Assembly (NCBI GenBank): GCA_964651115.1
Contig: CAZYXJ010000001.1
Span: forward strand, 380,243 to 444,242
Direction of reading: 5' to 3'
Source of the DNA: an uncultured Candidatus Saccharibacteria bacterium
Lineage (GTDB): Bacteria; Patescibacteriota; Minisyncoccia; Phycocordibacterales; JACOZG01
DNA length: 64,000 bases
Part shown: piece after piece, positions 1-64,000 of the stretch
How positions within the stretch are numbered: the stretch's first letter is position 1
Layout of the letters: the number at the start of each line of letters is the position of its first letter
Program-made: the position numbers and the translations under genes
The notes under the pieces: model-generated
Databases searched by the model: none
Told to the model about the DNA's origin: nothing
The model's input: the letters and a program-made list of their open reading frames with translations, nothing else

Positions 1-11
1 TAAAAGACTTC

Positions 12-86
12 TGGTGCTCCCGGAGGGACTCGAACCCCCAACGACGGTTCCGAAGACCGTTGTGATATCCATTTCACCACGGGAGC
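12..86 (-). tRNA. tRNA-Arg (anticodon TCG), CCA encoded
   Basis: Reverse complement folds as a cloverleaf: acceptor GCTCCCG/CGGGAGC, anticodon stem ACGGT/ACCGT with loop CTTCGGA, T-arm GGGGGTTCGAGTCCCTC, 3' CCA present. Confidence 0.75.
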
Positions 87-138
87 AGTCTCCACTAGTC
101 TAGCAAAAATGAAACTCGCCTGCTATGATAACTTTGTT

Positions 139-209
139 GCGGGTATGGTTTAGTGGTAGAACACGTCCTTGCCAAGGATGAGACGGGAGTTCGATTCTCC
201 CTACCCGCA
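139..209 (+). tRNA. tRNA-Gly (anticodon GCC), no encoded CCA
   Basis: Acceptor GCGGGTA/TACCCGC, anticodon stem CGTCC/GGATG with loop TTGCCAA, T-arm GGGAGTTCGATTCTCCC. Followed by ACC rather than CCA. Confidence 0.8.
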
Positions 210-218
210 CCGAAAAAC

Positions 219-1709
219 GTGGCCAAAAACTACAAAATTGTGGTTCCACCTCCAGTTTCACGTGCAACTAAGGTGCTCGAAGACGGGGGATTCCAAGCCT
301 ACTTAGTAGGCGGTTGTGTGCGTGACCTTTTTCTTGATCCAGCTCCCAAATTAGGCCCAAAAGACTGGGATATTGCCACCAACGCCCAACCGGAGCAGAT
401 TGTAGCCCTCTTTCCCAAAACCTTTTACGAGAATCGCTTCGGCACCGTGACCGTCGTTAACGAGGAGATTGAAGCTGGTCCAGAACGACAAATCGAAATA
501 ACGCCCTATCGACAGGAAGGGAAGTATAGCGACAATCGCCATCCGGACGAGATTACCTGGGCCAAAACGATTGAGGAGGATCTTGGCCGACGAGACTTTA
601 CCATTAACGCCATGGCTCTTAACCACCAAACCGGGGAGTTAATTGATCCTTATGGCGGGCTAGAAGACCTAAAAAACAAGCTAATCCGGGCCGTAGGAGA
701 CGGATCAGAGCGTTTGGCCGAGGATCCCTTGCGCATTCTCCGAGGCATCCGCTTGGCGGTTGAGCTTGGTTTTACAATCGAATCAACCACCGCTGAGGCG
801 ATCCACCAGAAGGCCGAGCTAGTAAAAACCTTGTCGGCCGAGCGAGTTAGGGACGAATTTACCAAGATAATGCTTTCACGTGAACCAATGTTGGGCCTTG
901 GCTTGGCCCAAAAATTAGGCGTTTTGGCCCACTTTATACCCGAATTAGCCGAAGGAGTTCACGTGAAACAGAATGGTGACCACATTTACGATGTTTGGGA
1001 GCACACTCTCAGGGTAGCTCAACACGCCGCCGAACGCGGAGCCGCGCTCGAAGTTCGGCTAGCGGCCTTGTTCCACGACGTCGGCAAGCCCCGGACGAGG
1101 GAGTTTAGCCAAGAAAAAGGGGATTACACCTTTTACGGCCACGAAGTGGTGGGTGCCAAAATGGCCAAAAAGATTCTCGAACGCTTAAAGTTTCCCGTGA
1201 AAACTACTGAGATCGTGGTTAAGTTGGTGAGAAACCATATGTTCTTTAGCGATATTGAGAAGATTACGCTCTCAGCTGTGCGGCGAATTATCCGCAATGT
1301 TGGCCGCGAACACATTTGGGACCTAATGGAAGTACGAATGTGCGACCGAATTGGCATGGGCCGGCCAAAAGAAGAGTCCTACCGGCTCAGAAAATACGAA
1401 GCCATGATTGAGGAAGCCTTGCGGGCGCCCACTTCGGTAGGGATGCTGGCCATCAACGGCCAAGACGTTATACGTGAAACCGGTCTGCCCACCGGACCAA
1501 AAATCGGCCAGATTCTCCATGCTCTACTAGAAGAAACACTGGATAATCCTGGCCTTAATACTAAAGAAATCTTGGCCAGCAAAGCCAAAGAATTGGCCGA
1601 GTTAAGCGATGAGGAGCTAAAAAATCGGGGAGAGAGCGGCAAGGAAGCCAAAGACGAGAAGGAGGAAGAAGAATTGGCCAAAATCCGTCAGAAGTTCCAC
1701 GTGAAATGA
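219..1709 (+). CDS. cca: CCA-adding enzyme (tRNA nucleotidyltransferase) with C-terminal HD domain
   Basis: Pol-beta nucleotidyltransferase head (LVGGCVRDLFL...DWDIAT...RRDFTINAMAL) and HD motif (LFHDVGKP). The ORF-track start at 153 lies inside tRNA-Gly. GTG at 219 or GTG at 240 are the plausible starts; 240 aligns best with CCA-enzyme N-termini. Confidence 0.85.
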   Translation: MAKNYKIVVPPPVSRATKVLEDGGFQAYLVGGCVRDLFLDPAPKLGPKDWDIATNAQPEQIVALFPKTFYENRFGTVTVVNEEIEAGPERQIEITPYRQEGKYSDNRHPDEITWAKTIEEDLGRRDFTINAMALNHQTGELIDPYGGLEDLKNKLIRAVGDGSERLAEDPLRILRGIRLAVELGFTIESTTAEAIHQKAELVKTLSAERVRDEFTKIMLSREPMLGLGLAQKLGVLAHFIPELAEGVHVKQNGDHIYDVWEHTLRVAQHAAERGAALEVRLAALFHDVGKPRTREFSQEKGDYTFYGHEVVGAKMAKKILERLKFPVKTTEIVVKLVRNHMFFSDIEKITLSAVRRIIRNVGREHIWDLMEVRMCDRIGMGRPKEESYRLRKYEAMIEEALRAPTSVGMLAINGQDVIRETGLPTGPKIGQILHALLEETLDNPGLNTKEILASKAKELAELSDEELKNRGESGKEAKDEKEEEELAKIRQKFHVK

Positions 1710-1963
1710 TTTAAAAGCAAACAACCCACCTCGTGGAGGTGGATTTTGATGGCGCCTGGAGCATAAAAGCTAGGCGGGGACTCTGTTCAAAGGACTTGCC
1801 CACTAATGGAGAACGCGCACATAAGTGGGTGGAGAGATAAAGGCGAGAATTAAGCTGGGTGGGATAAAAAAGCTAAATTCTGCTTGGAAACTCTAAAACA
1901 CAGAGACGCTATTAAGTTGTATAGGACAGGTCCAGAACGAACGTCCTTAAAGATCAAATCGTA

Positions 1964-1992
1964 CCTGTCCTTGATTATATAAGAGACAGCTC
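1964..1992. promoter_or_regulatory. candidate dif-like recombination site (imperfect palindrome with AT-rich centre) next to xerC/D
   Basis: CTGTCCTTGATTATATAAGAGACAG has inverted arms CTGTC...GACAG (about 7/10 arm identity) around a TTATATAA core. It lies in the convergent intergenic region beside the tyrosine recombinase gene. Confidence 0.3.
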
Positions 1993-2025
1993 TAAAGGAC
2001 AACAATCTTTACTGTGGATAACTAG

Positions 2026-2931
2026 CTAGCGTCGGCGGCGGTTGTGGAAATTTTTGTGGATGTCACGGAGATGTTTGTCGGTAACGTGAGTATAAATCTG
2101 AGTGGTCGCAATATTGGCATGACCAAGCATTGCTTGGACGGCGCGGATATCCGCGCCGTTTTGGAGCAGGTCAGTCGCAAAACTATGGCGTAAAGTATGG
2201 GGCGTAACCTTGCGCGTAATGCCCGAACGGACAGCATAATGCTTAATAATCCGCTCCAGACTGCGTGACGTTAAGCGGTCAACATCTTTGCCCTTCTGGA
2301 GACGAGATCTAAGATTAACAAACAAGGCTTCGGAAACATCTTCACGCTTGTCTAAGTAAGCACGCACCGCCGATCTAGCGGCCTCCGACAAGAAGACCAG
2401 CCGAACCTTTTCGCCCTTGCCGCGGACCGAAAACTCATCCTTCTTTAGATCTAAATCGCGGTCCAAACTGCCAAGCTCCGAAACGCGCAAGCCGGTAGAG
2501 AAGAAGAGCTCTAAGATGGCTCGATCACGTAAGGACTTAAGATCCTGGCCCTTGGGTGCCGCTAGTAGGCGATTGAGCTCTTCAGTCGTAATCAGATCCA
2601 ATTCGCGGGCCGGCGTTTTGGCCAATTCGATCCGATTGGGCTCAAGCGTCTTAACGCCGCGCTTAATTAAGTACTTTAAAAAGGTCCTAAGTGCGATTAA
2701 ATAGTAATTTTGAGTGTTCTTTTTAAGCGTCCCGCGGCCAGCCGCCTGGCGGTTAAGCCAAAGACGAAAAGAACGGACGGACTCATCATTTATCTGATCA
2801 GCTCGTTTTAACTTAGTAAATACCAAAAAACGGGTTAAATAACGGTCATAGTTAGCCACGGTTAACAAGGAGCGCCCCTTCTCAATCTCCAGATACTCTA
2901 AGAACTCCTGTTTAAGCCGCGCCAAGTCCAT
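2026..2931 (-). CDS. xerC: site-specific tyrosine recombinase XerC/XerD family
   Basis: C-terminal catalytic motif HTLRHSFATDLLQNGADIRAVQAMLGHANIATTQIYTH; N-terminal core-binding domain; 301 aa. Confidence 0.85.
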   Translation of the reverse strand: MDLARLKQEFLEYLEIEKGRSLLTVANYDRYLTRFLVFTKLKRADQINDESVRSFRLWLNRQAAGRGTLKKNTQNYYLIALRTFLKYLIKRGVKTLEPNRIELAKTPARELDLITTEELNRLLAAPKGQDLKSLRDRAILELFFSTGLRVSELGSLDRDLDLKKDEFSVRGKGEKVRLVFLSEAARSAVRAYLDKREDVSEALFVNLRSRLQKGKDVDRLTSRSLERIIKHYAVRSGITRKVTPHTLRHSFATDLLQNGADIRAVQAMLGHANIATTQIYTHVTDKHLRDIHKNFHNRRRR

Positions 2932-2990
2932 ATTCTTAGTAGTATAACCCGAACTTGCTTTTTAAAAGAATGCGTGCTAGTATCCTAGCC

Positions 2991-3248
2991 ATGCTGTCAC
3001 TGAAGAAAAAGCAAAATATTATTAAGAAAAGCCGGTCCCACGAAAAGGATACCGGCTCGTCCGAGGTGCAAATCGCCCTTTTGAATGAACGTATTAGCGA
3101 CTTAACCAAACATTTAAAAAAGAATCAGAAGGACAATAGTTCTCGTCGCGGCTTGCTCAAGCTGGTTTCCCAGCGCCGCGCTCATGAGAAGTATGTGACA
3201 GCAAAGCAGGCGAAAGCCACCGCGAAAGCCGCCTCGGCTAAGAAATAA
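2991..3248 (+). CDS. rpsO: 30S ribosomal protein S15
   Basis: Typical S15 sequence [52 protein letters not shown]. Start trimmed to the internal ATG ([13 protein letters not shown]) inside the longer ORF 2955..3248. Confidence 0.85.
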
Positions 3249-3254
3249 TTTGGA

Positions 3255-3833
3255 ATGCCCATAATTAAACATCGGGGTCAACGTATCGCCATTCTAATCG
3301 ATACGCAGAACCTCTATCACTGTGCCAAGAATTTATATCAAGCACGGGTCAATTTTGCCGCTGTTTTAAAAGAAGCCGTGGCTGATCGGACGCTTGTCCG
3401 CGCCGTGGCCTACATGGTTACGACCGAAGCCGGGGACGAAAAGAACTTCCTCGACTCCCTCCACAAAATGGGAATCGAAGTAAAATCGAAGGATTTGCAA
3501 ATCTTTGCTGGGGGAGCGAAAAAAGCTGACTGGGACGTTGGCTTGGCCGTCGACGCCATTAAATTAGCCCCCAAAGTTGATGCCATCATCATCGCCTCCG
3601 GCGACGGCGACTTTGTACCCCTAGTAGAATACTTACAAATCCACTCGGGTAATCAGGTGGAAGTCATCGCCTTTGGCCGAAGCACTTCGGGCAAACTTAA
3701 AGAAGCGGCTGACGACTTTATTGATCTCTGCGATAATCCTCGCAAATATCTATTGCGTAGTGGTTCGCCCCGTCGTTCGCCCCGTCGCGAAGGCGAAAAT
3801 GGCAACAACTCAGCGCCCGCCGCGACTAACTAA
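3255..3833 (+). CDS. NYN-domain (LabA/DUF88-like) putative RNase
   Basis: IAILIDTQNLYH...IIIASGDGDFVPLV pattern, characteristic of NYN/LabA PIN-like domains. Confidence 0.6.
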   Translation: MPIIKHRGQRIAILIDTQNLYHCAKNLYQARVNFAAVLKEAVADRTLVRAVAYMVTTEAGDEKNFLDSLHKMGIEVKSKDLQIFAGGAKKADWDVGLAVDAIKLAPKVDAIIIASGDGDFVPLVEYLQIHSGNQVEVIAFGRSTSGKLKEAADDFIDLCDNPRKYLLRSGSPRRSPRREGENGNNSAPAATN

Positions 3834-3872
3834 TCTGGTACGATTCGCTCGGCTCGTAGTATAATAAGAGCG

Positions 3873-4427
3873 ATGCCTGACATTATAACTCCCTTGGGGG
3901 GTGAGGATGCTCGCGAAGCCGCTCGTCGCGCTCTCGAGGGTCCAGAACACACCGCCAAAAGAGAACAAGAAGAGAAGGAAAAGGTCCTCGCCGCCGAGCG
4001 CAGCGTTTTAGAAACCAAACTAAGCGAAATCGTCGCTCAGAAAGAAAAATTAGAGCTCGCTTGGATTGAGCTCGACAATCAACGCAAGGCCGTCCGCACC
4101 GTGCTTAACCCCCTCGTGACCCAAGAGAAAAAGCTCGAAGAAGAGGAGGCGACCCTAGAACAAACCGAAGCCGCGGCCGCTGACCCGGCCGAGCGCCACG
4201 CGACCGAAGAAAAGCGCTGGGCCATTCAAGCCGAGCGAAAGGCGTTAGAAGAAAAGAAGTGGACCGAAGAACAAAAGATTTTAGCCATTGAGCAGACGAT
4301 TGAGGCCAACACCAAGCAATACCGAGCCCTCTTGGAAGAAGAGGACCGAGCCCGAGTAAAACTTGATCAGTTAAAGCTTGCCCAAATTCCCAATGCCGCC
4401 AACCCCATCAAACCCAGCGGAGAATAG
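3873..4427 (+). CDS. hypothetical E/K-rich coiled-coil protein
   Basis: Low-complexity charged heptad-like sequence with a -10-like TAGTATAAT upstream. Overlaps the next ORF by 50 nt in another frame, so a frameshifted single gene is possible. Confidence 0.4.
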   Translation: MPDIITPLGGEDAREAARRALEGPEHTAKREQEEKEKVLAAERSVLETKLSEIVAQKEKLELAWIELDNQRKAVRTVLNPLVTQEKKLEEEEATLEQTEAAAADPAERHATEEKRWAIQAERKALEEKKWTEEQKILAIEQTIEANTKQYRALLEEEDRARVKLDQLKLAQIPNAANPIKPSGE

Positions 4428-5595
4428 TGACCCGAAAACAGAAGCCAAGCGGGCCCTAGGCGGTGAGGACCGCGTTTTGGCCGAGCAGGCCGCCGAGGCG
4501 GCTCTAGAAAAGCGCCGCCTCGAGGCGGCGCGAGCAATGGAAGGGGAAGTGGAGCGTAAGCGACGCGAAGTTCGAGAATTTCAGCGGCGCGAGCGAGAAC
4601 TCGCGACGGCCAATAGTGCCAGCGCCCAAGCCGCCGCCGCCGAACAGGCGGCGTGGCAGGCCGCCCAAACCAAAGCGGCGGCGGCCAAAGCCCAACGGCT
4701 CGAATCCCGCGAGGCGCAAGCCCGACTCGAACGCATCGACCAAGCCACGACGCAAGTTAGCGAACTCCAAAAAGCCCCCGTTAATCTTAACCCCCTCCGA
4801 ACGCTCCGAAGCGATATGGCCAAGGCCGTCCGCGAAGATGGCGTCTCGGCGGCCTCAATCGCCCAAAGCGAAGACGGGCGACGCGCTCTGGCCACGGGCG
4901 AACCCACCCCGCCAAGCTCACGCGGGCTCTGGATAATTATTAGTCTCGTCGTCATTGGTGGAGGCTTTGGTGGTTGGTGGTATTGGTCTAACCAATCTCC
5001 CGCGGTCTCCACGCCCACGCCCAACCCCGTCACTCCCGTGGCTAATCTAATTTTTGCCGAAAACACCTTAGATCTGCCGCTCGACACCGCTCGCACTCCG
5101 GGCGACGTAACCGGCGCCATCAACCAAATCCTTAACAGTCCACCAAACGGCTTGATCGCTCTAACGCCCACCACTGGCGGCGCCCCCATCTCTTTAATCG
5201 CGCTGGGAGAAAAAATCAAATGGCAACCACCCGCCTCCTTAGTGAACATTTTCGAACCAGCGTTTATGCTTGGCGCTCACCAGAGCGCCTCGAGCACCGA
5301 ACGTTTTCTGATTTTAAAAACTCGACTGTATGATCAAGCCTTTGCCGGCATGATTGCTTGGGAAAAGACCCTCGCCGATGATCTCTGGCCGCTCTTGACC
5401 AAAAACAGCACGGCCGCGCCCTTGATCACTAACTACAGCGACAAGTTGGTGCGCAACAAAGACGCCCGTCAAGCCACTCGTCCAGACGGTTCGGTAGTAA
5501 TCTTTTACGGCTTTCTAGACCAAAACACGATTGCGATCACCACTAATCAGGCCACCTTTAGCGAACTAGCCCTCCGCTACAGCAATCGTCAATAG
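4378..5595 (+). CDS. hypothetical membrane-anchored protein (coiled-coil N-terminus, one TM, C-terminal domain)
   Basis: TM segment LWIIISLVVIGGGFGGWWYW after a charged coiled-coil region; no recognisable family. Confidence 0.45.
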   Translation: MPKFPMPPTPSNPAENSDPKTEAKRALGGEDRVLAEQAAEAALEKRRLEAARAMEGEVERKRREVREFQRRERELATANSASAQAAAAEQAAWQAAQTKAAAAKAQRLESREAQARLERIDQATTQVSELQKAPVNLNPLRTLRSDMAKAVREDGVSAASIAQSEDGRRALATGEPTPPSSRGLWIIISLVVIGGGFGGWWYWSNQSPAVSTPTPNPVTPVANLIFAENTLDLPLDTARTPGDVTGAINQILNSPPNGLIALTPTTGGAPISLIALGEKIKWQPPASLVNIFEPAFMLGAHQSASSTERFLILKTRLYDQAFAGMIAWEKTLADDLWPLLTKNSTAAPLITNYSDKLVRNKDARQATRPDGSVVIFYGFLDQNTIAITTNQATFSELALRYSNRQ

Positions 5596-5636
5596 TTGGG
5601 CTTGCTATCCACGGGCGAGGGGAGTAGAATTGGATT

Positions 5637-5972
5637 ATGGCTATTGATTACGAATATTTTAAAGAGAAACTCTTAAACGAAAAGCGCCTACTGGAGGAAG
5701 AGCGGGCCAATCAACCAAGCAGTCCTGCGGCTGAGTTTAATGACGAGATTGCCGACCGACTCGAAGAGCAAGAAGAACGTCAGGCCACTAACGTTGAGGT
5801 GGATCATCGCTACAAATTAGTCCTCCACGCCCTCCGCCGTCTAGAAGAGGGGACTTATGGCATCTGCGAGATCTCGGGCGCGCCCATTGAGGCGAAACGC
5901 CTCGAGGCCAATCCCGCCGCCCGGACCGCCAAAGCTCATCTCGACCAAGAAGACAGTCTGCCTATTGCCTAA
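5637..5972 (+). CDS. DksA/TraR-family regulator with degenerate zinc finger
   Basis: C-terminus YGICEISGAPIEAKRLEANPAARTAKAHL resembles the DksA/TraR C4 region but keeps only one Cys; coiled-coil N-terminus. Confidence 0.55.
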   Translation: MAIDYEYFKEKLLNEKRLLEEERANQPSSPAAEFNDEIADRLEEQEERQATNVEVDHRYKLVLHALRRLEEGTYGICEISGAPIEAKRLEANPAARTAKAHLDQEDSLPIA

Positions 5973-5978
5973 ACCTCC

Positions 5979-7538
5979 ATGGTTTCCAAACTTCACTCGG
6001 CACAAGTTGTCGGCCTCTCGGCTAACCACATTATTGTTGAGGTTGATATTGCCAAGGGCCTCCACTCCTTTGCCATTGTTGGCCTACCCGACAAGGCCAT
6101 TGAAGAATCTAAAGATCGCATTAGCGCCGCGATCAAAAATTCGGGCTTTAAGTCTCCCCAAAAGAGCAACAAAAAAGTAATCGTTAGTCTCGCTCCGGCC
6201 GATCTAAAAAAAGAAGGGCCGGTTTTTGATTTAGCGATCGCAATGGCCTACCTGTTGGCCGGAAAAGAAATAAATTTTAACTCTGATCACCGTCTGATTG
6301 TAGGCGAGCTAGCCCTAGACGGAAGCGTCCGGGCAATTAAGGGCGCGCTGATGATTGCCCGCCTCGCCAAGAAGGCCGGCTTTCGCGAATTATATCTGCC
6401 CAGAGCTAACGCCGCCGAAGCCGCTTTGATCACCGATCTAACCGTCTACCCCGTAGACACACTCAGGCAGCTAGCTGATCATCTCTCGCCGCCCAATCCG
6501 ACGGACGAGCTAGAGCCACCCGTGCGACAAGAAATTATCCCGGCGCCCGCGACCAAGATCGTTTACGCCGAAGCTCATTACCCAAGCGACATGAGCGAGA
6601 TCCGCGGCCAAGAGACCGCTAAGCGGGGACTAGAGATCGCGGCGGCCGGCGGTCACAACGTGGCGATGTCTGGACCACCGGGAACCGGCAAAACGATGCT
6701 GGCTAAAGCCTTTACCTCCATCCTGCCACCGCTCTCGTTTAACGACATTTTAGAAGTGACGGGCATCCATTCGGCCGCTGGATTACTAGAAGAAACCTTA
6801 ATCACCGCGGCACCCTTCCGCTCACCTCATCACACCTCCTCCTATGTTTCGCTCGTCGGTGGCGGGGCCTGGCCTAAACCAGGCGAGATCACCTTGGCGC
6901 ATCGCGGCGTCTTATTTTTAGACGAATTCCCAGAATTTGAAAAACGAGTCATTGAGGCGCTCCGCCAGCCGCTCGAGGATCGAGTGATCAACGTCGCTCG
7001 AGCCCGAGGCAGTCTGAGCTTTCCGGCTGATTTTATTTTGATCGCGGCCATGAATCCTTGCCCCTGCGGCCACCGCGGCTCGCGCGGTCGGGAATGCGTC
7101 TGCTCACCAATGGCCCTAGCTCGTTATGGACGAAAAATTTCGGGACCAATTATTGATCGTATTGATCTGTGGCTAGAAGTCGGCCCAATTGATCACGAAA
7201 AATTAGCCGGGCCAACCCTGGGGGAAAGTTCGGCTAGTTTGCGAGCGCGAGTGGAAGGAGCGCGAGCCCGCCAGGCGGCGCGCCTGCGCGCCGCCGGCCG
7301 CGAAGCCCGGACCAACAGCCAACTAAACACCAAGGACTTACGCCTCTTGGCGCCTCTCTCGGAGAGTAGCACCAAACTGCTAAACGAGGCGGCCAAAAAA
7401 TTAGACCTTTCCGCTCGCGCCTATCATCGAATCATTAAACTAGCCCGGACCATCGCCGATTTGGCGGATGAGGCGGGGATTAAAGACGAACATCTCATCG
7501 AAGCTTTGCAATATCGCCCGCGAACTATTGCGGTCTAG
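5979..7538 (+). CDS. comM: YifB/ComM family Mg-chelatase-like AAA+ ATPase
   Basis: Lon-like N-domain; Walker A NVAMSGPPGTGKTM; Walker B LFLDEFPEF; Cys cluster CPCGHRGSRGRECVC; C-terminal Mg-chelatase ChlI region. Confidence 0.85.
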   Translation: MVSKLHSAQVVGLSANHIIVEVDIAKGLHSFAIVGLPDKAIEESKDRISAAIKNSGFKSPQKSNKKVIVSLAPADLKKEGPVFDLAIAMAYLLAGKEINFNSDHRLIVGELALDGSVRAIKGALMIARLAKKAGFRELYLPRANAAEAALITDLTVYPVDTLRQLADHLSPPNPTDELEPPVRQEIIPAPATKIVYAEAHYPSDMSEIRGQETAKRGLEIAAAGGHNVAMSGPPGTGKTMLAKAFTSILPPLSFNDILEVTGIHSAAGLLEETLITAAPFRSPHHTSSYVSLVGGGAWPKPGEITLAHRGVLFLDEFPEFEKRVIEALRQPLEDRVINVARARGSLSFPADFILIAAMNPCPCGHRGSRGRECVCSPMALARYGRKISGPIIDRIDLWLEVGPIDHEKLAGPTLGESSASLRARVEGARARQAARLRAAGREARTNSQLNTKDLRLLAPLSESSTKLLNEAAKKLDLSARAYHRIIKLARTIADLADEAGIKDEHLIEALQYRPRTIAV

Positions 7539-7619
7539 AAGAAAAATTTTTACAATAGTACACGGAAATCGATCATCGGGATCGCCATCGTCACTTCTTT
7601 CTTGAGAGGAGACTGCGCA

Positions 7620-7763
7620 ATGGAAAACAACCAGAGCGAATACTTGTTCCCAGGGTGCGAACCAATCGACCCACCCAAAGTCGTCCCACCAGAACAATCC
7701 CCGGAAACGACTGAAGCCGAGGAGCCCACCAAGGCGGCAGCCTCGGAATTCCCCAGCCAGTAA
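7620..7763 (+). CDS. small acidic Pro-rich ORF (47 aa), hypothetical
   Basis: ATG with AGGAG Shine-Dalgarno 8 nt upstream. Translates MENNQSEYLFPGCEPIDPPKVVPPEQSPETTEAEEPTKAAASEFPSQ and is followed by a CCCCCG...CGGGGG + T-run terminator. Not in the ORF track because it is under 60 aa. Confidence 0.3.
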   Translation: MENNQSEYLFPGCEPIDPPKVVPPEQSPETTEAEEPTKAAASEFPSQ

Positions 7764-7834
7764 GCAAAACTCAACCGCTCACCTTAGGGACCCCGATCCC
7801 CCGAAGACTTGCCAATCTCCGGGGGATTTTTTTA

Positions 7835-8899
7835 TTAAAACGGATTCTTCGCGCCGCGAATTTCGAAATGGAGGTGAGTGCCGGTCGAGCGGCCGGTATT
7901 ACCCATATAACCAATAACCTGGCCCTGCGTGACTCGCGCCCCCATCGCCACCGCGGTTGATTGGAGGTGAGCGTACAAAGTCTGAGTCCCATTGGAGTGG
8001 GAAATAACCACGTAATTACCATAGCCACCATTCCAACCACCCTCACGACTAATAATTACCTGCCCCGCGGCCGAAGCGAGAATTGGAGTCCCCGCTTTAG
8101 AAGCGAGGTCCACACCGTTATAACCGTGTAGGCCTTGAGTTTTTACTCCGCCCGCCAATGGCCGCAAATAATAGCCCGCGTAACTTGGTCCGGTACTGCC
8201 CTTAACCGGTGACTTGGCACCCGGCTTAGTCGTCGTCACTGGCGCCACCTCGCCATTAGGCACAATCACCACCTGACCAACCTTAACTTCGTCGCTTTCT
8301 AAGCCGTTAAATTGGGCGATTTCCGTCGCGTCACCCTTATATTTTTTAGCGATGCTGGCCAAAGTTTCTCCGCGCGCCACCGTATGACGGACACCAGAAA
8401 CTGGCAAAATAATCAAAATCTGACCTTCCTTAAGTGGCGTCTTGGCCGACATATCGTTAGCCCAAGCAATCGTGTTGACCGAGACGCCATACATCTCGGC
8501 GATTTGCGAAATAGAATCGCCAGCCCGCACCACATAGACACTAATCTCGTCGGTGGTGGGGGAATCATCAAGATCCGCCAAAGTACCTTCTGGGCCAGAT
8601 TCGGCCAAGAGAGCTGAGCCCGAAACAATAGTGTTGTCGCCACCACCCAAACCTCGTCCCGAACCCAAATTAACGCCCAAACTTGGCTCTAAACCAATCT
8701 TTTGGGAATTAACCGCGGCCAGATTAGACCCCGCTTCCACTCGAGCGGAAGAGATGACGTCAAACCAAGAAAAGAAACCGGCCTCAACTGGTCGGGGGGC
8801 AACCCCGCCGGCCAAGATCACCGCGGCTAAAATGGCAACAAAAACTGGCCCGAAACGTCGTGCCCTTGAGAAATCGCTATTAAATTGAGGTCGATCCAA
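7835..8899 (-). CDS. LysM-domain M23 family metallopeptidase (cell-wall endopeptidase)
   Basis: N-terminal TM; two LysM repeats (YVVRAGDSISQIAEMYGVS; HTVARGETLASIAKKYKGD); M23 motifs GVDLASKAGTPILASAAGQV and HLHFEIR. Confidence 0.85.
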   Translation of the reverse strand: MDRPQFNSDFSRARRFGPVFVAILAAVILAGGVAPRPVEAGFFSWFDVISSARVEAGSNLAAVNSQKIGLEPSLGVNLGSGRGLGGGDNTIVSGSALLAESGPEGTLADLDDSPTTDEISVYVVRAGDSISQIAEMYGVSVNTIAWANDMSAKTPLKEGQILIILPVSGVRHTVARGETLASIAKKYKGDATEIAQFNGLESDEVKVGQVVIVPNGEVAPVTTTKPGAKSPVKGSTGPSYAGYYLRPLAGGVKTQGLHGYNGVDLASKAGTPILASAAGQVIISREGGWNGGYGNYVVISHSNGTQTLYAHLQSTAVAMGARVTQGQVIGYMGNTGRSTGTHLHFEIRGAKNPF

Positions 8900-9045
8900 A
8901 ATAAGCCTTAAAGTAAGCCCCGCTATTGATGTTCCGGTCGTAAAATGGCTCTACATAGCCATTTTAATCAATCATTCATCCAAGCTACGGAGGCATTATA
9001 GCGTCCTCTCCGCCAGCAGGCAAGCTATGTTACACTAAAGCGCAC

Positions 9046-10971
9046 ATGGATCCTTTAGCTGGCCTTAATCCTTCGCAAACTACTGCCGCCGCGCACCAAA
9101 ACGGCCCACTGCTAGTGGTTGCCGGTGCGGGAGCCGGAAAAACGAAAACGGTCGCTCATCGCATCTGGAACCTAATCCACCACGGCGTGCCCCCCGAGGC
9201 GATTTTGGCCATCACCTTTACCAACAAAGCGGCCAGCGAAATGCGCGAACGAGTCCACCGCTTGGTCACAGCCGCGACCGGAGAAAATCGCCAGCCCTTC
9301 GTCTCGACCTTCCACGCGCTGGGAGTATTTATCATCCGAGAGAATGCCGCGCTTTTGGGATTAAGCAAATTTTTCTCAATCATCGATAAGGACGAAGCTC
9401 TGTCGGCCATTAAAAGTATTTTGAAGGAGCGCGGCCATGATCCAAAAACCGTCGAACCTAAAAAAGTTTTGAGCGCCATCTCACGCGCCAAAGGAGCGGG
9501 GATTACTCAAAGTAATTTTTCCGAGCGACACGTCGAAAGCTATTTTGGCGAAATTGTCTCGAGTGTTTGGCGCGCTTACGACTCACGACTCAAGGAGCAG
9601 GGCGCGCTCGACTTTGATGACCTGCTCCAAAAAACCGTCGAGCTCTGGAAAAATCATCCGGCCGTTTTGGAGCGCTACCAAAATCGCTGGCGCTATCTGC
9701 ACATCGACGAATATCAAGACACCAACAGCATCCAATATCAGATGGCGCGTCTTTTGGCCACGCGTCATCGCAACATCTGCGTCGTCGGCGACATTGATCA
9801 ATCAATTTATTCTTGGCGCGGCGCTGACTACAAAAATATTATGCGCTTCGAAGAAGATTACCCCGATGCCACCGTCGTCACCTTGGAACAAAATTATCGT
9901 TCGACCAAAACTATTCTGGCGGCGGCTAACGCGGTCATTAAAAAAAATCGCTCCCGTCGCGAAAAAAATCTTTTCACCGATAACGAAGACGGCGAATTGA
10001 TCAAATTGATTGTGGCTTTTGATGGCAACGACGAGGCCGCCAGGATCGCGAACGAAGCGAACACTCTCATCCGCGGCGGAACCAAAGCCAGCGACATCGC
10101 CGTGCTCTATCGAGCCAACTTCTTATCGCGCGCGCTGGAAGAAGCTTTTTTGCGCGCTGGCGTCCACTACCATGTTTTGGGCACCCGCTTTTTTGAACGG
10201 GCCGAAGTCAAAGATGTTTTAGCTTTCCTCAAAGCCGCGCTTAATCCGCAAGACATTGAGAGCACTAAGCGAATCATTAATGTGCCGGCCCGCGGCATCG
10301 GCAAAGTAACGCTGGCCAAATTATTTGCTCACGGGCCAGACTCCCTCGCCAAAGAAGTGCGGAAAAAAGTTAACGACTTCTACGAAACTATGGCCGACAT
10401 CAAGCGCGTCGCCGAACAAGAAAAACCATCAGTCACCATTAAATACATTGTTGAACGAAGCGGACTGGCCAACGCTCTGAAGGCCGGCGGTGATGACGAT
10501 CTCGAGCGTCTAGAAAACGTCCGCGAACTCGCCACCCTCGCGACTAAGTATGACGATCTCGGACCAGAGGAGGGGATTTGGAAACTTCTCACTGAGGCGG
10601 CGCTAATGTCGGATCAGGACGAATTAACTGAGGATCAAAAGGGTGTCCACTTGATGACCGTCCACGCCGCCAAGGGTCTAGAATTTGATTACGTTTTTGT
10701 AGCCGGATTAGAGCAAGACTTATTCCCTAGCGGACGATCGAAAAACGAAGATGCCGACCAGCGTGACGACGAGGAGGAGCGACGACTATTTTACGTGGCG
10801 GTGACGCGAGCCAAAAAACGACTCTACTTAACTTACGCGCAGATGCGCACGATCTATGGCCAGCGAATGATGACTTTGCCCTCAGAATTTATCGGCGACA
10901 TCGCGCCCGAATTACTGGAGGCCGAAGACGCCGAAGATCCATTTAAAAATTCTTATTTTATTGATTTTTAA
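9046..10971 (+). CDS. pcrA: UvrD/PcrA-family ATP-dependent DNA helicase
   Basis: Walker A AGAGAGKTKT; helicase motifs YLHIDEYQDTN, VVGDIDQSIY, QNYRS and the C-terminal VHAAKGLEFDYVFVAGLE motif. Confidence 0.85.
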   Translation: MDPLAGLNPSQTTAAAHQNGPLLVVAGAGAGKTKTVAHRIWNLIHHGVPPEAILAITFTNKAASEMRERVHRLVTAATGENRQPFVSTFHALGVFIIRENAALLGLSKFFSIIDKDEALSAIKSILKERGHDPKTVEPKKVLSAISRAKGAGITQSNFSERHVESYFGEIVSSVWRAYDSRLKEQGALDFDDLLQKTVELWKNHPAVLERYQNRWRYLHIDEYQDTNSIQYQMARLLATRHRNICVVGDIDQSIYSWRGADYKNIMRFEEDYPDATVVTLEQNYRSTKTILAAANAVIKKNRSRREKNLFTDNEDGELIKLIVAFDGNDEAARIANEANTLIRGGTKASDIAVLYRANFLSRALEEAFLRAGVHYHVLGTRFFERAEVKDVLAFLKAALNPQDIESTKRIINVPARGIGKVTLAKLFAHGPDSLAKEVRKKVNDFYETMADIKRVAEQEKPSVTIKYIVERSGLANALKAGGDDDLERLENVRELATLATKYDDLGPEEGIWKLLTEAALMSDQDELTEDQKGVHLMTVHAAKGLEFDYVFVAGLEQDLFPSGRSKNEDADQRDDEEERRLFYVAVTRAKKRLYLTYAQMRTIYGQRMMTLPSEFIGDIAPELLEAEDAEDPFKNSYFIDF

Positions 10972-10985
10972 TTGCTCGGATATAT

Positions 10986-11013
10986 TTGACTTAAAAATCA
11001 CCCGGCGTAAGAT
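10986..11013 (+). promoter_or_regulatory. predicted sigma70 promoter (TTGACT-N16-TAAGAT) for the 11041 gene
   Basis: -35/-10 hexamers at correct spacing, followed by AAAGGAGG Shine-Dalgarno and ATG. Confidence 0.45.
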
Positions 11014-11040
11014 GATGCTCAGACAAGAAAGGAGGCCGTT

Positions 11041-11472
11041 ATGGCCCAGATCATCGTTCGCCAACACTTTGGCAAGCAATCTCTAACTCCCCCTGTCGCC
11101 GCACTGGCATACGGAGCCATATCCAGGAGCATGGATGGATCGAGGGGTTATTGGTACCAAATCAAAAAACTGGTCATCGAACTTTCTTTTTTCCGCCCCA
11201 GCCTGGACGGACGAAAATCCATCCGCGTACCGGAAGGAGTCCTAGCGGTTAGTCTAACGATCAGCCTCCAGCACTCAGGCGTACGAGTGACCTCGCAGCG
11301 ATATTTAAATGGCCCGAACAACGTCACCGAACGCGACATCCAAGACGCCATCTCGTTCGCGTGGGAGATGTCCCTCAAGCAAGAACAAAAGTGTGCTAAT
11401 AGGAATAAAAAGGCCCAAGAAGAGATCCGGCAAACCATCTCCCATCTACAAGATCAAACCTGGTGCCCATGA
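11041..11472 (+). CDS. hypothetical protein (143 aa)
   Basis: Strong Shine-Dalgarno AAAGGAGG, own promoter and own terminator; no recognisable domain. Confidence 0.5.
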   Translation: MAQIIVRQHFGKQSLTPPVAALAYGAISRSMDGSRGYWYQIKKLVIELSFFRPSLDGRKSIRVPEGVLAVSLTISLQHSGVRVTSQRYLNGPNNVTERDIQDAISFAWEMSLKQEQKCANRNKKAQEEIRQTISHLQDQTWCP

Positions 11473-11478
11473 TCGCTC

Positions 11479-11518
11479 GCCCCAACTCTGGGGCTTTTTC
11501 TTTTTTCCAAAATTGACA
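11479..11518 (+). repeat. terminator/UP-element/-35 module copy 1 (GCCCCA-loop-TGGGGC hairpin, CTTTTTCTTTTTTCCAAAATTGACA)
   Basis: Hairpin and T-run immediately followed by AAAATTGACA. The same ~35-nt core recurs at 12061-12130, 14313-14380, 14682-14745 and 39268-39360. Confidence 0.6.
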
Positions 11519-11594
11519 AATTTTAAATATTAAGTAGTTTTAATGACGGAATCCGCGTTAAGTCAGAGACCACAAGCACACAAGAAGAATAACA

Positions 11595-12035
11595 GTGGAA
11601 CTGGCAAGATTGGTTGTCTATACTCTTTGGGGAAAAAATCCTCTAGCGGCTTACGAGCTCGTTAAGGGGGCGCACCAAATTCTGGGTGCCATCCCTGGCA
11701 CCAAAGTAGAAACCTTGGGGGTAGAGAATTCTGACCGGGCCGTAGCCGGGGCCGCCGGGAAAATCATCAAGATTACCCGTTGGCCAAGCAAGGCCGAGTT
11801 ACAGGTCTACGAGAATCATCCCAACCTCCGGCAGTGGTGCAAATATGTCTTACGAGGTTGGATGCTAAAAGGGAGTACCGCATCCGATCCCGCCACAGAA
11901 TTCATCGATTTCATTCTCTCGGCCAACAAAGCTGACCATCGAGAATGGGCCCGAGACCCGAATTACGAAGACTCCAAAGTGATCTGGGGCGGCGAGGAAG
12001 TTTGGCCTTGCCAAGTAATTCCTCCGCAACACTGA
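11595..12035 (+). CDS. Dabb-like (stress-responsive dimeric alpha+beta barrel) domain protein
   Basis: GTG start. The segment ITRWPSKAELQVYENHPNLRQWCKYVLRGWML resembles the Dabb signature (..EALQAYLAHPAH.AFVE..); weak call from memory. Confidence 0.4.
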   Translation: MELARLVVYTLWGKNPLAAYELVKGAHQILGAIPGTKVETLGVENSDRAVAGAAGKIIKITRWPSKAELQVYENHPNLRQWCKYVLRGWMLKGSTASDPATEFIDFILSANKADHREWARDPNYEDSKVIWGGEEVWPCQVIPPQH

Positions 12036-12060
12036 TCGGCAACCGTTACACACCCACCAA

Positions 12061-12130
12061 CCCCGACCGTCAGCCGACGATCGGGGTCTTTCTTTTCCAA
12101 AATTGACACCGCGCTCGGGGGGAGTAGGAT
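12061..12130 (+). repeat. terminator + promoter module copy 2 (TTGACA-N16-TAGGAT)
   Basis: CCCCGAccg...CGATCGGGG hairpin and T-run, then AAAATTGACACCGCGCTCGGGGGGAGTAGGATAG. Near-identical to the 14341-14382 copy through the -10 element. Confidence 0.6.
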
Positions 12131-12163
12131 AGTCCAAACAGGTCATCGAGAAAGGAGGCCACG

Positions 12164-12670
12164 ATGAAGATAACCTTCATCCAGACCGGCGGAACCTTCG
12201 ATAAGGATTACCCCGTCGGCAAAGCATACGAGTTTGTGATCGGTGATTCGGCCGTGCCAACAGTACTCACCCCAGTAAATCCCGCGTTCGAGTTCGAGGT
12301 CGTGACACTGCTTAAAAAGGACAGTAGCGATATTCGTAAACCGGATCGGGATAAGATCGTCCAAGCGTGCCGAAGTTGCAAGAATGATCGAATTATTGTG
12401 ACCCACGGCACGGACACGATGATCAAAACAGCAAAAGCGATCCAGGGGATTGAAAACAAGAGGATTGTGCTGACCGGCAGCACCAAGCCGCAACGGTTCA
12501 AGGAGACCGACGCCGATTTTAATCTCGGTTTTGCAATTGCCGCTGTGCAATTGATCAAACCCGGCGTGTATGTGGCAATGAACGGCCAAGTACACCATTG
12601 GTCTCGCTGCCTCAAAAACATGGAAACCGGGCAATTTGTAAAACATATCCCGGATCCACCATTCAAATAG
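12164..12670 (+). CDS. L-asparaginase N-terminal-domain-like protein (single domain, 168 aa)
   Basis: MKITFIQTGGTFDK (asparaginase TGGTIAG-type motif) and VTHGTDTM (hGTDTM motif); no C-terminal asparaginase domain. Shine-Dalgarno AAAGGAGG. Confidence 0.55.
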   Translation: MKITFIQTGGTFDKDYPVGKAYEFVIGDSAVPTVLTPVNPAFEFEVVTLLKKDSSDIRKPDRDKIVQACRSCKNDRIIVTHGTDTMIKTAKAIQGIENKRIVLTGSTKPQRFKETDADFNLGFAIAAVQLIKPGVYVAMNGQVHHWSRCLKNMETGQFVKHIPDPPFK

Positions 12671-12696
12671 AATGAACCAATCATCTGAAGCGCCGC

Positions 12697-12751
12697 GGCC
12701 ACGACTTGTCGTGGCCTTTTTCATTGACGCCAAGTTTTAGTGGAGTAGGAT
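12697..12751 (+). repeat. terminator (GGCCACGAC-ttg-TCGTGGCC + T-run) fused to promoter TTGACG-N16-TAGGAT
   Basis: Perfect 9-bp hairpin then TTTTTCATTGACGCCAAGTTTTAGTGGAGTAGGAT; the -10 context GAGTAGGAT is shared with module copy 2. Confidence 0.55.
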
Positions 12752-12768
12752 TTGATCATAAATATTTT

Positions 12769-13209
12769 ATGAGCGACGAGATCAATCGACCAAAAGTGGG
12801 AGTAGGGGTGATGATTATTAAAGATGGGAAAGTTTTGATGGCCAAACGCAAAGGATCGCACGGTGCAGGAGAATACGGCTTCCCCGGTGGCCACTTAGAA
12901 AATTTAGAGTCGTTTGAAGATTGTGCCGTCAGGGAAACGCGCGAGGAGTGTGGTATTGAAATAAAGAATATTAAATTTCTTTACGTCACCAACATTACCA
13001 AGTACGCCCCTAAACATTATGTTCACATTGGCGTGACGGCTGAATGGGCGAGCGGCGAACCAAAAACTTTGGAATCAGAAAAGGCCGAAGGGTGGCAATG
13101 GCACGATTTAAATAATTTACCCGAGGGCCCAACTTTCGAATTCTGCAAATTAGCTTTTGATGCCTACAAAACCGGCAAAGTTTATTACCCACTAATGAAA
13201 GCTGACTAA
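12769..13209 (+). CDS. Nudix hydrolase (MutT family)
   Basis: Nudix box GGHLENLESFEDCAVRETREECGIE (GX5EX7REUXEEXGU). Start placed at the ATG downstream of the predicted promoter; the track ORF begins at 12706. Confidence 0.8.
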   Translation: MSDEINRPKVGVGVMIIKDGKVLMAKRKGSHGAGEYGFPGGHLENLESFEDCAVRETREECGIEIKNIKFLYVTNITKYAPKHYVHIGVTAEWASGEPKTLESEKAEGWQWHDLNNLPEGPTFEFCKLAFDAYKTGKVYYPLMKAD

Positions 13210-13308
13210 AATACCGTTTGACTTTAACTAATTTTTGTGTTAGTTACAAAACAGAGCTCTTCGATAAGAGCCTAGAATAAAACACCTCTTTCAAGAAAGG
13301 AACGGTCT

Positions 13309-13803
13309 GTGGAACCTGCAAAATTCGTAAAAACACGCAAGTTCAAGATGCTGGTTGGAGTAGGAGGAGGAGTCTTCGTGCTCTCCTTCATCGTCTTTCT
13401 CGTTTGGTACGGCTTCTGGGTCAACTTTGTCGAGAACTACCAATACGGCTTCGTCTACGACAAGTTCAGCGGGGAAATCACCCCCCTGGATCACACCGGC
13501 TGGGTGGTGCGCAACCCCTGGCACTACAGCGTCCATTCGATCGACACCAGACCCTACCAGGTGTCGATCAGCGCCAACGAACGCGTTCTGAACGCGAAGC
13601 TTATCCGCTTCAACACCGAAGGCATCAAGACCTTTGTGGAGTGGCACGGACGGGCCGCCGGCGACGACACTTACAGCCTCAAAGAGATTCTGAAGTGCTA
13701 CGCCTTCGATCGTGATGAGGGCCGTGATTGCCCCTTCCTCACCGTCATCAGCGTGTTGGCGCCGAATCAGGCTGCCGGCCCCGTTGCCACTAAGGAGAAG
13801 TAA
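13309..13803 (+). CDS. hypothetical N-terminally anchored protein, paralog of the next gene
   Basis: N-terminal TM (MLVGVGGGVFVLSFIVFLVWYGFW). Shared motifs with the next ORF: ..SIDTRPYQVSI / ..RVDTRPMRVAV, NAKLIRF / SAKLIQF, EW..TVEGFRYW, CPFLTVI / YPFLRIL. GC-rich codon usage. Confidence 0.55.
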   Translation: MEPAKFVKTRKFKMLVGVGGGVFVLSFIVFLVWYGFWVNFVENYQYGFVYDKFSGEITPLDHTGWVVRNPWHYSVHSIDTRPYQVSISANERVLNAKLIRFNTEGIKTFVEWHGRAAGDDTYSLKEILKCYAFDRDEGRDCPFLTVISVLAPNQAAGPVATKEK

Positions 13804-14279
13804 TGCGGACTATCCAACCGGGGATCATCCTGAGTAAAGCCTGGCATAACCGCTGGGTGAAAAGGATCACGCCCGTACTCACTGGCGCCGTACTCTTCTA
13901 CCTGCTTTGCCTTAACCACAACGAGCCCACCCAAATCGGCATTGCTCGCAATCGAGTAAACGGTGCTATGTGGACTCAAAGAGGAGGCTGGCACCTGACG
14001 TCGCCCTGGGTTTCCGTGGCCCGCGTTGACACTCGTCCCATGAGAGTGGCGGTGAACTCGGCCGGACACGGTTACAGCGCCAAGCTGATCCAGTTTGCCC
14101 CTGAACACTGGCAAGAGTTCGTGACCGTAGAAGGCTTTCGCTATTGGTGGTGGGCCAACCGGTTCTCCTTCAACGGAGGGTACGACGAGGAGTACCGCGG
14201 AATGAGAGACATTCTCCGAGGCCATGCCTATGGAACCAAGTCATACCCGTTTCTGCGGATACTCAACGAGTACCAGTAG
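13803..14279 (+). CDS. hypothetical N-terminally anchored protein, paralog of the previous gene
   Basis: Start ATG overlaps the upstream stop (TAATG), implying translational coupling. N-terminal TM ITPVLTGAVLFYLLCL; paralogous motifs listed for the previous gene. Confidence 0.55.
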   Translation: MRTIQPGIILSKAWHNRWVKRITPVLTGAVLFYLLCLNHNEPTQIGIARNRVNGAMWTQRGGWHLTSPWVSVARVDTRPMRVAVNSAGHGYSAKLIQFAPEHWQEFVTVEGFRYWWWANRFSFNGGYDEEYRGMRDILRGHAYGTKSYPFLRILNEYQ

Positions 14280-14312
14280 AAACCACTCACCAACGACAAG
14301 TTCTCTTTCGCC

Positions 14313-14380
14313 CTGACGCACCAGCGCCGGGGCTTTTTCTTTTTTCAAAAATTGACACCGCGCTCGGGCGAGAGTAGGGT
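14313..14380 (+). repeat. terminator + promoter module copy 3 (TTGACA-N17-TAGGGT)
   Basis: GGGGCTTTTTCTTTTTTCAAAAATTGACACCGCGCTCGGGCGAGAGTAGGGTAG, then AGGAAGGA Shine-Dalgarno and ATG at 14415. Confidence 0.6.
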
Positions 14381-14414
14381 AGTTTTGGATCTATTTAACT
14401 TAGGAAGGACAAGA

Positions 14415-14642
14415 ATGGACCGAAAAACGATCACTAAGTTGCACAACGCCGCCAAGATAATTGAAGTGGACGGCGACGAAGGAGTCCAAGCGGCAACCAG
14501 AGTGGCAGGAGAAGAGGTGGCCATAGCTCTCCTCATCGCTCACTTGCGGCGAGCCAGCGGTTCGATGGAGACTTATCCGCCCAACCCGAACATCGAGCTG
14601 CAGGTGAACCGTCTGCTTGAGGGCAAGGGCTTGATTCCTTAA
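14415..14642 (+). CDS. hypothetical small protein (75 aa)
   Basis: ATG 7 nt after a GGAAGGA Shine-Dalgarno, downstream of module copy 3; the track ORF 14352..14642 is trimmed to this start. Confidence 0.45.
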   Translation: MDRKTITKLHNAAKIIEVDGDEGVQAATRVAGEEVAIALLIAHLRRASGSMETYPPNPNIELQVNRLLEGKGLIP

Positions 14643-14681
14643 CCGACCCGCGTCACCTCCAAAACAAAAAGTTTGCCCTTA

Positions 14682-14745
14682 GCTCCGCCCCGCGGAGCTT
14701 TTTTCTTTTTCAAAAATTGACACCAAGAAGAATCCGCATATTATT
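14682..14745 (+). repeat. terminator (GCTCCGC-ccc-GCGGAGC + T-run) + promoter module copy 4
   Basis: Perfect 7-bp hairpin, then TTTTTTCTTTTTCAAAAATTGACACC, with a -10-like ATTATT 17 nt downstream. Confidence 0.55.
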
Positions 14746-14769
14746 GGGATAATCTCAAGTTACCTCCAC

Positions 14770-15297
14770 ATGTTACAGCCAACAGAAATTCTAGCAGAAA
14801 TTAAAAGCCGGCCACCGCTTCAAAGAAAAAGCGCGGAGGAAAGCTATCGAGGAATAAAAGTTAATTGGAAACTTACGTTTAAGGACGCTCACCGAAGAAA
14901 TACCAACTTATTAATTCACGCCTGGCCTGAAAATAGTTTGTACCCAGATGTAGATTTCGAGGTAAATAAAGACGCCTACCCACATTTTAACATTTTACAT
15001 GACGGGGAGCTATTTTGGGTAAAGGGAAAAATAAGTGAATTAACTATGTATAAAATTCAATTAATAGACTGCGAGGTCAAATTTAGCGACGAATCGGAAT
15101 CCCAAAATGTTGAACAACCCTCTACAGGGAGCACTTTCGTAAATTCACAGATTCATTATGGAAATGGAGACAACGTTATTGGTAAAAAAACCATGGCCGT
15201 CGAAAGAAGTTTCTGGTCTAGTCTAGTAGGTCAGGTAATTGTAGGACTATCAGTTACTGCTATTGTCGCTATTTTTACTTATATTTTAAATAAGTGA
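14770..15297 (+). CDS. hypothetical C-terminally membrane-anchored protein, AT-rich (foreign-looking)
   Basis: C-terminal TM LVGQVIVGLSVTAIVAIFTYIL; by eye GC is roughly 38-40% versus about 50-55% in neighbours; no Shine-Dalgarno. Confidence 0.5.
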   Translation: MLQPTEILAEIKSRPPLQRKSAEESYRGIKVNWKLTFKDAHRRNTNLLIHAWPENSLYPDVDFEVNKDAYPHFNILHDGELFWVKGKISELTMYKIQLIDCEVKFSDESESQNVEQPSTGSTFVNSQIHYGNGDNVIGKKTMAVERSFWSSLVGQVIVGLSVTAIVAIFTYILNK

Positions 15298-16085
15298 TTA
15301 CTCGTCCTAAAAAATCACTCGGGCAAAATTGGCTCCGAAGCGAAGCGGCGAGAGCGGCGATTATTGAGGCGGCCGAGCTTGGCACTACTTCGCCCTCTGG
15401 GCTTCGAAGTACGACGACTAACGTCGTCGAGATTGGCCCCGGCGAAGGTTTTTTAACCGAAGCTCTACTGGCCACCGGCGCCACCGTCACCGCCATTGAG
15501 AAGGACGACCGCCTCATTGGCCTACTTTCCACCAAATTTTCCGCTCCACTCACGACCGGTCAGCTCAAGTTAATCCATGGCGACGCCCTCGATCAACCGC
15601 CACCAAGCGCGCCTTACAAAATCGTGGCTAATATACCTTATTATTTGACCGGGGAGATCTTGCGCCACTTCTTAACCCACTCCCATCAACCAACTCAGAT
15701 GGTCTTGATGCTCCAAAAAGAGGTGGCCGACCGGATTATTGCCCGGGATGGCAAAGAATCCTTACTCTCAATCTCCGTCAAAGCTTATGGCGAGCCAATT
15801 TATGTAAAAACTGTCCCGCGGGGCGCCTTTTCGCCCGTGCCCAACGTCGATTCGGCCATTCTTAACATTAAAAATATCTCTCGGGCTCGTCTAAAGAGGG
15901 AAGAGGAGTCTCGTTTTTGGGAAATTCTCCATTTAGGCTTCGCTCATAAACGTAAGTTAGTCTTAAAAAATCTGGGTTGTTCGACAGCCATCGCCGAGCT
16001 CTGTACAATTAGCCCCAAAGCCCGAGCAGAAAATCTAACCCTTAAACAATGGCTATGCCTAACGAAGCAACCGAACCTCCAGTAA
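15294..16085 (+). CDS. rsmA: 16S rRNA (adenine1518-N6/adenine1519-N6)-dimethyltransferase
   Basis: KsgA motifs SLGQNWL, VVEIGPGEGFLT, IVANIPYYLT. Confidence 0.85.
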   Translation: MITRPKKSLGQNWLRSEAARAAIIEAAELGTTSPSGLRSTTTNVVEIGPGEGFLTEALLATGATVTAIEKDDRLIGLLSTKFSAPLTTGQLKLIHGDALDQPPPSAPYKIVANIPYYLTGEILRHFLTHSHQPTQMVLMLQKEVADRIIARDGKESLLSISVKAYGEPIYVKTVPRGAFSPVPNVDSAILNIKNISRARLKREEESRFWEILHLGFAHKRKLVLKNLGCSTAIAELCTISPKARAENLTLKQWLCLTKQPNLQ

Positions 16086-16108
16086 AATTACCCGGCTCAG
16101 GCTGGTTT

Positions 16109-16639
16109 ATGGCCATGATTGGCCTGGCTCTGGTCGTTTTGGGACTAGCCCACTCCTTGACCTTATCGAACAACACCGCATCCGAAGCCCCGGGTCTAAC
16201 CAGCACCGCCAACCCATCCGCAATTGACGAAAATTCCACTTTACCGCTCAGCAAGGCCACTACTTCGAAAATTAAGATCAACAACTTAACCCTCGACGTC
16301 TTTTTGGCCGCTGATCCAGTGGCTCAAGCCCAAGGCCTGTCGGGGCGGCCAGCCCTCGGCCCACTCGAAGGGATGCTCTTTATCTTTAATCGCGACACCG
16401 AACCAAACTTCTGGATGAAAGATATGAACTTCGCCATCGACATCATCTGGATTGATCAAGCCGGCCGAGTTATTGCCATCGAACCCAATCTCACCCCCGA
16501 TACTTATCCCAACTATTTTGCTCCACCCGAACCAATCCGCTACGTCTTGGAAGTAAACGCGGGCTTTGCCGATACTCATCAGATTACACTGGGTAATTTT
16601 ATCCACTTTCTTGAGCCAGAAGTCGTGAACACTCAGTGA
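16109..16639 (+). CDS. DUF192 (COG1430) family protein with N-terminal signal/TM
   Basis: FIFNRDTEPNFWMKDMNFAIDIIWIDQAGRVIAIEP matches the DUF192 core; start taken at the internal ATG (MAMIGLALVVLG). Confidence 0.6.
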   Translation: MAMIGLALVVLGLAHSLTLSNNTASEAPGLTSTANPSAIDENSTLPLSKATTSKIKINNLTLDVFLAADPVAQAQGLSGRPALGPLEGMLFIFNRDTEPNFWMKDMNFAIDIIWIDQAGRVIAIEPNLTPDTYPNYFAPPEPIRYVLEVNAGFADTHQITLGNFIHFLEPEVVNTQ

Positions 16640-16662
16640 AAAACAAGTTATAATAAACTTGG

Positions 16663-17520
16663 GTGAAGAGAAAAATATTTATTTTCGCGCTTGTCGCGAT
16701 TCTTGTTGTAGGTGGAGGAGTGATTTTCTTGTGGGTACTAGGAAACAAAACTCTCCAAGACCAAGAGCTCGCGGCTCAAGGTTTTAAAAAAATTGATCAG
16801 CCAGACTCAGACGGGGATAGTCTGGCTGATTGGGAAGAAGAATTGTGGGAAACCGATCCACAAAAACCCGACACCGATGGCGACGGCGCCAGCGACGGAG
16901 AAGAAATTAAAGCCCGTCGCGACCCGCGACGGGCTGGACCAGGTGACGAGATACAGACCGCAAAAGATAATTTAAATATTTTAATTTATCAGGCGCTTAA
17001 ATCTAAGGATAATGGATTAATTATCCCCGAGACACCACTAGCATCCCCATCAGTAAAACAAGTAAAAGTTACAACAACAAACGAACGAACTGCCGAGGAA
17101 GCAATTCAATACGCGAGGAAGTTCGTGGCCGCCACTGCCCCCTACTTGCAATACTCCGGACCCAACCCCGAAAAATCGCTGCTAGAAAAAATCGACAACG
17201 AGAAATCCTCAGCCACAGAAAACCTGACCAATTACGGTTACATGCTCGAGGGGGTGACCCAATCACTTGAAGACATAAGCACCCCAGAAGAAGTTAGTTC
17301 TCATCACATTAAACTAATAACTCAAATAAAAAAAATGGCTGTTTTAGTTCAAAATATGCTTGAAGCCGAAAAACAACCAATTATCGCCCTGCAAGCTGGC
17401 CAACAATTTCCGATTGAGCGAGCATACGTTAGCCAAGCAATTTTAGATATAAACCAATATCTGATTAGATATGGCGTTTCGTTAACACCGGAAATGCTTA
17501 GTGGGATTCTTCGATTTTAA
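16663..17520 (+). CDS. membrane-anchored protein with thrombospondin-type-3-like Ca-binding Asp repeats
   Basis: N-terminal TM; DSDGDSLADWEEE and DTDGDGASDGEE (DxDxDG) motifs; first gene of the T4SS-like cluster. Confidence 0.45.
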   Translation: MKRKIFIFALVAILVVGGGVIFLWVLGNKTLQDQELAAQGFKKIDQPDSDGDSLADWEEELWETDPQKPDTDGDGASDGEEIKARRDPRRAGPGDEIQTAKDNLNILIYQALKSKDNGLIIPETPLASPSVKQVKVTTTNERTAEEAIQYARKFVAATAPYLQYSGPNPEKSLLEKIDNEKSSATENLTNYGYMLEGVTQSLEDISTPEEVSSHHIKLITQIKKMAVLVQNMLEAEKQPIIALQAGQQFPIERAYVSQAILDINQYLIRYGVSLTPEMLSGILRF

Positions 17521-17523
17521 AAC

Positions 17524-20500
17524 ATGAAACTCGGATCAAATATAAAAAAAGCTAGCTCCGGAATGATATTTATTTGGATAATTTCCTGTTTGATTTTTGT
17601 GCCCATAATGGCCGCGGCTCAAAATAAGACCAGTGTTGACCAGCGACGTCAGCAAGATAGCCAAATTTGCCAAGCGGAAGCAGAGAATAACAGAAACTTT
17701 AACTCACTCCCTGGGGGACGTAAGCTGGCTGATTCTTTGGCCCTAGGACTAGCCGAAGGTTTTAATACGGTTTTGAAAAATACCCTAGAGACCAAGGTTC
17801 CCGCCATCATGTCGAGGCAGATCAGCCAAAAATTACCTGCTCTCATAAACGGAAACCTCCAGCGCCAACTTGCCCCCGCCATCAACAATCAAATTAGAAC
17901 AATGAGAAGCCGGGGGCTTTCTGACATTCAAATAAAACAAGAGTTGCAATCAATCATCGCTCAGGCAATTGAGGCCATCGTATCTGAAACAATCAACGCC
18001 CACGCGGGAACACTAACTCAGCAAGGGATCCAAACTGCTTTGCCACAAGAGCTAGCACGCCAAATGGGTGATCAAGTGCCAAGTATTTTGGAAGCTAGTG
18101 GATTTAATCGCCAGACTCAAGAGATGGTCGATCAACTAGTAAATCCAATTAACCAGCTTTTGCCCCTCGTTATCCAATTAATGACTCAGGTTCAAAATGT
18201 TGGCGACGTTCAACAAATTATTCAACAAATTTTCGCCCAAGCGGTACAAAAAATTATTACAGATGCAATAAGTAGCAAGAACCCAGAAATCGGCCCCCTA
18301 CTTGGATCAGAAATCACTATCTCCGACGCCGATCGTAAATTAATCGCGGAAAAAATTTCAACCGGAGTCGCCAGCACCACTCAGCAAACCCTTTATAAAT
18401 CAAGGAATTTAGTTAACCTGTCCAATGAAGTATCCCGACGCTATGCCTCACAACTGACCCCCTTATTAATCTCTCAACTCACCCCCCAAATATCTCAAGC
18501 CTTTAGAAATGGCCCCACCGGATCCTCATTAAACAACTCAATTAACAACATTCTAACGGGACCAGGGTTCGACTTGTCGCGCGGCATGTCTGGGGATTTT
18601 CTAATGCCGATAATGAACTCAATCGAAAAACCCCTGGCCGACGTTGTTCAAACCCAAGTAGCGTCGTGGACAAACAGCCTCCAAAGTCTTGAGCAAACAA
18701 ATCCTGCTTTGTTCGAAAGTTTAACTTTCGAACAATCCGATCTTTTGGGTGAATCGGCAACACTAGATGCGGAATTTGCTGATCGAGGAATGGGCGGTAG
18801 TTATGGTGGCGTAGAAAATGGCAACCAAGCGGCGGCCGAGGCTACAGTAACCGACCCGGAATTTGCTGATCGAGGAGTAGGTAATGTGGCCGCGGTAAGC
18901 GACGAAGCTGCTCAGGCCGTTAAAGGCAACGGATCAGAAATAACTTCAAACGCCCTAAGCGGAATGGGTTCAAAAATAAGTGATGCTTTTAAGGGTAGTC
19001 TCGCTAACGGTTTGGCGGGGGGTCTAGCTGGTCTGGTGGATAATGTGCCAGTGGTTGGTGGGCTACTCTCTGGTGTTGTTCGCCAAGTCACCCTACAAGC
19101 CATGCAACAAGTATTGGGGGTCGGTGTGGGTGCTGGAGTAGGCGGAGGAGCCACTGGTGGCGGTGGCGGTGGAATCCAGGGCGAAGCTAAAACCGGTTTA
19201 AAACTTGGCACGACTGTAGGCATACTACCCGTTAGTAGTCATCAATTTGCTGGCATGAGCCTGCTTCTCGACGCCATCTTTAACTTCTTGCACTTAGGAC
19301 TTACGGCCTCCAATGTAAACACCGGCGGTATTTTGGGTAACACTTCAACCAGCAATCAAAACGAAAAACAACAAATAACCATCGGTCAAGAAACTCAAGC
19401 TCTAGTAACCCAAATGTGCACTCTAGAAAAGCAGCTCAAAGGATCTCTTTACAACATGGAGGACGTTTTAACTAAACACAACCCAAACGCCAACAAATCA
19501 TCGCTCTTAAAACTCGTTGGAATGCTCAAAGGAGGGACAACCTACTTCTCCCAGTATTACGATGATGGTAGCAAAGGAGGAGTGGCCGCGGGCGACGGGA
19601 CCACTACGCGCAGTGGTCAATCGGGAGTGGCCCAGTTAGATAAAAACATCAAACAGGCCGGGCAAGATGAGAGCAACCTAGTCTTAACCACTGCCCAAAC
19701 CAGCCAAAATCCCCTGACCCAGGAGGCGATAGAACTATACCGCAGCAGTCGCGCGGATGAAAACGTCTTTGCTAGTTGGATCGCGCCCGAAGATTGTTCC
19801 AAGCTAAATAACCCAGGGTCACTTTCTTCTCAAGAAGCGTCTGACCTGGCGGTCGAATGTTCTAAACCAGCCAATAACAAGTTCGGACTGTTTACTCAAG
19901 TGAGACAGGGCGCCCTATCGGCGGAGGCGCGAGGCCAAGAAGATGCCCAAACCAAGTTTGTCGCCTATAGCGGAGTCAACGAAAAGAGATACTGCTCCGG
20001 AGGCTGGACCACCGACCCACTTGAAGCCGATCTGAGCGATTTAACACTACCTGGCGAAAACGGTGACATCCTTGGACAAACGCCAATTGGCGCACCACGG
20101 CAATATTGTAAAGAATGGACAACTCTAACCCCCGGATCAATCAACTATCTGTACATGTTTGAATTAATCGCTTCGATAATAAGAAAAATCGGCTCGGCTG
20201 ATTCCGTGGGAGAAGATGTGGCCAATAACTATGCGGTAGTACCAGAACGAATAGTGCAAAACCTGTCCACCAAACCAGAGGAGCAATTGTTTGACCCAAA
20301 TGATGATCCCTGCCCGGGAACAGATCCCTGCCCGGGAACTGGTTGGAATAAAAAACAGGTTTCTGAAGGATCAGCCCTGGAAGAGGCCTTCTCTCAAGGA
20401 CTCGATGAAGGTCTAGCAAACACCGTAGATAATCTTTCTAATGTTTTTGACACTATCAGCTACGACGCAATTAATTCTCCCACTAGTGGCACTGTTTTCC

Positions 20501-20880
20501 CCGCCAACCCCCTTGACTTCTCTCTACCCGCCATCGACTTTAACCAACTATTTCAAAATCAGTTGGCGGTGCAGCCGGCTTTGGCCGCCCCCGGCATCAG
20601 CATTCAACAAGCCACTACCGACAGCACCCCCGGCATTAAACAATCGAGAGTCTCGTGGAAGACCACCGGCGCCGTAACTTGTTTTGCCTCCACGGATTGG
20701 CTAAGCGGCACTTGGCCCGGCGACATTAGCACCACCACCGCTGGCAGTCTACTGGAGACGGTGGGGGAAATAACCCTCAACTACCCAGCCACCACCACAA
20801 CAGACCTGACTTACGGCTTAAACTGCTATAACTCCCAAGGCGTGAGCAGTCAGACGGAAGTTAAAGTAACCAATGAATAA
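17524..20880 (+). CDS. large (1118 aa) secreted/surface low-complexity protein of the T4SS-like cluster
   Basis: N-terminal TM; Q-, S- and G-rich regions (GGGATGGGGGG); internal tandem repeats (EFADRG x2, DPCPGT x2); no enzymatic motif recognised. Confidence 0.5.
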   Translation: MKLGSNIKKASSGMIFIWIISCLIFVPIMAAAQNKTSVDQRRQQDSQICQAEAENNRNFNSLPGGRKLADSLALGLAEGFNTVLKNTLETKVPAIMSRQISQKLPALINGNLQRQLAPAINNQIRTMRSRGLSDIQIKQELQSIIAQAIEAIVSETINAHAGTLTQQGIQTALPQELARQMGDQVPSILEASGFNRQTQEMVDQLVNPINQLLPLVIQLMTQVQNVGDVQQIIQQIFAQAVQKIITDAISSKNPEIGPLLGSEITISDADRKLIAEKISTGVASTTQQTLYKSRNLVNLSNEVSRRYASQLTPLLISQLTPQISQAFRNGPTGSSLNNSINNILTGPGFDLSRGMSGDFLMPIMNSIEKPLADVVQTQVASWTNSLQSLEQTNPALFESLTFEQSDLLGESATLDAEFADRGMGGSYGGVENGNQAAAEATVTDPEFADRGVGNVAAVSDEAAQAVKGNGSEITSNALSGMGSKISDAFKGSLANGLAGGLAGLVDNVPVVGGLLSGVVRQVTLQAMQQVLGVGVGAGVGGGATGGGGGGIQGEAKTGLKLGTTVGILPVSSHQFAGMSLLLDAIFNFLHLGLTASNVNTGGILGNTSTSNQNEKQQITIGQETQALVTQMCTLEKQLKGSLYNMEDVLTKHNPNANKSSLLKLVGMLKGGTTYFSQYYDDGSKGGVAAGDGTTTRSGQSGVAQLDKNIKQAGQDESNLVLTTAQTSQNPLTQEAIELYRSSRADENVFASWIAPEDCSKLNNPGSLSSQEASDLAVECSKPANNKFGLFTQVRQGALSAEARGQEDAQTKFVAYSGVNEKRYCSGGWTTDPLEADLSDLTLPGENGDILGQTPIGAPRQYCKEWTTLTPGSINYLYMFELIASIIRKIGSADSVGEDVANNYAVVPERIVQNLSTKPEEQLFDPNDDPCPGTDPCPGTGWNKKQVSEGSALEEAFSQGLDEGLANTVDNLSNVFDTISYDAINSPTSGTVFPANPLDFSLPAIDFNQLFQNQLAVQPALAAPGISIQQATTDSTPGIKQSRVSWKTTGAVTCFASTDWLSGTWPGDISTTTAGSLLETVGEITLNYPATTTTDLTYGLNCYNSQGVSSQTEVKVTNE

Positions 20881-23383
20881 CTGGCTTAAAAACCTATTGC
20901 TTCTTTCCCTCATCCTGCTCAGTACTGGGTGGGGAAGTAAAGCATGGGCAATCAGCGATAGCTATGACAACATAGGCAATCCGACCACGACCCTCGCTGA
21001 AGCAAAAAATGAAAAACCCACTGCCGAGGGTTACTCACCCAAGGCCTGGGCACTAGCAAATCAGCTAGAGAGCGTGGATAATCAAATCAAAACGAACCCT
21101 CCACCAGCCAATCTAGCCGAGCTCTCCTCACTGAAAGAAAATCTGCTTCTGGAATATAGCTGCTACAAAAGTGGCGTCTGCCACGATGGCGCTCCGTGGA
21201 TCCCAATGTCTATTTACGGCACAGATGCAGATGCCTACAATTTCGCTCGTCTGCAAGCCATACAAAGGCATTGGTCCGGAAATTCTGGAATAAACCAATC
21301 CAATACCAAAGCATATGAAGAGGCTCGCCAAGCGATGTCTCGACGCATGGCCGATCTCCAAACCGAGCTGGCCAAGGACCCCGAGAGAAAAGCGCTCGGC
21401 GATGAAGCTTCTAAACAATTCTACAACCAAGACATCAGAAAAGACATCGAGCAGAGGCGCAATTGTGGCCTGTGGAATTGGGGTCCATGTTTTGTTGACG
21501 CCGTAAACTACCTCACTCAAACGATTATCAAACCAGTAGGAGAAAAGCTAGTAAAAGGGGCTAATTATCTGTTTAACGCTTCTTTCCAGTTTTCCGTCCG
21601 AGACTTCTCAACCTACGCCTCCAAACAATCGATTAAAGACGGTTGGACAATTGTACGAGACCTCACTAATATCGGCTTTATTTTCGCTCTACTATATGCC
21701 GCCACCTCGATTATCCTCCAACTGAAAAGCGTTGACGGCAAACGAATGATCGGAATGATCGTCGTCGGAGCACTTTTGGTAAACTTTAGTGCCTTCTTTG
21801 TGGGCATAGTCATTAACGCCAGCAACGTCTTGGCTAATCAAATCTATCTCGCCGCGGCGGGGGATGAACTACTTGATGGAACACCAGATTTGGCCGGTAA
21901 AATAATTAAATACCGAAACACTGTCGGGAACGGCTCTCAAACCACGCTAGCCCCCGATCAAACTTCGACTGACGCTCTATCGGCTTCGATTATGAATGGT
22001 TTAGGCTCCGCAACCCTCGCCATCGTCACCGCCGTCGTGCTATTAGCCGGAGCCCTAATGATGCTTACTCGTTTTTTGAAGCTTCTCCTGGTTATCGTTT
22101 TCTCTCCTATCCTTTTTCTAGGACTAGGTCTTCCACTAGCTCGTTCCTGGGGCGGCGAATGGGTGAAAAAAACTCTGTTCTCAGAAGCCTTCTTCGCCCC
22201 CGCCTACCTACTAATGCTGTTAGTGGCTTCTAAATTTATTGCCGTGGCCGAATTTAATCTTCCGGGCAAACCATCTAGCTTTGTTAACGCCGTTTTCTAT
22301 AATTTTATTACCGTTGGCCTAATGGTTGGGTCACTGCTGATCGCGCAGTTCGTGGGCCATTCTTCCGGTGGTTACGTTGCCAATAAACTTAAGCAGTATG
22401 GGCGCAGTTTAGGCCTGGGCCTAGCTGGAGCTAGCACCTTTGGCGCGGCTGGACGCTTAGGCCGATCAATTATCGGACGGGCGGCCAAAAACGAGCTCGA
22501 AGATCCAAGAACCCTAAATCGGTCTAATCAGCGCGGGGTTAGCGGCTGGCTAGCAAAACAAACTCTTAAGGTGGCCGACTTCGCTTCCAAATCTAGTTTT
22601 GACGCTCGCGGCTTAGATTCAGTTAAAAAATTAGGCCTTGGTGAGGGCCAAAAAGGTGGCTACGTGGGTGACATCAAACGCAAGGCGGAGGCCGCCGGAA
22701 AAATCGCTAAGCTTATAGGCGCTAAAGACAGCGAGGGGAGCGAAGTTAGCGCCAGAGAACAAGCTCGCATCGACGATAAAAAACTCGAAGCACGAACTCG
22801 CGCTGACGAGATCCAGGCGCAAGCCAAATCGGCCCAGGATGCGGCAACCACTAGCGCTCAAGCAGAAATTAACGCCAAAAAAGCTGAACAAGCACGAGAA
22901 ATCGATCGCATCGGTCAAGAAGCTAACGCGCAACTACAAAGTAACGGAGCCAAACCAGAAGAAGTTAAGGCGGAGCGAGAAAGAAAGGAGGAAGAGGTTC
23001 GCCAGCGCATTGAAGCGCAAATTAAGGAAGTCGAACGAAAGCGCGATGAAAGCATTAGCAAAGCTAGTAGCCAAATTAAAGAGGCAGAAAAATTACGCAC
23101 CGCGGCCGAAAAGCTCCAGCCCCGAAAACGTGTCCAAGAACTGGCCGATCAATACGATGACGCCGGCGGAAAAGAGCCTCAATCTTGGTACCGCTTTAAT
23201 CGTTGGCGCGGCAAGGTGACCCGCACGCGCAAAGCTCAAGCCGCCGCCATTCGAGAAAGCGCTAAATCCAAAAAGGAGAAGTACCAAGAGAACTTAGCCA
23301 AGCTTCTAGAAAAAGCAGAGAAAGAAGAAGGGGAGACGAATGCCGAAAAGACGCCCAATGAACCACCTAAACCAACTGCCTAA
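20873..23383 (+). CDS. VirB6/TrbL-like polytopic membrane protein (TcpH-like) with long charged coiled-coil C-terminal tail
   Basis: Signal peptide, then at least 6 hydrophobic helices across residues ~250-500, then a K/E/A-rich tail. Size and architecture match Gram-positive VirB6 homologues (~830 aa). Confidence 0.5.
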   Translation: MNNWLKNLLLLSLILLSTGWGSKAWAISDSYDNIGNPTTTLAEAKNEKPTAEGYSPKAWALANQLESVDNQIKTNPPPANLAELSSLKENLLLEYSCYKSGVCHDGAPWIPMSIYGTDADAYNFARLQAIQRHWSGNSGINQSNTKAYEEARQAMSRRMADLQTELAKDPERKALGDEASKQFYNQDIRKDIEQRRNCGLWNWGPCFVDAVNYLTQTIIKPVGEKLVKGANYLFNASFQFSVRDFSTYASKQSIKDGWTIVRDLTNIGFIFALLYAATSIILQLKSVDGKRMIGMIVVGALLVNFSAFFVGIVINASNVLANQIYLAAAGDELLDGTPDLAGKIIKYRNTVGNGSQTTLAPDQTSTDALSASIMNGLGSATLAIVTAVVLLAGALMMLTRFLKLLLVIVFSPILFLGLGLPLARSWGGEWVKKTLFSEAFFAPAYLLMLLVASKFIAVAEFNLPGKPSSFVNAVFYNFITVGLMVGSLLIAQFVGHSSGGYVANKLKQYGRSLGLGLAGASTFGAAGRLGRSIIGRAAKNELEDPRTLNRSNQRGVSGWLAKQTLKVADFASKSSFDARGLDSVKKLGLGEGQKGGYVGDIKRKAEAAGKIAKLIGAKDSEGSEVSAREQARIDDKKLEARTRADEIQAQAKSAQDAATTSAQAEINAKKAEQAREIDRIGQEANAQLQSNGAKPEEVKAERERKEEEVRQRIEAQIKEVERKRDESISKASSQIKEAEKLRTAAEKLQPRKRVQELADQYDDAGGKEPQSWYRFNRWRGKVTRTRKAQAAAIRESAKSKKEKYQENLAKLLEKAEKEEGETNAEKTPNEPPKPTA

Positions 23384-23386
23384 TTT

Positions 23387-24166
23387 ATGACAACGCAACC
23401 CTTAACTGATCGCCTAAAAGAACTCCCAGCCGACTGGCAAGCTGACCTCCAGCGGCTCAATTTACCCGAGGTTGTCAAAAAGCTAGCTGCTGATTACAAG
23501 TTATCGCGTGAGCAAGAAGAACAACTAGAAGCCGAAACCGTTCTGGTGGCCATCGGTTTGGAGTTACGAACCGACCTAACCGCTAATCTAACCGCGGCTC
23601 TACACAGTGATTCGGCCGCGATCATCTCAATTAAAGATCGTTTAGAACGAGATGTTTTTAACCCCTTAGCCAAACACCTCGACCAAGCGGAAAAAGAAAT
23701 CAAGGCCGCGGAAGCGGAGGAGCGGGAAAAATACAAACACTTGCCCCTCGAACTCCAAAAAGTAATTCTCGACGCCCGAACCGAAGAGATCTTAGCCGCC
23801 CTTAGCGACAAGTACCAACTCCACATTGACCAAGCTGGTGCCCTGTACGACGTTACCGATCAGGTTTTAATGGGTAAAATTAAGTCCCGGGACTTTGTTG
23901 CCGAACTCGTTCGGACCTCCTCGATGAGTACCGATCTCGCTAGCAAAATAGCCGCGGATCTTAATCAGCAATTATTCCAGCCAGTCCAAAACACTCTCCG
24001 AACACTGGAAAGTCAGCCGCCAACCGTCTTCGAAGCCAAGTTAAAAGGGCTCTGGAGCGGCAATCAAAATCAAAGTTCGAACGAAATTTTGATCAAACCC
24101 CAACCCGCCACTACCGCCACCACACCCACCAAAGTTGCCGATCCCTACTTAGAACCCTTAGAATAA
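23387..24166 (+). CDS. hypothetical acidic soluble protein (T4SS-like cluster)
   Basis: No TM and no recognisable motifs; tightly packed between the VirB6-like and VirB3-like genes. Confidence 0.4.
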   Translation: MTTQPLTDRLKELPADWQADLQRLNLPEVVKKLAADYKLSREQEEQLEAETVLVAIGLELRTDLTANLTAALHSDSAAIISIKDRLERDVFNPLAKHLDQAEKEIKAAEAEEREKYKHLPLELQKVILDARTEEILAALSDKYQLHIDQAGALYDVTDQVLMGKIKSRDFVAELVRTSSMSTDLASKIAADLNQQLFQPVQNTLRTLESQPPTVFEAKLKGLWSGNQNQSSNEILIKPQPATTATTPTKVADPYLEPLE

Positions 24167-24170
24167 AGAC

Positions 24171-24572
24171 ATGAACTTCCAAGTACCCCAATTTATCGAG
24201 GTCGAAGACAAAATTTTCGGCCCCTTTACCTTTAAACAATTCGTCTACTTGGCTGGTTCGGCTGGTGCCGCTTTTCTGATTTGGGTTTATATCCCGGTTC
24301 GCTTTGTTGCCTTAATTTTCGTCATTCCGGTTTTGATCTTAGGGCTCTTGCTAACCTTTTACCGAGTTAATAATCGCCCATTTGTTTCTATTTTGGAGGC
24401 CGCGGCCCGCTACGCTCTAACTCACAAACTTTATATCTGGCAAAGATCTAGTGCTCCCACTAAAACTAACGTCACCGCTCCGACGACCTCGGGTTTAAAA
24501 ATTCCCAAACTCTCTGACAGCAAATTAAAAGACCTCTCCTGGAGTCTAGATGTGAAAGAAAAAATCCAGTAA
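24171..24572 (+). CDS. PrgI/VirB3-like small two-TM protein
   Basis: EDKIFGPFTFKQFVYLAGSAGAAFLIW + second TM; immediately upstream of VirB4 as in MPF_FA systems. Confidence 0.5.
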   Translation: MNFQVPQFIEVEDKIFGPFTFKQFVYLAGSAGAAFLIWVYIPVRFVALIFVIPVLILGLLLTFYRVNNRPFVSILEAAARYALTHKLYIWQRSSAPTKTNVTAPTTSGLKIPKLSDSKLKDLSWSLDVKEKIQ

Positions 24573-24592
24573 CAATGGTACACTAATAGGCA

Positions 24593-25240
24593 ATGGCCGC
24601 TGACACTAAAGCCAAAGCTTCGCAAGAATTTATTCCGATTCAAGAAATTCGGGATGGGGTAGTCATCCTTAAAGATGGGGGAATGCGTTTAGGTTTGATC
24701 GTCTCCTCGATTAACTTTGCGCTCAAATCGGCCGACGAACAAACCGCGATTCTGCTCCAGTTCCAAAACTTTCTTAACTCTCTGGATTTTGACATCCAGC
24801 TGTTTGTAGAATCCCGCAAACTAGACATCATGCCTTACCTCACCACCCTAGAGGAAAGATTGGTGGCTCAAACCAACGATTTGATGAAGGTCCAAACTCG
24901 AGAGTACATCGAATTTATCAAAAAATTTACTGAGACCACCGACATTATGTCGAAGAGTTTTTTCGTGATCGTCCCTTTCAATCCTTCAATCATCAGCAAT
25001 GCCAAATCACAAAGTTTAATTGGCCGATTCTGGCCCGGCGGCCAACCATCACCTAGTGCCGAGCAAGACCAGCTTAATAATTTTGAAGAAAATCGAACTC
25101 AATTAGAACAGCGAGCCGCCGTCGTCGCCGGCGGCCTGGGGGCCGCCGGCCTCCGGGTCTCCCAACTCGGCACCGAGGAATTAGTCGAGTTATACTTTAA
25201 GATGTTTAATCCGGGGGAACGCGAAATCCCTTCGATCTAA
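24593..25240 (+). CDS. VirB4/TrbE-family conjugation ATPase, N-terminal fragment (split gene)
   Basis: IPIQEIRDGVVILKDGGMRLGLIVSSINFALKSADEQTAILLQFQNFLNSL matches the VirB4 N-terminus of Gram-positive systems. Stops at 25238-25240, 4 nt before the next ORF in a different frame. Confidence 0.55.
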   Translation: MAADTKAKASQEFIPIQEIRDGVVILKDGGMRLGLIVSSINFALKSADEQTAILLQFQNFLNSLDFDIQLFVESRKLDIMPYLTTLEERLVAQTNDLMKVQTREYIEFIKKFTETTDIMSKSFFVIVPFNPSIISNAKSQSLIGRFWPGGQPSPSAEQDQLNNFEENRTQLEQRAAVVAGGLGAAGLRVSQLGTEELVELYFKMFNPGEREIPSI

Positions 25241-25244
25241 ATTT

Positions 25245-27080
25245 ATGTCTTTATTTAATTTCGGCAAAAAAACTGAGGCCGCCCCCACACTGACTCCGAT
25301 TCTGCCTCAAGACATTTATCAATTGGGAGTTTTGCAGCTACGCGACGTCATCGCGCCTTCAGCCCTCAAGGTCACGCCCAAGATGCTCCACCTGGGCGAT
25401 CGATTGGCCCGCACTTTTTACGTTATCTCTTACCCGCGATTCCTGTCTGGCGATTGGTTTGCCCCCATCATCAATCTCGACAAAATTTTTGACATTTCGA
25501 TTCATATCCATCCAATCGATAGCGCCTTGGCTCTGCGTCAACTAGAAAAAAAAGTGGCCGAAGTGCAAAGCCAAATCAGTATGAAGGAGGATCGGGGACT
25601 GGTGCGTGACCCGGTGCTCGACACCGCCTACCAAGACATCGAGGACTTACGCGACAGTCTCCAGCAAGCCCGCGAAAAAATCTTCGACGTCGGTATCTAC
25701 ATCACGATTTACGGTGACGGCGAAGAAGATCTCGACCGAGTCGAAACCGAGGTCAAAGGAATTCTCGACGCCAAACTAGTCTATTTAAAGCCCGCGCTCT
25801 TCCAACAAGCGGAAGGCTTTCGCAGCGTTTTACCCACCGCCACCGACGAATTAAACGTCAATTACAAACTCAACTCTTCACCGCTGTCGAGCGTCTTTCC
25901 CTTTGTCTCTTTTGATCTCACCTCCAACCGCGGCATTCTTTATGGCATCAACCGTCACAATTCCAGTCTCGTGCTCTTTGACCGCTTCTCACTCGAAAAC
26001 TACAACTCAGTGATCTTTGCCAAATCTGGTTCCGGTAAATCTTACGCCACCAAACTAGAAATCTTGCGTAGTTTAATGTTTGATACCGACGTTATCGTCA
26101 TTGACCCCGAGCGCGAATACGAATTCCTTGCCGAAGCCGTGGGGGGACGGTACTTTAACATCTCTCTATCTTCCGAACATCACATTAACCCCTTTGATCT
26201 CCCTTTCCCTCGCGAAGATGAGTCACCGGCCGACGTTCTCCGTTCCCACATCATCAATCTCGTCGGACTCTTTCGCCTAATGCTTGGCGGCCTCACCCCC
26301 GAGGAAGATGCCATTATCGACCGCGCCATTACCGAAACTTACGCCCTCAAAGACATCACGGCCGACATTGACTACACCACCAAGCCGGCGCCCCTGCTCT
26401 CCGACTTGGAATTAGTTCTGGCGGGCATGGAGGGCGGGGAGGGCTTGGCGCAACGCTTGCTCAAATACACCCGCGGCACCTGGTCGGGCTTTATCAACAA
26501 ACCGACCAACGTCGACATCAACAAAAAATTTATTGTTTTCTCCGTCCGCGACATGGAGGATGAGTTAAAGCCCGTGGCGATGTACATCGTGATGCACAAT
26601 ATCTGGAACTCCATCCGACGCAATCTTAAAAAGCGCCTGCTGGTAATCGATGAGGCCTGGTGGATGATGAAGTCCAAAGACACGGCCTCCTTCCTCTTCT
26701 CGCTCGTTAAGCGCGGACGCAAATACTATCTTGGCGTCGCGACAATTACCCAGGATGTCGGCGACTTCTTGCGCTCAGAGTACGGCACGCCAATTATTAC
26801 CAACTCTTCGATCCAACTCTTACTCAAGCAATCACCGGCCTCAATTGACCTCGTCCAGCAGACCTTCCAATTAACTGACGAAGAAAAATATTTACTCCTC
26901 GAATCAGCGGTCGGGGAGGGGATCTTTTTCGCCGGGCTAAAGCACGTGGCGATCAAAATCATTTCGTCTTACACCGAAAATCAAATTATCACTTCTGATC
27001 CGTCAGAGATTCTGGCCATCCGCCAAGCCAAAAAAGATCTAGCGGCCCTAAACAACAATGAAAGCGTCCCCGAAAATTAA
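25245..27080 (+). CDS. VirB4/TrbE-family conjugation ATPase, C-terminal portion (Walker A/B)
   Basis: Walker A IFAKSGSGKSYAT; Walker B LLVIDEAWWMM; VATITQDVGDF. Combined length with the upstream ORF is 826 aa, typical of intact VirB4. Confidence 0.75.
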   Translation: MSLFNFGKKTEAAPTLTPILPQDIYQLGVLQLRDVIAPSALKVTPKMLHLGDRLARTFYVISYPRFLSGDWFAPIINLDKIFDISIHIHPIDSALALRQLEKKVAEVQSQISMKEDRGLVRDPVLDTAYQDIEDLRDSLQQAREKIFDVGIYITIYGDGEEDLDRVETEVKGILDAKLVYLKPALFQQAEGFRSVLPTATDELNVNYKLNSSPLSSVFPFVSFDLTSNRGILYGINRHNSSLVLFDRFSLENYNSVIFAKSGSGKSYATKLEILRSLMFDTDVIVIDPEREYEFLAEAVGGRYFNISLSSEHHINPFDLPFPREDESPADVLRSHIINLVGLFRLMLGGLTPEEDAIIDRAITETYALKDITADIDYTTKPAPLLSDLELVLAGMEGGEGLAQRLLKYTRGTWSGFINKPTNVDINKKFIVFSVRDMEDELKPVAMYIVMHNIWNSIRRNLKKRLLVIDEAWWMMKSKDTASFLFSLVKRGRKYYLGVATITQDVGDFLRSEYGTPIITNSSIQLLLKQSPASIDLVQQTFQLTDEEKYLLLESAVGEGIFFAGLKHVAIKIISSYTENQIITSDPSEILAIRQAKKDLAALNNNESVPEN

Positions 27081-27378
27081 TGGTCTAAGCGCCATTGGTT
27101 TAACCGTCGTAGCCTTAGTCTTCGACATCTTAAGTCTCGTTCCTCTCTTAAACATCATTACTGGCTTAGTCGGCTGGTTCATCTTTTCTTTGTGGTTCTT
27201 CTTGCTTGGCTTTGGTTTACTGGAGGGGCGTCGGCTAGTCACTATTATGTCTTCAATGATTATCGAGGTTGTTCCTCTCTTAAGTTGGCTACCCACAATG
27301 ACCATCGGTGTTATCGCGCTCATTCTAATGGTAAACTTAAAGGGTGTCTTACCTCTCCCCAAAGTTAATTCTCGTTAG
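27058..27378 (+). CDS. small polytopic membrane protein (3 TM), T4SS-like cluster
   Basis: Three hydrophobic helices; overlaps the VirB4 stop. Confidence 0.4.
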   Translation: MKASPKINGLSAIGLTVVALVFDILSLVPLLNIITGLVGWFIFSLWFFLLGFGLLEGRRLVTIMSSMIIEVVPLLSWLPTMTIGVIALILMVNLKGVLPLPKVNSR

Positions 27379-28087
27379 TCTCGCATTACTTACCTCGAGC
27401 CTAACCGCTAATGCTCAAACCGCCCCCTTGGTTGATCTAATTTGGGAGGCCGATAGCTACTTACCGGCTTTTTACCCTGGACACAGCCGGCCAGCGCCTG
27501 GCAGCACCGTCCGCCTGGCCGCTTTAGCCCAGTTTACTGATCCGGCCACTGGCCGAAGTTTGGGTCCCGACAGTCTCACTTACACTTGGTCCAAAAATGG
27601 CCAAACCATGGGCGGCGTCTCGGGAGTGGGTAAAGATTCCATTATCTTTAGCGCTACCGAACAAGCTATTTTTCGAGTCACGGTGAGCCACTCGGCAAGC
27701 GGCCTAAGCGCGACTAATCAAGTCTCGATTAGTCCTCAACCCGGGCTCATTAAGCTTTATTACGAGGAACCACTCTTGGGCACGGCCCACCATCAACCGG
27801 TCCCGAGCACCTTTGAGATGCCCGAAGGTGAAATTAATTTAAGAGCCGAACCATTTTATTTTTCCCAGAACGCTTATCTCAACAAAAAAATCCAGTTCCA
27901 ATGGACCATCAACGGCGAAAATATTGTTTCTGACCCCGCCGATCCAGGTTTGATTACGATCACCAAGCCAGACACCGGGGTGGGGGAGAATGCTTTTACC
28001 GTCACGGCCAAAAATTTAGCTAACGTCTTGCAAACCGCGACTAATAAATTCACAATTAAGTTCAACAGCAGTAATATTTCTTTTTAA
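27344..28087 (+). CDS. secreted protein with signal peptide (T4SS-like cluster)
   Basis: Signal peptide LILVSLALLTSSLTANAQ; no recognisable domain. Confidence 0.45.
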   Translation: MSYLSPKLILVSLALLTSSLTANAQTAPLVDLIWEADSYLPAFYPGHSRPAPGSTVRLAALAQFTDPATGRSLGPDSLTYTWSKNGQTMGGVSGVGKDSIIFSATEQAIFRVTVSHSASGLSATNQVSISPQPGLIKLYYEEPLLGTAHHQPVPSTFEMPEGEINLRAEPFYFSQNAYLNKKIQFQWTINGENIVSDPADPGLITITKPDTGVGENAFTVTAKNLANVLQTATNKFTIKFNSSNISF

Positions 28088-28089
28088 CT

Positions 28090-28452
28090 ATGGATCCTCT
28101 TTACGCCGCTCAAAATACCAAACAAGTCGTGCTCATTCCTAATGCCGTTATCCCGGGCACCGAAAATCCTGAAGACTTCACTGATTTTATAGGCGGCCTC
28201 CTGCCGCAAATAATTACTGTTTTAGTCCTGCTCACGGTCATCTCCCTGGCGTGGTGGGGAATTGGCTACTTCTTAAAAAACATCCCGGGCTTCAAGTCCT
28301 ACGCCAAAACCAGAATTTGGGACATTATTTTAGGCCTAGTCCTAATTTTTGGGGCCTATCTCATTCTCCAAGTAATCAACCCCAACATCAATAACGGCAA
28401 CCTCTTTAACAACTCTTTAAATCAGATCAAGAATTCGAGTCCAGCCAAGTAA
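28090..28452 (+). CDS. small hydrophobic protein, possible VirB2/TrbC-like pilin
   Basis: 120 aa with two hydrophobic segments (ITVLVLLTVISLAWWGIGYF; IILGLVLIFGAYLILQVI), a pilin-like architecture; speculative. Confidence 0.35.
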   Translation: MDPLYAAQNTKQVVLIPNAVIPGTENPEDFTDFIGGLLPQIITVLVLLTVISLAWWGIGYFLKNIPGFKSYAKTRIWDIILGLVLIFGAYLILQVINPNINNGNLFNNSLNQIKNSSPAK

Positions 28453-28455
28453 ACC

Positions 28456-29679
28456 ATGCGGCGCCTTCTTATTATTATCATCTTAGTAGCCACCGGCTTA
28501 GCTGGCGGAGGTTGGTGGCTGTGGCAAAGGGCCCAAACTAACGGTGTTCTCTACGAGCCGCCAGCGGCCACCATTAACTTCCCCCAAGGAGAAGAGCGTC
28601 CAGGAATCAGCCGTTCAACCACCAGCGCCACCCTAATCCTGCCGGATCTTTCGAGTGGACCGCTTCAAACCGCCTCTAATCGACCCGTGGTGGGAGTAAT
28701 GAGCTTTGGTTCAGCGTCCTCCTCTCTAGAAATCTACGCCGAAGCAGTGAGCGGCCACCTTTATCTCGCCGGCGGCGGCCGCCTCTCCAACACCACGGTG
28801 GCTGGCCTCCGTCGGATCGTCGGGGCCAGCCAAGGCAAAAATATTAAGCTCCTCCTCACCACTCAAACGGGAGCCATGCCAGAAACCTTACTCGCCACTT
28901 TTATTCCACCCAAAGAAAATACTAATAGCTTCGTTGATAATCTCGAATCGGAAACCACCCTCCAAACTCAAGCGCTCTCTCGACTAATTAGAGAGCCCGT
29001 CATTAGCCCGACGGGCGAGGCCTGGGCCTATCTCACCCCCAAAGGCCCCAAGACTGAAGTCGTGATTAATCAATTTAGCAGCAGCAGTCCAATTTCGCTT
29101 TATTCCTCGCCGCTCGAAGAATGGTCTCTCGCTTGGCCCGCAACCTCAACCATCACCCTACAAACAAAGCCGGCCAGCTTTATTGCGGGCACCTTAATCG
29201 GTCTAAATCCGAAAACTAAAGTAGCCACGCGGCTAATCGGGGGAGTCTCCGGCCTCTCCGCCCAGATGAGCCCCGATGGCCAAGCCATCGTCTACAGCGG
29301 CGCTGCTACCAACGGAATTTTTCTGGGACTTTACTACCCAGCCACCGACCTATTAACTCGCGCGCCTTTTGTAACGCTAGCCGATAAGTGTACCTGGTCT
29401 AAAAATAGCCAAACTCTTTATTGCGCAGTGCCCAAAACCATCCCCCCAGGGAATTATCCCGAAGATTGGTATCAAAGTAACGTTAGTTTTAGCGATATTT
29501 TCTGGAAATTTAATCGTCAGACCAACCGCGCCGAAATTATTTACAATCCCGAATTGGCTAATCCTAGCCGGTCACTCGACGCGACCAATCTAGTCGTCAG
29601 CATTGACGAAAGCAAACTCTACTTTAAAAATAAAGCTGACCAACTTCTTTGGAGTCTTAATCTCAAGACAGGATTTTAG
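28456..29679 (+). CDS. N-terminally anchored secreted protein, putative beta-propeller (TolB-like repeats)
   Basis: N-terminal TM; repeated SP(D/T)G...Y motifs (SPTGEAWAYL, SPDGQAIVYS). Confidence 0.4.
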   Translation: MRRLLIIIILVATGLAGGGWWLWQRAQTNGVLYEPPAATINFPQGEERPGISRSTTSATLILPDLSSGPLQTASNRPVVGVMSFGSASSSLEIYAEAVSGHLYLAGGGRLSNTTVAGLRRIVGASQGKNIKLLLTTQTGAMPETLLATFIPPKENTNSFVDNLESETTLQTQALSRLIREPVISPTGEAWAYLTPKGPKTEVVINQFSSSSPISLYSSPLEEWSLAWPATSTITLQTKPASFIAGTLIGLNPKTKVATRLIGGVSGLSAQMSPDGQAIVYSGAATNGIFLGLYYPATDLLTRAPFVTLADKCTWSKNSQTLYCAVPKTIPPGNYPEDWYQSNVSFSDIFWKFNRQTNRAEIIYNPELANPSRSLDATNLVVSIDESKLYFKNKADQLLWSLNLKTGF

Positions 29680-30385
29680 CTCGACGCCGGACCAATAACT
29701 CGTGGCCGATGGCGAAACAATTACTCGTCACCCAATAAAGCACCACCGCGGCCGGAAATCCTAGCGCGACAAAGGTAATCATCACGGGGAAGATAAATCG
29801 CATCTGCATATTCATACTCCGCGCCAAGTCGGCTTTGAGCGACGGCTGGTCTTGATTAGAACTCTGAGGCAGGGGAGGAACCGCCAAACTGATTTGAAAA
29901 TACTGGGAGACGCCGGCCACCAAGGCCAACGGGATACTGCGAGCGGTTAGATCAAGTAGCCCTAAAAAATGCGCGTTGACCCCGAGCGGAGGAGTAATAA
30001 ACGCGTACAACCACTGGCTATTAATCGTCAGGCTGTCACGGAAAACGTAAAGTAAAGCAAACATAATGGGTAATTGAATAAGCAAAGTCACAAAACCAGA
30101 AAACGGGTTGACTCCATGAGCTCGATAAAGAGCCATAATCGCCTGGGCTTGAGCGGCGCTATCACTTTGATGTTTAGCTTTGAGCGCCGCAATCTCCGCC
30201 TCTAACTCCTTAAGCTTCTTTTGCGTGGTTAGAGCACGATGTTGGAGAGGAAGTAACGCGAATTTAACTAAAATAGTCAATAAAATAATGGCAATACCTA
30301 AATCGTGCCCAGGTACAATGGCCGACAGCCAAATCAAAAGATTATAAAGCGGTTCGAAGAAAATCGTTCGGAAAAGAGCCCGCAT
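29663..30385 (-). CDS. yidC: membrane protein insertase YidC/Oxa1 (short form)
   Basis: LLTILVKFALLPLQHRALTTQKKLKELE, MALYRAHGVNPFSGFVTLLIQLPIMFALLYVF; upstream of rnpA/rpmH in classic origin-region synteny. Confidence 0.85.
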   Translation of the reverse strand: MRALFRTIFFEPLYNLLIWLSAIVPGHDLGIAIILLTILVKFALLPLQHRALTTQKKLKELEAEIAALKAKHQSDSAAQAQAIMALYRAHGVNPFSGFVTLLIQLPIMFALLYVFRDSLTINSQWLYAFITPPLGVNAHFLGLLDLTARSIPLALVAGVSQYFQISLAVPPLPQSSNQDQPSLKADLARSMNMQMRFIFPVMITFVALGFPAAVVLYWVTSNCFAIGHELLVRRRAKILS

Positions 30386-30391
30386 AGAGAT

Positions 30392-30724
30392 TTATAGTAT
30401 ACCCGCTTCGCGTAACAAAGACAGTATTGACGCCTTAAGGGCCGGATAGGAATAGTTGAGCAGGGGAGCCCCCAAGAAAAAAGCCCCTCCCTGACCGCGC
30501 TTTAAACGGGAAAACTCCTGGGTCACGACCGCCCGAACTCGTCGGCGAAGACGATTGCGATCAACCGCCCGACGAAGGGATTTGCGACCAACAATAAAGG
30601 CAAATTTAGGGCCGAGCTGAACATTTTCGAGAGGGTGGAGAGTTAACGATAGGGGAAAATGGCCATATTTATGGCCATTTTTAATGACTGCGGTCAGGAA
30701 ATCGCGGTCGAGAGCGTTCTTCAC
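30392..30724 (-). CDS. rnpA: ribonuclease P protein component
   Basis: Basic RnpA motif KSLRRAVDRNRLRRRVRAVV; position between rpmH and yidC. Confidence 0.75.
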   Translation of the reverse strand: MKNALDRDFLTAVIKNGHKYGHFPLSLTLHPLENVQLGPKFAFIVGRKSLRRAVDRNRLRRRVRAVVTQEFSRLKRGQGGAFFLGAPLLNYSYPALKASILSLLREAGIL

Positions 30725-30727
30725 AAT

Positions 30728-30862
30728 TTAAACAGACAACCGAGCGCGACCTTTACGTCGACGGCTTTGCAAAACCTTGCGTCCACCGGGCGTCCGACTC
30801 CGAACGAGAAAGCCGTGGGTTCGGGCGCGTTTGCGCTTTTTTGGTTGGTAGGTAACAGACAT
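30728..30862 (-). CDS. rpmH: 50S ribosomal protein L34
   Basis: My own reverse-strand translation gives [44 protein letters not shown] (44 aa), a canonical L34. Absent from the ORF track (under 60 aa). Confidence 0.85.
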
Positions 30863-30899
30863 GCGGCCATACTAGCTTATTTATCTAATTGGTTCAAGC

Positions 30900-31028
30900 C
30901 TAGAGCCGCTTAAGCGACTTATACTAAAGGCATCCACAGTTTTGGCTCAGTCATCCACAGTAATTCACAGCTTATTAACAGGTGGGGATAAGTTGCTTCT
31001 CCCTCCGACTAAAGCATATAATTGAGCC
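30900..31028. promoter_or_regulatory. dnaA upstream region with DnaA-box-like 9-mers
   Basis: GCATCCACA, TCATCCACA and ACTTATCCCCACC (reverse complement) resemble TTATCCACA. Confidence 0.45.
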
Positions 31029-32393
31029 ATGAATGATTTGGCTAAATTGTGGAACGAGGCTTTGCTGGATATCGAGACCACAATTTCTAAAGCCAACTTT
31101 GGCACGTGGTTTAAAAACACTCGGATTGTTCGTCACGATAGCGGCGTTATCTACCTAGGAGTACCTAATGCCTTCGTTAAAGAATGGCTCTCCACCAAAT
31201 ACCACAAATTTATCCTCAAGGCCGTCCGCACTCTCTACCCCGAAGTCCGCGCGTTGGAGTATCAGATCGTTAAGAACGAAGAACTGGCTAAATTTAAGGT
31301 CGCCGATACCACTCCCAAGCCAATTTTTGGCGGGCAATTGGAAATGCCCGAGATTTACATCAATCGGGAGGATAATCTTAACCCCCGCTACGTCTTTGAC
31401 AGCTTTATTGTTGGCTCTTTTAACGAATTAGCCCATGCCGCCACCCAAGCCGTCATTAGAAATCCAGGCAGTGTTTATAATCCACTCTTTATTTACGGCA
31501 ATACCGGGGTAGGTAAGACCCATCTCATCCAATCGGCGGGGAATCATATTAAAAAGAATTTGCCCCAGAAAAAGGTTTTTTACGTCACCTCCGAACAATT
31601 CGCTATCGACTACGTTAATGCCCTCCAGAGCAACAAAATTCACGTTTTTAAGGAGCGTTACCGCAAATATGACCTCCTAATCATTGATGACGTGCAGTTT
31701 TTCTCCAATAAAGACAAAATGCAGGAGGAATTATTCCATTTGTTTAACAGTTTTCATGAGCAAAACAAGCAAATCATCTTTTCTTCTGATAAACCGCCCA
31801 AATATATCCCCAATTTAGAAGATCGCCTGCGCTCCCGCTTCGAAGGGGGGATGATTGTTGACGTTGCTAAGCCAGATTATGAGTCTCGATTGGCCATTCT
31901 CCAGACCAAGGCTAAGCAAGCCGCTATTCCTCCCGGAGGGGAAATCTTAGATTTCCTGGCCAACTCCATTCAAGACAGCATTCGTGAGCTCGAAGGCACT
32001 CTCAATACCATCATTTGCCAAGCGCAAGTAAAAAATCGACCGCTTAGCATCCAAGAAGTTAAATTATTGGTCAAAAACAACCTTAAACCCAAAAAAGTAC
32101 CCTCGGTTAAAAACGTTGCTGAAGTCATTTCTTCTTTCTACAACATTGCCGAAAGGGCGCTCTACGACAAAACGCGCCGCAAAGAGGTCGTTAAACCCCG
32201 TCAAATAATGATGTATATTCTCCGCGAAGACTTTAATACGTCTTACCCTACTATTGGTCAGAAGCTGGGCGGTCGCGATCACACCACCGTTATTCACGCT
32301 TACGAAAAAGTAAAAAATGATCTGAAGGGCGATAGTGTTTTGACTCAAGAATTAGAACAGATCCGCACCATGCTTTATAACGAACAATCTTAA
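31029..32393 (+). CDS. dnaA: chromosomal replication initiator DnaA
   Basis: AAA+ Walker A GNTGVGKTHL, Walker B LLIIDDVQF, and C-terminal DNA-binding helix-turn-helix motif (GGRDHTTVIHA). Confidence 0.9.
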   Translation: MNDLAKLWNEALLDIETTISKANFGTWFKNTRIVRHDSGVIYLGVPNAFVKEWLSTKYHKFILKAVRTLYPEVRALEYQIVKNEELAKFKVADTTPKPIFGGQLEMPEIYINREDNLNPRYVFDSFIVGSFNELAHAATQAVIRNPGSVYNPLFIYGNTGVGKTHLIQSAGNHIKKNLPQKKVFYVTSEQFAIDYVNALQSNKIHVFKERYRKYDLLIIDDVQFFSNKDKMQEELFHLFNSFHEQNKQIIFSSDKPPKYIPNLEDRLRSRFEGGMIVDVAKPDYESRLAILQTKAKQAAIPPGGEILDFLANSIQDSIRELEGTLNTIICQAQVKNRPLSIQEVKLLVKNNLKPKKVPSVKNVAEVISSFYNIAERALYDKTRRKEVVKPRQIMMYILREDFNTSYPTIGQKLGGRDHTTVIHAYEKVKNDLKGDSVLTQELEQIRTMLYNEQS

Positions 32394-32542
32394 TCCCCAG
32401 TTATCACCAGAGTTATGCACAACCGTCATTCATTAAACAGCTCTCTAACTAAGGATATTTTGGACTATCCACCTATCCACACCCTTAATAGTATTAGTAA
32501 TAGAATTATCTTTAAAATACTTTAATTAATACTATTAGAGAT
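32394..32542. promoter_or_regulatory. oriC: predicted oriC (DnaA boxes + AT-rich unwinding element) in the dnaA-dnaN intergenic region
   Basis: AGTTATCACCA, AGTTATGCACA and CTATCCACCTATCCACA match TTATCCACA with 0-2 mismatches, followed by an AT-rich run TAATAGTATTAGTAATAGAATTATCTTTAAAATACTTTAATTAATACTATTAG. Confidence 0.6.
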
Positions 32543-33646
32543 ATGAAATTTTCTTGCTCCACCTCTCAGTTACGTTTAGCGATCACGACCGCCGAAAGAT
32601 TGACGGGAAAAAATTTATCCCTACCGGCCTTAGCCCATTTATATTTGGCGGTAGTTGATGATCAGGTAATTATTAGATCAACTAACCTAGATATTGGTTT
32701 AGAGCTAAAGTTGGCGGCTAATCAAACCAAGGCAGGAGCGGTAATGGTTTCGGGCGCAGTTTTAGGTAACTTTTTGAGTAATTTACCTAGTTCACAAGAA
32801 ATTACTGTTGAGTTAGATAAAAACATCCTAAAACTTAAAGGTGGTCGGACGCAAAGCTCGGTGGTTACTTATCCGGTTGATGATTTTCCGACAATTCCTC
32901 GCTTAACCGAAGGGGAGACGGTGGAATTTCCGGTGTCGACGATGGTCGCGGCTTTTAAAAATGTTTGGTATGCCGCTTCGTTATCGGATATCAAGCCGGA
33001 AATTGCCAGCGTTTATGCTTACGCGGACAATCGCGATCTGGTTTTGGTCGCGACGGACTCTTTTCGTTTGGCGGAAAAGAAAGTTTCTTTCTCGGCAACC
33101 CTGCCCGATAATTTAAAATTAATCATTCCCTTTAAGAACGCCGTGGAATTGGTGAGAGTTTTTGAACACAGTGAAGAAGTCGCCACTTTGTCTTACACGG
33201 CTAATCAATTTACGGTCACGACGCCGACGGTTTTCTTTTCGTCTCGTTTGGTTGACGGTATTTATCCTGATTATCGGCAAATTGTGCCGACGGCTTCAAC
33301 TACGCGGGTAGTGGTAAGCAAGCCCGAGTTGCAGAATGCTCTTAAAATCTCCACCATCTTCTCCGATAAGCTTAATCAGATCTCGCTACGCGTTGATGTG
33401 GAAAGTGGTCGCTGTGAGCTTTCTGCGCGCAATAGCGAGGTGGGAGAGAGCGCGACAGAGCTGTCGGCCCGAGTGGAAGGCGAAACCTTGGAGGTAAGTT
33501 ATAACGTTAAATATTTACTAGACGCTTTCCAGTCGTTAAATACCGATACCCTTTCGCTTTCCTGGAATGGTAAACAACGACCCCTTTCCGTTACCGCGGT
33601 TGGTGATCCAAGCTTTTTGTATTTGGTAATGCCCCTCAATCGTTAG
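32543..33646 (+). CDS. dnaN: DNA polymerase III beta sliding clamp
   Basis: 367 aa, three-domain beta-clamp pattern, immediately after dnaA. Confidence 0.85.
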   Translation: MKFSCSTSQLRLAITTAERLTGKNLSLPALAHLYLAVVDDQVIIRSTNLDIGLELKLAANQTKAGAVMVSGAVLGNFLSNLPSSQEITVELDKNILKLKGGRTQSSVVTYPVDDFPTIPRLTEGETVEFPVSTMVAAFKNVWYAASLSDIKPEIASVYAYADNRDLVLVATDSFRLAEKKVSFSATLPDNLKLIIPFKNAVELVRVFEHSEEVATLSYTANQFTVTTPTVFFSSRLVDGIYPDYRQIVPTASTTRVVVSKPELQNALKISTIFSDKLNQISLRVDVESGRCELSARNSEVGESATELSARVEGETLEVSYNVKYLLDAFQSLNTDTLSLSWNGKQRPLSVTAVGDPSFLYLVMPLNR

Positions 33647-33648
33647 GC

Positions 33649-33906
33649 ATGCAGGGAATCCATTTTTTTCTAGAAAAATTTCGTCATCTTGTCCCGGCCG
33701 ATAAAGAGTTGAAGGAAGCGGTGGTCGCGGCTGTTAAGCAGGTCACGGGTCGCGATCTGCCAGTTGCTGATGTCTCGGTGCAGAAATGGAACGTTTATAT
33801 TAAAACCAAACCTGCCTTAAAGAGCGAAATTTTTTTAAATCACGAGGAGATTAATCAAGCGCTAGAGAGTGCTTTAGCGAGTCGGAGACCGCGTCGCGTC
33901 GTCTAG
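33649..33906 (+). CDS. small protein downstream of dnaN (possibly DUF721/DciA-like)
   Basis: 85 aa; position and size resemble small nucleic-acid-binding proteins found after dnaN; family assignment uncertain. Confidence 0.35.
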   Translation: MQGIHFFLEKFRHLVPADKELKEAVVAAVKQVTGRDLPVADVSVQKWNVYIKTKPALKSEIFLNHEEINQALESALASRRPRRVV

Positions 33907-36012
33907 GTTTAATTTTTGAGTCTTAGCCCAAGCTTGAATGGGTTCTTCCCAGAGCGAGTATTGAGGATCGTTAGTTCGACCGAGCCAGTATAAAATCGAG
34001 TGGATTTTAGGGATGATTTCTTCTTGGACGCCGTCATCAGTTTCGATTAAACGACTTTCTCCACCTTGCCAGTAACCACGATAATAGGGCGGTAAGGAAG
34101 GATCAATTGGTTCGGGTGGGTTAAAGTTTTCGGTAGGAAGTTTTCGGAGGGCCTCTCTCATAAAGGCGTTCCACATTGGGGCGACGACTAAGCCGGCCAC
34201 CTTTTTTTCGATGGGAGAATTATCGTTATTTCCCGCCCAGGCGCCGACGGCAATGGTGGGAGTGTAGCCCATAATCCAGGTGTCGCGAAAATCGTTGGTC
34301 GTACCGGTTTTGGCGGCCACGTCGTAGCCCGGTAAGTAGAGAGGTGAGTTGGCGGAATAACTTGGTTGGCGGGCCTCGTTATCGGAGAGGATATTAGAAA
34401 TAATCCGAGCGGTATTGGGGGCCAGAACTTGTTCGGAAGCTTCTTCGAACTCACGAATTACCGTGCCATCACGTTCTTCGATGCGGAGGATGGTGGCATA
34501 AGGATTTCTTACTCCTTCGTTAGCAAAAACCCCATAGGCGCTAGTCAAATCGAGGAGAGAAACTTCGCCGCCACCCAAAACGAGGGTTAGACCATAGCGG
34601 CGCCAATCGCCGAGTGTTTGAATCCCCATTCTTTTAGCTAAATCGAGGGTGTCTTTAACGCCAGCTAGGTAGAGAACTTTAATGGCGGGGATGTTGATTG
34701 ATTGAGCCAGGGCCGTGCGAAAGGTCATCGGTCCACGGAATTGATCATCGTAGTTAGATGGTGCATAGCAACGTTCGGGGTTGGCGGAACAGCCAGTATC
34801 AAATTGTGTCGGCAGGTCGAAAATTGCCGTTTCGGAAGTGAAGCCTTTGTTGAAGGCCTCGGCGTAAGCGAAGGGCTTAAAGGTTGAGCCCGGTTGGCGC
34901 TTAGCTAAAGCAATATTGTAATTACCGTCAATTTCGTCGCTAAAGTAATCTTTAGAGCCGACGAGCGTTAAGATTTGCCCGGTTTTGGGATCGAGGGCGA
35001 CTAAAGCGGCGTTAGAGGCGTTAAAATTCTTTAAGTTTTCGGCGGCGTAGTTGGCAACAATTTCTTCCGCTTTCTCTTGGAGTTCCCAATCGAGAGTGGT
35101 GATCACTTTGTAACCTCGCGTCCGGATGGCTTCTTCGCCTAATTCTTTTTCTAATTGTTCGCGGACCATCAGGACAAAGTGAGGAGCTCGAATATTTCCT
35201 TTAGGTGGTTTTTGAAAATCAACTTTAATTTTATTAGCCGCTTCGCGCTGTTCTGCCGTAATGAAGCCGATTTCTTCCATGCGGCTCAAGACTAAATTTT
35301 TCCGCTCTTCTAATTTGTCGCGGTGTTCGCCGAAGGGCGAATAATAAGTTGGCGCTTTCGGGATGGCGGCCAAATAAGCCGCTTCCGGCAAAGTCACTTC
35401 TGACGCCGGCTTGCCAAAAAAGGCTCTGGCGGCTTCCTCAACCCCGTAAATCGTCCCGCCGTAAGGTGACTCATTAAGATAAATGCTCAAAATCTGCTCT
35501 TTGCTGAGGACTCGTTCCATTTTAATGGCTAAAATGGCCTCTTTAATCTTACGCGTCCAAGTTTTTTCAGTCGTGAGGAGGGAATTTTTGACCACTTGCT
35601 GGCTAATGGTGGAACCGCCTTGGACTTTAGCGCCCGCTAAAATGTTGACGATCATGGCGCGGACGATCGCCATGGGCTTAACGCCCGAGTGTTCGTAAAA
35701 TTCGCTGTCTTCGATCGCGACAGTCGCGTTCTTTATCTCTTTGGAAATATCTTCGAAGGGTACTACCTGTCTTTTGACTTGATCATAGACGTCGTAGAGC
35801 ACGACTTTGCCCGTTCGATCATAAATTTTAGTCGATTCGCTAACGATGCGATTTTCGAAGGAATCAAAATCGGGGAGGGGGAGAGTGGCAATCCAAAACA
35901 AAATTACCCCGGTTCCCAGGAAGCCGGCAATTAGGGCCAAGATTAGGGCGGAGCGCCACCAAGCCGGCAACCGCCACCAAGTCCTTTTCCTCATGTTCTT
36001 TGATCGTAGCAT
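33874..36012 (-). CDS. class A penicillin-binding protein (glycosyltransferase + transpeptidase), PBP1A-like
   Basis: N-terminal TM; GT51 motifs EDSEFYEHSG and GGSTISQQVVKN; transpeptidase STFKPF (SxxK) and KTGTT. Confidence 0.85.
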   Translation of the reverse strand: MLRSKNMRKRTWWRLPAWWRSALILALIAGFLGTGVILFWIATLPLPDFDSFENRIVSESTKIYDRTGKVVLYDVYDQVKRQVVPFEDISKEIKNATVAIEDSEFYEHSGVKPMAIVRAMIVNILAGAKVQGGSTISQQVVKNSLLTTEKTWTRKIKEAILAIKMERVLSKEQILSIYLNESPYGGTIYGVEEAARAFFGKPASEVTLPEAAYLAAIPKAPTYYSPFGEHRDKLEERKNLVLSRMEEIGFITAEQREAANKIKVDFQKPPKGNIRAPHFVLMVREQLEKELGEEAIRTRGYKVITTLDWELQEKAEEIVANYAAENLKNFNASNAALVALDPKTGQILTLVGSKDYFSDEIDGNYNIALAKRQPGSTFKPFAYAEAFNKGFTSETAIFDLPTQFDTGCSANPERCYAPSNYDDQFRGPMTFRTALAQSINIPAIKVLYLAGVKDTLDLAKRMGIQTLGDWRRYGLTLVLGGGEVSLLDLTSAYGVFANEGVRNPYATILRIEERDGTVIREFEEASEQVLAPNTARIISNILSDNEARQPSYSANSPLYLPGYDVAAKTGTTNDFRDTWIMGYTPTIAVGAWAGNNDNSPIEKKVAGLVVAPMWNAFMREALRKLPTENFNPPEPIDPSLPPYYRGYWQGGESRLIETDDGVQEEIIPKIHSILYWLGRTNDPQYSLWEEPIQAWAKTQKLNLDDATRSPTR

Positions 36013-36050
36013 GGTGGTCAGACGCCGGCAAAGTATGATACATTCTTTTT

Positions 36051-37202
36051 ATGGCTGAACTATTAACTCGCGGTGTAGAGCGGATTTACCCCTCTTTCGA
36101 CGAACTCGAAAAAGTTTTAGCGAGTGGCAAAAAATTGAAGATTTATTTGGGGATCGACCCGACGGGGCCATCTCTGCATCTTGGTCATTTGGCCAATCTT
36201 TTACGATTGAGAGATTTTCAAGAGCAAGGGCATGAAGTCGTGATTTTGATCGGTGATTTTACCGCCATGATTGGCGATCCCACCGATAAGACCGCGGCGC
36301 GAATTAAGTTGACGGCCGATCAAGTGGCGGAAAATTTGAAAAATTATCAATCGCAGATTGAAAAAATCTTAAACCCCGAAAAAACTAAGTTCGTGTTTAA
36401 TAGCAGTTGGCTGTCCGGACTAAATTTGGGAGAAATTTTAGAGCTAGCTTCGGAGTTTACTGTTAGCCAACTGCTTGAACGAGATATGTTTCAGGAACGG
36501 TTACGTCGTGAGCAACCTGTTTATCTTCATGAGTTTTTGTATCCCCTGATGCAAGGTTATGATTCGGTGGTGTTGGCGGTCGATTTGGAGATTGGAGGCA
36601 ATGATCAAACCTTTAACATGCTGGTGGGTCGAGAGATGCAGAAGCGCCGCGGTCGGGAAAAGTTTGTTTTGGCGGGCAAACTGCTCGTTGACGGCGCTGG
36701 TAAAAAAATGGGTAAGACGGAGGGTAATATGGTGATGTTAAGCGATCATCCCAACGAAATCTTCGGCAAGGTGATGAGTTGGCCTGACGCGCTTTTGCCT
36801 TTAGGTTTCGAGTTGTGTACTCGCTTACCTCTGGCGACTCAATTGGCTTTTATTGCGGAAGATCCTAAGTTGGCCAAGATGCGATTAGCTCGGGAGATTA
36901 TTAGCTTGCTTTATGGCTCGGCCGAGGCGCAGTCGGCTGAGGAGTATTTCGTTAACACCTTCCAAAAAAAAGAAGTTCCGGAATCATTGGAGGAGGTAGA
37001 AATCGAACCCGGGGAAATGTTGGGAGATTCGTTAGTGAGAGCCGGAGTCGTTGCTTCCAAGTCCGAATTTCGACGTCTGGTGGAGCAGGGAGGCGTTCAT
37101 GACTTAGACGGTTCGGTGATCACTGATCCACTAATTTTAGCTAAGCCCGATTTGCGTTTACGTTTAGGTAAACGTCGGTTTGTTAAGTTGGTGGCTCGAT
37201 AA
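36051..37202 (+). CDS. tyrS: tyrosine--tRNA ligase
   Basis: HIGH-type GPSLHLGHL, IGDPTDKT, KMSKS-type KMGKT, C-terminal S4 domain. Confidence 0.85.
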   Translation: MAELLTRGVERIYPSFDELEKVLASGKKLKIYLGIDPTGPSLHLGHLANLLRLRDFQEQGHEVVILIGDFTAMIGDPTDKTAARIKLTADQVAENLKNYQSQIEKILNPEKTKFVFNSSWLSGLNLGEILELASEFTVSQLLERDMFQERLRREQPVYLHEFLYPLMQGYDSVVLAVDLEIGGNDQTFNMLVGREMQKRRGREKFVLAGKLLVDGAGKKMGKTEGNMVMLSDHPNEIFGKVMSWPDALLPLGFELCTRLPLATQLAFIAEDPKLAKMRLAREIISLLYGSAEAQSAEEYFVNTFQKKEVPESLEEVEIEPGEMLGDSLVRAGVVASKSEFRRLVEQGGVHDLDGSVITDPLILAKPDLRLRLGKRRFVKLVAR

Positions 37203-37237
37203 AAAACCACCCCGCCAAGGCGGGGTGGTTTTTAGAT
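37203..37237 (+). terminator. rho-independent terminator of tyrS
   Basis: AAAAAACCACCCCGCC-aa-GGCGGGGTGGTTTTTAG: perfect hairpin flanked by A/T runs (bidirectional). Confidence 0.7.
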
Positions 37238-37242
37238 TGCCT

Positions 37243-37380
37243 TTACATTATTTCATCTTCCTCTTCCTCCTCATCTTCTTCGTCATCACCTAAATCATCT
37301 AGCGTTTCATCTTCTTCATCATCTAAAATTTCTTTTTCCTCATCTAATACTTCATCTCCGCCGAGCATTGAATCATCCAT
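37243..37380 (-). CDS. small highly acidic (D/E-rich) 45-aa ORF, hypothetical
   Basis: Reverse strand reads MDDSMLGGDEVLDEEKEILDDEEDETLDDLGDDEEDEEEEEDEIM. A TTGCAA...TACAAT promoter-like element and a CCTCAAA/TTTGAGG hairpin lie upstream. Not in the track (under 60 aa). Confidence 0.3.
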   Translation of the reverse strand: MDDSMLGGDEVLDEEKEILDDEEDETLDDLGDDEEDEEEEEDEIM

Positions 37381-37470
37381 GGTGTGAAAACTTATTTTTT
37401 AAATTTACCCGACCTCAAATTTTTTTGAGGTGGCTCTATTGTAAACAACCGAATTAATTTTGCAAGACCT

Positions 37471-37968
37471 TTAAGAAATATATGTGGACAAAGCGGCTAG
37501 GCCGATGGCGATCGCGTCGTATTCATCATCGTGTCTTTGGATTGTTGATAGCTTAACTAGGCGTTTAACCATGTTCTGAACTTGAGCTTTGTCGGCTTTG
37601 CCGTAACCGGTGACGGCCAGTTTGATGCTTTGAGGATTTAGTTCGCAGATGCTGGCTTGAGCTTTGGCGGCAAGATAGAGGATGACGCCGCGGGTCTCGG
37701 CCACGGCGCTGGCCGTTTTACGATTAGTTGAGAAGAAAAGTGTTTCTAGGGCGACGAGATTTGGTTGCCACTCCTTGATCAGATCTTCTAGTTGCCGACC
37801 AATTTCCGCCAGCCGATTAGGAAAGGAATTGGTTTTTTGGGACGTGAGACAGGTCGAGAATTTTACCACCTCGCGTCCTTGCTCGCGTTTAATCACGGCT
37901 ACGCCTAAACGGTCGTAGCCGGGGTCGAGAGCCAGAACAGTCAGTTCGTCTTTAGAGGCCGGGGACAT
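37471..37968 (-). CDS. ruvC: crossover junction endodeoxyribonuclease RuvC
   Basis: VLALDPGYDRLGVAVI, catalytic acidic residues, 165 aa. Confidence 0.85.
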   Translation of the reverse strand: MSPASKDELTVLALDPGYDRLGVAVIKREQGREVVKFSTCLTSQKTNSFPNRLAEIGRQLEDLIKEWQPNLVALETLFFSTNRKTASAVAETRGVILYLAAKAQASICELNPQSIKLAVTGYGKADKAQVQNMVKRLVKLSTIQRHDDEYDAIAIGLAALSTYIS

Positions 37969-38488
37969 TGGTGGTTACATTTTTAACATCCTCATTTTCC
38001 TCAAGCTCATCAAGCAAGTTGGCTAATTGTTGGGTCTCGGCTTCGCCAATCTCCAGCGGCGTTTTGGCGCTCCAACCGGTGAGCGTTTTGGTAAAAGCCC
38101 AAGTGACTGAGCCGGGAGTGGCTAAGCTTGAGCCATAAAGGGAGAGGAGGTGTTTTAGTTCTTGAGAGGTCCGATTTTTATTATCGGTGATCCCTTCGAT
38201 GATCAACGCCGCCCCACCTGGGCCGTAAGCTTCGTACATGACTTCTGCCAGATCGGCGGCACCGGCTCCCGTCGCGGCGGCGATCGCTCGTTCGATGTTG
38301 TCGTTTGGCATATTAACGGCTCGGGCGCGTTCGATGGCGGCGCGAACGCCGGGGTGATTCCGATCGCCGCCGGCCCGCTTGATTTCTACGTTAATTGCTT
38401 TAGCGTGCATGCCAAAAACTTTGCTGCGTTTTTGGTCTTCGACCCCCTTTTTTCTCTTGATTTGTGACCATTTACTATGACCAGACAT
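37952..38488 (-). CDS. yebC: YebC/PmpR family protein (short variant)
   Basis: N-terminus MSGHSKWSQIKRKKGVEDQKRSKVFGMHAKAI is canonical YebC/DUF28; only 178 aa. Confidence 0.75.
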   Translation of the reverse strand: MSGHSKWSQIKRKKGVEDQKRSKVFGMHAKAINVEIKRAGGDRNHPGVRAAIERARAVNMPNDNIERAIAAATGAGAADLAEVMYEAYGPGGAALIIEGITDNKNRTSQELKHLLSLYGSSLATPGSVTWAFTKTLTGWSAKTPLEIGEAETQQLANLLDELEENEDVKNVTTNVPGL

Positions 38489-38609
38489 AGCGGCATTTTA
38501 GCATATTTGGTGAGGCCTAACCCTTGACAAGATTTTAATTAAATGCTAGTTTCCGCAGTGAAGAACTCGGGTGAGTTCGAGATCTTTTAAAGAAGGAAGG
38601 AGGCGCGTA

Positions 38610-39233
38610 ATGCGCCAGGCGATGTGGAAGATGATCGTGGCGGCGGTGGCGGTGATGGCGGCGTCGGTGTCGGCGAATTCGATCGTGGGGGTGAGCTACC
38701 CTCGCGATCAGTTCGAAGTGGGGGTCTCCCACGGCTACGGCCATGAGGAGCTGGCCGTAGCGTCGGTCAATCTGTCGACTAACTCCCGGCAGATCGAGGA
38801 GGCCCGAGTCCAGGCCCGGCCCATTTTCTGGGACGACCAGCCCGGACTCATGATCGTGATGACCTTCTACGGCCGTCACGATCAAGACCCGACAAAGGCC
38901 AAGAAGTGGTTAAGCTCGGTCCAGGCATTTCCTGGGGTCGAGCTCGGCTCCTCGATTGGAGGATGGGATGATCAGGGGAAGGTCGTCGATCAGGCGTTCG
39001 CCTGGGCGGAGATCGAAGGCCTGAGTTGGTCTAACACCTGGATCAATTATGAGACCTTCCCTTACGGGAAGGGGAGCCTCAACCAGCCGCGGGGTTTCCA
39101 GTGGACCTTCGGGTTCACTGGTTACTTTGATGATCCGGTTAAGGGGCGAGCGACGCTCGCGGCCTTGCCGGAGCCATCTGCACTCGTCCTTCTGGGCATC
39201 GGCGCCCTTCCGTTTTTGCTGCGCCGGCGCTAG
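38610..39233 (+). CDS. secreted protein with C-terminal PEP-CTERM sorting signal
   Basis: GGAGG Shine-Dalgarno; signal peptide MIVAAVAVMAASVSA; C-terminus LPEPSALVLLGIGALPFLLRRR-stop (PEP + TM + Arg cluster). GC-rich. Confidence 0.6.
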   Translation: MRQAMWKMIVAAVAVMAASVSANSIVGVSYPRDQFEVGVSHGYGHEELAVASVNLSTNSRQIEEARVQARPIFWDDQPGLMIVMTFYGRHDQDPTKAKKWLSSVQAFPGVELGSSIGGWDDQGKVVDQAFAWAEIEGLSWSNTWINYETFPYGKGSLNQPRGFQWTFGFTGYFDDPVKGRATLAALPEPSALVLLGIGALPFLLRRR

Positions 39234-39267
39234 GATTGAGTGAGTTGAGTCGTGCGCTGGCGACTCC

Positions 39268-39360
39268 CCCGGGCGAGCACCTTACGGTGCCGCTCGGGGT
39301 TTTTCTTTTTTAAAAATCAGACTTATACACAACCGGACAGAGCCGTATATGCTAGAGTAG
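39268..39360 (+). repeat. terminator + degenerate promoter module copy 5
   Basis: CCCCGGGCGAGC...GCCGCTCGGGG hairpin, then TTTTTCTTTTTTAAAAATCAGAC, related to the 11-15 kb modules; followed by palindrome GAGTTCGgtgtTCGAACTC. Confidence 0.5.
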
Positions 39361-39369
39361 TAAAAGAAG

Positions 39370-39388
39370 AGTTCGGTGTTCGAACTCG
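39370..39388 (+). promoter_or_regulatory. perfect 7-bp inverted repeat (GAGTTCG-gtgt-CGAACTC) between promoter and Shine-Dalgarno, operator-like
   Basis: Exact palindrome located in the 5' leader of the second PEP-CTERM gene. Confidence 0.3.
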
Positions 39389-39420
39389 CTCAGTCCTTTT
39401 TTAGTAAGAGAGGAGGATTT

Positions 39421-40023
39421 ATGCGCGGAATTTTGGTTGGTTGGTGTTTGCTCGGCCTCGTTGATTTTGTTTCGGCGACCACTATTAGGATGGCGTCTGG
39501 CTATGCTCCGGATCGGGCCTGGGCCTCGCTTACTGGTACTATCGCGGTGGAGACGGCGAATCATAGCTTTGTCTTTTGGGAGACGCCAGCCGGCGCAAGG
39601 TGGAATCTGACCCTCTCTGGCGTGGGGCGGATGGACGCTGGCGGGCTCGCTGGTCCGCCGCTGATGGGACAGTATCAAATTCCGGGACACGACTTTCTAT
39701 TAACGTGGGAAATGCTAGTTCCTGGCAGTTGGTATGCCACCGCCAGTCTCCAGGGCGGCGTCGTGGAGAGCGCGACTCCGGTTTTGGAGGCGCTGGGAGA
39801 GGATCGCTGGCGAGCGGGTTTATTTATTACTGGCTTAGCCGCGCCGGAGCCCGGGGCGCTGGTAGTTTTTTTGATTAGCGCCGCGCTAGTAAACACCCGC
39901 CGGAGGGGGCGGGTGTTTTTGTTGGGGCTAAAGCAACTTAGCTTGATCTGTCTCGGGGTAATCGTAACCCAAGTGGAGGTAGGCCTTTTTGGTGACAACG
40001 CGACCGCGCGGTGTTCGCTCTAA
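39421..40023 (+). CDS. secreted protein with PEP-CTERM-like signal and an odd ~40-aa extension
   Basis: GAGGAGG Shine-Dalgarno; signal peptide LVGWCLLGLVDFVSA; APEPGALVVFLISAALVNTRRRGRV, but the frame stays open about 40 more codons and overlaps the ruvB 3' end. The true stop may be earlier, or the C-terminus is decayed. Confidence 0.45.
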   Translation: MRGILVGWCLLGLVDFVSATTIRMASGYAPDRAWASLTGTIAVETANHSFVFWETPAGARWNLTLSGVGRMDAGGLAGPPLMGQYQIPGHDFLLTWEMLVPGSWYATASLQGGVVESATPVLEALGEDRWRAGLFITGLAAPEPGALVVFLISAALVNTRRRGRVFLLGLKQLSLICLGVIVTQVEVGLFGDNATARCSL

Positions 40024-40938
40024 GAAACCGAGCTGGATGAGGTAGGGCTCATGAACTTCTTCAATCGCGGCGTCTTCTTCGGAGGTAGCGGTAGCGATTG
40101 TTGAAACGCCCACGGGGCCGCCGTTAAATTTTTCAATAATGGTTTCTAAGATTTTTCGATCGGTCGTGGTTAAACCGTATTCATCGATGCCCATTAGGTT
40201 AAGAGTATCTTGAACTACTTTTTTGTTTATCGTTTGTTTGTTGAGCTGGGCGAAGTCGCGACAGCGTTTTAAAAATTGATTAGCGATCCGGGGAGTAGAG
40301 CGACTCCGTTCGGCGATGATTTGAGCCGCTTCAGATTCCAGAGTGATATCTAAGATGGCCGCCGAGCGCGAGACAATCGTGGCAATTTCTTGGGGGGTAT
40401 AAAATTCGAGACGGAAAGTTCCGCCGGAGAAGCGCGAGCGCAGGGGGGAAGAGAGGAGGGCAATGCGCGTAGTGGCCGCCACGAGCGTAAAGGGCGGCAG
40501 GTCCAGTTGAATAGAGCGTGCTCCCGGTCCTTTGCCAATAATGATGTTGAGATTACCCGACTCCATCGCGGGGTAGAGGACTTCTTCGATCAGCTTGTTG
40601 AGGCGGTGGATCTCGTCAATAAAGAGAATGTCGCCGGCCGATAGATTGGTGAGGATTGAGGCTAGGTCACCGACCTTTTCGATGGCTGGTCCTGACGTAA
40701 CCTTCATTTGAGCGCCCATTTCCTTGGCGATTAGGTGGGCGAGAGTGGTTTTGCCGAGCCCCGGTGGGCCATAAAACAGGAGGTGTTCTGGCGGGTGCTT
40801 GCGCTCGGCGGCCGCTTTCAGTAGAATCTTCAGGTTGTCTTTTATTGATGATTGACCCACATAATCATCCCACGAGTCTGGTCGCAGGGCGCTATCGTTA
40901 AAACGTTCTGATTTGTCGGAGGGGGTTATGCTTGACAT
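39928..40938 (-). CDS. ruvB: Holliday junction branch-migration helicase RuvB
   Basis: Walker A LLFYGPPGLGKTTLA; Walker B ILFIDEIHRL; RuvB C-terminal winged helix. Confidence 0.9.
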   Translation of the reverse strand: MSSITPSDKSERFNDSALRPDSWDDYVGQSSIKDNLKILLKAAAERKHPPEHLLFYGPPGLGKTTLAHLIAKEMGAQMKVTSGPAIEKVGDLASILTNLSAGDILFIDEIHRLNKLIEEVLYPAMESGNLNIIIGKGPGARSIQLDLPPFTLVAATTRIALLSSPLRSRFSGGTFRLEFYTPQEIATIVSRSAAILDITLESEAAQIIAERSRSTPRIANQFLKRCRDFAQLNKQTINKKVVQDTLNLMGIDEYGLTTTDRKILETIIEKFNGGPVGVSTIATATSEEDAAIEEVHEPYLIQLGFLERTPRGRVVTKKAYLHLGYDYPETDQAKLL

Positions 40939-41188
40939 ACTAAAATTGGTATGCTATATTGGCGCTGTTCAATCACAAGTCTTGGTATTTTCGAATCGAG
41001 GCCATAAACCTCTAAGCAATAAGCTTCCACGCTTAAACGGGTTTTTACAAAAGGACGGGTTGGTGTTCGTTTTTAACGAAAGGGCTGGCCCCATCCTTGC
41101 GTAATTACCTCACTTTTTGTATTCAGTACAGAAAGGATTGCTTAGAGGTTTATGCTCTCGATTTTTTTGTTCAAGTGCTGTCGACAGT

Positions 41189-42883
41189 CTAGATGATCTC
41201 TTCGTTCAAATCAATCACGCGCGCTAGTTCATCAAGCGAGGTGACTCCCGTCAATACCTTAATCACCCCATCCTCGCGCATTTCGAGGATTTTTTGGGCC
41301 TTAGCCGCAATTCTAATGTCGCGCTCGTTAGGATTTTTTACAATCGTGTCGGCCATCGGAGAATCGATGAGGATGGCTTCAAAAATTCCTTGCCGGCCGC
41401 GGTAGCCGGTATGATTGCAGGCGGCACAGCCAGTGGCTTGCCAGGTCTGGTAGGGTGCTTCGGGCAGTGAAATTTCTGGTCGTTTGATTTTGATATTTTG
41501 GCAAACCGCGCTCAACAGCTCCGTTTGTTCGGGGGTGGGGTTGAGGGGCTGGCGGCAATCAGGGCACAGCTGGCGCACCAGCCGCTGGGCGATGGATAGG
41601 TTCAGCGCGGCTTCAATAATTTTGGGGTTAATTCCGAGATCGATCAGTCGAGGGATGGTCCCAGCCGCGTTATTGGTGTGGAGAGTAGAGAAGACGAGGT
41701 GGCCCGTGAGCGAGGCATTGATCGCGATTTTGGCTGTTTCGGCATCGCGAATTTCTCCGACCATGATGATGTCGGGATCTTGCCGCAGGGCACTGCGCAA
41801 GCCGGAAAGGAAGGTGTAATTTTTTTTCGGATCAACCTGGGTCTGGTTAATTCCCTTGAGGTGATATTCGATCGGGTCTTCGATGGTGATGATTTTCGTT
41901 TCGGGACTATTGACCGTGCGGAGAAAGGAGTAGAGCGTCGTGGTTTTTCCTGAGCCGGTGGGGCCAGTCAGCAAAACGAGGCCATTGGGTTTGGAAATTT
42001 CTTTTTGGATAATATTAAAGAGCGCTGGTTCGATGCCTAAGGTTTCAAAGGTCACGGCGATGGCTTTGGGGTTGAGAATTCTGAGGACGATGGATTCGCC
42101 GTAAGCTCCGGGCAGGATGGCGGTGCGGATTTCGATTTCTTCGTCTTTAATTTTGATGGAGAAGCGGCCGTCCTGAGCACTTCGTTGGACGTTGAGTTTG
42201 AGGCCGGAAACTAGTTTAACTCGCGAGAGGAGATGGCGATAAAGTTTGTGATCAAAATAGGTAATATCTTGCAAGACGCCGTCGAGTCGGTAACGTAAGC
42301 GCACTTTTTCGTCTTGAGGTTCAATGTGGATGTCGGAGGCGAGGGTGGCCAAGCTGCCCGCGAGAATAATTTCGAGCAAAGCCGAGATGCCGCCCGCGGC
42401 TAATTCGGTTACGCCTTCGCTTTGGAGAATTTGTTTAACGTCATCAATCGTCTTTATTTGATTAACGGCGCTTTCGATGCTGTCGGGAGTGATGTCGATG
42501 ACCCCGGCGTGCGTAATGCTCGATTTAGAAATTTCTTGGTAGCGTTCCCAGGCTCGCTTTAAGCTCGCCGGCGAGCCGATGTATGATTCGAGATTGTAAT
42601 TTTTATTCCGTAAATCTTCTAGAATCCCAGCTACGCGAGGATTCCCCGGCGCGCCCAAGACTAGGTAGAGATTTTTTCCAACTAATTTAAAGGCAGCCAG
42701 ATCGGCGGCGCGGGCCTCCTCTTCGGGGATGAGTCTTAGGGCATCGGTATTAATCGAAAATTTAGAGAGATCGATATAGGGGAGATTGTATTTTTGCGAT
42801 AGAACCTGAGCTAACTCCTCGGCTTCTTGGCTGTAGAGTTCGCTAAGTTTTTTGGCTCCCGTGGCATCATCAAAGCGCAACAT
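41189..42883 (-). CDS. pilB: type IV pilus assembly / type II secretion ATPase (PilB/GspE family)
   Basis: Walker A LLTGPTGSGKTTTLYS; GspE N-terminal domains; C-terminal tetracysteine CPDC...CAAC. Confidence 0.85.
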   Translation of the reverse strand: MLRFDDATGAKKLSELYSQEAEELAQVLSQKYNLPYIDLSKFSINTDALRLIPEEEARAADLAAFKLVGKNLYLVLGAPGNPRVAGILEDLRNKNYNLESYIGSPASLKRAWERYQEISKSSITHAGVIDITPDSIESAVNQIKTIDDVKQILQSEGVTELAAGGISALLEIILAGSLATLASDIHIEPQDEKVRLRYRLDGVLQDITYFDHKLYRHLLSRVKLVSGLKLNVQRSAQDGRFSIKIKDEEIEIRTAILPGAYGESIVLRILNPKAIAVTFETLGIEPALFNIIQKEISKPNGLVLLTGPTGSGKTTTLYSFLRTVNSPETKIITIEDPIEYHLKGINQTQVDPKKNYTFLSGLRSALRQDPDIIMVGEIRDAETAKIAINASLTGHLVFSTLHTNNAAGTIPRLIDLGINPKIIEAALNLSIAQRLVRQLCPDCRQPLNPTPEQTELLSAVCQNIKIKRPEISLPEAPYQTWQATGCAACNHTGYRGRQGIFEAILIDSPMADTIVKNPNERDIRIAAKAQKILEMREDGVIKVLTGVTSLDELARVIDLNEEII

Positions 42884-42961
42884 TGTGCTTTAAGTGTAAC
42901 ATGGGCCCGAAGTAGCGTCACAGCTAGTCCCGGCTTTCGGAGGGTGTTACAATCCGAAGGT

Positions 42962-43399
42962 ATGGAGCGTTATCTGATTAAGGGGGTCAACGACATGCAA
43001 AGGTTCGCGGCTGACCTGGCGCGGCGGCTTAAGCCTCAAGCTTCGGGCGCGACGGTTTTGGGATTGGTCGGCGATCTAGGTTCGGGCAAAACAACTTTTA
43101 CTCAAGGCGTGGCCGAGGCTTTGGGGGTTAGGGGGGCGGTGACGAGTCCGACTTTTGTCATCGAGAAAGTTTATGATTTGGAAGGTGGGCCCTGGGGTCG
43201 ACTCATCCACATTGATACTTATCGTTTGGAGCGAGCTGATGAGTTGTTGGCGTTGGGTTGGGAACGAATCATTAAACCCCCAGAGAATTTGGTTTTAGTT
43301 GAATGGGCCGATCGCGTCGACGAACTTTTGCCGGCTTCGGCTCGGAAGTTATATTTTAAATTTATCGATGAAGAAACCAGAGAAATTAGTCTTACTTGA
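42962..43399 (+). CDS. tsaE: tRNA threonylcarbamoyladenosine biosynthesis protein TsaE
   Basis: P-loop LVGDLGSGKTTFTQGVAEALG typical of YjeE/TsaE; start trimmed to the internal ATG (MERYLIKG). Confidence 0.75.
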   Translation: MERYLIKGVNDMQRFAADLARRLKPQASGATVLGLVGDLGSGKTTFTQGVAEALGVRGAVTSPTFVIEKVYDLEGGPWGRLIHIDTYRLERADELLALGWERIIKPPENLVLVEWADRVDELLPASARKLYFKFIDEETREISLT

Positions 43400-45704
43400 T
43401 GTCCACGCGATTTTGCATCGCGCCTATCACGCTTTGCCGGATTTTTCTTCGAGCAAGGGCGAGTCGACTGGCGGCTTGTACGGATTGGTTTCGATGTTGC
43501 TTAGGATCGTGAGCGAGATCAAGCCGGATTACGTGGTGGCTTGCTATGATTTGCCCGAGCCAACATTTCGCAAGCAATTATATGATGAGTACAAAGCGGG
43601 CAGGCCTAAAGCCGACGAATCTTTGGTGTCGCAAATTATTCGCTCGCGTGATGTTTTTGCCGCTTTTAATATTCCGATTTACGATACGCCAGGCTTTGAA
43701 GCCGACGATATTATCGGCACCATCGTTGAGCAATTAAAAGAGCGCGAAGATCTTCAGGTGATTATCGCTTCTGGTGATATGGATACCTTGCAGTTGGTTC
43801 GCGGTGATCAGGTGGTCGTCTTTACGCTTAAAAAGGGTATCAATGACACGATTGTCTACAACGAGTCAGCGGTGGTTAGCCGCTTTGGGTTTGGACCAGA
43901 GCGGTTGCCGGATTATAAAGGCTTGCGGGGCGATCCGTCCGATAACATTATTGGGATCGCGGGGATTGGCGAAAAAACGGCGACGGAATTGATCACGCAA
44001 TTTGGTTCGCTGGAGCAGATTTACGAACAATTAAAGAGCGATGAGTCAGCTTTTAAGCGTGCTGGGATTAAGGACCGGGTGATTGGCTTGTTGCGGGAAG
44101 GCGAAGAAGAGGCCTTCTTTTCCAAAACCTTGGCGACGATTAGGCGAGATGCGCCGATTAAGTTTGTTTTGCCGGGGTCATTTCGCCAAGGCGTGACGGT
44201 GGCGCAAGTTGAGGCGTTGTTTGCCGAGTTTGAGTTTCGGACTTTGGGCCAACGTTTGCGAGCGGCGTTGGCTGATCGGGGAGTGATGGAGGTTTCGGCG
44301 CCGCCGCCGCTAGCGGCGGCGGCGCTTTCTGCTGAGCTGGCGATCGCGGTTTGGCTCTTGGACTCTAACCTAACTACTCCGACGGCCGAAGACGCCTGTC
44401 GCCTGGCGGGTGTCGAAAATTTGGCGGCCGCGGAATCAAAAATTATGGCGGAAATCAAGGAGCAGGGTTTAGAAGTGGTCTATCGGGAGATCGAATTGCC
44501 TTTAATACCAATTATCGCCGCCGCGGAACGGCGCGGGATTGTGGTGGACGTGGCCTATCTGGCCAATCTTTCGCAGGAATATCACCGATTGTTAGATTTG
44601 GAAGCGTCGAAGATTTATCTCCAAGCTGGTCGAGAGTTTAATCTTAATTCCCCCAAGCAGGTGGGCGAAGTTTTGTTTGATCATTTAGGTTTGTCGACCA
44701 AGGGTTTAAAAAAGACGGCGGGCGGCGCTCGTTCGACTCGCGAATCAGAGTTGGCAAAATTGGCTGACGAGCACGCCATCGTTAAAAATATTTTAGAGTA
44801 TCGGGAGTTAGCAAAATTGGTTTCGACTTACGTCGATAGCATTCCGACTTTGGTTGATCGTGAGGGGCGATTGCATACTCATCTCCATCAAACCGGAACG
44901 ACGACTGGGCGGATGTCTAGCTCTGAGCCAAATTTGCAAAATATTCCGGCTGGTGGCGAGAGGGGGCGGGCGATTCGGCGCGCTTTTAAACCTAGTGACG
45001 GTTTCGTGTGGGCGGGTTTTGATTACTCGCAAATTGAGATGAGGGTGTTGGCGCTACTTTCGCGCGATCCTGAGCTCGAAAGGATTTTTAAGGCCGGTGA
45101 AGATATCCATACTGGCGTGGCGGCCAGAGTTTTTAAGGTCGAGGCGGAGGCGGTAACTAAAGATATGAGACGCCAAGCTAAGGTGATTAATTTTGGAATT
45201 ATTTATGGCATGGGAGTTAATGCTTTGCGCGTTAATTTGGGCTCGACTCGTGACGAGGCGCAAGCTTTTTATAATAATTATTTTGAGACTTTTCCGACGA
45301 TCAAAAATTATTTTGAACAAGTTAAGGCCGAAGCTCTCGATCGAGGTTATACTGAGACTTATTTTGGTCGGCGCCGTCACTTCCCGGGTTTAAAGTCACG
45401 GCTACCACAAGTTCGGGCGATGAATGAGCGCATGGCGATGAACGCGCCGCTCCAAGGTACGGCGGCTGATATTGTAAAAAAGGCGATGATTGCCGTTGAG
45501 CAAGAGATTGTGGGGCAGGGTCTGGCGTCCGAAGCCTTTCTGCTTTTGCAAGTTCATGATGAATTAATTTTTGAGCTAAAGTCCGAGTCGGTCGAGCGCC
45601 TCGTACCTCTAATTCGAGGCGCGATGGAGGGGGTAATGGGGAAAACGGGTTTGCCCTTTCCCGTCTCTTTGGCCTTGGGACCTAACTGGGCCGACGCTAA
45701 ATAG
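43386..45704 (+). CDS. polA: DNA polymerase I (5'-3' exonuclease + polymerase domains)
   Basis: N-terminal 5'-nuclease (LLDVHAILHRAYHA, GIGEKTA); polymerase motifs A (DYSQIEMR), B (RRQAKVINFGIIYG) and C (QVHDEL). Start taken at ATG 43386. Confidence 0.85.
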   Translation, partial: LVLLDVHAILHRAYHALPDFSSSKGESTGGLYGLVSMLLRIVSEIKPDYVVACYDLPEPTFRKQLYDEYKAGRPKADESLVSQIIRSRDVFAAFNIPIYDTPGFEADDIIGTIVEQLKEREDLQVIIASGDMDTLQLVRGDQVVVFTLKKGINDTIVYNESAVVSRFGFGPERLPDYKGLRGDPSDNIIGIAGIGEKTATELITQFGSLEQIYEQLKSDESAFKRAGIKDRVIGLLREGEEEAFFSKTLATIRRDAPIKFVLPGSFRQGVTVAQVEALFAEFEFRTLGQRLRAALADRGVMEVSAPPPLAAAALSAELAIAVWLLDSNLTTPTAEDACRLAGVENLAAAESKIMAEIKEQGLEVVYREIELPLIPIIAAAERRGIVVDVAYLANLSQEYHRLLDLEASKIYLQAGREFNLNSPKQVGEVLFDHLGLSTKGLKKTAGGARSTRESELAKLADEHAIVKNILEYRELAKLVSTYVDSIPTLVDREGRLHTHLHQTGTTTGRMSSSEPNLQNIPAGGERGRAIRRAFKPSDGFVWAGFDYSQIEMRVLALLSRDPELERIFKAGEDIHTGVAARVFKVEAEAVTKDMRRQAKVINFGIIYGMGVNALRVNLGSTRDEAQAFYNNYFETFPTIKNYFEQVKAEALDRGYTETYFGRRRHFPGLKSRLPQVRAMNERMAMNAPLQGTAADIVKKAMIAVEQEIVGQGLASEAFLLLQVHDELIFELKSESVERLVPLIRGAMEGVMGKTGLPFPVSLALGPNWADAK

Positions 45705-45727
45705 CTTCGTGCTACAATAACGGCATT

Positions 45728-46240
45728 ATGCGGTTGGGCTTTTTTTCCAAACCAGAAGTTTTGTTGCCAGTGCCTTTTTTCAAGCAAGATCGTAGTTTTA
45801 CCTGTGGACCTACCGCCGTCCAAATGGCCTGCGCTTTTTGGGGCGCTCGGTTAAGCGAGTCTAAGCTGGTTAAACTGGCCCATTCTAGCCCTTTCGGTAC
45901 TTCTCATGGTGGTTTATTGCAAAGCGTTCTCGATGCCGGTCTCTATTGCTATCTTAATGCCGACACTTCGATCGAAGAAATTAAGTATTTGTTGCGAAGC
46001 GGTTGGCCAGTGATTGTTAATTACACCGAGCCATCAACCAACGACGGCCACTATGCTGTGGCGGTTGGTTTTTCTGAGCGATCAATTATTCTTAACGATC
46101 CATGGAATGGCCCAAATTTTAAATTACCTTGGCCGGAATTTGAGCGGCGTTGGTATGATCATGGGCTTCACCGATCGAGTCACTGGCTTTTGGCGGTGGC
46201 TGATCAGCCGTTTACCCTCGGACGAACTTACGCGCCATGA
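45728..46240 (+). CDS. peptidase C39-like (papain-fold Cys/His) domain protein
   Basis: Catalytic-looking Cys (FTCGPTAVQMA) and His (DGHYAVAVG) at spacing typical of the C39_2/transglutaminase-like fold. Confidence 0.5.
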   Translation: MRLGFFSKPEVLLPVPFFKQDRSFTCGPTAVQMACAFWGARLSESKLVKLAHSSPFGTSHGGLLQSVLDAGLYCYLNADTSIEEIKYLLRSGWPVIVNYTEPSTNDGHYAVAVGFSERSIILNDPWNGPNFKLPWPEFERRWYDHGLHRSSHWLLAVADQPFTLGRTYAP

Positions 46241-47013
46241 GCGAATATTATAAAGCAAATCGGGGAGCGGATTGGAATTATGGCGGCCAGAATTGGAAGC
46301 TTAGTCGTTCCAAGATTGATTTGTTTTTAGAGTGCCCGCGGTGTTTTTATTTAGATAATAAACTTGGCGTCAAGCGAGTTCCCGGTTTCCCTTTTTCTTT
46401 AAACAGCGCGGTTGACCATTTGCTTAAGCAAGAATTTGATTTCTATCGGGCTAAAGGTGAGCCGCACCCGCTTCAGGTTGAGGCTAAGGTTAGGGCCCGA
46501 CCAGTCGCTCATCCGGAGCTTGATGAGTGGCGGCGAAATTTTGGCGGCGTAAAACATTTGCATCAAAAAACCGGACTTCTGGTTTGCGGGGCGATCGATG
46601 ATCTGTGGCTCAGCGACCAGGGTGATTATCTGGTGGTTGACTACAAGGCTACCGCCAAAGAGGAGGCGGTTAAAGAGCTCGATAAAGAGTGGCAGATTGG
46701 TTACAAAAGACAGATGGAAGTTTATCAGTGGTTATTGCGGCAGAACGGCTTAAAAGTTTCTGACACCGGTTATTTTGTTTATTGCACTGGCAAGCTGGAC
46801 CGAAAGGCTTTCGATAAAAAAATCGAATTTGACGTTAACTTGATCGCTTACACGGGCAATGACTCGTGGGTCGGGCCGGCGCTCGAAGAGATCAAAGCTT
46901 GCTTGGAAAACCCAAAATTACCAAACTCAGGTTCCGACTGCGATCACTGTAAGTATTGGACTGCCCGTCAACAACTTGAACCGGTTGAGAGTGGGCAAAT
47001 GAGGATGCTATAA
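46237..47013 (+). CDS. PD-(D/E)XK nuclease with Fe-S Cys cluster (Cas4/RecB-nuclease-like), standalone
   Basis: N-terminal Cys (ECPRCF), motif II IDDLW, motif III VVDYKAT, QhxxY (QMEVYQWLL), C-terminal CDHCKYW; no CRISPR or cas neighbours. Confidence 0.55.
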   Translation: MSEYYKANRGADWNYGGQNWKLSRSKIDLFLECPRCFYLDNKLGVKRVPGFPFSLNSAVDHLLKQEFDFYRAKGEPHPLQVEAKVRARPVAHPELDEWRRNFGGVKHLHQKTGLLVCGAIDDLWLSDQGDYLVVDYKATAKEEAVKELDKEWQIGYKRQMEVYQWLLRQNGLKVSDTGYFVYCTGKLDRKAFDKKIEFDVNLIAYTGNDSWVGPALEEIKACLENPKLPNSGSDCDHCKYWTARQQLEPVESGQMRML

Positions 47014-47021
47014 TTTAACTT

Positions 47022-47507
47022 ATGATCGAACTAATCCCTAGTCTTTCTAATGAGATCGTGATGCGATTGATTTTGGCAGTAATTTTGGGGGCGTTATTGG
47101 GTCTGGAGCGGACGCTGGCCGGTAAGACCGCGGGGATGAGGACTTACACCTTAGTTACTTTGGGCTCGGCTATTTTTATTATCGTATCTCAATTAATTAC
47201 TGATCATTATTTCACGTTGGGCGTAAGAGCGTTTGATCCCCTGCGCGTGGCTTCGCAACTGGTGGTGGGGATTGGCTTTTTGGGTGCCGGCTTGATCATC
47301 TTTCAAGATCAAAAATTGCGCGGCCTCACGACGGCCGCTGGGTTGTGGGTGGCCTGTGCTTTAGGCATGGCGATCGGCTTTGGACTCTATTTGTTGGCGA
47401 TCGCCGCGACAATCTTAACTCTGTTCATTTTTACCATTCTCCTTAAAGTGGAACAATTTCTGGAACGAAAGATTCGGCCGCAATGGGACGAAGCTCACAA
47501 AAAATAA
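47022..47507 (+). CDS. mgtC: MgtC/SapB family membrane protein
   Basis: LGLERTLAGKTAGMRTYTLVTLGSA is the MgtC signature; 4-5 TM helices. Confidence 0.75.
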   Translation: MIELIPSLSNEIVMRLILAVILGALLGLERTLAGKTAGMRTYTLVTLGSAIFIIVSQLITDHYFTLGVRAFDPLRVASQLVVGIGFLGAGLIIFQDQKLRGLTTAAGLWVACALGMAIGFGLYLLAIAATILTLFIFTILLKVEQFLERKIRPQWDEAHKK

Positions 47508-48091
47508 CTGATCTGCGAGATCTGCGCGAGGCCGTGTTGGCCTTACCAAGTTCGGAGTTGGTTAACTTTCGTCGAGAAAATAGTTATCAGCCGGTCATTG
47601 GCGAGGGCGATCCGGACGCCCGGTTAATTTTAATTGGCGAGGCTCCCGGCAAGAACGAAGCCCTTTCGGGTCGGCCTTTTTGCGGCGCGTCGGGGAAGAT
47701 TCTCGATCAGATTTTGGCCGAGGTTGGTTTAGCGCGCTCGGCGATCTATATTACTAGTATTGTTAAGGATCGACCGCCGGCTAATCGTGACCCACGGCCA
47801 GAGGAGATCGCCACTTACGCGCCCTTTTTGGACCAACAGCTACTGATTATCCAGCCCACGGTTATTGGCACTTTAGGTCGATTTTCGATGCAGTATATTT
47901 TGTCTCGTCTGGGTTTAGCTGAGCAGATAGGCCCGATCAGCTCTCTCCATGGTCGAGTTTTTGAGTCCGAACTCCCTTATGGAGCCGTTAAAGTGATGCC
48001 TCTGTACCATCCGGCGGCGACGATTTATAATCAAGGCCTGCGAGGCGCTCTGCTCGAAGATTTCAAAAAACTTAAGCGATTAGTTGATTAA
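47483..48091 (+). CDS. uracil-DNA glycosylase, family 4
   Basis: LILIGEAPGKNEALSGRPFCGASGKILD, the family-4 UDG motif. Confidence 0.8.
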   Translation: MGRSSQKITDLRDLREAVLALPSSELVNFRRENSYQPVIGEGDPDARLILIGEAPGKNEALSGRPFCGASGKILDQILAEVGLARSAIYITSIVKDRPPANRDPRPEEIATYAPFLDQQLLIIQPTVIGTLGRFSMQYILSRLGLAEQIGPISSLHGRVFESELPYGAVKVMPLYHPAATIYNQGLRGALLEDFKKLKRLVD

Positions 48092-48870
48092 TGAAGCGGA
48101 CACTCATCTCCTGGAACGTTAATGGCATCCGCGCCGCCGAGCGCAAGGGTTTTTTGCCTTGGTTGGCGGCGGGTAATTATGACGTGGTCTCGATCCAAGA
48201 AACCAAAGTCAGCCGCGACGTTAAGCTGGCCCCGGAGCTGGTCTCACCGCCCGGCTATCAATCTTATTGGGATTACGCCGAAAAGAAGGGGTACAGTGGC
48301 GTAGCTAGCTTTGCTCGGCAGGATTTTTTACCCCAAAAGATCGTAACCGAATTTAATGATCGTACTTTGGCCCAGGAGGGGAGACTGCTCGAATTGGCTT
48401 ACCCTGAATTTTCGTTATTTAACGTCTATTTTCCTAACGGCAAACGCGACGCCGCTCGGTTAAAATATAAGTTAGATTTTTATGAACATTTCCTAGCTTA
48501 TCTTAAGGAGTTGCAAACGGCAGGGCGCTCAGTTATTTTTTGCGGCGACGTCAATACGGCTCACCAAGAAATTGATTTAGCGCGGCCCAAAGAAAATTCG
48601 AAGGTCTCTGGTTTTTTACCGATCGAACGAGAGTGGATGGATCGAGTCGTGGCCGCCGGCTTTGTTGATACTCTCAGACTCTTTCACCCCGAGCCAAATT
48701 TGTATAGTTGGTGGGATCAATATAGCTTTGCTCGGGAGCGCAACGTTGGTTGGCGGATTGATTACTTTTTCGTCAGTGCTGATCTAGCGCCGAAGGTAAC
48801 GGATGCCTTTATTCTAACTGATGTCTATGGCTCAGATCACGCGCCGGTTGGCCTCACGATTGATCTATGA
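48091..48870 (+). CDS. xth: exodeoxyribonuclease III (AP endonuclease)
   Basis: LISWNVNGIRAA, DVVSIQETK, GSDHAPV. Confidence 0.85.
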   Translation: MKRTLISWNVNGIRAAERKGFLPWLAAGNYDVVSIQETKVSRDVKLAPELVSPPGYQSYWDYAEKKGYSGVASFARQDFLPQKIVTEFNDRTLAQEGRLLELAYPEFSLFNVYFPNGKRDAARLKYKLDFYEHFLAYLKELQTAGRSVIFCGDVNTAHQEIDLARPKENSKVSGFLPIEREWMDRVVAAGFVDTLRLFHPEPNLYSWWDQYSFARERNVGWRIDYFFVSADLAPKVTDAFILTDVYGSDHAPVGLTIDL

Positions 48871-49583
48871 TTTATTTCTTTTTCGGCACTGATCAGACCG
48901 CGGCTCGGGCCAAGTGGCGCGCGGTCGGTGAATCATTCGCGGGTAAGTATCCTACGGGATCGTGCTTCGTTTTCGAGGCGGAAAATTTTAATCCGACAGT
49001 CTGGGAGGAGTTGGCGGGGTCGGCCGATCTTTTTGGTGACAAGCGTTTAGTATTGGCCAGTCGGCTGAGTGAGAATCCGGAGGCCCTGGCTTTTATCGAA
49101 ACTCATTTGGCCGAATTGGTCGCGACGCCGGTGGTTTTTGCTTGTCTGGAAACCGCCTTGGCGCCGGCCTGGCGGAAAAAATTGGAACAGGCCGGCGCCA
49201 AACTCTCGGAGTCTAAGTCGCGCCAAGTGGTCGGCGAAAACTTCAACCCCTTTGCTCTTAGCGACGCGGTGTTGGCGCGCGATCGCAAAGCTCTATGGTT
49301 GGCTTATCAAAAATTATTGGATCAGCGGCTGGCACCAGAAGAGATTTTTTGGAAATTAGTTTGGCCGGTTAAGAATATGTTGTTGGTTAAGTCCTCGGAG
49401 GGTGGCGGGGCGAGCCGCTTGAGCCCTGGGGTCGCCAGTCGGGCGCGCTCGGCGCTCAGTCGTTTTGCTGATGGTGAGGTGGAGGAGCTGTCGGGACGGC
49501 TGGTAAGACTCTGGCATCAAACCAAAGAAGAGGGAGGAGGTGACTTTGCGGTTGGCCTTGAGCAATTGATCTTAACGTTATAA
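48867..49583 (+). CDS. DNA polymerase III delta subunit-like (HolA-like, short)
   Basis: N-terminus MIYFFFGTD resembles the HolA start; 238 aa. Confidence 0.4.
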   Translation: MIYFFFGTDQTAARAKWRAVGESFAGKYPTGSCFVFEAENFNPTVWEELAGSADLFGDKRLVLASRLSENPEALAFIETHLAELVATPVVFACLETALAPAWRKKLEQAGAKLSESKSRQVVGENFNPFALSDAVLARDRKALWLAYQKLLDQRLAPEEIFWKLVWPVKNMLLVKSSEGGGASRLSPGVASRARSALSRFADGEVEELSGRLVRLWHQTKEEGGGDFAVGLEQLILTL

Positions 49584-49607
49584 TAGATTAGTATTTCGTT
49601 GACGTGA

Positions 49608-49680
49608 GCCCCGTTAGCTCAGTTGGTAGAGCAGCTGCCTTTTAAGCAGACGGTCGCAGGTTCGATTCCTGCACGGGGCA
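49608..49680 (+). tRNA. tRNA-Lys (anticodon TTT)
   Basis: Acceptor GCCCCGT/ACGGGGC, D-arm TAGCTCAGTTGGTAGAGCA, anticodon loop CTTTTAA, T-arm GCAGGTTCGATTCCTGC. Confidence 0.8.
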
Positions 49681-49681
49681 C

Positions 49682-50149
49682 TTGGCTACGGTTCTTATTC
49701 TCGATAATCTTCGCAGTGCCGAAAACGTGGGCGCCATTTTCCGCACCGCGGACGCGGCTGGAGTGAGTAAGATTTTTCTCACTGGCTACACGCCGGCGCC
49801 GCGCGACCGCTTTGATCGGCCGGTGGCCAAGTTGGCTAAGGCAGCGCTCGGCGCCGAAGAATTTGTGTCGTGGGAGTCGCGACCCGAGGCCGGAACGTTA
49901 ATTAATGATTTGCGTAATCACGGTTATAAAATTGTCGCGCTGGAGCAGGCACCGGGCGCGGTTGACTATTCGACGATCCCTGCCGATCAACCACTTGGGG
50001 TAATTGTGGGGAACGAAGTGGCCGGCGTCTCACCGGAACTTTTGGCGGCCGCTGATCTGGTGGCCGAGATCCCAATGTGCGGTCGCAAGGAGTCGCTTAA
50101 CGTCTCGGTGGCGGTGGGGATCTTTCTTTACCGTCACCATTTGCGCTAG
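49682..50149 (+). CDS. SpoU/TrmH-family RNA 2'-O-methyltransferase
   Basis: SPOUT motifs LEQAPGAVDY, IVGNEVAGVS, IPMCGRKESLNVSVAVGIFLY; start directly after the tRNA (TTG). Confidence 0.7.
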   Translation: MATVLILDNLRSAENVGAIFRTADAAGVSKIFLTGYTPAPRDRFDRPVAKLAKAALGAEEFVSWESRPEAGTLINDLRNHGYKIVALEQAPGAVDYSTIPADQPLGVIVGNEVAGVSPELLAAADLVAEIPMCGRKESLNVSVAVGIFLYRHHLR

Positions 50150-50222
50150 ATTGACGGCGCTAAGATTTGCGTTAAGCTGTAACCGGATGACCCTGGTTTA
50201 ATTTAAAGAACAGGAGGATCTA

Positions 50223-50552
50223 ATGTACCTGCGCTTTGAGTATCGTTTTGATTGCGATAACGAGGTGATGGTGAGCCGGGTTTGCGCCAAGTTGATTGAC
50301 GCTCTGTTCAATTATTTTGGAGAGCGAAAGTTCTCTCCGGAGGAGCAAGATGGCGTTATCAAACTCGCCCTTAACGATTGCTGGCCTCTCGAAACCACTA
50401 TCGTGGTGGGTAATGGCTCAGTGGTGGGGGATTTGAAATTGACAGGCAGGTTTAATCCGACTGAGGCCTTCATTCGGAGAACTGTCGATCAGCATGCCCG
50501 TGAGATCGGCTTGCGGCCGGCGATGCCGGGCGCGGTTGTGGGGGCGGCGTAG
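50223..50552 (+). CDS. hypothetical protein (109 aa)
   Basis: AGGAGG Shine-Dalgarno upstream; no recognisable family. Confidence 0.4.
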   Translation: MYLRFEYRFDCDNEVMVSRVCAKLIDALFNYFGERKFSPEEQDGVIKLALNDCWPLETTIVVGNGSVVGDLKLTGRFNPTEAFIRRTVDQHAREIGLRPAMPGAVVGAA

Positions 50553-50596
50553 ATTTGGTGCGGGGGATCGCCTTGACCTTAAGTGGTCAAGGCGAT

Positions 50597-51424
50597 TTAT
50601 TTTTGGCAAACGAGGCAGAAGTGGGTGCCGCGACCGTTTAGTTTAATTTTTTGGATTAGTTCTCGGCACTGCTTACAGCTTTGACCACCGCGGCCGTAAA
50701 CTTTTAAGTAGGCCACCATGCGGCCCTGGCCGCCGTTGGAGCGGCGGTAATTACGGGCGGAGGTGCCCTTTTTGGCGATTGATAATTTCAAAACGCTCAC
50801 GATGGAGTGATAGAGTTTTTCTATTTCTTTTTTGCTGAGACTTGCCGCCAGGCGATCAGGCCGAACTCCCGCCAAGAAGCACGCCTCGTCCACATAAATA
50901 TTTCCCAAACCGGCAATGAGCTGTTGGTCGAGGAGGATTTGTTTGAGGCGTCGCCTCGGGTAGTGCTTAATAATTTCCCCGAGAATCGCGGGAGAAAAAT
51001 TACGGCTTAAAGGCTCTGGTCCGTGGCGGTCAAAAATTTTTTCAGCTTCGGTCTTGGGCAAGACCTTGAGCCAGCCAAATTTGCGCAGATCGTTAAAGCG
51101 GAGGCGCGAGCCATCGGTAAAATCAAATATGGCTCGGGTGTGTTTGCTTGGTTCGCGAGTTGGTGGAGCTGGGTGTCCGCCCATCACGGATTGCCCGCGA
51201 GTGGGCTCAAAGATTAGTTGGCCCGTCATCTTGAGGTGGATGAGCAGATTTTCGTGCCCAGCGAGTTCGAAGATTAGAATTTTAGCTCGTCGTTCGACGG
51301 CGGCAATTTTTTTACCAGTCAAGGGGAGAGCAAACTTTTCCGAAGTAAAGGCCTTAATTTTTTTGCCCACCAACACCCGCGCCAGCTCGCGCTTGAGCGT
51401 CTCCACTTCGGGTAATTCTGGCAT
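50597..51424 (-). CDS. mutM: formamidopyrimidine-DNA glycosylase (Fpg/MutM)
   Basis: N-terminal MPELPEVE (catalytic Pro2/Glu3); helix-two-turn-helix domain; C-terminal zinc finger CKQC...CLVC. Confidence 0.85.
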   Translation of the reverse strand: MPELPEVETLKRELARVLVGKKIKAFTSEKFALPLTGKKIAAVERRAKILIFELAGHENLLIHLKMTGQLIFEPTRGQSVMGGHPAPPTREPSKHTRAIFDFTDGSRLRFNDLRKFGWLKVLPKTEAEKIFDRHGPEPLSRNFSPAILGEIIKHYPRRRLKQILLDQQLIAGLGNIYVDEACFLAGVRPDRLAASLSKKEIEKLYHSIVSVLKLSIAKKGTSARNYRRSNGGQGRMVAYLKVYGRGGQSCKQCRELIQKIKLNGRGTHFCLVCQK

Positions 51425-51442
51425 GCGGATAGCTTATCTGGT

Positions 51443-52615
51443 TTAGGAAATTTTGGCTAACTCTTCTGTGGTAATGCCCTTATCGCTCCACGGTTCTTTG
51501 GTGCCAGCGGCCCGCATAATGTAGGGATCAGTGCCTTTGCCCGTGATCAAAACGACGTCTCCCGGCTGAGCGGTTTTTAAGGCTTGGCGAATTGCTTCTC
51601 GGCGGTCCATGATAATTTTATATTTCCCCGAGTCTTTAACCCCGGCGGCGACTTCTTTAACGATTTTTTCTGGGTCTTCGTCGTAAGGATCTTCGTCGGT
51701 AAAGAAGATTTGGTCGCAGTAGCGTCCGGCGATCTCGCCCATCACTGGCCGCTTCCAGCTATCGCGGCCGCCACCGGTGCCTCCTAAGACACAGATTTTG
51801 CGTTGGTGGGGGAATGATTTATAAACCGCTTCGAGTGAGTCAGGAGTGTGGGCGTAGTCGACGATGATCTCAAAAGGCGCGCCGGCTACTTTTTCCATTC
51901 GGCCAGCTACGCCTTTAAATTTTTTGATAGCGCGGGTGATTGTGTCACGAGAAATTCCCAGGGCCTCGGCCAGCGTGCCAGCCGCTAGAATATTATATTT
52001 GTTAAAGTCGCCGATTAAAGAACTCTGGTTAACATAATCCGGGGCCTCGGCCAGACGGAAGGACCGGGTATCGGCGACGCCGAGGGCGGCAAAATGGGCC
52101 GATTCGGGGTCGTCGCCGTTGATGATTAGGAGTGGTCGGGCGGTGCGCGAGCGGAGTAGCTGGCGGGCTAACTCGATCTTGGCAGCACGGTAATTCTCGT
52201 AAGAGCCGTGACTCTCAATGTGCTCCGGGGCGAGATTGGTAAAGACGAAGGCGTTGAGGTTGATCCCGCGATGGCGGTATTGCGGGGCCCCCTGGCTCGT
52301 CATCTCAATGACGGCGTGGGTGCAGCCGGCTTGGAGGGCTCGGTGGAAAAATTTTTGCAGCCAGCCTCGGCCGGGCATCGACATCTTTTTTAAATTTGGC
52401 TCAGAGTGATTGTCGATTTTAGTCCTTACGGTGGAGGCGAGAGCGGTGCGGTAGCCGGCTTCTTCTAAAATGGCGTTGATCAGCTCGGCGGTCGTACTCT
52501 TGCCTTTGGTTCCGGTAATGCCGATGACGAAAAGTTTTCGGGAGGGGAAGCGGTAAATCGCGGCGCTACCGACGGCCCAGAGCCAGTGATAAATTTGATG
52601 GAACAATTTAATCAT
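51443..52615 (-). CDS. Mur ligase family protein (MurE/MurT-like)
   Basis: ATP-binding P-loop IGITGTKGKSTT and Mur-ligase middle and C-terminal domains; 390 aa lacks the MurE N-domain. Confidence 0.55.
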   Translation of the reverse strand: MIKLFHQIYHWLWAVGSAAIYRFPSRKLFVIGITGTKGKSTTAELINAILEEAGYRTALASTVRTKIDNHSEPNLKKMSMPGRGWLQKFFHRALQAGCTHAVIEMTSQGAPQYRHRGINLNAFVFTNLAPEHIESHGSYENYRAAKIELARQLLRSRTARPLLIINGDDPESAHFAALGVADTRSFRLAEAPDYVNQSSLIGDFNKYNILAAGTLAEALGISRDTITRAIKKFKGVAGRMEKVAGAPFEIIVDYAHTPDSLEAVYKSFPHQRKICVLGGTGGGRDSWKRPVMGEIAGRYCDQIFFTDEDPYDEDPEKIVKEVAAGVKDSGKYKIIMDRREAIRQALKTAQPGDVVLITGKGTDPYIMRAAGTKEPWSDKGITTEELAKIS

Positions 52616-53196
52616 GATTTAGAGCTTAGGAATTTAAGAGCCGCCTTTACTTTGTCGCCAGTGTCGGAGAGTTCGGCCGGCAGTTGGCGCAAGGCGTCCC
52701 GGGCTTCTCTTAAGCCGTAGCCCAGGGCCTGTAAGGCCTCGATTACTTCGGCTTCGCCAGTGAGGGTGGCGCTTGATTCGGCGCTGGCTAAGGCGCCTAA
52801 CTTATCGCGCAATTCGAGAATAATTTTTTCCGCGCTTTTCTTGCCGATGCCGGAGACGCGGGTGAGATAAGAAGAGTCGCCCGCGGCGATTGCTCGTTCG
52901 AGGGTGGTAGGCGGCGCCAAAGAGAGGATCCCGAGGGCGCTTTTAGGGCCAATGCCCGAGATCGAGATCAACAGTTCAAAAAAATTTAATTCGGCCTGTT
53001 CTAAAAACCCGTAGAGGTCTAAGGCGTCTTCGCGAACAATCTGATGGATCCAGAGCCGGAGCGGTTCAGGCGTGATGGCTCCCAGTTGGCGTTGGGCCTC
53101 GGCCGAAACGTATACCTTGTAGCCCACGCCGCCGACCTCTAAAATCAAGTAACGTTCGCCTCGGTAAGCGACCTTGCCAGTCAATTGACCAATCAT
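52612..53196 (-). CDS. ruvA: Holliday junction DNA helicase RuvA
   Basis: MIGQLTGKV...GVGYKVYVS OB domain, HhH pair (ISGIGPKSA), C-terminal domain III. Confidence 0.85.
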   Translation of the reverse strand: MIGQLTGKVAYRGERYLILEVGGVGYKVYVSAEAQRQLGAITPEPLRLWIHQIVREDALDLYGFLEQAELNFFELLISISGIGPKSALGILSLAPPTTLERAIAAGDSSYLTRVSGIGKKSAEKIILELRDKLGALASAESSATLTGEAEVIEALQALGYGLREARDALRQLPAELSDTGDKVKAALKFLSSKS

Positions 53197-53253
53197 GCCG
53201 CTAGTATACCGTGACGTTGCTTTTTTCTCTATTCTCGGTATACTCCTAGGGAT

Positions 53254-53517
53254 ATGGCAATTACCAAGTCAGCAAAAAAGGCGATCCGCTCATCCGAGCG
53301 CAAGCGTGTCTTTAACGTCCGTCGTAAGCGCGTGATGGTAGAAGCGGTTAAGCAGGTTAAGAAACTAGTTTCGAGCAAGGAGGTTAAGGCCGCCGCCAAG
53401 GAGTTGGCCGCCGCTTATCAGGCCATCGACAAGGCCGCTAAGCGTGGCGTGATCAAGAAGAACGCCGCCGCTCGCAAAAAGTCTCGCCTCGCTGCGCTCT
53501 TAAAGCGCTCTCAGTAA
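53254..53517 (+). CDS. rpsT: 30S ribosomal protein S20
   Basis: MAITKSAKKAIRSSERKRVFNVRRK...AAKRGVIKKNAAARKKSRL. Confidence 0.85.
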   Translation: MAITKSAKKAIRSSERKRVFNVRRKRVMVEAVKQVKKLVSSKEVKAAAKELAAAYQAIDKAAKRGVIKKNAAARKKSRLAALLKRSQ

Positions 53518-53526
53518 TCCTTCGGG

Positions 53527-53598
53527 TCCTCTCGGTAGGAATCGAACCTACATCGTGGGTTCCGCAAACCCATATTCTATCCATTGAACTACGAGAGG
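53527..53598 (-). tRNA. tRNA with anticodon GCG (Arg; unusual anticodon)
   Basis: Reverse complement: acceptor CCTCTCG/CGAGAGG, D-arm TAGTTCAATGGATAGAATA, anticodon stem TGGGT/ACCCA with loop TTGCGGA, T-arm GTAGGTTCGATTCCTAC. Arms are near-identical to tRNA-Arg(TCT) at 58841. Confidence 0.6.
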
Positions 53599-53648
53599 GT
53601 AACGTTCTGTATCCTACACGAAAATAGTCTCGGCGCAAAGCCGCAGGC

Positions 53649-54116
53649 TTAAAAACCTAGTTCCTCCCAAATAATATCGATGACGGATTCTTCGTGACGC
53701 TGTTCTGGCAGGTATTGGAGCAGAAATTCGCGCGCTTGCTCGTTAGTGATGTTTTCGGGGAGAGGGACGACTAAGTGGGGCAAAAAGGTGCGCTCCGATT
53801 CGATAATTATTTTGTGAGGATGACGATCGTCATGGACCCAAAAAGAATGGAGGCGATCGTAGGGGAAGAGACGGTTGCTAATTTTAAGTCCGCGCGGTGA
53901 GAGAGAATAATTAATCATTTCTGGTTTCCGGACGCCGTAGAGAATGAGGGTAAAGGCTCCTAAAAGGACGATAATGGCAAACAAAAAGTTAGCCAACAAA
54001 AGGGCGATCAGAAAAAATATTGCCGCGATAATCCCAAGGGACCAGTACCACGTGCTAGTCTTTGGTTGATGAATGTACTCGGGTGCTTGCCACTCAAAAC
54101 TTTTAGGCAAATCCAT
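53649..54116 (-). CDS. bacterial PH-domain (bPH_2/DUF304-like) membrane protein
   Basis: Two N-terminal TM helices, then a ~90-aa domain (..ISNRLFPYDRLHSFWV..) with YdbS/YdbT-like architecture. Confidence 0.45.
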   Translation of the reverse strand: MDLPKSFEWQAPEYIHQPKTSTWYWSLGIIAAIFFLIALLLANFLFAIIVLLGAFTLILYGVRKPEMINYSLSPRGLKISNRLFPYDRLHSFWVHDDRHPHKIIIESERTFLPHLVVPLPENITNEQAREFLLQYLPEQRHEESVIDIIWEELGF

Positions 54117-54179
54117 GGGCTCATTATACCATTAAGTGGTTTGTCAAACAGGGGGAAAGTGCGCTAGTGTAGTTTTGTT

Positions 54180-54264
54180 GGAGGAGTGGCAGAGTGGTCT
54201 ATCGCACCTGTCTTGAAAACAGGAGTCTCGCAAGGGACCGTGAGTTCGAATCTCACCTCCTCCG
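54180..54264 (+). tRNA. tRNA-Ser (anticodon TGA), long variable arm
   Basis: Acceptor GGAGGAG/CTCCTCC, anticodon stem CCTGT/ACAGG with loop CTTGAAA, long variable arm GAGTCTCGCAAGGGACC, T-arm GTGAGTTCGAATCTCAC. Confidence 0.8.
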
Positions 54265-54383
54265 CACTGGGTACTGAACCCACAATGCCCGCTATTTACT
54301 TTTTGTCAAACTCTGTGCTAGTTATATATCCGGCGCGGATTAATGCGATTTGCGCACAGTTCTTCGTAATAGGAGACGTTTAC

Positions 54384-54803
54384 ATGGGCAAGTTAATGCA
54401 GTGGATGCAAGGCGAGCTCGAGGGGATCGGGGCCGCGGATGTTAAGGCGCCCGAGTTTTCGGTGGCCGTCGGCGAGGAGGTGCTCGGTACTCTGACCGAT
54501 CTCTACCTGCAGAAGCTCTGGGTGCTCGGCGAACGGTTGAGTAACGAGTTGGCGACTCTTGCCAAGGAGCCCGCTCACAAGCGGAATACGATCACTCTGA
54601 GCGAGAAGAAAGACGTCGTGTACACGCTCTTCTGGACCGGCCTTCGGCACGAGCTTTCCGAGGACGCTCTCGTGAGGTTCGACAAGGAGTGTTCCATGAT
54701 CGGTATTCGCAAGGGCTGGGAGATCGTGGCCTGTCGCAAGCCCCAGTTTTCGCTGCCCGCCGTCCTCCTGGCGTTCGGGCCCCGCATTCCGATTCCGGGC
54801 TAA
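54384..54803 (+). CDS. hypothetical GC-rich protein (139 aa)
   Basis: ATG with AGGAG Shine-Dalgarno; the track ORF 54186..54803 is trimmed because its 5' part is tRNA-Ser. Followed by terminator AGGCGACCAAA-ttttt-GGTCGCCTTTTT. Confidence 0.45.
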   Translation: MGKLMQWMQGELEGIGAADVKAPEFSVAVGEEVLGTLTDLYLQKLWVLGERLSNELATLAKEPAHKRNTITLSEKKDVVYTLFWTGLRHELSEDALVRFDKECSMIGIRKGWEIVACRKPQFSLPAVLLAFGPRIPIPG

Positions 54804-55348
54804 TCTGTACATTGGATGGGAAGTCATTATCAGGCGACCAAATTTTTGGTCGCCTTTTTGTTGCGTGAAAAAAGGGCTCCTAAGATGTCTATGTGTTGTG
54901 TTTTACTTTTGCAATATTTGTGATAAATTGCGTCTCAGTGGAGTACTTTCAGGGCATAAGCATGATTAGGCCCTGCCTCGGCGGGTTAACCAGTCCTGCA
55001 GATCAGATGATTCTCACCGCCATCTGACGAGCATTAGAGGATCGAGATCTCCTCTGAGCTCGGAGGTAGTCAGTCCTCCATCGTGCGGTGACACAGTGCT
55101 TCGCCAGGATCATGCGCCCAATCAGCGGGGTTCGTCAGGCGCCAAGCGGCTAATCTCTCCACTTGGGCTGACGGTAGCCAGTCCGTCCGAACACAACAAC
55201 TCGCTGGTTGTCGGAATTAAGACCAATCTTTCTTACTAAAGATTGGTCTATTTTTTTACCAAATTTTATCCGTTTAAGAACTTTTTATGCGGCAAATCAG
55301 GGCGCTCAGGTTAATCGTAAAATATATAGAACTAAGCAACGCAGGTTA

Positions 55349-55570
55349 TCATTCTTTCGAGTTGCGGTTGGCGAAGAAGAAGATGTAGATAATCTCCAAG
55401 ATCCCTACGGTGTTGAGAATAAGTAGGGCAATAAACCACTTGGGTTCACCGCGCCGAGCGGCTTTCCAGAGGGCGGCGCCTTTCCAAGCCAGCGACCAGA
55501 TCGCCATGATCACAAAGAGCGGCCAATAAACTTCGAGCGTTTGCTGTAATTGCGTTAAATTGGTAGTCAT
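55349..55570 (-). CDS. small two-TM membrane protein (73 aa), hypothetical
   Basis: Two hydrophobic helices (WPLFVIMAIWSLAW; FIALLILNTVGILEIIYIFFF). Confidence 0.4.
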   Translation of the reverse strand: MTTNLTQLQQTLEVYWPLFVIMAIWSLAWKGAALWKAARRGEPKWFIALLILNTVGILEIIYIFFFANRNSKE

Positions 55571-55603
55571 ATATTAAGTATAATCAAGTGCTATGATAAC
55601 ACA

Positions 55604-55990
55604 ATGAGATTAGCCGGAATCGATTATGGATCTAAACGAGTGGGGGTGGCGCTCACGGATGAGTCGGGGCGTTTTGCTTTGCCGTTGGCCGTTTTCCCCA
55701 ATGATGCTGATTTGGTCCCAGCGCTCGCGACGTTGTGTCGCGAGCGCGGCGTCGGGACGGTCGTCGTCGGCGAGTCGCGCACCCTGGCTGGTCAGCCCAA
55801 TCCGATTATGAGTCGAGCGCTGGCTTTTGCTCGGCAGCTGCGTGCGGCTACTAATTTGCCGATTGAGTTCGAACCAGAGTTTTATACCAGCGCGGAGGCC
55901 GAGCGATTGCAGGGCAAGGTCAAAGATCTTGATGCTTCAGCTGCCGCGTTAATTTTAAAAAGTTACATTGATAAGCAATCTAAGTCATAA
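55604..55990 (+). CDS. ruvX: putative pre-16S rRNA nuclease / Holliday junction resolvase-like YqgF (RuvX)
   Basis: MRLAGIDYGSKRVGVALTDESG N-terminal motif. Confidence 0.8.
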   Translation: MRLAGIDYGSKRVGVALTDESGRFALPLAVFPNDADLVPALATLCRERGVGTVVVGESRTLAGQPNPIMSRALAFARQLRAATNLPIEFEPEFYTSAEAERLQGKVKDLDASAAALILKSYIDKQSKS

Positions 55991-55993
55991 ATT

Positions 55994-56323
55994 ATGAATG
56001 TTAGTTACGATCAATTTAAGTTAGTCGAGATGCGGGTGGGCGAGATCTTAAGCGCTGAGCGGGTGCCCGAGACAGATAAACTTCTCCGCTTGTCGGTAAA
56101 TTTTGGGGAAGCCTCGCCGCGACAAATTGTTTCCGGCATTGCCGCTTACTTTCCTGAGCCGGCCTCACTTGTGGGTACTAAGTGTGCTTTTGTGACTAAT
56201 CTCGAGCCGCGCGTCATTCGCGACCTAGAGAGTCAGGGGATGATCATGGCCGTGGGCGAAGGCGAAACTTTTTCATTACTGCGCGTCTCGGCCAGTGCTG
56301 TTCCGGGTAGTCCGGTAAAATAA
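55994..56323 (+). CDS. tRNA-binding domain protein (CsaA/Trbp111-like OB fold)
   Basis: FKLVEMRVGEILSAERVPETDKLLRLSVNFGE is typical of EMAPII/CsaA tRNA-binding domains. Confidence 0.65.
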   Translation: MNVSYDQFKLVEMRVGEILSAERVPETDKLLRLSVNFGEASPRQIVSGIAAYFPEPASLVGTKCAFVTNLEPRVIRDLESQGMIMAVGEGETFSLLRVSASAVPGSPVK

Positions 56324-56360
56324 TTTTCGACGCGACTTAAGTGCGGTATACTTATAAGCG

Positions 56361-57458
56361 ATGGTTGCTCCGTCGCTCTTTAAGTTTTTGGCGCCGCCGC
56401 GATACCTCGCGCTTAATCCGGTGGGCCTCGACATTTCCGATCAGTCGGTAAAATTTTGCCGTCTAACCTACGGTCGCCGAGGATTGCGAGTGGTGGCGCT
56501 TGGCGAGCGCGCTCTGTCGGCCGGCTTGATCGAACGTGGTCGCGTGCTGGACGGCGCTAAGTTATCGGAGGCTTTGCGGGGCTGGATTAAAGATTTTGGT
56601 TCGCGCTTTGTCTACGCCTCCTTGCCGGAAGAGTTGGGCTACGTCGTTAAGATGGGTTTGCCGGCGCTCAAGCCCGTCGAGCTGCGTCAGAGCATCGAGC
56701 TCCAATTAGAGGAGTATGTGCCCTTGCCGGCCACGGGGGTAGTGTTTGATTATGAGGTAATCCATGCGCCCGCTCACGTTCATGATGGGTATGATCTGGC
56801 CGTCTCGGTCTTCCCCAAAGAGATGGCCGAGCAGTATACCCAAGCTCTAGCCGGCGCCGGTCTCGCGCCTTTGGGTCTGGTGATCGAGGCACAGGCCATA
56901 GCCCGATCTTTGCTGAAGCGAGGGAGTGAGGGAGCCGCTTTGTTGATTGACGTGGGCAAGACGCGTACGGGCTTGTTTGTTACCGTGGGGACGCGCGTGG
57001 TGCTGACTTCCACAGTGGACCAAGTTGGCGGCGATCTCATCAATCGAGCGGTGGAGCGTGGCTTGTCGGTGTCTCGCGAGGAGGCGATTAAGCTTAAGCG
57101 AGAGCATGGATTGTTGCAGTCTGGTGACGGTAAGGTGCTTAACGCGCTTTTGCCAGCGGTCTCGGTGTTGCGCGATGAGGTGGGCAAGTTCTATGACTAT
57201 TGGCGCGCGCACGAGGGGGGCAAGGCGGGGAATGGCGGGGCTCTTAAGCGGATAATTTTGTGCGGGGGCGAAGCGGCTCTGCCTGGCTTGGTCGAATATC
57301 TAGGTTCAGGTCTAGACGTGCCGGTGGAGCTGGGCAATGTTTGGACCAATATTATTGATACCGAAAATGTGGTGCCGCCTCTGCCGCTGACCGAGTCTTT
57401 GCGTTACGCGACCGCTTTGGGTTTGGCTTTGCGACCCTTTAATCATCTGCCACTATGA
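56361..57458 (+). CDS. pilM: type IV pilus assembly protein PilM (actin-like ATPase fold)
   Basis: N-terminal GLDISDQSVKFCRL; about 365 aa; followed by pilN-like and pilO-like genes with overlapping stops and starts. Confidence 0.6.
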   Translation: MVAPSLFKFLAPPRYLALNPVGLDISDQSVKFCRLTYGRRGLRVVALGERALSAGLIERGRVLDGAKLSEALRGWIKDFGSRFVYASLPEELGYVVKMGLPALKPVELRQSIELQLEEYVPLPATGVVFDYEVIHAPAHVHDGYDLAVSVFPKEMAEQYTQALAGAGLAPLGLVIEAQAIARSLLKRGSEGAALLIDVGKTRTGLFVTVGTRVVLTSTVDQVGGDLINRAVERGLSVSREEAIKLKREHGLLQSGDGKVLNALLPAVSVLRDEVGKFYDYWRAHEGGKAGNGGALKRIILCGGEAALPGLVEYLGSGLDVPVELGNVWTNIIDTENVVPPLPLTESLRYATALGLALRPFNHLPL

Positions 57459-57967
57459 TTAATCTTTTACCACCAGAAGAAATTAAGGCCCGGATCCGGT
57501 CTTATCACGCTCGGCGGCGAGTGGTTTACGGGGGAGCGATTTTGGGTTGGGTGGTGGTGGCGGTTATTTTGACTGGCGTGGTTTACGCCCGATTGCACTT
57601 TAATCAAGTCGCCGTGCCGCCTCTGCCCGAGATTACTCAAGCTGGTGCCGATCTGGCCGCTTTGCCTAAGCGTTTGGACCGCTTGAGTACGGACCTCGCT
57701 AAGCAGACGGCCTTTCTTGATTTGCTTGGCAAGACTCTGTCGCACCGCAATCAAGCCGTGCGGATCACCGACATCCGTTATGCCGAGGAGGATAAGACTC
57801 TCCAGATTGAGCTGGCGGGCTTCGCGCTGAGCCGGCAAAGTTTGCTCCAGTTTTTAGAAGAGTTTAAGAATGATCCCACCTTTAGCGTGATCGATTCGCC
57901 GATTTCTAATCTTATTAAAGAGCGCGACGTGCCCTTTACTTTGTTGTTGTCTGCTCCCGCACCATGA
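57455..57967 (+). CDS. pilN: type IV pilus assembly protein PilN-like
   Basis: MINLLPPEE start typical of PilN, single TM, coiled-coil periplasmic part. Confidence 0.55.
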   Translation: MINLLPPEEIKARIRSYHARRRVVYGGAILGWVVVAVILTGVVYARLHFNQVAVPPLPEITQAGADLAALPKRLDRLSTDLAKQTAFLDLLGKTLSHRNQAVRITDIRYAEEDKTLQIELAGFALSRQSLLQFLEEFKNDPTFSVIDSPISNLIKERDVPFTLLLSAPAP

Positions 57968-58473
57968 ACTTACGCTCACCCCACTTCCATTTAATAATGA
58001 TGTTGACGGCCATCGCGGTGATGATGGGGGTGGCCGCGGCTGGTGTTTATTTGGTGTGGCGGGAGTATGAGCAGACGATGGCGACTCAGCGGGCTTATTA
58101 TCAAGCCAAACATGAGCAGGAGGCGGCCGAGGCCACGGCGGCGACAGTGGCTAATTTGGCCCAAGAGTTGGCGGCCATTAATGCCTACTTCGTTAACCCC
58201 GACACCGTCTCCCGAGTGATCGAAGATTTAGAAAAGCTGGCGGCGGTAACCCGGGTTGAGTTTGCCTTAGCCGAAGCGGCGATTGTGGAGAGTGGCCCGG
58301 AGGTCCAATTGTCGTTCGCGGCGCGCGGATCTTTTGGCAATCTGACCAAGTTGGTGGGACTGATCAGTACGATGCCTTATGCCATTCGAGTTAGTGGAGC
58401 CGAGTTGGGGCAGATTGGCCCGGGGCAGTGGCAGGGACAGTTTTCTTTACGAGTAACGAGCTTCGAACTCTAG
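57964..58473 (+). CDS. pilO: type IV pilus assembly protein PilO-like
   Basis: Single N-terminal TM, coiled-coil, 169 aa; position after pilN. Confidence 0.45.
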   Translation: MNLRSPHFHLIMMLTAIAVMMGVAAAGVYLVWREYEQTMATQRAYYQAKHEQEAAEATAATVANLAQELAAINAYFVNPDTVSRVIEDLEKLAAVTRVEFALAEAAIVESGPEVQLSFAARGSFGNLTKLVGLISTMPYAIRVSGAELGQIGPGQWQGQFSLRVTSFEL

Positions 58474-58476
58474 ATT

Positions 58477-58821
58477 ATGAATTTGTCTTTTAAAAATTGG
58501 CGTCAGAAATTGTTGGCCGGTTATTACGAGCGACGTGATCGCGATCCGCTGAAGGTGGCGCTGGACCCTTATCATGATTGGGCGAGACTCTTTCGGTGGT
58601 GGGTGCCGGCGGTCGCTTTGTTGTTGGCGGGGGGAGCAATCGCTTCGTGGTGGTTGGGGCAGACGCCAACTCGCGCCGAGCGCTCGGCAACGGGGAGCGT
58701 GGCGCCGGCCGTCTCGGCGCCACGCGTGGGTGGAGTGGCGGCGATTGTCGCCGAGCGCTCGGCTAAGCATCGGGAGTATCTCACGGCTAGTACGACTTTG
58801 TTTGTTGACCCCAGCCGGTAA
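58477..58821 (+). CDS. hypothetical membrane-anchored protein (114 aa), last gene of the pilMNO operon
   Basis: TM WWVPAVALLLAGGAIASWWL; could be a PilP-like component. Confidence 0.4.
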   Translation: MNLSFKNWRQKLLAGYYERRDRDPLKVALDPYHDWARLFRWWVPAVALLLAGGAIASWWLGQTPTRAERSATGSVAPAVSAPRVGGVAAIVAERSAKHREYLTASTTLFVDPSR

Positions 58822-58840
58822 GCCAGAGTAGAGTGAAAGG

Positions 58841-58912
58841 GCCCTTGTAGTTCAATGGATAGAACACCGGACTTCTAAGCCGGCTATGTAGGTTCGATTC
58901 CTACCGGGGGCA
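58841..58912 (+). tRNA. tRNA-Arg (anticodon TCT)
   Basis: Acceptor GCCCTTG/CGGGGGC (two G-U pairs), D-arm TAGTTCAATGGATAGAA, anticodon loop CTTCTAA, T-arm GTAGGTTCGATTCCTAC. Followed by perfect palindrome CGCGGTCGAAC-tta-GTTCGACCGCG. Confidence 0.7.
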
Positions 58913-58963
58913 CAAAAAACGCGGTCGAACTTAGTTCGACCGCGCCGGCGGCAGAAAGGACAC

Positions 58964-59368
58964 TCAGCCAAATTTCAGGAACGGTAAGAGGTGATCAAGG
59001 ATGGTTTTGATTTTTTCGTGCCAAGCATCCTTGGTATTCAGTGCCCGCTTCTCCAGGCGAGGGGTCTCGAATTCTTCGGGGGAGCCGTCATCGTTGAGCC
59101 AGAGGGTGACTTCACCAGAGTGGGCGGTGGTCTTGATCCGAACGAAATCGGTTACGACGTGTTTACTGGAGCGAATTCTTTCCCTGGTGACAGTAAGCAG
59201 GTCATCAAGCAGGGAAATTTTCACTTTTTCTCCGAATTGGGTTCGGGCCGATTTTCTTTTCCACCCGCCTTCATTTTTGCGAAAAAGTTCCTGGTGTTCT
59301 CTGATGAGAGAGAGGACGTCTGCGAGGGTTAGTTTAGGATTAATTGCCTTCCTTTTTGGGTCGGCCAT
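58964..59368 (-). CDS. hypothetical protein (134 aa)
   Basis: ATG with AGGAGA Shine-Dalgarno. The track ORF 58964..59566 is trimmed because its 5' extension reads through tRNA-Val. Confidence 0.45.
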   Translation of the reverse strand: MADPKRKAINPKLTLADVLSLIREHQELFRKNEGGWKRKSARTQFGEKVKISLLDDLLTVTRERIRSSKHVVTDFVRIKTTAHSGEVTLWLNDDGSPEEFETPRLEKRALNTKDAWHEKIKTILDHLLPFLKFG

Positions 59369-59454
59369 GTAGAGTCTCCTTTTTTGGTTAAAACAAGAAT
59401 TGATGGGAAGGACTGGCTGTTGGCACTCTACTACACAATCGATTTTTTGTCTTG

Positions 59455-59527
59455 TGGGCGATGAGGGACTCGAACCCCCGACCTTCCCGGTGTAAACGGG
59501 TTGCTCTACCAACTGAGCTAATCGCCC
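59455..59527 (-). tRNA. tRNA-Val (anticodon TAC)
   Basis: Reverse complement: acceptor GGGCGAT/ATCGCCC, D-arm TAGCTCAGTTGGTAGAGC, anticodon stem ACCCG/CGGGA with loop TTTACAC, T-arm GGGGGTTCGAGTCCCTC. Confidence 0.8.
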
Positions 59528-59574
59528 GGCCCATTGATTATAGTGTACACTATACCATGCGTCCATAATTTACA

Positions 59575-60315
59575 ATGCCCGAGCCAGAAATTATTTTTCA
59601 GAACGCTGATTGCTTGGTTTTAAATAAGCCCGCCGGCTTGGCTGTCCACCCTGATCGTTTTACCTCAGGCGGGACGTTGGCTGATTGGTTGTTGTCTCAC
59701 TGGCCAGAACTTAGTGTTGTCGGCGAGCCAGTGATTTTGCCCGACGGGACGACGGTGCCTCGGCCGGGGATTGTCCATCGGCTCGATCGTGATACTACGG
59801 GCGTTTTGGTGGTGGCAAAAAATCAGACGGCGTTTGAATTTTTTAAAGAACAGTTTGCCCAGCGGACGGTTAGTAAAGAGTATCGAGCGATTTTGTTGGG
59901 ACAACTTAAGAATGATCAAGGAGTAATTGATTTGCCAATTGGCCGGTCGCGTAAGGATCCGCGGCGACGTTTGGCGGGGCGGGGGGCAACGGGGCAATTG
60001 CGCGAAGCGTTAACCGAGTATCAGGTTTTGGAGCGTTTCGCTGGTTTTGTGTATGTGGCCGCTTTCCCCAAGACGGGGCGGACGCATCAATTGCGAGCTC
60101 ATTTTAAGGCGATCTCGGCGCCGATTGCTTGCGACCCGCTTTATGGGGCGCCGGCCTGCCCGCCAGGCTTGGCGCGGCAGGCCCTCCACGCTTATCGCGT
60201 GGAGTTAGCCCTGCCGACCGGTGGTCGGCAGGGCTTTACGGCGCCCTTACCCCAAGACCTCACCGGGGCCCTGGAGCAACTTCGCGCCGGGCTTGATAAT
60301 TTAAAAGAGGCGTGA
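59575..60315 (+). CDS. RluA-family pseudouridine synthase
   Basis: Catalytic motif [19 protein letters not shown]; 246 aa without an S4 domain. Confidence 0.8.
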
Positions 60316-60331
60316 TAGATTACAATCTCGT

Positions 60332-60730
60332 ATGATCAAGATTTCTCCCATCAATGTGGACGAACGCAAAGTCCTCGACCTCTCGGCCGGCAACACCGTC
60401 CGGGTGTGGCAAAAGATCCAGGAAAAGGGTAAGACTCGTCTCCAGGCTTTTGAGGGTTTGGTGATTGCTCGTAAGCACGGCGCCGAGCCGGGCGCGACCT
60501 TCACCGTCCGCAAGGTGGCTTCGGGTGTTGGTGTTGAGAAAATCTTTCCGCTCTATTCTCCTTTGATTGATAAGATTGAGGTGGTCCGTCGCGCCAAGGT
60601 CCGTCGCGCCAAGCTCTATTATATTCGTACCAAGGTGGCCAAGGAGGTTCGCCGCGCCATGCGCAATGTCCAGTCTGCCGTCGCCGCTCCGGTAACGGCT
60701 GAGGTTGTAAGTGAGGAGTCTTCGGATTAA
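60332..60730 (+). CDS. rplS: 50S ribosomal protein L19
   Basis: [50 protein letters not shown] is canonical L19. Confidence 0.85.
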
Positions 60731-60741
60731 GCTAGAGGCAA

Positions 60742-60826
60742 GCGCGGGTGGCGAAATTGGCAGACGCACTACCTTGAGGTGGTAGCGCCGCAAGGCGTGG
60801 AGGTTCAAATCCTCTCCCGCGCACCA
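60742..60826 (+). tRNA. tRNA-Leu (anticodon GAG), CCA encoded
   Basis: Acceptor GCGCGGG/CCCGCGC, anticodon stem CTACC/GGTAG with loop TTGAGGT, long variable arm, T-arm GGAGGTTCAAATCCTCT, 3' ACCA. Confidence 0.8.
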
Positions 60827-60968
60827 TGGGTGATGTTTTAAAAACTCTTTTTTGGTTTATCGTGGCGTTGGGCGTCATTCTGGGCCTGATGGCTTGGTAG
60901 CTTGCAAGTTTTTTATCTAGTGGCATAATAAAGGCAGACCTGATTTCACTTTTTAGGAGGATCCTAAG

Positions 60969-61247
60969 GTGCAATATAAGGTGGTGATTAAGTCGGCGCG
61001 AACCGGACAAGTTCTCTGGGAGGCGATGCGGCCAGCCAAGTCCGCACTGCAGGCCCAGAACTGGGTTCGTCGATATCTGTTCGGCACAAAATCCTTTGCC
61101 GCGTTGGAGCAGGATGGGTATGTCTTTGAGACGGCGGAAGTGCTTCCACCTCGTCCTTCGACTTCGTTTCGGCAGCCGGCGTTCGCCCGTCAACTTTTGT
61201 TCTCTTTTTGTAATCAATCTGAGTCGCTGGCAGCTTTTACCCGCTAG
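60969..61247 (+). CDS. hypothetical small protein (92 aa)
   Basis: GTG start 8 nt after an AGGAGG Shine-Dalgarno. Preferred over the antisense 183-aa ORF that spans tRNA-Leu. Confidence 0.35.
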   Translation: MQYKVVIKSARTGQVLWEAMRPAKSALQAQNWVRRYLFGTKSFAALEQDGYVFETAEVLPPRPSTSFRQPAFARQLLFSFCNQSESLAAFTR

Positions 61248-61309
61248 CCGGAGACTCGTCGCTCTGGGCGCCCCTCTTACCAAGGGCGCCCTTTTGCTAT
61301 ACTAGGGGC

Positions 61310-61828
61310 ATGCTTTACACTGGCGCCGGCGACGGCGGATTAACGACCACTTTCGGCTGCGATCAAAAGATTTCGAAAAGTTCGGCGGTGGCCGAGGCGT
61401 TTGGCTCGCTTGATGAAATTAATTCGTTATTGGGCGTGCCTAAGGTAGTGGCGGAGGCAGAGCTAGCGGAAGTGTTGGAACAGGCCCAGCAGACGCTTTT
61501 TATCGTCCAGGCGGAACTGGCTGGCGCGGACAAGACGGTGCCGGAGGAGCGCGTTCGCGCTTTGGAAAAGTTGATTAACGAGATCGAAAAAGAGTTACCG
61601 CCGATTCGAACCTTTTTCGTCTCCGGCGGGACGTCGCTGGCGGCCCAACTCGACTTTGCGCGGACGGTGGCGCGGCGGGCCGAGCGGCGCGTGGTGGCGG
61701 TGGCGGAGGAGCGGTCGGTGGGCAAGTGGACGCTGGCTTACCTCAACCGACTCTCCTCGGCGCTCTATGCTCTTGCTAGACTCGCTAACCATAAGTCTGG
61801 TATAAAGGAGCAACCGCCTCGGTACTAA
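61310..61828 (+). CDS. ATP:cob(I)alamin adenosyltransferase, PduO-type (MMAB family)
   Basis: MLYTGAGDGGLTTTFGCDQKISKSSAVAEAFGSLDEINSLLG matches the PduO-type N-terminus (YTRTGDKGETSL...EAYGTVDELNS). Confidence 0.75.
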   Translation: MLYTGAGDGGLTTTFGCDQKISKSSAVAEAFGSLDEINSLLGVPKVVAEAELAEVLEQAQQTLFIVQAELAGADKTVPEERVRALEKLINEIEKELPPIRTFFVSGGTSLAAQLDFARTVARRAERRVVAVAEERSVGKWTLAYLNRLSSALYALARLANHKSGIKEQPPRY

Positions 61829-61845
61829 GCCGATTTCGGGTACAT

Positions 61846-61918
61846 GGTGCCTATAGTTTAGTGGTAAAACTCCGCTCTGTGGAAGCGGTATCGTGAGTTC
61901 GATTCTCACTAGGCACCC
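61846..61918 (+). tRNA. tRNA-His (anticodon GTG)
   Basis: Acceptor GGTGCCT/AGGCACC with discriminator C, anticodon stem CCGCT/AGCGG with loop CTGTGGA, T-arm GTGAGTTCGATTCTCAC. Confidence 0.8.
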
Positions 61919-61930
61919 ACACCTATATTT

Positions 61931-62185
61931 CTATTGCAGACTGTCTGACAGACGGCGTTTTAACTGTGCTAAAGCGCGGCCGTCCTTCTTGAGCGACGCC
62001 TCTCTATTCCGCGCATCACTCTCGGTGGAGTAAGCCTCGTAATATTTCAGGACAAAAGGACGGCGAGGTTTAGTGGAAGGAACTTTGCCGGTGTTGTGAT
62101 CAGCCAGTCTGCGTCGCAAATCATTGGTAGAGCCAAAATAAAGCTTGTCATCTTTCTCACTTTTTAGCACATAGACATAAAACAT
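61931..62185 (-). CDS. GIY-YIG nuclease domain protein (small, standalone)
   Basis: MFYVYVLKSEKDDKLYFGSTNDLRRRLADHN GIY-YIG motif; 84 aa; adjacent to a tRNA gene. Confidence 0.75.
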   Translation of the reverse strand: MFYVYVLKSEKDDKLYFGSTNDLRRRLADHNTGKVPSTKPRRPFVLKYYEAYSTESDARNREASLKKDGRALAQLKRRLSDSLQ

Positions 62186-62436
62186 TCCTTGATTATATGA
62201 TTTGCGACGATAGAAACATAGGTGTGGGTGTAGGCACCCAGTGATTTGACTTTCGCTCAGGATAAATAACTTCCTCCGCTACGACGGCAGCCACTTTAGC
62301 GGCCTCAGAAAAGTTGTTTGACGGTAAATTTAAAATATGTCAATCTAGCGGTGGTTGGCTTGCTTGGAGCAAGCTTTGGATTTGATCCGGTTTAGCCACA
62401 ACCGGGTCAGGCGGTAGTTATTACGAAAGGGGCGTC

Positions 62437-62769
62437 ATGAAAGGTGGCGACATTTATTGTCTCATGGTGTCTGGTCCTGGATTGACCGATGGCCTGCGCA
62501 GCCTCTTGTTTAATCAGGCCAGGAGACTGCTACAATATAAGAAGGGCTATTGCCGCTTTCGGGGCAGTGATTTTGAGGGAGCGGTTTCCACTACCAACGA
62601 GACGGGTGTGATCGGTTCGGTGTCGGGGGTGATCTTTCAGGCCAAGCTCGACATTGGGAATCGGACGATCGAGGCGCGGTATCTCGTTAGGGCCGGTGAC
62701 CTGGCCGACGGCGAAGGTCAGTGGATCGAATGGGACGGCACTCTTCCGTTTGATCCTTCGTTGAATTAG
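62437..62769 (+). CDS. hypothetical protein (110 aa)
   Basis: Preceded by a ~250-nt leader containing inverted repeats (TTGAC...GTCAA; GCTTGC-ttgga-GCAAGC); no family recognised. Confidence 0.4.
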   Translation: MKGGDIYCLMVSGPGLTDGLRSLLFNQARRLLQYKKGYCRFRGSDFEGAVSTTNETGVIGSVSGVIFQAKLDIGNRTIEARYLVRAGDLADGEGQWIEWDGTLPFDPSLN

Positions 62770-62915
62770 TTGTTGTGGGGTGCGGGGCGCACGAACGCGA
62801 GTTCCATTGGGGCTCGCGTTTTTTTATTGGCGGTATCTATTTGACTTTGGATTTTAATATTGTAATTTGATGGTCGGTGGTTCTTTGAGGAAAGCTAGGA
62901 TCCATAATTAGGAGA

Positions 62916-63479
62916 TTGAAAGGAGATGTCATGGATTCGTTTGTTGACAGGGCAAAGCGGTTTGCGTTGAGGGCCCATGAAGGGCTCTTCCGGGAAAATG
63001 CTGCCAGAGAGCCATACTCAGTGCATATTGAGGAGGTGGCTGATCTCGTTATGAAGGCTGGCGGTAACCCAGAAGAAGTCGCGGCCGCCTGGTTGCATGA
63101 CGTGGTCGAGGACACTGGCATTACCCTCGACCAGTTGAGAACGGAATTTGGAGAAGTTGTGGCCGAAATCGTTCATGGGTTGACCGATCCACCCGAGTTT
63201 GAGGGAATGCCAACCTTAGACCGCAAAATGCTTCAGGCCAAACGTGTTGCCACCGAAAGCGACAGCGTGAAGCTGGTCAAGATCGCTGATCAGACTTCCA
63301 ATACCAGATCGGTCGCGGTCGATCCTCCAGTGGGATGGAATCCTGAAAAATGCGTCCTCTATGTTGAGGGTGCGCGGCGTATTGTGGCCCAATGCCAGGG
63401 GGTTAGTATTTTTCTTGAGGCGGAGTTTGCCAAGGCCCATCAGGCCTCCACTCAAAGGTGGGGAGAATTCTCTGGCTGA
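62916..63479 (+). CDS. RelA/SpoT-type HD domain protein (small alarmone hydrolase-like)
   Basis: FALRAHEGLFRENAAREPYSVHIEEVA...AAAWLHDVVEDTG...FGEVVAEIVHGLTD matches the (p)ppGpp hydrolase HD domain; 187 aa and no synthetase domain. Confidence 0.6.
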   Translation: MKGDVMDSFVDRAKRFALRAHEGLFRENAAREPYSVHIEEVADLVMKAGGNPEEVAAAWLHDVVEDTGITLDQLRTEFGEVVAEIVHGLTDPPEFEGMPTLDRKMLQAKRVATESDSVKLVKIADQTSNTRSVAVDPPVGWNPEKCVLYVEGARRIVAQCQGVSIFLEAEFAKAHQASTQRWGEFSG

Positions 63480-63576
63480 GCCTCTTCGAAAAGAAAAGTA
63501 TCCTAAACCGCATGGCTTGCCTGGGAATGGCTTTTCTGGCTTGATAGAAGGGATAAACCAAAAGGAGTTTTTTAAA

Positions 63577-63660
63577 ATGTCCCCCGAGCGGCGTGAGCGG
63601 CTCGGGGGATTTGTTATGATTAATGGACTAAATGATGACTTTTCGGGAAAAGATTTATGA
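63577..63660 (+). CDS. candidate 27-aa small ORF / leader peptide containing a strong hairpin
   Basis: AAGGAG Shine-Dalgarno 10 nt upstream of ATG; encodes MSPERRERLGGFVMINGLNDDFSGKDL. Codons 3-12 form a 12-bp perfect stem CCCCCGAGCGGC-GTGA-GCGGCTCGGGGG. Confidence 0.2.
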   Translation: MSPERRERLGGFVMINGLNDDFSGKDL

Positions 63661-63804
63661 ATTGACGCGGGCCATCCCACCCGGTCGCGTCGCGACCTAC
63701 GGCCAGCTTGCCCTTAAGTCTCTCAATCTTATCCTTAAGAGTGTCTCAAGCTTGGAATGTAGATTGGTTGCCGCTCTTTTGCTTGCTGCCATGACTTTCT
63801 CCTA

Positions 63805-63858
63805 GTGAGAATGAAAAAGGGCTCTCACACAACTGGAGTCATGTGAGAGCCCTGCCCA
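63805..63858 (-). terminator. rho-independent terminator of serS (minus strand)
   Basis: Minus-strand transcript has GGGCTCTCACATGACTCCAGTTGTGTGAGAGCCC followed by TTTTT. Confidence 0.6.
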
Positions 63859-64000
63859 TCAGAATTTTTTGCTTTTGGGCTTGATGCTCTGCACCCCAAC
63901 GTAGGGATGCAACACTTCGGGGATGAGTACGGTGCCGTCGGCCTGCTGGTTGTTCTCGAGGATGCTGAGCATCGTTCGAGTAACGGCAACAGCTGTTCCG
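63859..64000 (-). CDS. serS: serine--tRNA ligase, C-terminal fragment (gene continues beyond window end)
   Basis: Reverse translation gives ...[49 protein letters not shown]-stop, the conserved SerRS C-terminus. Confidence 0.7.

Follow-up and report, generated by a model that had tools for sequence, protein, structure and literature searches.

A probable strain-specific accessory islet of eight small genes at the pcrA-rsmA boundary of a Patescibacteria genome

The window analyzed here, a 64-kb stretch of Patescibacteria DNA, carries eight open reading frames (g1 to g8) between the conserved flanking genes pcrA/uvrD (9046..10971), which codes for a helicase (Pfam UvrD-helicase, 2.5e-83; UvrD_C, 4.1e-75), and rsmA/ksgA (15294..16085; Pfam RrnaAD, 1.3e-45). 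All genes and features described below lie on the + strand. The genes of the array are widely spaced, with a median same-strand intergenic gap of 99 nt vs. 4 nt elsewhere in the window (Mann-Whitney p=0.017). Four independently assembled Logan contigs (L094, L095, L003, and L090) from three sequencing runs (SRR14271365, -72, and -75) tile positions 10581-15462 at 100% identity, and the assembly of the array is real.

Sequence reading and scanning predict a sigma70-like promoter at all seven junctions, each made of TTGAC(A/T/G), a spacer of 16-17 nt and a TA...T/A -10 hexamer, whereas canonical intrinsic terminators with a U-run are predicted after g1, g2, g3, g6, and g7 only (dG of -11.7 to about -20 kcal/mol, z about -3). 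The claim of the first-pass annotation that each gene possesses its own promoter and terminator therefore holds for seven promoters but fails for the terminators, which number only five. Folding analysis found no terminator after pcrA, g4, g5, or g8, and no stable fold in the 69-nt region downstream of pcrA (10972-11040); the hairpin downstream of g4 (13255-13272) is devoid of a U-run. A generic scan of positions 8000-18000 returned 12 promoters for a shuffled expectation of 8.7 and 17 terminators for 14.3, i.e., numbers that are not above expectation.

The g1 unit bears a promoter-like site at 10986..11013 (TTGACT, 16 nt, TAAGAT; scan 9/12), a Shine-Dalgarno sequence read as AAGGAGG upstream of the ATG at 11041, and a terminator hairpin at 11479-11494 (dG -11.7, z -2.8). 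Sequence reading places the promoter-like site of g2 at 11513..11540 (TTGACA, 16 nt, TAGTTT), with a -10 hexamer also used by a native promoter at 38524, and its terminator consists of a hairpin (12060-12087) and UCUUUCUUUU (-19.8 kcal/mol over the 65-nt stretch 12036-12100, z -3.1). The predicted g3 promoter (12103-12130; TTGACA, 16 nt, TAGGAT; scan 10/12) is paired with a terminator formed by the hairpin at 12692-12716 and its U-run (-16.5 kcal/mol, z -2.9). The promoter that the scan assigns to g4 (12724-12751; TTGACG, 16 nt, TAGGAT) has a -10 region homologous to those of the g3 and g7 promoters (repeat family D3, 72%). For g5-g6, a promoter-like site with an extended -10 TGT was read at 13218..13246 (TTGACT, 17 nt, TAGTTA), and homologous pairs in two other loci (L004 and L005) have TTGAC(A/C) promoters at the equivalent relative position; the terminator of this unit combines a hairpin at 14310-14333 with UUUUUCUUUUUU (-16.1 kcal/mol, z -3.0). 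Finally, g7 has a predicted promoter at 14352-14380 (TTGACA, 17 nt, TAGGGT) and a terminator made of a hairpin (14681-14699) and UUUUUUCUUUUU (z -3.3), and the g8 promoter (14717-14744; TTGACA, 16 nt, TATTAT) is the best promoter match of the region (scan 11/12).

The stop codon of g5 overlaps the start of g6 (TAATG), so the two genes would be bicistronic, and the stop of g8 overlaps the GTG of rsmA (GTGA), so the g8 promoter is expected to read into rsmA. Given these overlaps and the five terminators, the array would comprise about six transcription units rather than the eight monocistronic cassettes first described, although the eight open reading frames themselves are real. Each of these insulated units would start from a sigma70-type promoter, composed of an A/T-rich UP-like tract supplied by the T-run of the preceding terminator, a TTGACA -35 and a TAGnnT-type -10, and five of them would close with an intrinsic terminator. 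Transcription of pcrA may continue into g1, and the g8 promoter may now drive rsmA too. We infer that the array promoters are active.

The cargo of the array is functionally unrelated. The product of g1 (11041..11472, an ORF call with native-like GC) is a 143-aa protein with no TM segment, forms a singleton 90% cluster and has no significant match in Pfam, NCBIfam, PADLOC, PHROGs, PDB, or phages (sub-threshold Pfam E values of 0.05-0.07). The 146-aa product of g2 (11595..12035) is a divergent Dabb / dimeric alpha+beta-barrel protein with a C-terminal extension of ~50 aa, the homologs of which form only 34 clusters among 1.84e9 representatives. Its initial description as Dabb-like is borne out at the family and fold level only: Pfam Dabb is matched by 21 of 32 family members (best 1.1e-13), and the AF2 model (pLDDT 95.9) has Dabb and ferredoxin-like dimers as top Foldseek matches. 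The product of g3 (12164..12670; 168 aa), correctly taken for an asparaginase N-domain at first (Pfam, 3.6e-20), is identified as an RrA-type short-chain L-asparaginase (PDB 8uoo, a 185-aa asparaginase, E 4.1e-30); like RrA, it spans ~170 aa and is equivalent to the N-terminal half of the domain architecture of class 1 asparaginases, i.e., their N-terminal domain. Its alignment to 8uoo preserves GGT-x-DKDY, HGTDT and the C-terminal K, and the positions aligning to Thr16, Lys19, Tyr21, Thr87, Asp88, and Lys158 of RrA, whose residue roles are taken from PMC10949315, are conserved. As read from this alignment, the predicted catalytic residues are intact, and the protein would convert Asn to Asp and NH3. 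Unlike that of RrA, its gene forms a self-contained promoter/terminator unit within a CPR genome. The g4 gene (12769..13209; 146 aa, or 132 aa from the ATG at 12811) codes for a Nudix hydrolase, as had been proposed (Pfam NUDIX, 4e-21), and its translation contains an intact Nudix box, GX5EX7REUXEEXGU.

The g5 product (13309..13803; at most 164 aa, with a GTG start at 13309 or 13378) has an N-terminal TM helix and a minimal SPFH domain, and the paralogy first noted with the 158-aa product of g6 (13803..14279) was recovered by BLASTP (27% identity, E 2e-10). Neither belongs to a Pfam family or matches Band_7 at E <= 0.1; all of the 30 top Foldseek matches of the g5 AF2 model (pLDDT 92.8) are SPFH proteins (HflK/C, prohibitin, erlin, stomatin, flotillin). 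The 142 homologs of g5, which bear Patescibacteria names, are 45-76% identical within the stretch of the query that the best BLASTP segment aligns. The tandem arrangement of g5 and g6 is conserved in other Patescibacteria, where the pair lies in unrelated surroundings (four further contexts: L004, L005, L091, and L092). The two genes are a conserved CPR pair coding for what the models predict to be minimal SPFH-fold membrane proteins. They resemble known SPFH proteins in the succession of an N-terminal TM helix and an SPFH alpha/beta domain, in forming a heterologous paralog pair, as do HflK/HflC or PHB1/PHB2, and in the NfeD/S49-type gene that adjoins the pair in L005. On the other hand, they are only ~160 aa long, are devoid of the long C-terminal cage-building coiled-coil domains, and represent a family seen here only in Patescibacteria. 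Of the last two genes, g7 (14415..14642, ORF call) encodes a 75-aa singleton-cluster protein with no match in any library searched, and g8 (14770..15297) is an AT-rich ORFan with neither Shine-Dalgarno sequence nor terminator, coding for a 175-aa protein with a C-terminal TM anchor, for which a search of 5.8e9 clusters returned nothing but g8 itself.

A linker of 27-41 nt, spanning terminator tail, UP tract and -35, is repeated at four junctions with 67-96% identity and constitutes the longest non-tRNA repeat family within the window. The first copy (11478..11518), the reference of family D1, consists of the hairpin at 11479-11494 followed by UUUUUCUUUUUU, an A-tract and TTGACA; the others lie at 12093-12119 (families D2 and D3), 14317-14368 (D1 88%, D8 96%), and 14682-14722 (D1 68%, D2 67%). 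This shared element was absent from the observations of the first-pass annotation. At <=2 mismatches, the linker occurs nowhere else in the window, the 64 kb of the genome covered here, nor in 1.1 Mb of related loci, a confinement that hints at recombination-driven accretion; further copies may lie in the rest of the genome. Contigs from viruses and JGI metagenomes contain no exact match to its 21-nt promoter core. One looser copy lies at 39283-39323 (61% to the 41-nt reference), where the terminator tail TTTTTCTTTTTT and its A-run recur at 39296-39318; part of the linker similarity may therefore be genome-wide style.

Mosaic composition, another early claim, is confirmed for g8 (GC 37.3%, z -3.5) and for the GC3-rich g5, g6, and g7 (z +3.0, +2.0, and +1.5), but not for g1-g3, whose GC and GC3 match the rest of the window and which may therefore be old residents or come from a similar donor; the composition of g4 is lower (z -1.7). 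The array fits with codon precision between the stop of pcrA and codon 5 of rsmA, the first codons of which read MITRP here vs. MQA in the closest available genome (L001). A direct repeat with copies at 10990..11005 (CTTAAAAATCACCCGG, family D6) and 15307..15322 (CTAAAAAATCACTCGG, inside rsmA codons 5-10, KKSLG) matches at 14 of 16 positions (local-alignment rank 4 of 3181 windows) and is only suggestive as a putative boundary mark. Neither a mobility gene nor a clear target-site duplication was found at the locus.

In L001 (PcrA 99% identical in aa, flanks 92-93% in nt), the stop of pcrA is separated by 5 nt from the ATG of rsmA, with no array. Three syntenic relatives with 62-64% PcrA identity hold 0, 1, and 1 unrelated genes in the slot, each insert with its own promoter and terminator. 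The order pcrA-rsmA is conserved in 74 related Patescibacteria loci (median gap 71 nt); the gap is <=150 nt in 50 of these and 486-2099 nt in 17 (23%), compared with 4322 nt in the window. The inserts of other loci are unrelated to the array and include Y1_Tnp (IS200-like), PaaX/Cas2-like, UbiA fusion, Nudix+LMWPc, and AbiEii families. No homolog of g1-g8 was found in 80 metagenome-derived pcrA loci or in the syntenic relatives, and across 89 loci (1.1 Mb) the only matches were in L004 and L005, which had been fetched as g5 homologs; no intermediate (partial) array was seen. The first-pass annotation had viewed the array as an accessory hotspot whose genes are expressed independently and were possibly acquired, a reading that conservation of the same eight genes in the same order across distant relatives would contradict. 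They proved unconserved, none of the 74 loci having a homolog and 17 having unrelated inserts, and the hotspot reading survives.

The array, with its eight genes on 4,322 nt, is thus probably an accessory islet specific to this strain of a small-genome Patescibacteria/CPR bacterium, recorded under the label Saccharibacteria. In this clade, pcrA and rsmA are normally adjacent, their boundary being one of several permissive slots that gather small foreign genes. Parsimony, applied to one close relative and distant ones, suggests that the array was gained here rather than lost elsewhere. It may have been assembled stepwise from different donors, the shared linker being a possible trace of duplication or recombination between junctions during accretion.

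A more active role for the linker, as the substrate of homologous or microhomology recombination by which promoter-carrying cassettes are added, lost, and shuffled, would make the array an integrase-independent functional analog of an integron, but we consider it unlikely. In its favor, 26 of 27 bases are identical through the promoter spacer, which sigma70 function leaves unconstrained, g2, g3, and g7 are each flanked by linker copies, and the homology is itself mosaic: the terminator stem is common to the g1/g2 (J1) and g6/g7 (J5) junctions, the T-run and -35 to J1, g2/g3 (J2), J5, and g7/g8 (J6), and the spacer and -10 to J2, J5, and partly g3/g4 (J3). Yet searches of viral contigs, JGI metagenomes, and the 1.1 Mb of related loci turned up no second or partial array or isolated linker cassette, and the inserts of other lineages do without the linker. 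Moreover, a similar terminator tail accompanies an isolated gene at another position in the window, RecA-type recombination would have only short repeats to act on, and simple local promoter duplication would give the same picture. Integron cassette arrays likewise consist of small unrelated same-strand genes with short repeated hairpin-containing junction elements, and Nudix and small unknown proteins are typical cassette gene types. The initial statement that the array is not an integron is nonetheless upheld: intI, attI, and Pc are absent, promoters are supplied by the cassettes themselves, the hairpins represent GC-rich terminator stems with a T-run behind them rather than attC sites, and the junction homology resides in the T-run and -35 rather than in an R/L box structure.

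That the eight genes are instead old residents, deleted in L001 and other lineages, is distinctly improbable. The native GC and GC3 of g1-g3 and the reductive pressure on CPR genomes would accord with such a loss, for which the 14/16 direct repeat at the flanks would in principle offer a route, but a repeat-to-repeat deletion would fail to restore the L001 sequence TAATTTTATGCAAGC, the junction is compact in 50 of the 74 lineages (the closest one and the outgroups at 62-64% among them), no locus has a g1-g8 homolog near pcrA, and g8 and g5-g7 are deviant in composition. Cooperation of the genes as an anti-phage or stress system, e.g., Nudix with membrane effectors, is highly improbable, for although SPFH and Dabb proteins are frequently stress-linked, g4 matches the PADLOC candidate PDC-S07 (4.3e-16) and L048 holds an AbiEi/AbiEii module in the same slot, that match is only at the generic Nudix-domain level, the other seven proteins have no PADLOC match, no defense system was identified in the array, PHROGs, phage, and plasmid searches returned nothing except Nudix, the genes are separated by terminators without co-occurring elsewhere, and Nudix lies near the SPFH pair in only one of four other contexts (47% identity); the stress, defense, or host-interaction modules suggested at first are thus unsupported.

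As an accessory islet, the array is a clear case of an already-known kind of genome plasticity and no new system: the genomic islet is ordinary, and only its modular layout is unusually tidy. Like other genomic islets and regions of genome plasticity, including the Patescibacteria genomic islands, which are reported to carry mostly unannotated, often unique genes from mostly intra-phylum donors (PMC12455944), it occurs in one strain but not in a ~92%-identical relative, shares its core-gene boundary with unrelated cargo of other lineages, is mosaic in composition and consists of genes that are mostly unannotated or unique. It differs from them in its size of only 4.3 kb, in the absence of integrase, tRNA, or other mobility gene, in its codon-exact insertion, in units that each have their own promoter, and in the repeated linker common to its junctions. 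The neighboring lysM|pcrA slot shows no less variability, with a gap of at least 900 nt in 22 of 61 loci, and the pcrA-rsmA slot is therefore one of several permissive operon boundaries rather than a unique hotspot.

The eight plus-strand genes (g1–g8) that separate pcrA (9046–10971, plus strand; UvrD-helicase, 2.5e-83) from rsmA (15294–16085, plus strand; RrnaAD, 1.3e-45) most probably form a strain-specific accessory islet, accreted at a permissive and recurrently used operon boundary and composed of units that are insulated, expressed on their own and unrelated in cargo. The genes lie at 11041–11472 (g1), 11595–12035 (g2), 12164–12670 (g3), 12769–13209 (g4), 13309–13803 (g5), 13803–14279 (g6), 14415–14642 (g7) and 14770–15297 (g8). 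Since four independent Logan contigs from three sequencing runs (L094 from SRR14271375, L095 and L090 from SRR14271372, and L003 from SRR14271365) tile 10581–15462 at 100% identity, both junctions included, the array cannot be put down to faulty binning or assembly, and a chimeric MAG is ruled out.

A closeness search among GTDB species representatives returned a sole close genome, L001, which is likewise labelled an uncultured Candidatus Saccharibacteria MAG, with a PcrA 99% identical at the amino acid level and flanks 92–93% identical at the nucleotide level. There, the rsmA ATG is found 5 nt after the pcrA stop codon and the whole array is missing; homology with the window picks up again at rsmA codon 5, the two proteins starting with MITRP (window) and MQA (L001). 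The next relatives, whose PcrA shares 62–64% identity, keep the synteny of NYN, DksA-like, ComM, LysM-M23, PcrA, RsmA, DUF192 and large proteins, and their slot holds either no gene (L006 and L007) or a single small, unrelated gene flanked by a promoter and a terminator of its own (L008 and L009). A profile-guided scan of metagenome contigs provided 80 further PcrA loci of 50–58% identity. Both genes are present at 74 loci, where rsmA lies downstream of pcrA in the same orientation; the distance between them has a median of 71 nt and measures ≤150 nt at 50 loci, 150–400 nt at 7 and 486–2099 nt at 17 (23%). The 4,322-nt insert of the window is the largest seen. The inserts of these 17 loci show no relationship among themselves or with g1–g8. 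Slot inserts comprise IS200/Y1_Tnp-like genes (five loci), a 513-aa membrane protein (three loci), PaaX/Cas2-like genes (two loci), a UbiA fusion (two loci), a Nudix gene with a low-MW phosphatase (one locus), an AbiEi/AbiEii module (one locus) and small unknown proteins. No homolog of g1–g8 was detected in the 80 pcrA loci or in the syntenic relatives, the sole matches being in L004 and L005, two loci that had been fetched as g5 homologs. The pcrA/rsmA boundary is thus one of the slots that recurrently receive inserts in a broad Patescibacteria clade, and these findings match published Patescibacteria islands, which are rich in unannotated and unique genes and exchanged mostly within the phylum (PMC12455944). 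The first-pass annotation, which is partly confirmed overall, had proposed an accessory hotspot, and this reading is supported by the absence of the array from L001 and the other loci and by the reuse of the slot by unrelated inserts. None of the findings overturns current understanding; the locus offers a well-resolved example of gene gain in a streamlined, host-dependent bacterium, and the recurrence of the slot makes it a usable anchor, worth recording, for mining accessory genes in metagenomes.

The five Y1_Tnp-like slot genes (HUH, RAYT-like; about 215–226 aa) sit exactly between pcrA and rsmA in Patescibacteria loci (L058 2630–3277, L056 6474–7154, L071 3310–3978, L023 4822–5502 and L055 11002–11670), and could be due to vertical inheritance in a subclade or to repeated targeting of the slot. 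The divergent lysM/pcrA slot is similarly variable, reaching at least 900 nt in 22 of 61 loci. L001 and the window, roughly 92% identical, differ by a second small-gene indel at L001 1741–2962 (window ~2014–2023), where about 1.2 kb absent from the window, lying beside the Xer-type integrase gene, contains ORFs of 67 aa (with a TM segment) and 117 aa (on the minus strand). Taken together, both variable slots and this indel point to small-gene insertion at operon boundaries as a general mode of variation of the clade.

Successive same-strand gaps across the pcrA-to-rsmA interval measure 69, 122, 128, 98, 99, −1, 135, 127 and −4 nt, and their median of 99 nt, against 4 nt elsewhere in the window (40 gaps; p = 0.017), bears out the earlier impression of a spacing looser than that of the tightly packed housekeeping genes. 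The first-pass annotation had further described eight cassettes, all monocistronic and all provided with a promoter and a terminator of their own. Its promoters largely hold: the promoter scan and reading of the sequence place TTGAC(A/T/G), a 16–17-nt spacer and a TA...T/A −10 hexamer at all junctions, with an exact TTGACA at four of the seven array promoters. Because the −10 variants TAGGAT, TAGGGT, TAGTTT and TAGTTA are shared with native-gene promoters of the window (e.g., at 38524 and 40932), the array promoters appear ordinary for this genome. The terminators hold for part of the genes, and the number of units is lower. Folding predicts five canonical intrinsic terminators, 3′ of g1, g2, g3, g6 and g7 (dG −11.7 to about −20 kcal/mol, z about −3, with a U-run behind each), only a hairpin devoid of a U-run 3′ of g4, and none after pcrA, the transcription of which probably continues into g1. 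The g5 stop and g6 start codons overlap (TAATG), as do the g8 stop codon and the rsmA GTG (GTGA), and these overlaps together with the missing terminators reduce the array to about six transcription units. The promoter of g8, which scores highest in the region (11/12), is predicted to read on into rsmA, the last unit taking over rsmA expression. An Rfam search of 10800–15500 at E ≤ 1 yielded a chance viral match only. Upstream of rsmA in three relatives, a −10-like box (TGCTAnCAT / TGCTATGCT) is located 5–8 nt before the ATG (L006 ~8975–8990, L008 ~9530–9553 and L009 ~9390–9412), which suggests that their rsmA mRNA is leaderless or has a very short leader; in the window, the g8 unit stands in place of this close-set promoter.

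Composition also varies along the array. Relative to the 58 other genes of the window (GC 51.6 ± 4.1%, GC3 56.0 ± 6.7%), g8 is the strongest outlier of the window (GC 37.3%, GC3 32%, GC z −3.5), GC3 rises to 76, 69 and 66% in g5, g6 and g7 (z +3.0, +2.0 and +1.5, respectively), and g4 has a GC content of 44% (z −1.7). The mosaic noted at first sight is therefore real for the AT-rich g8 and the GC3-rich g5/g6, the deviation from the host being clearest for g8 and g5, but does not extend to g1–g3, which are native-like. This pattern fits several acquisitions from different donors, which would have built the array, rather than the arrival of one block, and the alternative of an ancestral block lost elsewhere is disfavoured. 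In the accretion favoured here, small self-expressed units would have been inserted exactly at the operon boundary, leaving the neighbours undisturbed. Elsewhere in the window, a stand-alone gene (ATG 38611 to 39233, within 38524–39323) has its own TTGACA promoter, a GC content of 61% and a GC3 of 76% (z +3), and codes for a product without Pfam match that carries a signal peptide as well as a PEP-CTERM-like C-terminus (LPEPSALVLLGIGALPFLLRRR). The gene is followed by an intrinsic terminator, the tail of which (GGGGTTTTTCTTTTTTAAAAAT) is similar to a sequence repeated between the array genes.

This repeated sequence, missed in the first reading, is a linker of 27–41 nt common to four junctions and made up of the 3′ half of the terminator stem, TTTTTCTTTTTTC, (C/A)AAAA and TTGACA(CC) (represented by TTTTCMAAAATTGACACC and by a 41-mer). 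The g3 and g7 promoters are identical at 26 of 27 positions through the spacer (TTGACACCGCGCTCGGG), and the g4 promoter has the −10 region GAGTAGGAT in common with both. Exact copies of AAAATTGACA number four in the 64-kb window and are confined to the array, and the linker is the longest repeat family of the window, tRNA aside. A search of 1.1 Mb of related loci for three segments of the linker (18-nt junction, 17-nt promoter core and 18-nt terminator tail) gave no occurrence outside the array with ≤2 mismatches, a few near-matches to the terminator tail alone excepted, and exact matches to the 21-nt promoter core (AAAATTGACACCGCGCTCGGG) are absent from both viral and JGI metagenome contigs. 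The mosaic linker homology suggests duplication or recombination between junctions. An integrase-independent accretion of cassettes, by which promoter-gene-terminator units would be captured or shuffled by recombination at the shared linker, could be envisaged on this basis and would provide streamlined CPR genomes with a plug-and-play accessory locus at the pcrA/rsmA boundary. We regard this scenario as improbable: a weaker relative of the linker terminator tail lies at 39283–39323, behind the isolated gene, and part of the linker similarity may thus be a genome-wide style.

An integron is likewise disfavoured, as the first-pass annotation had held. Hairpins are present at the junctions, but their GC-rich stems and U-runs identify them by folding as intrinsic terminators, and no attC was recognized by folding or reading; the units carry their own TTGACx promoters instead of being promoterless and attC-ended; and no intI with attI and Pc is adjacent, Pfam revealing no recombinase among the eight products and the two flanking genes. 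The only integrase-like gene recognized near the array, by synteny with L006/L007, is an Xer-type gene at 2026–2931, about 8 kb away, which belongs to the conserved synteny. Of the features of a classical integrative island, an integrase is absent from the array and, by spacing, no tRNA gene fits between the flanking CDSs. The two copies of a 16-nt direct repeat, identical at 14 of 16 positions, flank the array, one at 10990–11005 in the g1 promoter spacer and the other at 15307–15322 in rsmA codons 5–10; this pair ranks 4 of 3181 windows by alignment, with equally good chance matches elsewhere, and may be a trace of the insertion, whether as a target duplication or as microhomology. The idea that roughly 60 nt of the pcrA-rsmA junction are duplicated at either end of the array was discarded, the resemblance being indistinguishable from AT-rich chance similarity.

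A defence island, in keeping with the stress or defence roles initially imagined, is disfavoured as well: PADLOC-DB 2.0 returned only the Nudix candidate model PDC-S07 for g4 and no match for the other seven proteins, no complete gene set with system-specific models was recognized, and the array genes share no pathway and include no mobility gene. A prophage remnant was rejected for want of any phage gene. Neither phages nor plasmids gave a blastn match to the array as a whole, and g1, g7 and g8 had no tblastn match in phages.

The cargo includes three products for which the first assignments were upheld. g3 matches 8uoo and relatives, solved asparaginase chains of 185 aa (phmmer E 4.1e-30 to 8uoo), its GGTFDKDY, HGTDT and CLKN motifs aligning with GGTIDKDY, HGTDT and TRKN of RrA, and it retains the residues aligned to RrA Thr16, Lys19, Tyr21, Thr87, Asp88 and Lys158, that is, the catalytic Thr, Tyr, Thr-Asp and Lys and the family-specific Lys19 (PMC10949315). 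With a class 1 N-domain chain of about 170 aa, g3 is assigned from its sequence to the described short-chain L-asparaginase (RrA) family, and its interpretation as a truncated pseudo-enzyme was dismissed given the family match and the conserved catalytic residues. A role of such an enzyme in amino-acid or ammonia scavenging is plausible in a CPR genome. g4 is a predicted Nudix hydrolase (Pfam NUDIX, 4e-21) with an intact GX5EX7REUXEEXGU box (GHLENLESFEDCAVRETREECGI, read from the translation), and its PADLOC and PHROG matches reflect generic Nudix similarity. The family of g2 is rare (34 clusters among 1.84e9 representatives), and g2 is Dabb-like by family and fold: g2 alone matches Pfam Dabb (PF07876) at E 0.17, 21 of 32 family members match it (best 1.1e-13), and the AF2 model (pLDDT 95.9) has Dabb proteins and dimeric ferredoxin-like barrels as top fold matches, consistent with a barrel of two beta-alpha-beta units. 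Its C-terminal part of roughly 50 aa is an addition outside Dabb, and phmmer of g2 against PDB gave nothing.

g5 and g6 are paralogs of one family of >140 members (45–76% identity over the aligned part of the query), all named matches of which are Patescibacteria. Pfam yielded no match at E ≤ 0.1 for either, Band_7 included, and a g5-family profile search of PDB nothing useful. The AF2 model of g5 (pLDDT 92.8) consists of a long N-terminal helix (3–37) followed by a beta-rich domain for which Foldseek ranks 1–30 are all SPFH proteins, namely HflK/C, prohibitin, erlin, stomatin, flotillin and QmcA (probability 0.89–1.0, 1.00 in the top 17; E down to 1e-4), with modest TM-scores of 0.31–0.48 normalised to the query. 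The model thus predicts the SPFH alpha/beta fold behind an N-terminal membrane anchor. g5 and g6 lack the C-terminal coiled-coil oligomerisation domain, g5 ending about 25 residues past the SPFH domain. This coiled coil is thought to be needed for cage formation. Conservation of the tandem pair in four further neighbourhoods that differ from one another (L004, L005, L091 and L092) indicates that it behaves as a two-gene module. At L005 7000–8932, the pair is directly downstream of an NfeD1b_N/Peptidase_S49 gene, an arrangement that echoes the known NfeD-SPFH operon partnership. L004, a 384-kb Patescibacteria contig, has at 1469–13532 a long same-strand run of small genes that looks like a larger array of the same kind, with RibD_C, DUF1801, SnoaL, HIT, AAA_18, Nudix and DUF1579 genes followed by the SPFH pair, YgjP-like, Nudix and 2OG-Fe(II) oxygenase genes, many of them with a TATACT-type −10 immediately 5′ of the start codon. 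A conserved leader or riboswitch 5′ of the pair was rejected, as the five upstream regions are unalignable beyond the promoter. Folds are hereby proposed for two unannotated families, a rare Dabb variant and a widespread minimal SPFH pair of CPR bacteria, the latter worth recording as a family.

The remaining products are orphans. g1 and g7 have no match in any protein library searched, phmmer of g1 against PDB included, and g8, which ends with a C-terminal TM segment, has no homolog in 5.8e9 clusters. A toxin-antitoxin pair formed by g7 and g8 was rejected owing to the terminator between them and the lack of a family match. Exact g4 left out, the array products on record are 90%-identity singletons, save a second start-codon form of g5. 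Exact look-ups returned no record of the 164-aa form of g5 or of the window PcrA.

Once the two near-identical genomes are set aside, the named PcrA matches that rank best (54–64% identity) come from Vogelbacteria, Yonathbacteria, Paceibacterota and Parcubacteria, and the Candidatus Saccharibacteria label on the L001 record may be imprecise. Right before the SAM-binding GPGEG motif, the window RsmA (15294–15460, compared with L001 11932–12040) contains a Ser/Thr-rich stretch of 14 residues, GTTSPSGLRSTTTN, in place of the KARDK of L001. Further downstream, window 16941–23369 and L001 13542–19525 give no DNA-level alignment, whereas the genomes are otherwise 86–93% identical; this segment codes for a 285-aa TSP3-repeat protein and for proteins of 1118 and 836 aa, all three probably fast-evolving surface proteins.

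Follow-up and report, generated by a model that had tools for sequence, protein, structure and literature searches.

Among the closest described counterparts of the repeats analysed here are the promoter-early stem-loops (PeSLs) of T4-type phages (Arbiol et al. 2010, PMC2839356; Comeau et al. 2014, PMC4122927). Phage morons (summarised in PMC2839356) are prophage genes whose regulatory flanks are neither conserved repeats nor thought to drive mobility. In bacterial chromosomes, hotspots of horizontal gene transfer (HGT) have been described in which a core gene pair brackets unrelated accessory genes with fast turnover, without an integrase (Oliveira et al. 2017, PMC5635113). Integron gene-cassette arrays also combine a fixed site with small, variable cassettes that are separated by repeats containing hairpins. 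To our knowledge, the acquisition and expression of accessory genes in the ultra-small genomes of CPR/Patescibacteria are poorly understood, with few recognisable mobile elements and essentially no characterised promoter or terminator. In the 64-kb stretch of DNA analysed here (hereafter the window), we found repeated intergenic modules that, judged from their sequence, are probably (roughly 0.6) composite terminator/UP-like/promoter units, related by descent, which insulate and express accessory cassettes in a lineage-wide HGT hotspot.

All four modules lie inside a 4.3-kb island of eight small co-oriented genes (10974-15300, forward strand, as are the modules, promoters and terminators below) between uvrD (stop at 10971) and the conserved part of ksgA, where homology to the closest relative (L123) resumes at ~15309. 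The setting of the island is chromosomal and near oriC, and it adjoins a conserved ksgA/type-IV-secretion/oriC block. The initial annotation had placed four copies of a repeat at 11-15 kb, and our analysis bore this out with essentially unchanged coordinates: each copy (11479-11540, 12060-12130, 14310-14380 and 14681-14744) is intergenic and consists of a GC hairpin, a T-run, C(C/A)AAAA and TTGACA. Specifically, module 1 comprises a hairpin (11479-11494), TTTTTCTTTTTT (11495-11506), CCAAAA, the -35 TTGACA (11513-11518), a 16-nt spacer and the -10 TAGTTT (11535-11540), and stands before a 146-aa gene (11595-12035). Module 2 (hairpin 12060-12087, CTTTCTTTT, CCAAAA, -35 TTGACA 12103-12108, spacer CCGCGCTCGGGGGGAG, -10 TAGGAT 12125-12130) precedes an asparaginase-domain gene (12164-12670), and module 3 (hairpin 14310-14333, TTTTTCTTTTTT, CAAAAA, -35 TTGACA 14352-14357, spacer CCGCGCTCGGGCGAGAG, -10 TAGGGT 14375-14380) a 75-aa gene (14415-14642). 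Module 4 (hairpin 14681-14699, TTTTTCTTTTT, CAAAAA, -35 TTGACA 14717-14722, N16, -10 TATTAT 14739-14744) is followed by a 175-aa gene (14770-15297), the TGA of which overlaps the ksgA GTG start (15294). A compact junction of the same logic, overlooked earlier, precedes the NUDIX gene (12769-13209); it is shorter (12697-12751; hairpin 12697-12716, TTTTTCA, -35 TTGACG 12724-12729, N16, -10 TAGGAT 12746-12751) and matches the family profile weakly (E=0.25). The remaining genes differ from this pattern: the 143-aa gene (11041-11472) lies 3' of a first island promoter (10986-11013, TTGACT-N16-TAAGAT) located 15 nt past the uvrD stop without a preceding terminator, and a paralogous gene pair (13309-13803 and 13803-14279; 27% identity, E=3.5e-9) lies 3' of a promoter-like site (13218-13246, TTGACT-N17-TAGTTA) that was read from sequence and does not have the family T/A tract.

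The repeat family is real, and its frequency is far above chance. The 27-mer CTTTTTCTTTTTTCAAAAATTGACACC has three matches with up to 3 mismatches (0.00 expected), the 17-mer TTTCAAAAATTGACACC has four at the same threshold (0.31 expected; 0 of 100 shuffles reach 4), and the four exact occurrences of AAAATTGACA in the 64 kb are the four module sites. An assembly artefact can be dismissed, since all modules are spanned, at 100% identity, by four independent Logan assemblies. A fifth copy had also been proposed at 39268-39360, where TCAGAC stands in place of TTGACA, and this site is therefore not a full module. It has the hairpin end, TTTTTCTTTTTT and AAAAAT in common with the modules (39267-39316; 61% identity to copy 1, family-profile E=0.18), and a relative keeps its counterpart in the same form without a -35. 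The site, which lies between two PEP-CTERM-like genes, is a strong predicted terminator (dG -29) with a similar T/A tail and not a promoter module.

Terminator and promoter activity are predicted for the modules from these elements. The five island hairpins have folding energies of -11.7 to -18.8 kcal/mol (z -2.9 to -4.3; -3.0 to -4.3 for the four modules), lie 6-40 nt past stop codons and are directly followed by T5-12, which is the arrangement of intrinsic (Rho-independent) terminators (GC hairpin and U-rich tract after a stop codon). The module promoters read TTGACA-N16/17-TAGGAT/TAGGGT/TAGTTT/TATTAT and are located 30-60 nt 5' of gene starts, as in sigma70/SigA-type promoters (-35 TTGACA and -10 TAnnnT, 16-18 nt apart, upstream of a gene start). 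We also confirmed the three previously noted -10 contexts of the form GAGTAGG(A/G)T, spaced at 16-17 nt, for 12103, 12724 and 14352. Upstream of the -35, the modules carry A5 (-36 to -40) and T-runs (-42 to -53). This arrangement resembles the UP consensus of E. coli, an A/T tract at -38 to -59, but the module A-tract is offset from it by ~3 nt. In E. coli, rrnB P1 is a UP-element promoter. Both rrnB P1-type promoters and the modules have a T-tract and then an A-tract immediately 5' of a consensus -35; in the modules, unlike in rrnB P1, the T-tract has a second role as the U-tract of the predicted terminator that ends the gene before it. The T-run and A-tract are probably a UP-like A/T element for the module promoter.

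The island marks an insertion polymorphism. In the closest relative (L123, GCA_964444555.1), 4 nt separate the uvrD stop from the ksgA ATG and the block 10974-~15300 is missing; the two genomes align at 92.7% up to window position 10973 and again from 15429, with about 92-93% nucleotide identity in the left flank and 87% in the right. The initial annotation had suggested that the modules serve newly acquired genes, and the module-bearing genes are indeed absent from this relative. Across six lineages, the uvrD-ksgA slot holds 0, 1, 2, 7 or 8 genes while the outer synteny is conserved: it is empty in L155; L157 has one 71-aa gene there, L151 a 91-aa gene together with an IS200-like one, and L152-154 seven small genes. 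The slot is also filled in L150, which is 98% identical to the empty-site relative. The cargo is unrelated among the genomes compared (the window, L152, L151 and L137), and the same core pair encloses differing accessory content in several genomes, as in core-gene-flanked HGT hotspots. An analogous promoter lies immediately past the uvrD stop in L151, L152 and L157.

The modules are restricted to such variable slots. Searching ~200 kb of lineage DNA with a module profile (nhmmer) gave significant matches in variable slots only. Had the motif been the general promoter architecture of this organism, it would be expected before most genes; it occurs at 0 sites in the other ~60 kb of the window and at 0 in 39 kb of the relative, in a scan that covers a 64-kb window of a genome of at least 444 kb, elsewhere in which further copies, also at core genes, are possible. 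Exact TTGACA promoters are likewise concentrated in islands (4/6 in the window, P=2.8e-4; 6/6 in L152, P=1.4e-4). The repeat had been proposed as a genome-specific family, which does not hold, since sister lineages have their own variants at uvrD-ksgA and at a second variable slot. The L152 slot contains five hairpin/T-run/AAATTGACA/GAGTAGGAT modules that make up a separate family with genome-specific extras (hairpin GGCCGnCAGCACnCGCTGnCGGCC and CGCCGATAAAC), and L137 has two promoter modules, 42/46 nt identical into the leader, before small genes in the second variable slot.

It is possible, though rather unlikely, that the whole 4.3-kb island was transferred at once, either from a related donor or from a mobile element that escaped recognition, and that the module is simply the ordinary intergenic style of that source; the repeats would then carry no information on how the recipient handles cassettes. 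Relative to the closest genome, the island forms a single uninterrupted indel, a direct repeat (14/16) lies near its edges (10989-11004 and 15306-15321; 4/500 shuffles score equally), and its composition does not look foreign (GC 0.492 vs 0.505; typical tetranucleotide distance), as expected of a related donor; this composition also counts against the accessory-cassette reading. However, the left-hand sequence as far as the putative repeat shows no homology with the empty site, and L150 has one module half beside a different gene. No integrase, transposase or phage gene was found in the island, which had no match in phage, plasmid and viral collections, the sole PHROG match being the NUDIX domain. 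A donor with the module as its ordinary style was not seen either, because the core regions of five related lineages are without the module.

The similarity of the copies to one another extends into parts with no evident function, as the initial annotation had argued. Copies 2 and 3, which it had called near-identical, agree at 27/29 positions of TTTTC..GCGCTCGGG, a stretch that takes in the 11-nt spacer CCGCGCTCGGG; with one indel, their similarity runs on through GAGTAGGrTAGT. Copies 1 and 3 share 27/30 positions in the hairpin end and T-run, and the hairpin/T-run at 11477-11506 is 30/30 identical to positions 59-88 of L150, where the flanking genes are unrelated. Module 3 is a mosaic, with a terminator tail matching module 1 and a promoter matching module 2; in L152, one hairpin has its 5' arm in common with one neighbour and its 3' arm with a different one. 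Identity in non-functional parts argues for duplication or recombination and not for convergence alone. Pure functional convergence, in which the best terminator (GC stem, long U-tract) came to abut the best promoter (A-tract, TTGACA) independently at each junction of a compact genome, following the transcription consensus of the lineage without shared ancestry or recombination, is slightly less plausible to us than a block transfer. It would account for the hairpin stems differing among the four copies, with the functional parts alone common to all four, and for terminator-abutting-TTGACA junctions that we also saw in an unrelated CPR contig and in unrelated genomes. It would also fit the predicted -35 and -10 hexamers of the modules, which are the host consensus (the -10s upstream of tRNAs in this genome are TAGGAT, TAGACT and TAGAGT). 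Moreover, the TTTTCCAAAATTGACA core recurs in lineages that are only ~70% identical, and part of the similarity is therefore functional conservation and not recent duplication. Nonetheless, convergence leaves unexplained the identical spacer of copies 2 and 3, the match with L150 in a different context, the genome-specific non-functional inserts common to all L152 copies and the leader identity in L137, and other strong promoters in the window have no T/A tract.

A shared operator appears improbable, although it would be compatible with descent of the modules as terminator-promoter units. Here, the T-run/A-tract/-35/ACC and the GC-rich spacer of copies 2 and 3 would be the site of a regulator or a nucleoid-associated silencer that governs a co-regulated regulon. 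Conservation at positions that RNA polymerase does not need (CC after the -35, and the spacer) points in this direction, and xenogeneic silencers typically bind AT-rich tracts. Yet no regulator gene lies in or adjoining the island, the spacer is common to two copies only, and no palindromic operator-like symmetry was seen. An integron-like or other site-specific cassette system, with the T-run/A-tract core as the site of a tyrosine recombinase, is largely refuted and hardly credible. In its favour are the changing cargo of one chromosomal position across several lineages, hairpin-containing repeats between cassettes and a tyrosine recombinase gene 8 kb away (2026-2931); however, this gene, the only tyrosine recombinase of the window, is XerC/D-like (251 bits to XerD; 135 bits to integron integrase vs a cut-off of 265) and is also kept beside the empty site of the relative. 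In addition, the seven island intergenic regions contain no paired attC R''/R' cores (RYYYAAC / GTTRRRY), each cassette has its own promoter, and the hairpin stems are simple terminators. We also rejected a dispersed repeat of the REP/BIME/MITE type, given stems that differ between copies, no terminal inverted repeats or target-site duplications, and no copies in the 60 kb of the window beyond the island or in 39 kb of the relative.

If the modules are terminator-promoter units related by descent, the intrinsic terminator of each would end transcription of the upstream accessory gene, and the T-run and A-tract, 7-18 nt before a consensus housekeeping-sigma promoter (TTGACA, N16-17, TAGGAT-type -10), would aid that promoter. 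Modules would punctuate the 4.3-kb accessory array that accumulated in the uvrD/ksgA hotspot of this Patescibacteria (CPR, Parcubacteria-like) chromosome, and a module between genes would thereby make each inserted gene an insulated, self-expressed unit. With module 4, ksgA and the operon that follows would regain a promoter; in relatives, they would be read from uvrD. Descent of the copies would have run through duplication, through gene conversion or through homologous recombination of one module with another, and the modules probably serve as short portable homologies for the gain, loss and swap of cassettes as well, like PeSLs in T4-type phages. Recombination at the modules, or the mobilisation suggested by the initial annotation, is read from mosaic identity. 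The case for module-mediated recombination is circumstantial because the left edge of the island, like its outer edges generally, lies outside the modules, and because among the compared lineages we saw no polymorphism of cassette size whose two breakpoints both fell within modules. More tentatively, modules in Patescibacteria could be portable homology 'linkers', by which DNA from natural transformation is slotted, one self-expressing gene each, into a few fixed hotspots (uvrD-ksgA, yebC-ruvB).

The locus offers a concrete comparative case of an insertion hotspot beside the conserved ksgA/type-IV-secretion/oriC block and a candidate rule for how new genes at a hotspot are insulated and switched on. 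Saccharibacteria are now transformable (PMC10633639), and the modules are compact native terminator-promoter parts that may be of use as expression signals.

PeSLs and the modules have several features in common. Both are intergenic motifs of ≤100 bp that combine a stem-loop terminator with a strong sigma70-like promoter and an AT-rich tract upstream of the -35 (the composite motif as defined in PMC2839356), and both are repeated in hyperplastic regions that vary between relatives, where they flank non-essential ORFan genes differing between close relatives. Each cassette is transcriptionally insulated, as predicted here from its flanks. Unlike PeSLs, the modules reside in a CPR chromosome with no phage genes nearby and have no sequence homology to them, and we found neither residence in a T4-like phage or early promoter use nor matches to phage or viral DNA. 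PeSL recombination and mini-circles have been demonstrated experimentally, whereas recombination of the modules rests on mosaic identity. Like morons, the island genes have their own promoter and terminator and separate two genes that adjoin each other in a relative, but their flanks belong to a family of repeats, and the slot is chromosomal and not part of a prophage. The uvrD-ksgA pair behaves as the HGT hotspots of PMC5635113 do; a repeated terminator/promoter module between cargo genes is not part of that concept and is specific to the present locus. In contrast to integron arrays, which the island resembles in its overall layout, it has neither IntI nor attC cores, and promoters are borne by the cassettes instead of being supplied from Pc. 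In the linker reading, the modules may do on a chromosome, with no recombinase, what PeSL shuffling does in phages, and may be functionally analogous to integrons; if module-mediated recombination is true, PeSL-type modular shuffling would reach from phages to cellular chromosomes.

At four intergenic junctions between 11300 and 15000 (11479-11540, 12060-12130, 14310-14380, and 14681-14744; modules 1 to 4), the same elements occurred in the same order, namely a GC-rich hairpin, a long T-run with one C, C(C/A)AAAA, and TTGACA. The hairpins are stable (dG -11.7 to -18.8 kcal/mol, z about -3 to -4) and end 15-18 nt upstream of the -35 hexamer, and the promoters have canonical hexamer geometry: TTGACA-N16-TAGTTT (11513), TTGACA-N16-TAGGAT (12103), TTGACA-N17-TAGGGT (14352), and TTGACA-N16-TATTAT (14717). 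A compact junction at 12697-12751 follows the same logic (hairpin, TTTTTCA, TTGACG, N16, TAGGAT). Within the 64-kb window, the 27-mer of the initial annotation matched three times at ≤3 mismatches (0.00 expected), the 17-mer TTTCAAAAATTGACACC four times at the same threshold (0.31 expected), and exact AAAATTGACA was confined to the four module sites. A repeat search placed the modules in one 41-nt family (100, 88, and 68% identity) and aligned 12093-12119 with 14342-14368 at 96% identity. The module repeats are no assembly artefact: four separate sequencing runs yielded Logan contigs that are 100% identical to the window across 10581-16617. The repeat family that the initial annotation had proposed is real, with four copies confirmed and the compact variant added. 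Its fifth copy, at 39268-39360, could not be sustained as a module: only the hairpin end, TTTTTCTTTTTT, and AAAAAT are common to both, TCAGAC stands in place of TTGACA, the profile score against the family was E=0.18, and this -35-less form is kept in the closest relative (GCA_964444555.1). The site reads as a strong terminator (dG -29) whose tail resembles that of the modules, and it falls short of a full module.

The modules lie in an island of eight genes (10974 to ~15300) between the gene of a UvrD-type helicase (9046-10971) and that of the 16S rRNA dimethyltransferase KsgA/RsmA (15294-16085), whose closest named homologues are from 'Candidatus Vogelbacteria' and Patescibacteria (about 60% identity). 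The encoded proteins are small: two of 143 and 146 aa, one of 168 aa with an asparaginase domain, a NUDIX hydrolase of 146 aa, two paralogues of 164 and 158 aa (27% identity), and two of 75 and 175 aa. In GCA_964444555.1, the DNA is about 92-93% identical to the window up to 10973 and 87% from 15429 on, the ksgA ATG follows the uvrD stop codon by 4 nt, and the block with its eight genes and four modules is wholly missing; the 17-mer was absent from 39 kb of this relative even when 3 mismatches were allowed. The outer synteny (ChlI, LysM/M23 peptidase, UvrD, slot, KsgA, DUF192) is kept in five further lineages. Among these, the slot is empty in L155 and holds one 71-aa gene in L157, a 91-aa gene and an IS200-like Y1 transposase in L151, and seven small genes in L152-L154, while in L150 a different gene end lies upstream of a ksgA that is 98% identical to that of GCA_964444555.1, the empty-site relative. 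No similarity was found between the cargo proteins of the genomes compared (window, L152, L151, and the metagenomic locus L137). Since the slot content differs and the cargo is unrelated, the uvrD-ksgA junction is an insertion hotspot, and because two separate lineages have the slot empty, the simpler reading is that the window's lineage acquired the insertion. In L151 ('Ca. Vogelbacteria', 7287-8000), the hotspot transposase is of the IS200/IS605 type and is flanked by CCACTTGGAGGCTAAGCCTCCAAGTGG hairpins. A second indel separates the window (2014-2023) from its closest relative (L123 2636-3857), where a 1.2-kb stretch missing from the window sits between the genes of the CCA-adding enzyme and a XerC/D-like protein; it contains two small ORFs of 67 aa (plus strand) and 117 aa (minus strand) and no module.

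Downstream of ksgA, a TrbL/PrgI/TraC/VirB4-like cluster, rnpA, and dnaA agree with a published Patescibacteria arrangement in which the T4SS genes lie near oriC and KsgA belongs to the neighbourhood (PMC12102498). The T4SS-like cluster (TrbL_3, PrgI, TraC-like, VirB4-like P-loop ATPase; 17524-29679) lies directly 3' of ksgA/DUF192 and is kept in all relatives compared. The region 29663-33646 resembles a replication origin: minus-strand yidC and rnpA precede dnaA (31029-32393) and dnaN, and the cumulative GC skew minimum falls within it. About 27 kb of plus-strand genes to its left (uvrD, island, ksgA, T4SS-like cluster) point at this origin and would be head-on to replication if GC skew marks oriC. 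When window 16947-22583 was compared with L123 14443-19381, neither an 1118-aa protein (in the relative, 1002 aa) nor the N-terminal portion of TrbL_3 could be aligned except in 67% patches, with neighbours 86-93% identical; from this alignment, the 1118-aa protein looks fast-evolving and possibly surface-exposed.

Modules of the same logic, with the same -35 and -10, were detected in other lineages. Five island junctions of L152 carry the hairpin GGCCG(T/G)CAGCAC(C/T)CGCTG(A/C)CGGCC followed by TTTTCTTTTTCGCCGATAAACTTTT(T/C)CAAATTGACAGC, N, and G(G)AGTAGGAT, their genome-specific extras being the near-identical hairpin and an CGCCGATAAAC insert. Two of these hairpins differ by a compensatory pair (GTC..GAC vs GGC..GCC), and a third joins the 5' arm of one to the 3' arm of the other. 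A metagenome motif scan returned 17 loci, among which only L137 had BLAST similarity to the window (~70% identity to 36-43 kb); the others look like chance matches. L137 carries two promoter modules, identical at 42/46 nt (AAAATTGACAAAAAATACTTTnGGAGTAGGCyGGTAGATG...), that precede two small genes between yebC and ruvB, the slot that in the window holds PEP-CTERM-like genes and the 39268-39360 terminator. Because L137 has unrelated genes there, yebC-ruvB is a second variable slot. The window genes (38571-40023) encode two PEP-CTERM-like proteins with weak TIGR02595 matches, and PEP-CTERM is unusual for a CPR bacterium; in L137 (3660-4680), the two unrelated small genes come with the duplicated promoter modules. 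An nhmmer profile trained on four modules each from the window and L152 was run on about 200 kb of lineage DNA. Apart from these training sequences, which it matches by construction, its only hits were another L152 island junction and both L137 modules, with nothing at E<0.1 in core regions. In genome contigs other than those of the source genome, the motif TTTTCMAAAATTGACACC gave at least 119 single-copy matches, none of those listed being related to the window; these are chance matches.

Part of the module similarity is functional conservation, because the TTTTCCAAAATTGACA core is common to lineages that are only ~70% identical. Module hexamers also read as the host's own: window tRNA genes have TAGGAT, TAGACT, TAGAGT, or TATAAT boxes upstream. 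Consensus promoters with an exact TTGACA cluster in the islands (4/6 in the window, binomial P=2.8e-4; 6/6 in L152, P=1.4e-4), and other strong window promoters (38524, 40932, 58805, 62841) have no T/A tract. Scanning both strands of the whole window for TTGACN-N15-18-TAnnnT gave 13 sites, every one of them on the plus strand. (G)AG directly 5' of a TAGnnT -10 was seen at 12122-12130, 12743-12751, 14372-14380, and 58826-58834 and in L152 and L137 modules; these sites include island promoters, tRNA-Arg(tct), and sister lineages, and the (G)AG may be a lineage-specific extended -10 element. At -36 to -53 of the modules, the T-run and A5 resemble the E. coli UP consensus with an offset of ~3 nt.

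Other identities fall in parts with no known function. Copies 2 and 3 have the 11-nt spacer CCGCGCTCGGG in common and match at 27/29 over a wider segment, then at GAGTAGGrTAGT after one indel. Copies 1 and 3 have GGGCTTTTTCTTTTTTC in common (27/30 when the comparison runs on to two bases past the -35), and copy 3 is a mosaic of the tail of copy 1 and the promoter of copy 2. Hairpin and T-run at window 11477-11506 are identical to L150 at 30/30 nt with unrelated sequence on both sides, and the L152 copies have genome-specific inserts in common. Such identities point to modules that were duplicated or that underwent gene conversion or recombination with one another. The proposal that newly acquired genes carry promoter cassettes which were duplicated or recombine was largely upheld and extends to a lineage-wide hotspot; in the sequence examined, the motif does not stand before most genes, as strong promoters elsewhere are without the T/A tract.

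In the island, each gene or gene pair stands between putative signals, a promoter and mostly also a terminator. The first island promoter follows the uvrD stop at a distance of 15 nt, and no terminator comes between them, as in L151, L152, and L157. The end of the last island gene and the start of ksgA overlap (GTGA); module 4 would therefore provide a promoter to ksgA and the genes that follow, which the predicted upstream terminators would cut off from uvrD transcription. In each module, the hairpin and U-tract would end transcription, and the T-run with A5 may act as a UP-like element. The modules could also serve as substrates for homologous recombination, by which cassettes would be added, removed, or swapped. 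Saccharibacteria have been shown to be naturally competent and to replace genes by recombination (PMC10633639), and hotspots without mobile elements are known in other bacteria (PMC5635113); both fit this idea without proving it.

Several other origins were considered. A 14/16 direct repeat lies near the island edges (10989-11004, CTTAAAAATCACCCGG; 15306-15321, CTAAAAAATCACTCGG), with only 4/500 shuffles scoring equally; its right copy is 5' coding sequence of ksgA. It could suggest att-type ends, but the flank disagrees with a simple insertion/att model. Searches gave no sign of a phage or plasmid source: in viral contigs, two motif scans turned up only chance matches lacking hairpins, blastn with the island as query returned nothing from phages or plasmids, and in PHROGs and PADLOC the NUDIX domain alone was matched. 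The island's composition is host-like, not foreign, and an Rfam search found only tRNAs. The module does not travel with the asparaginase-domain gene, since the nearest homologue (contig L163, 61% identity) lies in an unrelated context without a module. An integron was rejected: no tyrosine recombinase occurs other than a XerC/D-like one that is also kept beside the empty site, attC cores are lacking, and the cassettes have their own promoters. REP/MITE features are absent.

In the literature, we found no description of such modules, or of the uvrD-ksgA hotspot, in CPR. The closest functional analogue is the promoter-early stem-loop (PeSL) of T4-type phages, a small composite cassette of a strong sigma70-like promoter, an AT-rich upstream region, and a stem-loop terminator, which recurs in hyperplastic regions, flanks ORFans, and recombines to give indels and mini-circles (PMC2839356, PMC4122927). 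The window modules, described here from sequence, resemble PeSLs in architecture and distribution but are chromosomal and unrelated in sequence. With phage morons they have in common the layout of a gene with its own promoter and terminator, but not the conserved flanks. By analogy, the modules are best described as PeSL/moron-like regulatory cassettes in a CPR chromosome.

Follow-up and report, generated by a model that had tools for sequence, protein, structure and literature searches.

In Patescibacteria, the VirB4 ATPases of type IV secretion systems (T4SSs) form a clade nested in MPF_FATA, genes for TrsD, PrgI, VirB6 and VirB2-like proteins lie near virB4, relaxase is absent, and the clusters sit near dnaA, dnaN, rnpA, ksgA and rpmH; in most of their genomes, VirD4-like genes lie at a distance from virB4 (Quinonero-Coronel et al., 2025, Microb Genom, PMC12102498). 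The T4SS of Southlakia epibionticum ML1 (SEML1_0006-0019) is essential for epibiotic growth, includes essential pilins and has no coupling or relaxase proteins (Wang et al., 2023, Cell, PMC10633639). Its low locus-tag numbers imply that it also lies near dnaA.

The cluster at 16663-29679 of the window (the whole 64,000-nucleotide stretch of DNA analysed here) is the T4SS of these two studies. A first-pass annotation had proposed a type IV secretion gene cluster at this position, and its open reading frames were found as described. The 13 genes that it counted reduce to 11 non-overlapping plus-strand genes, 13 being reached only when the upstream ksgA and DUF192 genes are included. The 11 genes are co-directional and closely packed, with spacers of at most 23 nt or overlaps at the junctions, and are flanked by ksgA and DUF192 on one side and by yidC-rnpA-rpmH and then dnaA-dnaN on the other. 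By homology, PrgI, VirB4, a VirB6-like protein and a pilin identify the cluster as a monoderm-type T4SS. The supposition of a reduced-genome organism also held, as this is an ultra-small, host-dependent Patescibacterium whose VirB4 relatives at 73-87% identity all come from Patescibacteria MAGs.

The 611-aa VirB4 motor (25245..27080, +) carries the Walker A GSGKS and Walker B LLVIDEAWW motifs, read directly in the sequence as previously reported, and scores 372 bits against the NCBIfam model 'VirB4-like conjugal transfer ATPase, CD1110 family' (cutoff 325), covering positions 185-733 of 752. It also matches Pfam P-loop_TraG (4e-26), AAA_10 and DUF87 and, in the PDB, the solved VirB4 C-domain 4ag5 (4.8e-42) and TrwK (2e-8). 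The motor is without its N-terminal domain, which is found detached in a 215-aa TrsD-like protein (24593..25240, +) with NCBIfam matches to VirB4_plasma (positions 99-233, 2.3e-8), CD1110 VirB4 (positions 2-126, 1.9e-5) and TrsD (6.8e-4). The split of VirB4 is seen directly: one clostridial VirB4 (797 aa) aligns piecewise by tblastn to the two adjacent ORFs, residues 25-197 to the TrsD-like ORF and 213-757 to the next, and the CD1110 profile is divided between the same two ORFs. The TrsD-like ORF therefore lies between virB4 and prgI, which had been described as directly adjoining. The 133-aa, two-TM PrgI/VirB3-like protein (24171..24572, +) was correctly named, with a Pfam PrgI match (8.7e-10) of 39.4 bits against a cutoff of 27. 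The class assignment changes from MPF_FA to MPF_FATA (CD1110/PrgJ/Trs type), TcpF reaching only 23.6 bits.

VirB4 occurs in 80/80 related loci (median identity 75.5%), a conservation inflated by the choice of these loci on VirB4 similarity, and is accompanied by the TrsD-like ORF in 79 (identity 56%) and PrgI in 77 (median identity 50%). In every locus compared, VirB4 identity exceeded that of DnaA (58/58), YidC (63/63), DnaN (55/55) and KsgA (44/44), a pattern that suggests strong purifying selection on the motor in loci chosen, again, by VirB4 similarity.

The candidate channel subunit is an extended 836-aa polytopic protein (20873..23383, +). As anticipated from its sequence, it combines hydrophobic helices with a charged tail (the protein as a whole carries a net charge of +20), laid out as a signal peptide, an external domain of ~230 aa, at least five TM helices and a cytoplasmic, Lys/Glu-rich, coiled-coil tail of ~270 aa. 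The window protein itself had no match in a Pfam search; seven of 41 orthologues match Pfam TrbL/VirB6 (best 6e-5), and a profile of the TM region finds TrwI, the VirB6 of R388, as its best PDB match among 177,635 sequences (E=0.009). Alignment to a single CD1112 sequence with hhalign was not significant; the gene's position upstream of prgI is that of the CD1112 VirB6 in plasmid pCDC3875. The evidence that the 836-aa protein is VirB6/TrbL-like is weak but specific. The 120-aa protein noted earlier as pilin-like (28090..28452, +) forms the two-helix hairpin of a VirB2/TrbC-type T4SS pilin, with scores of 1.7e-3 to TrbC, 0.019 to T4SS_pilin and 0.007 to the Mbov_0395 pilin-like family. PF18895 T4SS_pilin is matched by all 25 aligned pilins, the window protein and 24 orthologues (best 1e-10), and TrbC by eight. 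Most orthologues carry an N-terminal signal peptide that the window pilin lacks, stop codons lying directly 5' of its ATG, and long variable C-terminal extensions are frequent among them.

The six other genes are provisionally assigned to the machine from conserved position and tight packing. The first (g285; 16663..17520, +) encodes a bitopic membrane protein that is anchored by an N-terminal TM segment and bears thrombospondin-type-3 (DxDxDG) calcium-binding repeats (Pfam TSP3_bac, 2.8e-5), and an ORF of ~300 aa occupies its position in most loci. Its orthologue profile matches a biofilm-associated surface protein (8e-7), but only over the calcium repeats. In the AF2 model (pLDDT 74.7) the C-terminal domain reaches 80-95 and consists entirely of helices, forming an extracytoplasmic bundle. 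A Foldseek search of the PDB with this model gave no match below E=0.4, returning only four-helix-bundle sensor-like folds, which rules out an NTF2/VirB8-like protein. A cytoplasmic acidic protein (g259; 23387..24166, +) has two tandem five-helix domains of ~85 aa; its disordered tail ends with DPY[L/R]E, a conserved motif. The small membrane protein g106 (27058..27378, +) shows about four hydrophobic segments as TM peaks and no match in Pfam or NCBIfam family searches; A19, D23, E70, P73 and P79 are conserved in 11 orthologues.

A secreted protein with Ig-like beta-sandwich domains (g247; 27344..28087, +), present in 75/80 loci, has a signal peptide read directly in the sequence. Its profile matches phage Hoc Ig domains (1.5e-3), and its orthologues match BiPBP_C (15/44), Ig_3 (6/44) and the PKD-like families PKD_3 (4/44) and PKD_6 (2/44). 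In 67/80 loci there is a membrane-anchored extracytoplasmic TolB/PD40-like beta-propeller (g407; 28456..29679, +), whose orthologue profile matches TolB propellers (5.6e-5) and designed 'Cake' propellers (2.6e-7), with weak PD40 and DPPIV_N matches, PG_binding_1 in one orthologue, and invariant C312, C323 and D347. The largest product is a secreted protein of 1118 aa (g1118; 17524..20880, +) with a signal peptide, a Q/I/L-rich helical-repeat N-terminal half, a conserved Gly-rich hydrophobic segment at ~490-560 and a Cys-containing C-terminal third. Neither Pfam and NCBIfam nor a word-indexed search of 5.8 billion proteins gave a match; at E<=1e-3 only 35 relatives, mostly of ~1000 aa, were found among 1.84 billion representatives, and a profile search of the PDB returned designed helical repeats only. 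P509, G512 and five cysteines (C632, C824, C862, C930 and C936) are invariant among the relatives, C49 and G513 nearly so. The protein evolves very fast; in most of 38 loci, a few of them ambiguous, its position is taken by an ORF that is large and variable, of roughly 300-1240 aa.

The left neighbour ksgA (rRNA adenine dimethylase; 15294..16085, +; Pfam RrnaAD, 1.3e-45) precedes the cluster in 44 loci. On the right, yidC, rnpA and rpmH (29663..30862, -; Pfam 60KD_IMP, 6e-43; Ribonuclease_P, 2e-12; L34 sequence read at 30728-30862) are convergent with the cluster and are followed by dnaA and dnaN (31029..33646, +; Pfam). Cumulative GC skew reaches its minimum at about 31-33 kb and third-codon-position skew changes sign between dnaA and dnaN, placing oriC there and the cluster beside it. 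The order ksgA ... VirB6-like-(g259)-prgI-trsD-like-virB4 ... yidC-dnaA-dnaN is common to dozens of Parcubacteria/Paceibacteria species, with a ksgA-yidC span of 11.8-17.7 kb in 38 loci. Since dozens of species-level genomes retain this ksgA-to-dnaN order, comparative sequence evidence shows a chromosomally fixed, vertically inherited T4SS of the Parcubacteria/Paceibacteria-type arrangement.

We found no essential difference from the Paceibacteria arrangement of PMC12102498: the VirB4 is MPF_FATA-related, TrsD-like, PrgI/VirB3, VirB6 and VirB2-like pilin genes adjoin virB4, no relaxase or coupling protein (T4CP) is nearby, and dnaA, dnaN, rnpA, rpmH and ksgA lie alongside. That study associates VirB1 with virB4 in Paceibacteria, whereas the window cluster has no VirB1-like gene. 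With S. epibionticum the locus shares the order VirB6-like ... PrgI - X - VirB4 (there VirB4 has 612 aa and a protein of ~290 aa fills the TrsD position), an exported Ig/PEGA-like protein (SEML1_0005), a >1100-aa protein downstream, PF18895 pilins and the absence of relaxase and coupling protein. The S. epibionticum locus differs in its tandem array of six pilins and in encoding an NTF2-like (VirB8-fold) protein and a lysozyme/glucosaminidase. In the window there is a single pilin, neither a hydrolase nor an NTF2-like protein was detected, and a TolB-like propeller and a TSP3 protein are additional. Essentiality has been shown for S. epibionticum only. Among monoderm MPF_FATA systems (CTn2/CD1110 type, e.g. 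C. botulinum pCDC3875; pCF10 Prg/Pcf; pGO1 Trs), the likenesses are a VirB4 above the CD1110 cutoff, PrgI, the VirB6-PrgI-X-VirB4 order and, in pGO1, the division of VirB4 into TrsD and TrsE (PMC12102498). In contrast to these systems, the window has no VirD4-type T4CP, relaxase, SLT/CHAP hydrolase or VirB8-like protein, has a VirB2-type pilin that Gram-positive systems do not (PMC12857230), and is chromosomal, fixed at oriC and not mobile, its VirB4 being at most 36% identical to those on Bacillota and Actinomycetota plasmids. Helicobacter pylori ComB (DNA uptake) and the protein exporters Bordetella pertussis Ptl and Brucella VirB are likewise co-opted and work without coupling protein or relaxase (PMC12102498; PMC11665869); these are diderm MPF_T systems, none growth-essential, with a VirB7/9/10 outer-membrane core that has no homologue in the window cluster.

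Pfam searches of every ORF of at least 300 aa and six-frame tblastn bore out the reported absence of relaxase and coupling ATPase from the window; the tblastn queries, a clostridial T4CP, MOBP relaxase and SLT hydrolase, found no match, and none of the three was found in the window or ±10 kb flanks of the 80 loci. Neither a VirB1 or VirB8 homologue nor the boundary of a mobile element was found in the window. A T4CP may be encoded elsewhere in the genome. The short spacers leave no intergenic room in the cluster for an oriT, which had also been reported missing. The machine is thus non-conjugative, given the lack of relaxase, T4CP and SLT hydrolase, of room for oriT and of flanking repeats. 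This supports the first-pass reading of a monoderm-type T4SS without relaxase or T4CP, with the class label corrected to MPF_FATA; the same non-conjugative, co-opted conclusion has been published (PMC10633639; PMC12102498; PMC12857230).

A decaying integrative conjugative element (ICE) now devoid of relaxase and coupling protein would account for the closest VirB4s outside Patescibacteria being carried by Bacillota and Actinomycetota conjugative plasmids and ICEs, for the pCDC3875-like VirB6-PrgI-X-VirB4 order and for a tyrosine recombinase at 2026-2931. That recombinase, the sole integrase in the window, is XerC/D-like and stands 14 kb from the cluster, with housekeeping genes in between. No GC-content step, adjacent tRNA or convincing flanking direct repeat was found at the cluster, every ORF is intact and closely packed, dozens of species share both the site between ksgA and yidC/dnaA and the gene order, and VirB4 conservation surpasses that of DnaA in loci selected by VirB4 similarity. 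An ICE remnant is accordingly close to refuted. An organelle of attachment only, in which the VirB4/VirB6/pilin core and the giant protein anchor the cell to its host with no translocation, fits the pilin and the variable extensions of its orthologues, the hypervariable surface components and extracellular Ig-like, propeller and calcium-binding proteins typical of adhesion. Against it, the window already encodes type IV pili, as first noted (PilB, PilM and a weak PilN match), which inhibitor studies tie to Saccharibacteria adhesion (PMC12857230), and the large cytoplasmic VirB6 tail and conserved cytoplasmic g259 would suit the handling of cytoplasmic substrates; we consider attachment alone very improbable.

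Import of DNA or nucleotides by a ComB-like T4SS, drawing host or environmental nucleic acid into a cell unable to make nucleotides, is unlikely but deserves more weight. T4CP and relaxase are absent, as in H. pylori ComB; Patescibacteria are without nucleotide synthesis, and import is favoured or raised by the authors of PMC12102498 and PMC11665869; the window is also rich in repair and recombination genes (UvrD, RuvB, ComM-like, nucleases). However, transformation of S. epibionticum needs comEC, whereas growth requires the T4SS but not comEC (PMC12857230), so the essential role cannot run via ComEC. Pfam and NCBIfam searches recognised no DNA-binding or nuclease component in the cluster, and weak NCBIfam matches to the archaeal DNA importers CedB and CedD span the P-loop region only.

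System type, location and missing parts were published in 2023-2025 (PMC10633639; PMC12102498). Novel here are the annotations of the secreted Ig-like protein, the membrane-anchored TolB-like propeller and the calcium-repeat and helical-bundle protein; these neighbours, with the two-domain cytoplasmic protein and the hypervariable ~1000-aa secreted protein, are unannotated in PMC12102498. The core (PrgI/VirB3, split VirB4, VirB6/TrbL-like channel and VirB2-type pilin) derives from monoderm MPF_FATA conjugation machines, with g106, g247, g407, g285, g259 and g1118 as probable lineage-specific envelope parts around it. In such a machine, PrgI and the TrsD-like domain would dock a VirB4 hexamer onto the VirB6-like channel, and ATP hydrolysis by VirB4 would pull pilin from the membrane into what may be a short pilus or a conduit across the wall. 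The Ig-like, propeller and calcium-binding proteins may form or stabilise the extracellular part, and the variable giant protein could be a host-specific tip, adhesin or substrate.

We consider T4SS identity and a non-conjugative role in host interaction, jointly, to be highly probable. Among individual roles, protein export has a chance somewhat short of even, import of host macromolecules is distinctly less probable, and a mainly adhesive role is doubtful; the small share left over covers other functions as well as the ICE remnant, itself very unlikely. Most likely, we infer, the T4SS mediates contact-dependent traffic with the host cell that bears the bacterium.

The block at 16663-29679 is a genuine type IV secretion system (T4SS) cluster, as the first-pass annotation had recognized from the sequence alone. 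It comprises 11 non-overlapping ORFs on the forward strand, which adjoin with gaps of at most 23 nt or overlaps of 8-35 nt; the 13 genes originally counted are reached only by adding ksgA (15294-16085) and a DUF192 gene (16049-16639), both upstream of the cluster. The motor is a 611-aa VirB4 ATPase (25245-27080, forward strand), identified through NCBIfam family CD1110, Pfam and PDB entry 4ag5, and both motifs first quoted for it, GSGKS and LLVIDEAWW, lie in this product. It scores 372 bits on the NCBIfam model 'VirB4-like conjugal transfer ATPase, CD1110 family' (cutoff 325), covering only positions 185-733 of the 752 in that profile, with lower NCBIfam scores for mycoplasma-ICE VirB4 (267), F-type TraC (183), VirB4/CagE (117) and TcpF (23.6). 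Further matches are to Pfam P-loop_TraG, AAA_10 and DUF87 and to the solved VirB4 C-domain 4ag5 (4.8e-42). The one substantive error of the first-pass annotation was its class label, MPF_FA (Tcp-type): 23.6 bits on ATPase_TcpF compares with a cutoff of 1100, and the system is instead of the MPF_FATA class (CD1110/Trs type).

Directly upstream of virB4 lies a 215-aa TrsD-like ORF (24593-25240, forward strand), which matches positions 2-126 of the CD1110 profile, positions 99-233 of VirB4_plasma (2.3e-8) and TrsD (6.8e-4) in NCBIfam. VirB4 is split here into a TrsD-like N-domain and a motor, since a full-length clostridial VirB4, the 797-aa protein of Clostridium botulinum pCDC3875, aligns across both ORFs (residues 25-197 to the TrsD-like ORF and 213-757 to the next). 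The same split is found in TrsD/TrsE of pGO1. A PrgI/VirB3 protein with two transmembrane (TM) helices is present as proposed (24171-24572, forward strand; 39.4 bits on Pfam PrgI, cutoff 27), but not directly upstream of virB4, because the TrsD-like ORF intervenes.

We accept the 836-aa protein of the cluster as a probable 'extended VirB6' on weak but convergent grounds. It has a signal peptide, at least five TM helices and a Lys/Glu-rich tail of ~270 aa, and it holds the VirB6 slot, upstream of PrgI, in the canonical order VirB6-PrgI-X-VirB4. On its own it has no Pfam match; 7 of 41 orthologues match Pfam TrbL/VirB6 (best 6e-5), and the best PDB match of a profile of the family's TM region is TrwI, the VirB6 of R388 (E=0.009). 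An hhalign comparison of the VirB6-like profile with one CD1112 VirB6 sequence was not significant (E=0.56). The 120-aa VirB2-type pilin (28090-28452, forward strand) gives weak matches by itself to TrbC (1.7e-3), T4SS_pilin (0.019) and the Mbov_0395 pilin-like family (0.007), and PF18895 T4SS_pilin is matched by every one of the 25 sequences in the family alignment (24 orthologues and the window protein), with a best value of 1e-10. Its ORF begins right after stop codons and encodes a polar N-terminus (MDPLYAAQNTKQ...). Most orthologues have a hydrophobic signal peptide and many carry C-terminal extensions of 100-450 aa; in the nearest relatives the ORF at the pilin position is also ~120-144 aa long.

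Around this core lie accessory proteins, named here by their length in residues. The last gene encodes g407 (28456-29679), with an N-terminal anchor and a TolB/PD40-like beta-propeller; its profile matches TolB (5.6e-5) and designed propellers (2.6e-7), with further weak matches in support. The secreted Ig-like protein g247 occupies 27344-28087, and the small polytopic membrane protein g106 (27058-27378) matched no family. The cytoplasmic protein g259 (23387-24166) has two tandem five-helix domains of ~85 aa and a disordered tail, with no fold match. The domain pair is an internal duplication, and a DPY[L/R]E motif at the end of the tail is conserved across orthologues; the motif may act as a docking peptide, with VirB4 as one conceivable partner.

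The first gene of the cluster encodes g285 (16663-17520), which combines thrombospondin-type-3 calcium-binding repeats and a helical bundle with an anchor at the N-terminus; AF2 (pLDDT 74.7) models it as an all-helical bundle. As the sole bitopic candidate modelled for the missing VirB8, g285 was rejected: it is predicted to be all-helical, not NTF2-like, and has no significant PDB match. In the public annotation (database protein P0001) it is 263 aa long and begins 22 codons further in than the GTG adopted here, a start that would delete the N-terminal TM helix present in all orthologues. A -35/-10 match (TGAACA-17-TATAAT, 16626-16654; a consensus match only) lies just 5' of this gene; its end is 9 nt upstream of the GTG, so the transcript may have little or no leader.

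The most divergent component is g1118 (17524-20880), a secreted protein of ~1000 aa with helical repeats, a Gly-rich hydrophobic segment and conserved cysteines. A word-indexed search found no homologues, and full HMMER among 1.84 billion representative proteins found only 35 relatives. Profile and Pfam scans of the family gave no informative domain, the matches being to DUF445 in 6 of 18 members and to designed helical repeats in the PDB. Despite strong overall divergence, five cysteines in the region of residues 620-1118 are invariant, as are P509 and G512, with G513 near-invariant, inside the Gly-rich hydrophobic stretch (residues ~490-560). That stretch could be a membrane-active segment.

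The absence of a relaxase and a coupling protein from the window, claimed at the outset, was borne out by two approaches. Pfam results for all window ORFs of at least 300 aa include neither a relaxase nor a VirD4/TcpA ATPase, and six-frame tblastn with the pCDC3875 coupling protein (T4CP), MOBP relaxase and SLT hydrolase found nothing in the window, nor within 10 kb on either side of 80 related loci, a test whose sensitivity is limited because each family was represented by one query. The best tblastn E-value with the CD1115 T4CP was 0.92. The cluster leaves no room for an oriT, its intergenic gaps not exceeding 23 nt, and none of the 11 cluster proteins has a hydrolase domain such as the SLT or CHAP domain of a VirB1-like enzyme, the SLT query being equally blank. 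An M23 peptidase carrying a pair of LysM domains is encoded 8 kb upstream of the cluster (7835-8899, reverse strand). VirB1-like proteins bearing M23/LysM domains have been noted (PMC12102498), and the peptidase here could be a substitute wall hydrolase or, equally, a general division hydrolase.

Nor does the locus resemble a mobile element. No flanking att-like repeats were found, only short, imperfect repeats at chance level; no other boundaries were apparent, and the position is constant in dozens of species. GC content shows no step at the cluster, an Rfam scan of the window found tRNAs only, and the nearest of these (12-211 and 49608) do not adjoin the cluster. Downstream, yidC (29663-30385, reverse strand) converges with the last cluster gene and is followed by rnpA (30392-30724, reverse), rpmH (30728-30862, reverse), dnaA (31029-32393, forward) and dnaN (32543-33646, forward). 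Cumulative GC skew reaches its minimum at ~31-33 kb, and third-codon-position skew flips sign between dnaA and dnaN; since this switch and dnaA/dnaN adjoin the cluster, the cluster abuts the replication origin. The site by dnaA, dnaN, rnpA, rpmH and ksgA is the Paceibacteria pattern.

With the GC-skew switch at ~31-32.5 kb, transcription of the forward-strand array at 9046-29679, T4SS cluster included, runs towards dnaA/oriC and is therefore head-on to replication. The orientation virB4(+) ... yidC(-) dnaA(+) is identical wherever a related locus includes both; in PMC12102498 origin proximity is treated as a dosage effect, and orientation goes unmentioned there. A promoter scan gave 23 matches against 15.9 ± 3.7 in shuffled sequences (~2 sd above), and a terminator scan 35 against 25.3 ± 5.7 (an excess of less than 2 sd). 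A 32-nt direct repeat, 91% identical (14328-14359 and 14693-14724), carries a TTGACA box along with a T-rich terminator tail; two small ORFs (14352-14642 and 14770-15297) follow its copies, and it resembles a terminator-promoter cassette that has been reused.

By Pfam, the window otherwise encodes housekeeping functions: a CCA-adding enzyme, a XerC/D-like recombinase, a ComM-like Mg-chelatase ATPase, the M23-LysM peptidase, UvrD/PcrA, PBP1, TyrRS, RuvB, PilB, PolA, a Mur ligase and PilM. Type IV pilus genes do coexist with the T4SS, as the first-pass annotation held, at two separate sites across the origin: pilB (41189-42883, reverse strand; T2SSE 8e-120), and pilM (1e-29) with a weak pilN (56361-58473, forward strand). 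A dense run of repair and nuclease genes spans 43299-51424 (PolA, a PD-(D/E)XK nuclease, uracil-DNA glycosylase, an exo/endonuclease-phosphatase and Fpg). With UvrD, RuvB, RuvX and ComM-like genes elsewhere in the window, the repair content is notable in so small a genome.

A genome-collection scan found at least 566 relatives of the VirB4. The best 80, at 73-87% identity, carry Patescibacteria-type or plain 'bacterium' MAG titles, none naming another phylum; they include Kaiser-, Taylor-, Vogel-, Nomura-, Campbell- and Zambryskiibacteria and Paceibacterota/Parcubacteria, and some are labelled generically as 'Saccharibacteria', 'Patescibacteria' or 'bacterium'. The closest VirB4s from other phyla share no more than 36% identity and come from Bacillota and Actinomycetota plasmids, several annotated as CD1110 family. 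Judged by similarity, the VirB4 would fall in a monophyletic Patescibacteria clade. The gene order conserved across these loci is ksgA – [~300 aa] – [variable, 300-1240 aa] – VirB6-like – [~200 aa] – prgI – trsD-like – virB4 – [small TM] – Ig-like – pilin – propeller – yidC(-) – dnaA – dnaN.

Conservation differs steeply between components, with the motor above DnaA and the surface parts barely alignable. Median identities are 75.5% for VirB4, 56% for the TrsD-like protein and 50% for PrgI, compared with 58% for the neighbouring DnaA, 46% for KsgA, 41% for YidC and 38% for DnaN; the envelope parts reach 27-33%, and g1118 can barely be aligned. VirB4 identity exceeded that of DnaA in 58/58 loci compared, YidC in 63/63, DnaN in 55/55 and KsgA in 44/44, a lead partly inflated because the loci were chosen by VirB4 similarity. 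The gradient points to the components that probably face the host.

Systems of this kind are already described. In Southlakia epibionticum, a T4SS resembling Gram-positive conjugation systems (SEML1_0006-0019) is essential, includes essential pilins and has neither a coupling protein nor a relaxase (Wang et al., 2023; PMC10633639). The tables of that study list a VirB6-like protein (SEML1_0013), an NTF2-like protein (0012), PrgI (0010), a ~290-aa protein (0009), VirB4 (0008), a >1100-aa protein (0007), a lysozyme (0006), an Ig/PEGA exported protein (0005) and six pilins. A survey of 3,035 genomes placed most VirB4s in a Patescibacteria clade nested in MPF_FATA, with TrsD, PrgI/VirB3, VirB6 and VirB2-like genes near virB4, relaxases nearly absent and, in Paceibacteria and others, the cluster near dnaA, dnaN, rnpA, ksgA and rpmH (Quinonero-Coronel et al., 2025; PMC12102498). 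A 2025 review treats Patescibacteria T4SSs as established newcomers to the superfamily (PMC12857230), and a perspective from 2024 describes their role as 'completely unknown' (PMC11665869). The present cluster matches the traits of that clade in its MPF_FATA-type VirB4, TrsD-like, PrgI and VirB6-like proteins, pilin, chromosomal site and lack of a nearby relaxase or T4CP. The first-pass finding and its interpretation as a non-conjugative T4SS, which cluster content and literature both uphold, therefore reproduce published knowledge, class label aside.

The analysis shows the identities of the components as given above, the division of VirB4 between two ORFs, the constant place in the chromosome and a lack of conjugation-specific genes nearby; beyond that, a working mechanism can be sketched. 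A VirB4 hexamer, docked on the VirB6-like channel via PrgI and the TrsD-like domain, would drive pilin extraction and the building of a pilus or conduit. The secreted or anchored Ig-like, propeller and calcium-binding proteins would form or stabilize the extracellular part, and the hypervariable giant protein g1118 would face the host.

Protein export is the function we favour for this machine, if tentatively. Import of host macromolecules is possible, at a lower probability; a role mainly in adhesion seems unlikely, and a conjugation system or ICE remnant very unlikely. A more specific proposal, which we regard as doubtful, takes the conserved extracellular module (the Ig-like protein, TolB-like propeller, calcium-binding bundle and g1118) together with the VirB2-type pilus as a feeding tube that would penetrate the host envelope and import macromolecules, not secrete. 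On this proposal g1118 would be a host-range determinant or a membrane-inserting tip, and the module a previously unannotated part of the Paceibacteria-type machine.

The window thus holds no new kind of system; it offers a clean, complete Parcubacteria/Paceibacteria example, which extends the parts list by a VirB4 divided in two, a pilin that is single and leaderless, extracellular proteins of Ig-like and TolB-like type and a hypervariable giant secreted protein. Among T4SSs, that of the Patescibacteria is the first found to be essential to the growth of its own carrier bacterium; the requirement for epibiotic growth has been shown only for S. epibionticum, by Tn-seq (PMC10633639).
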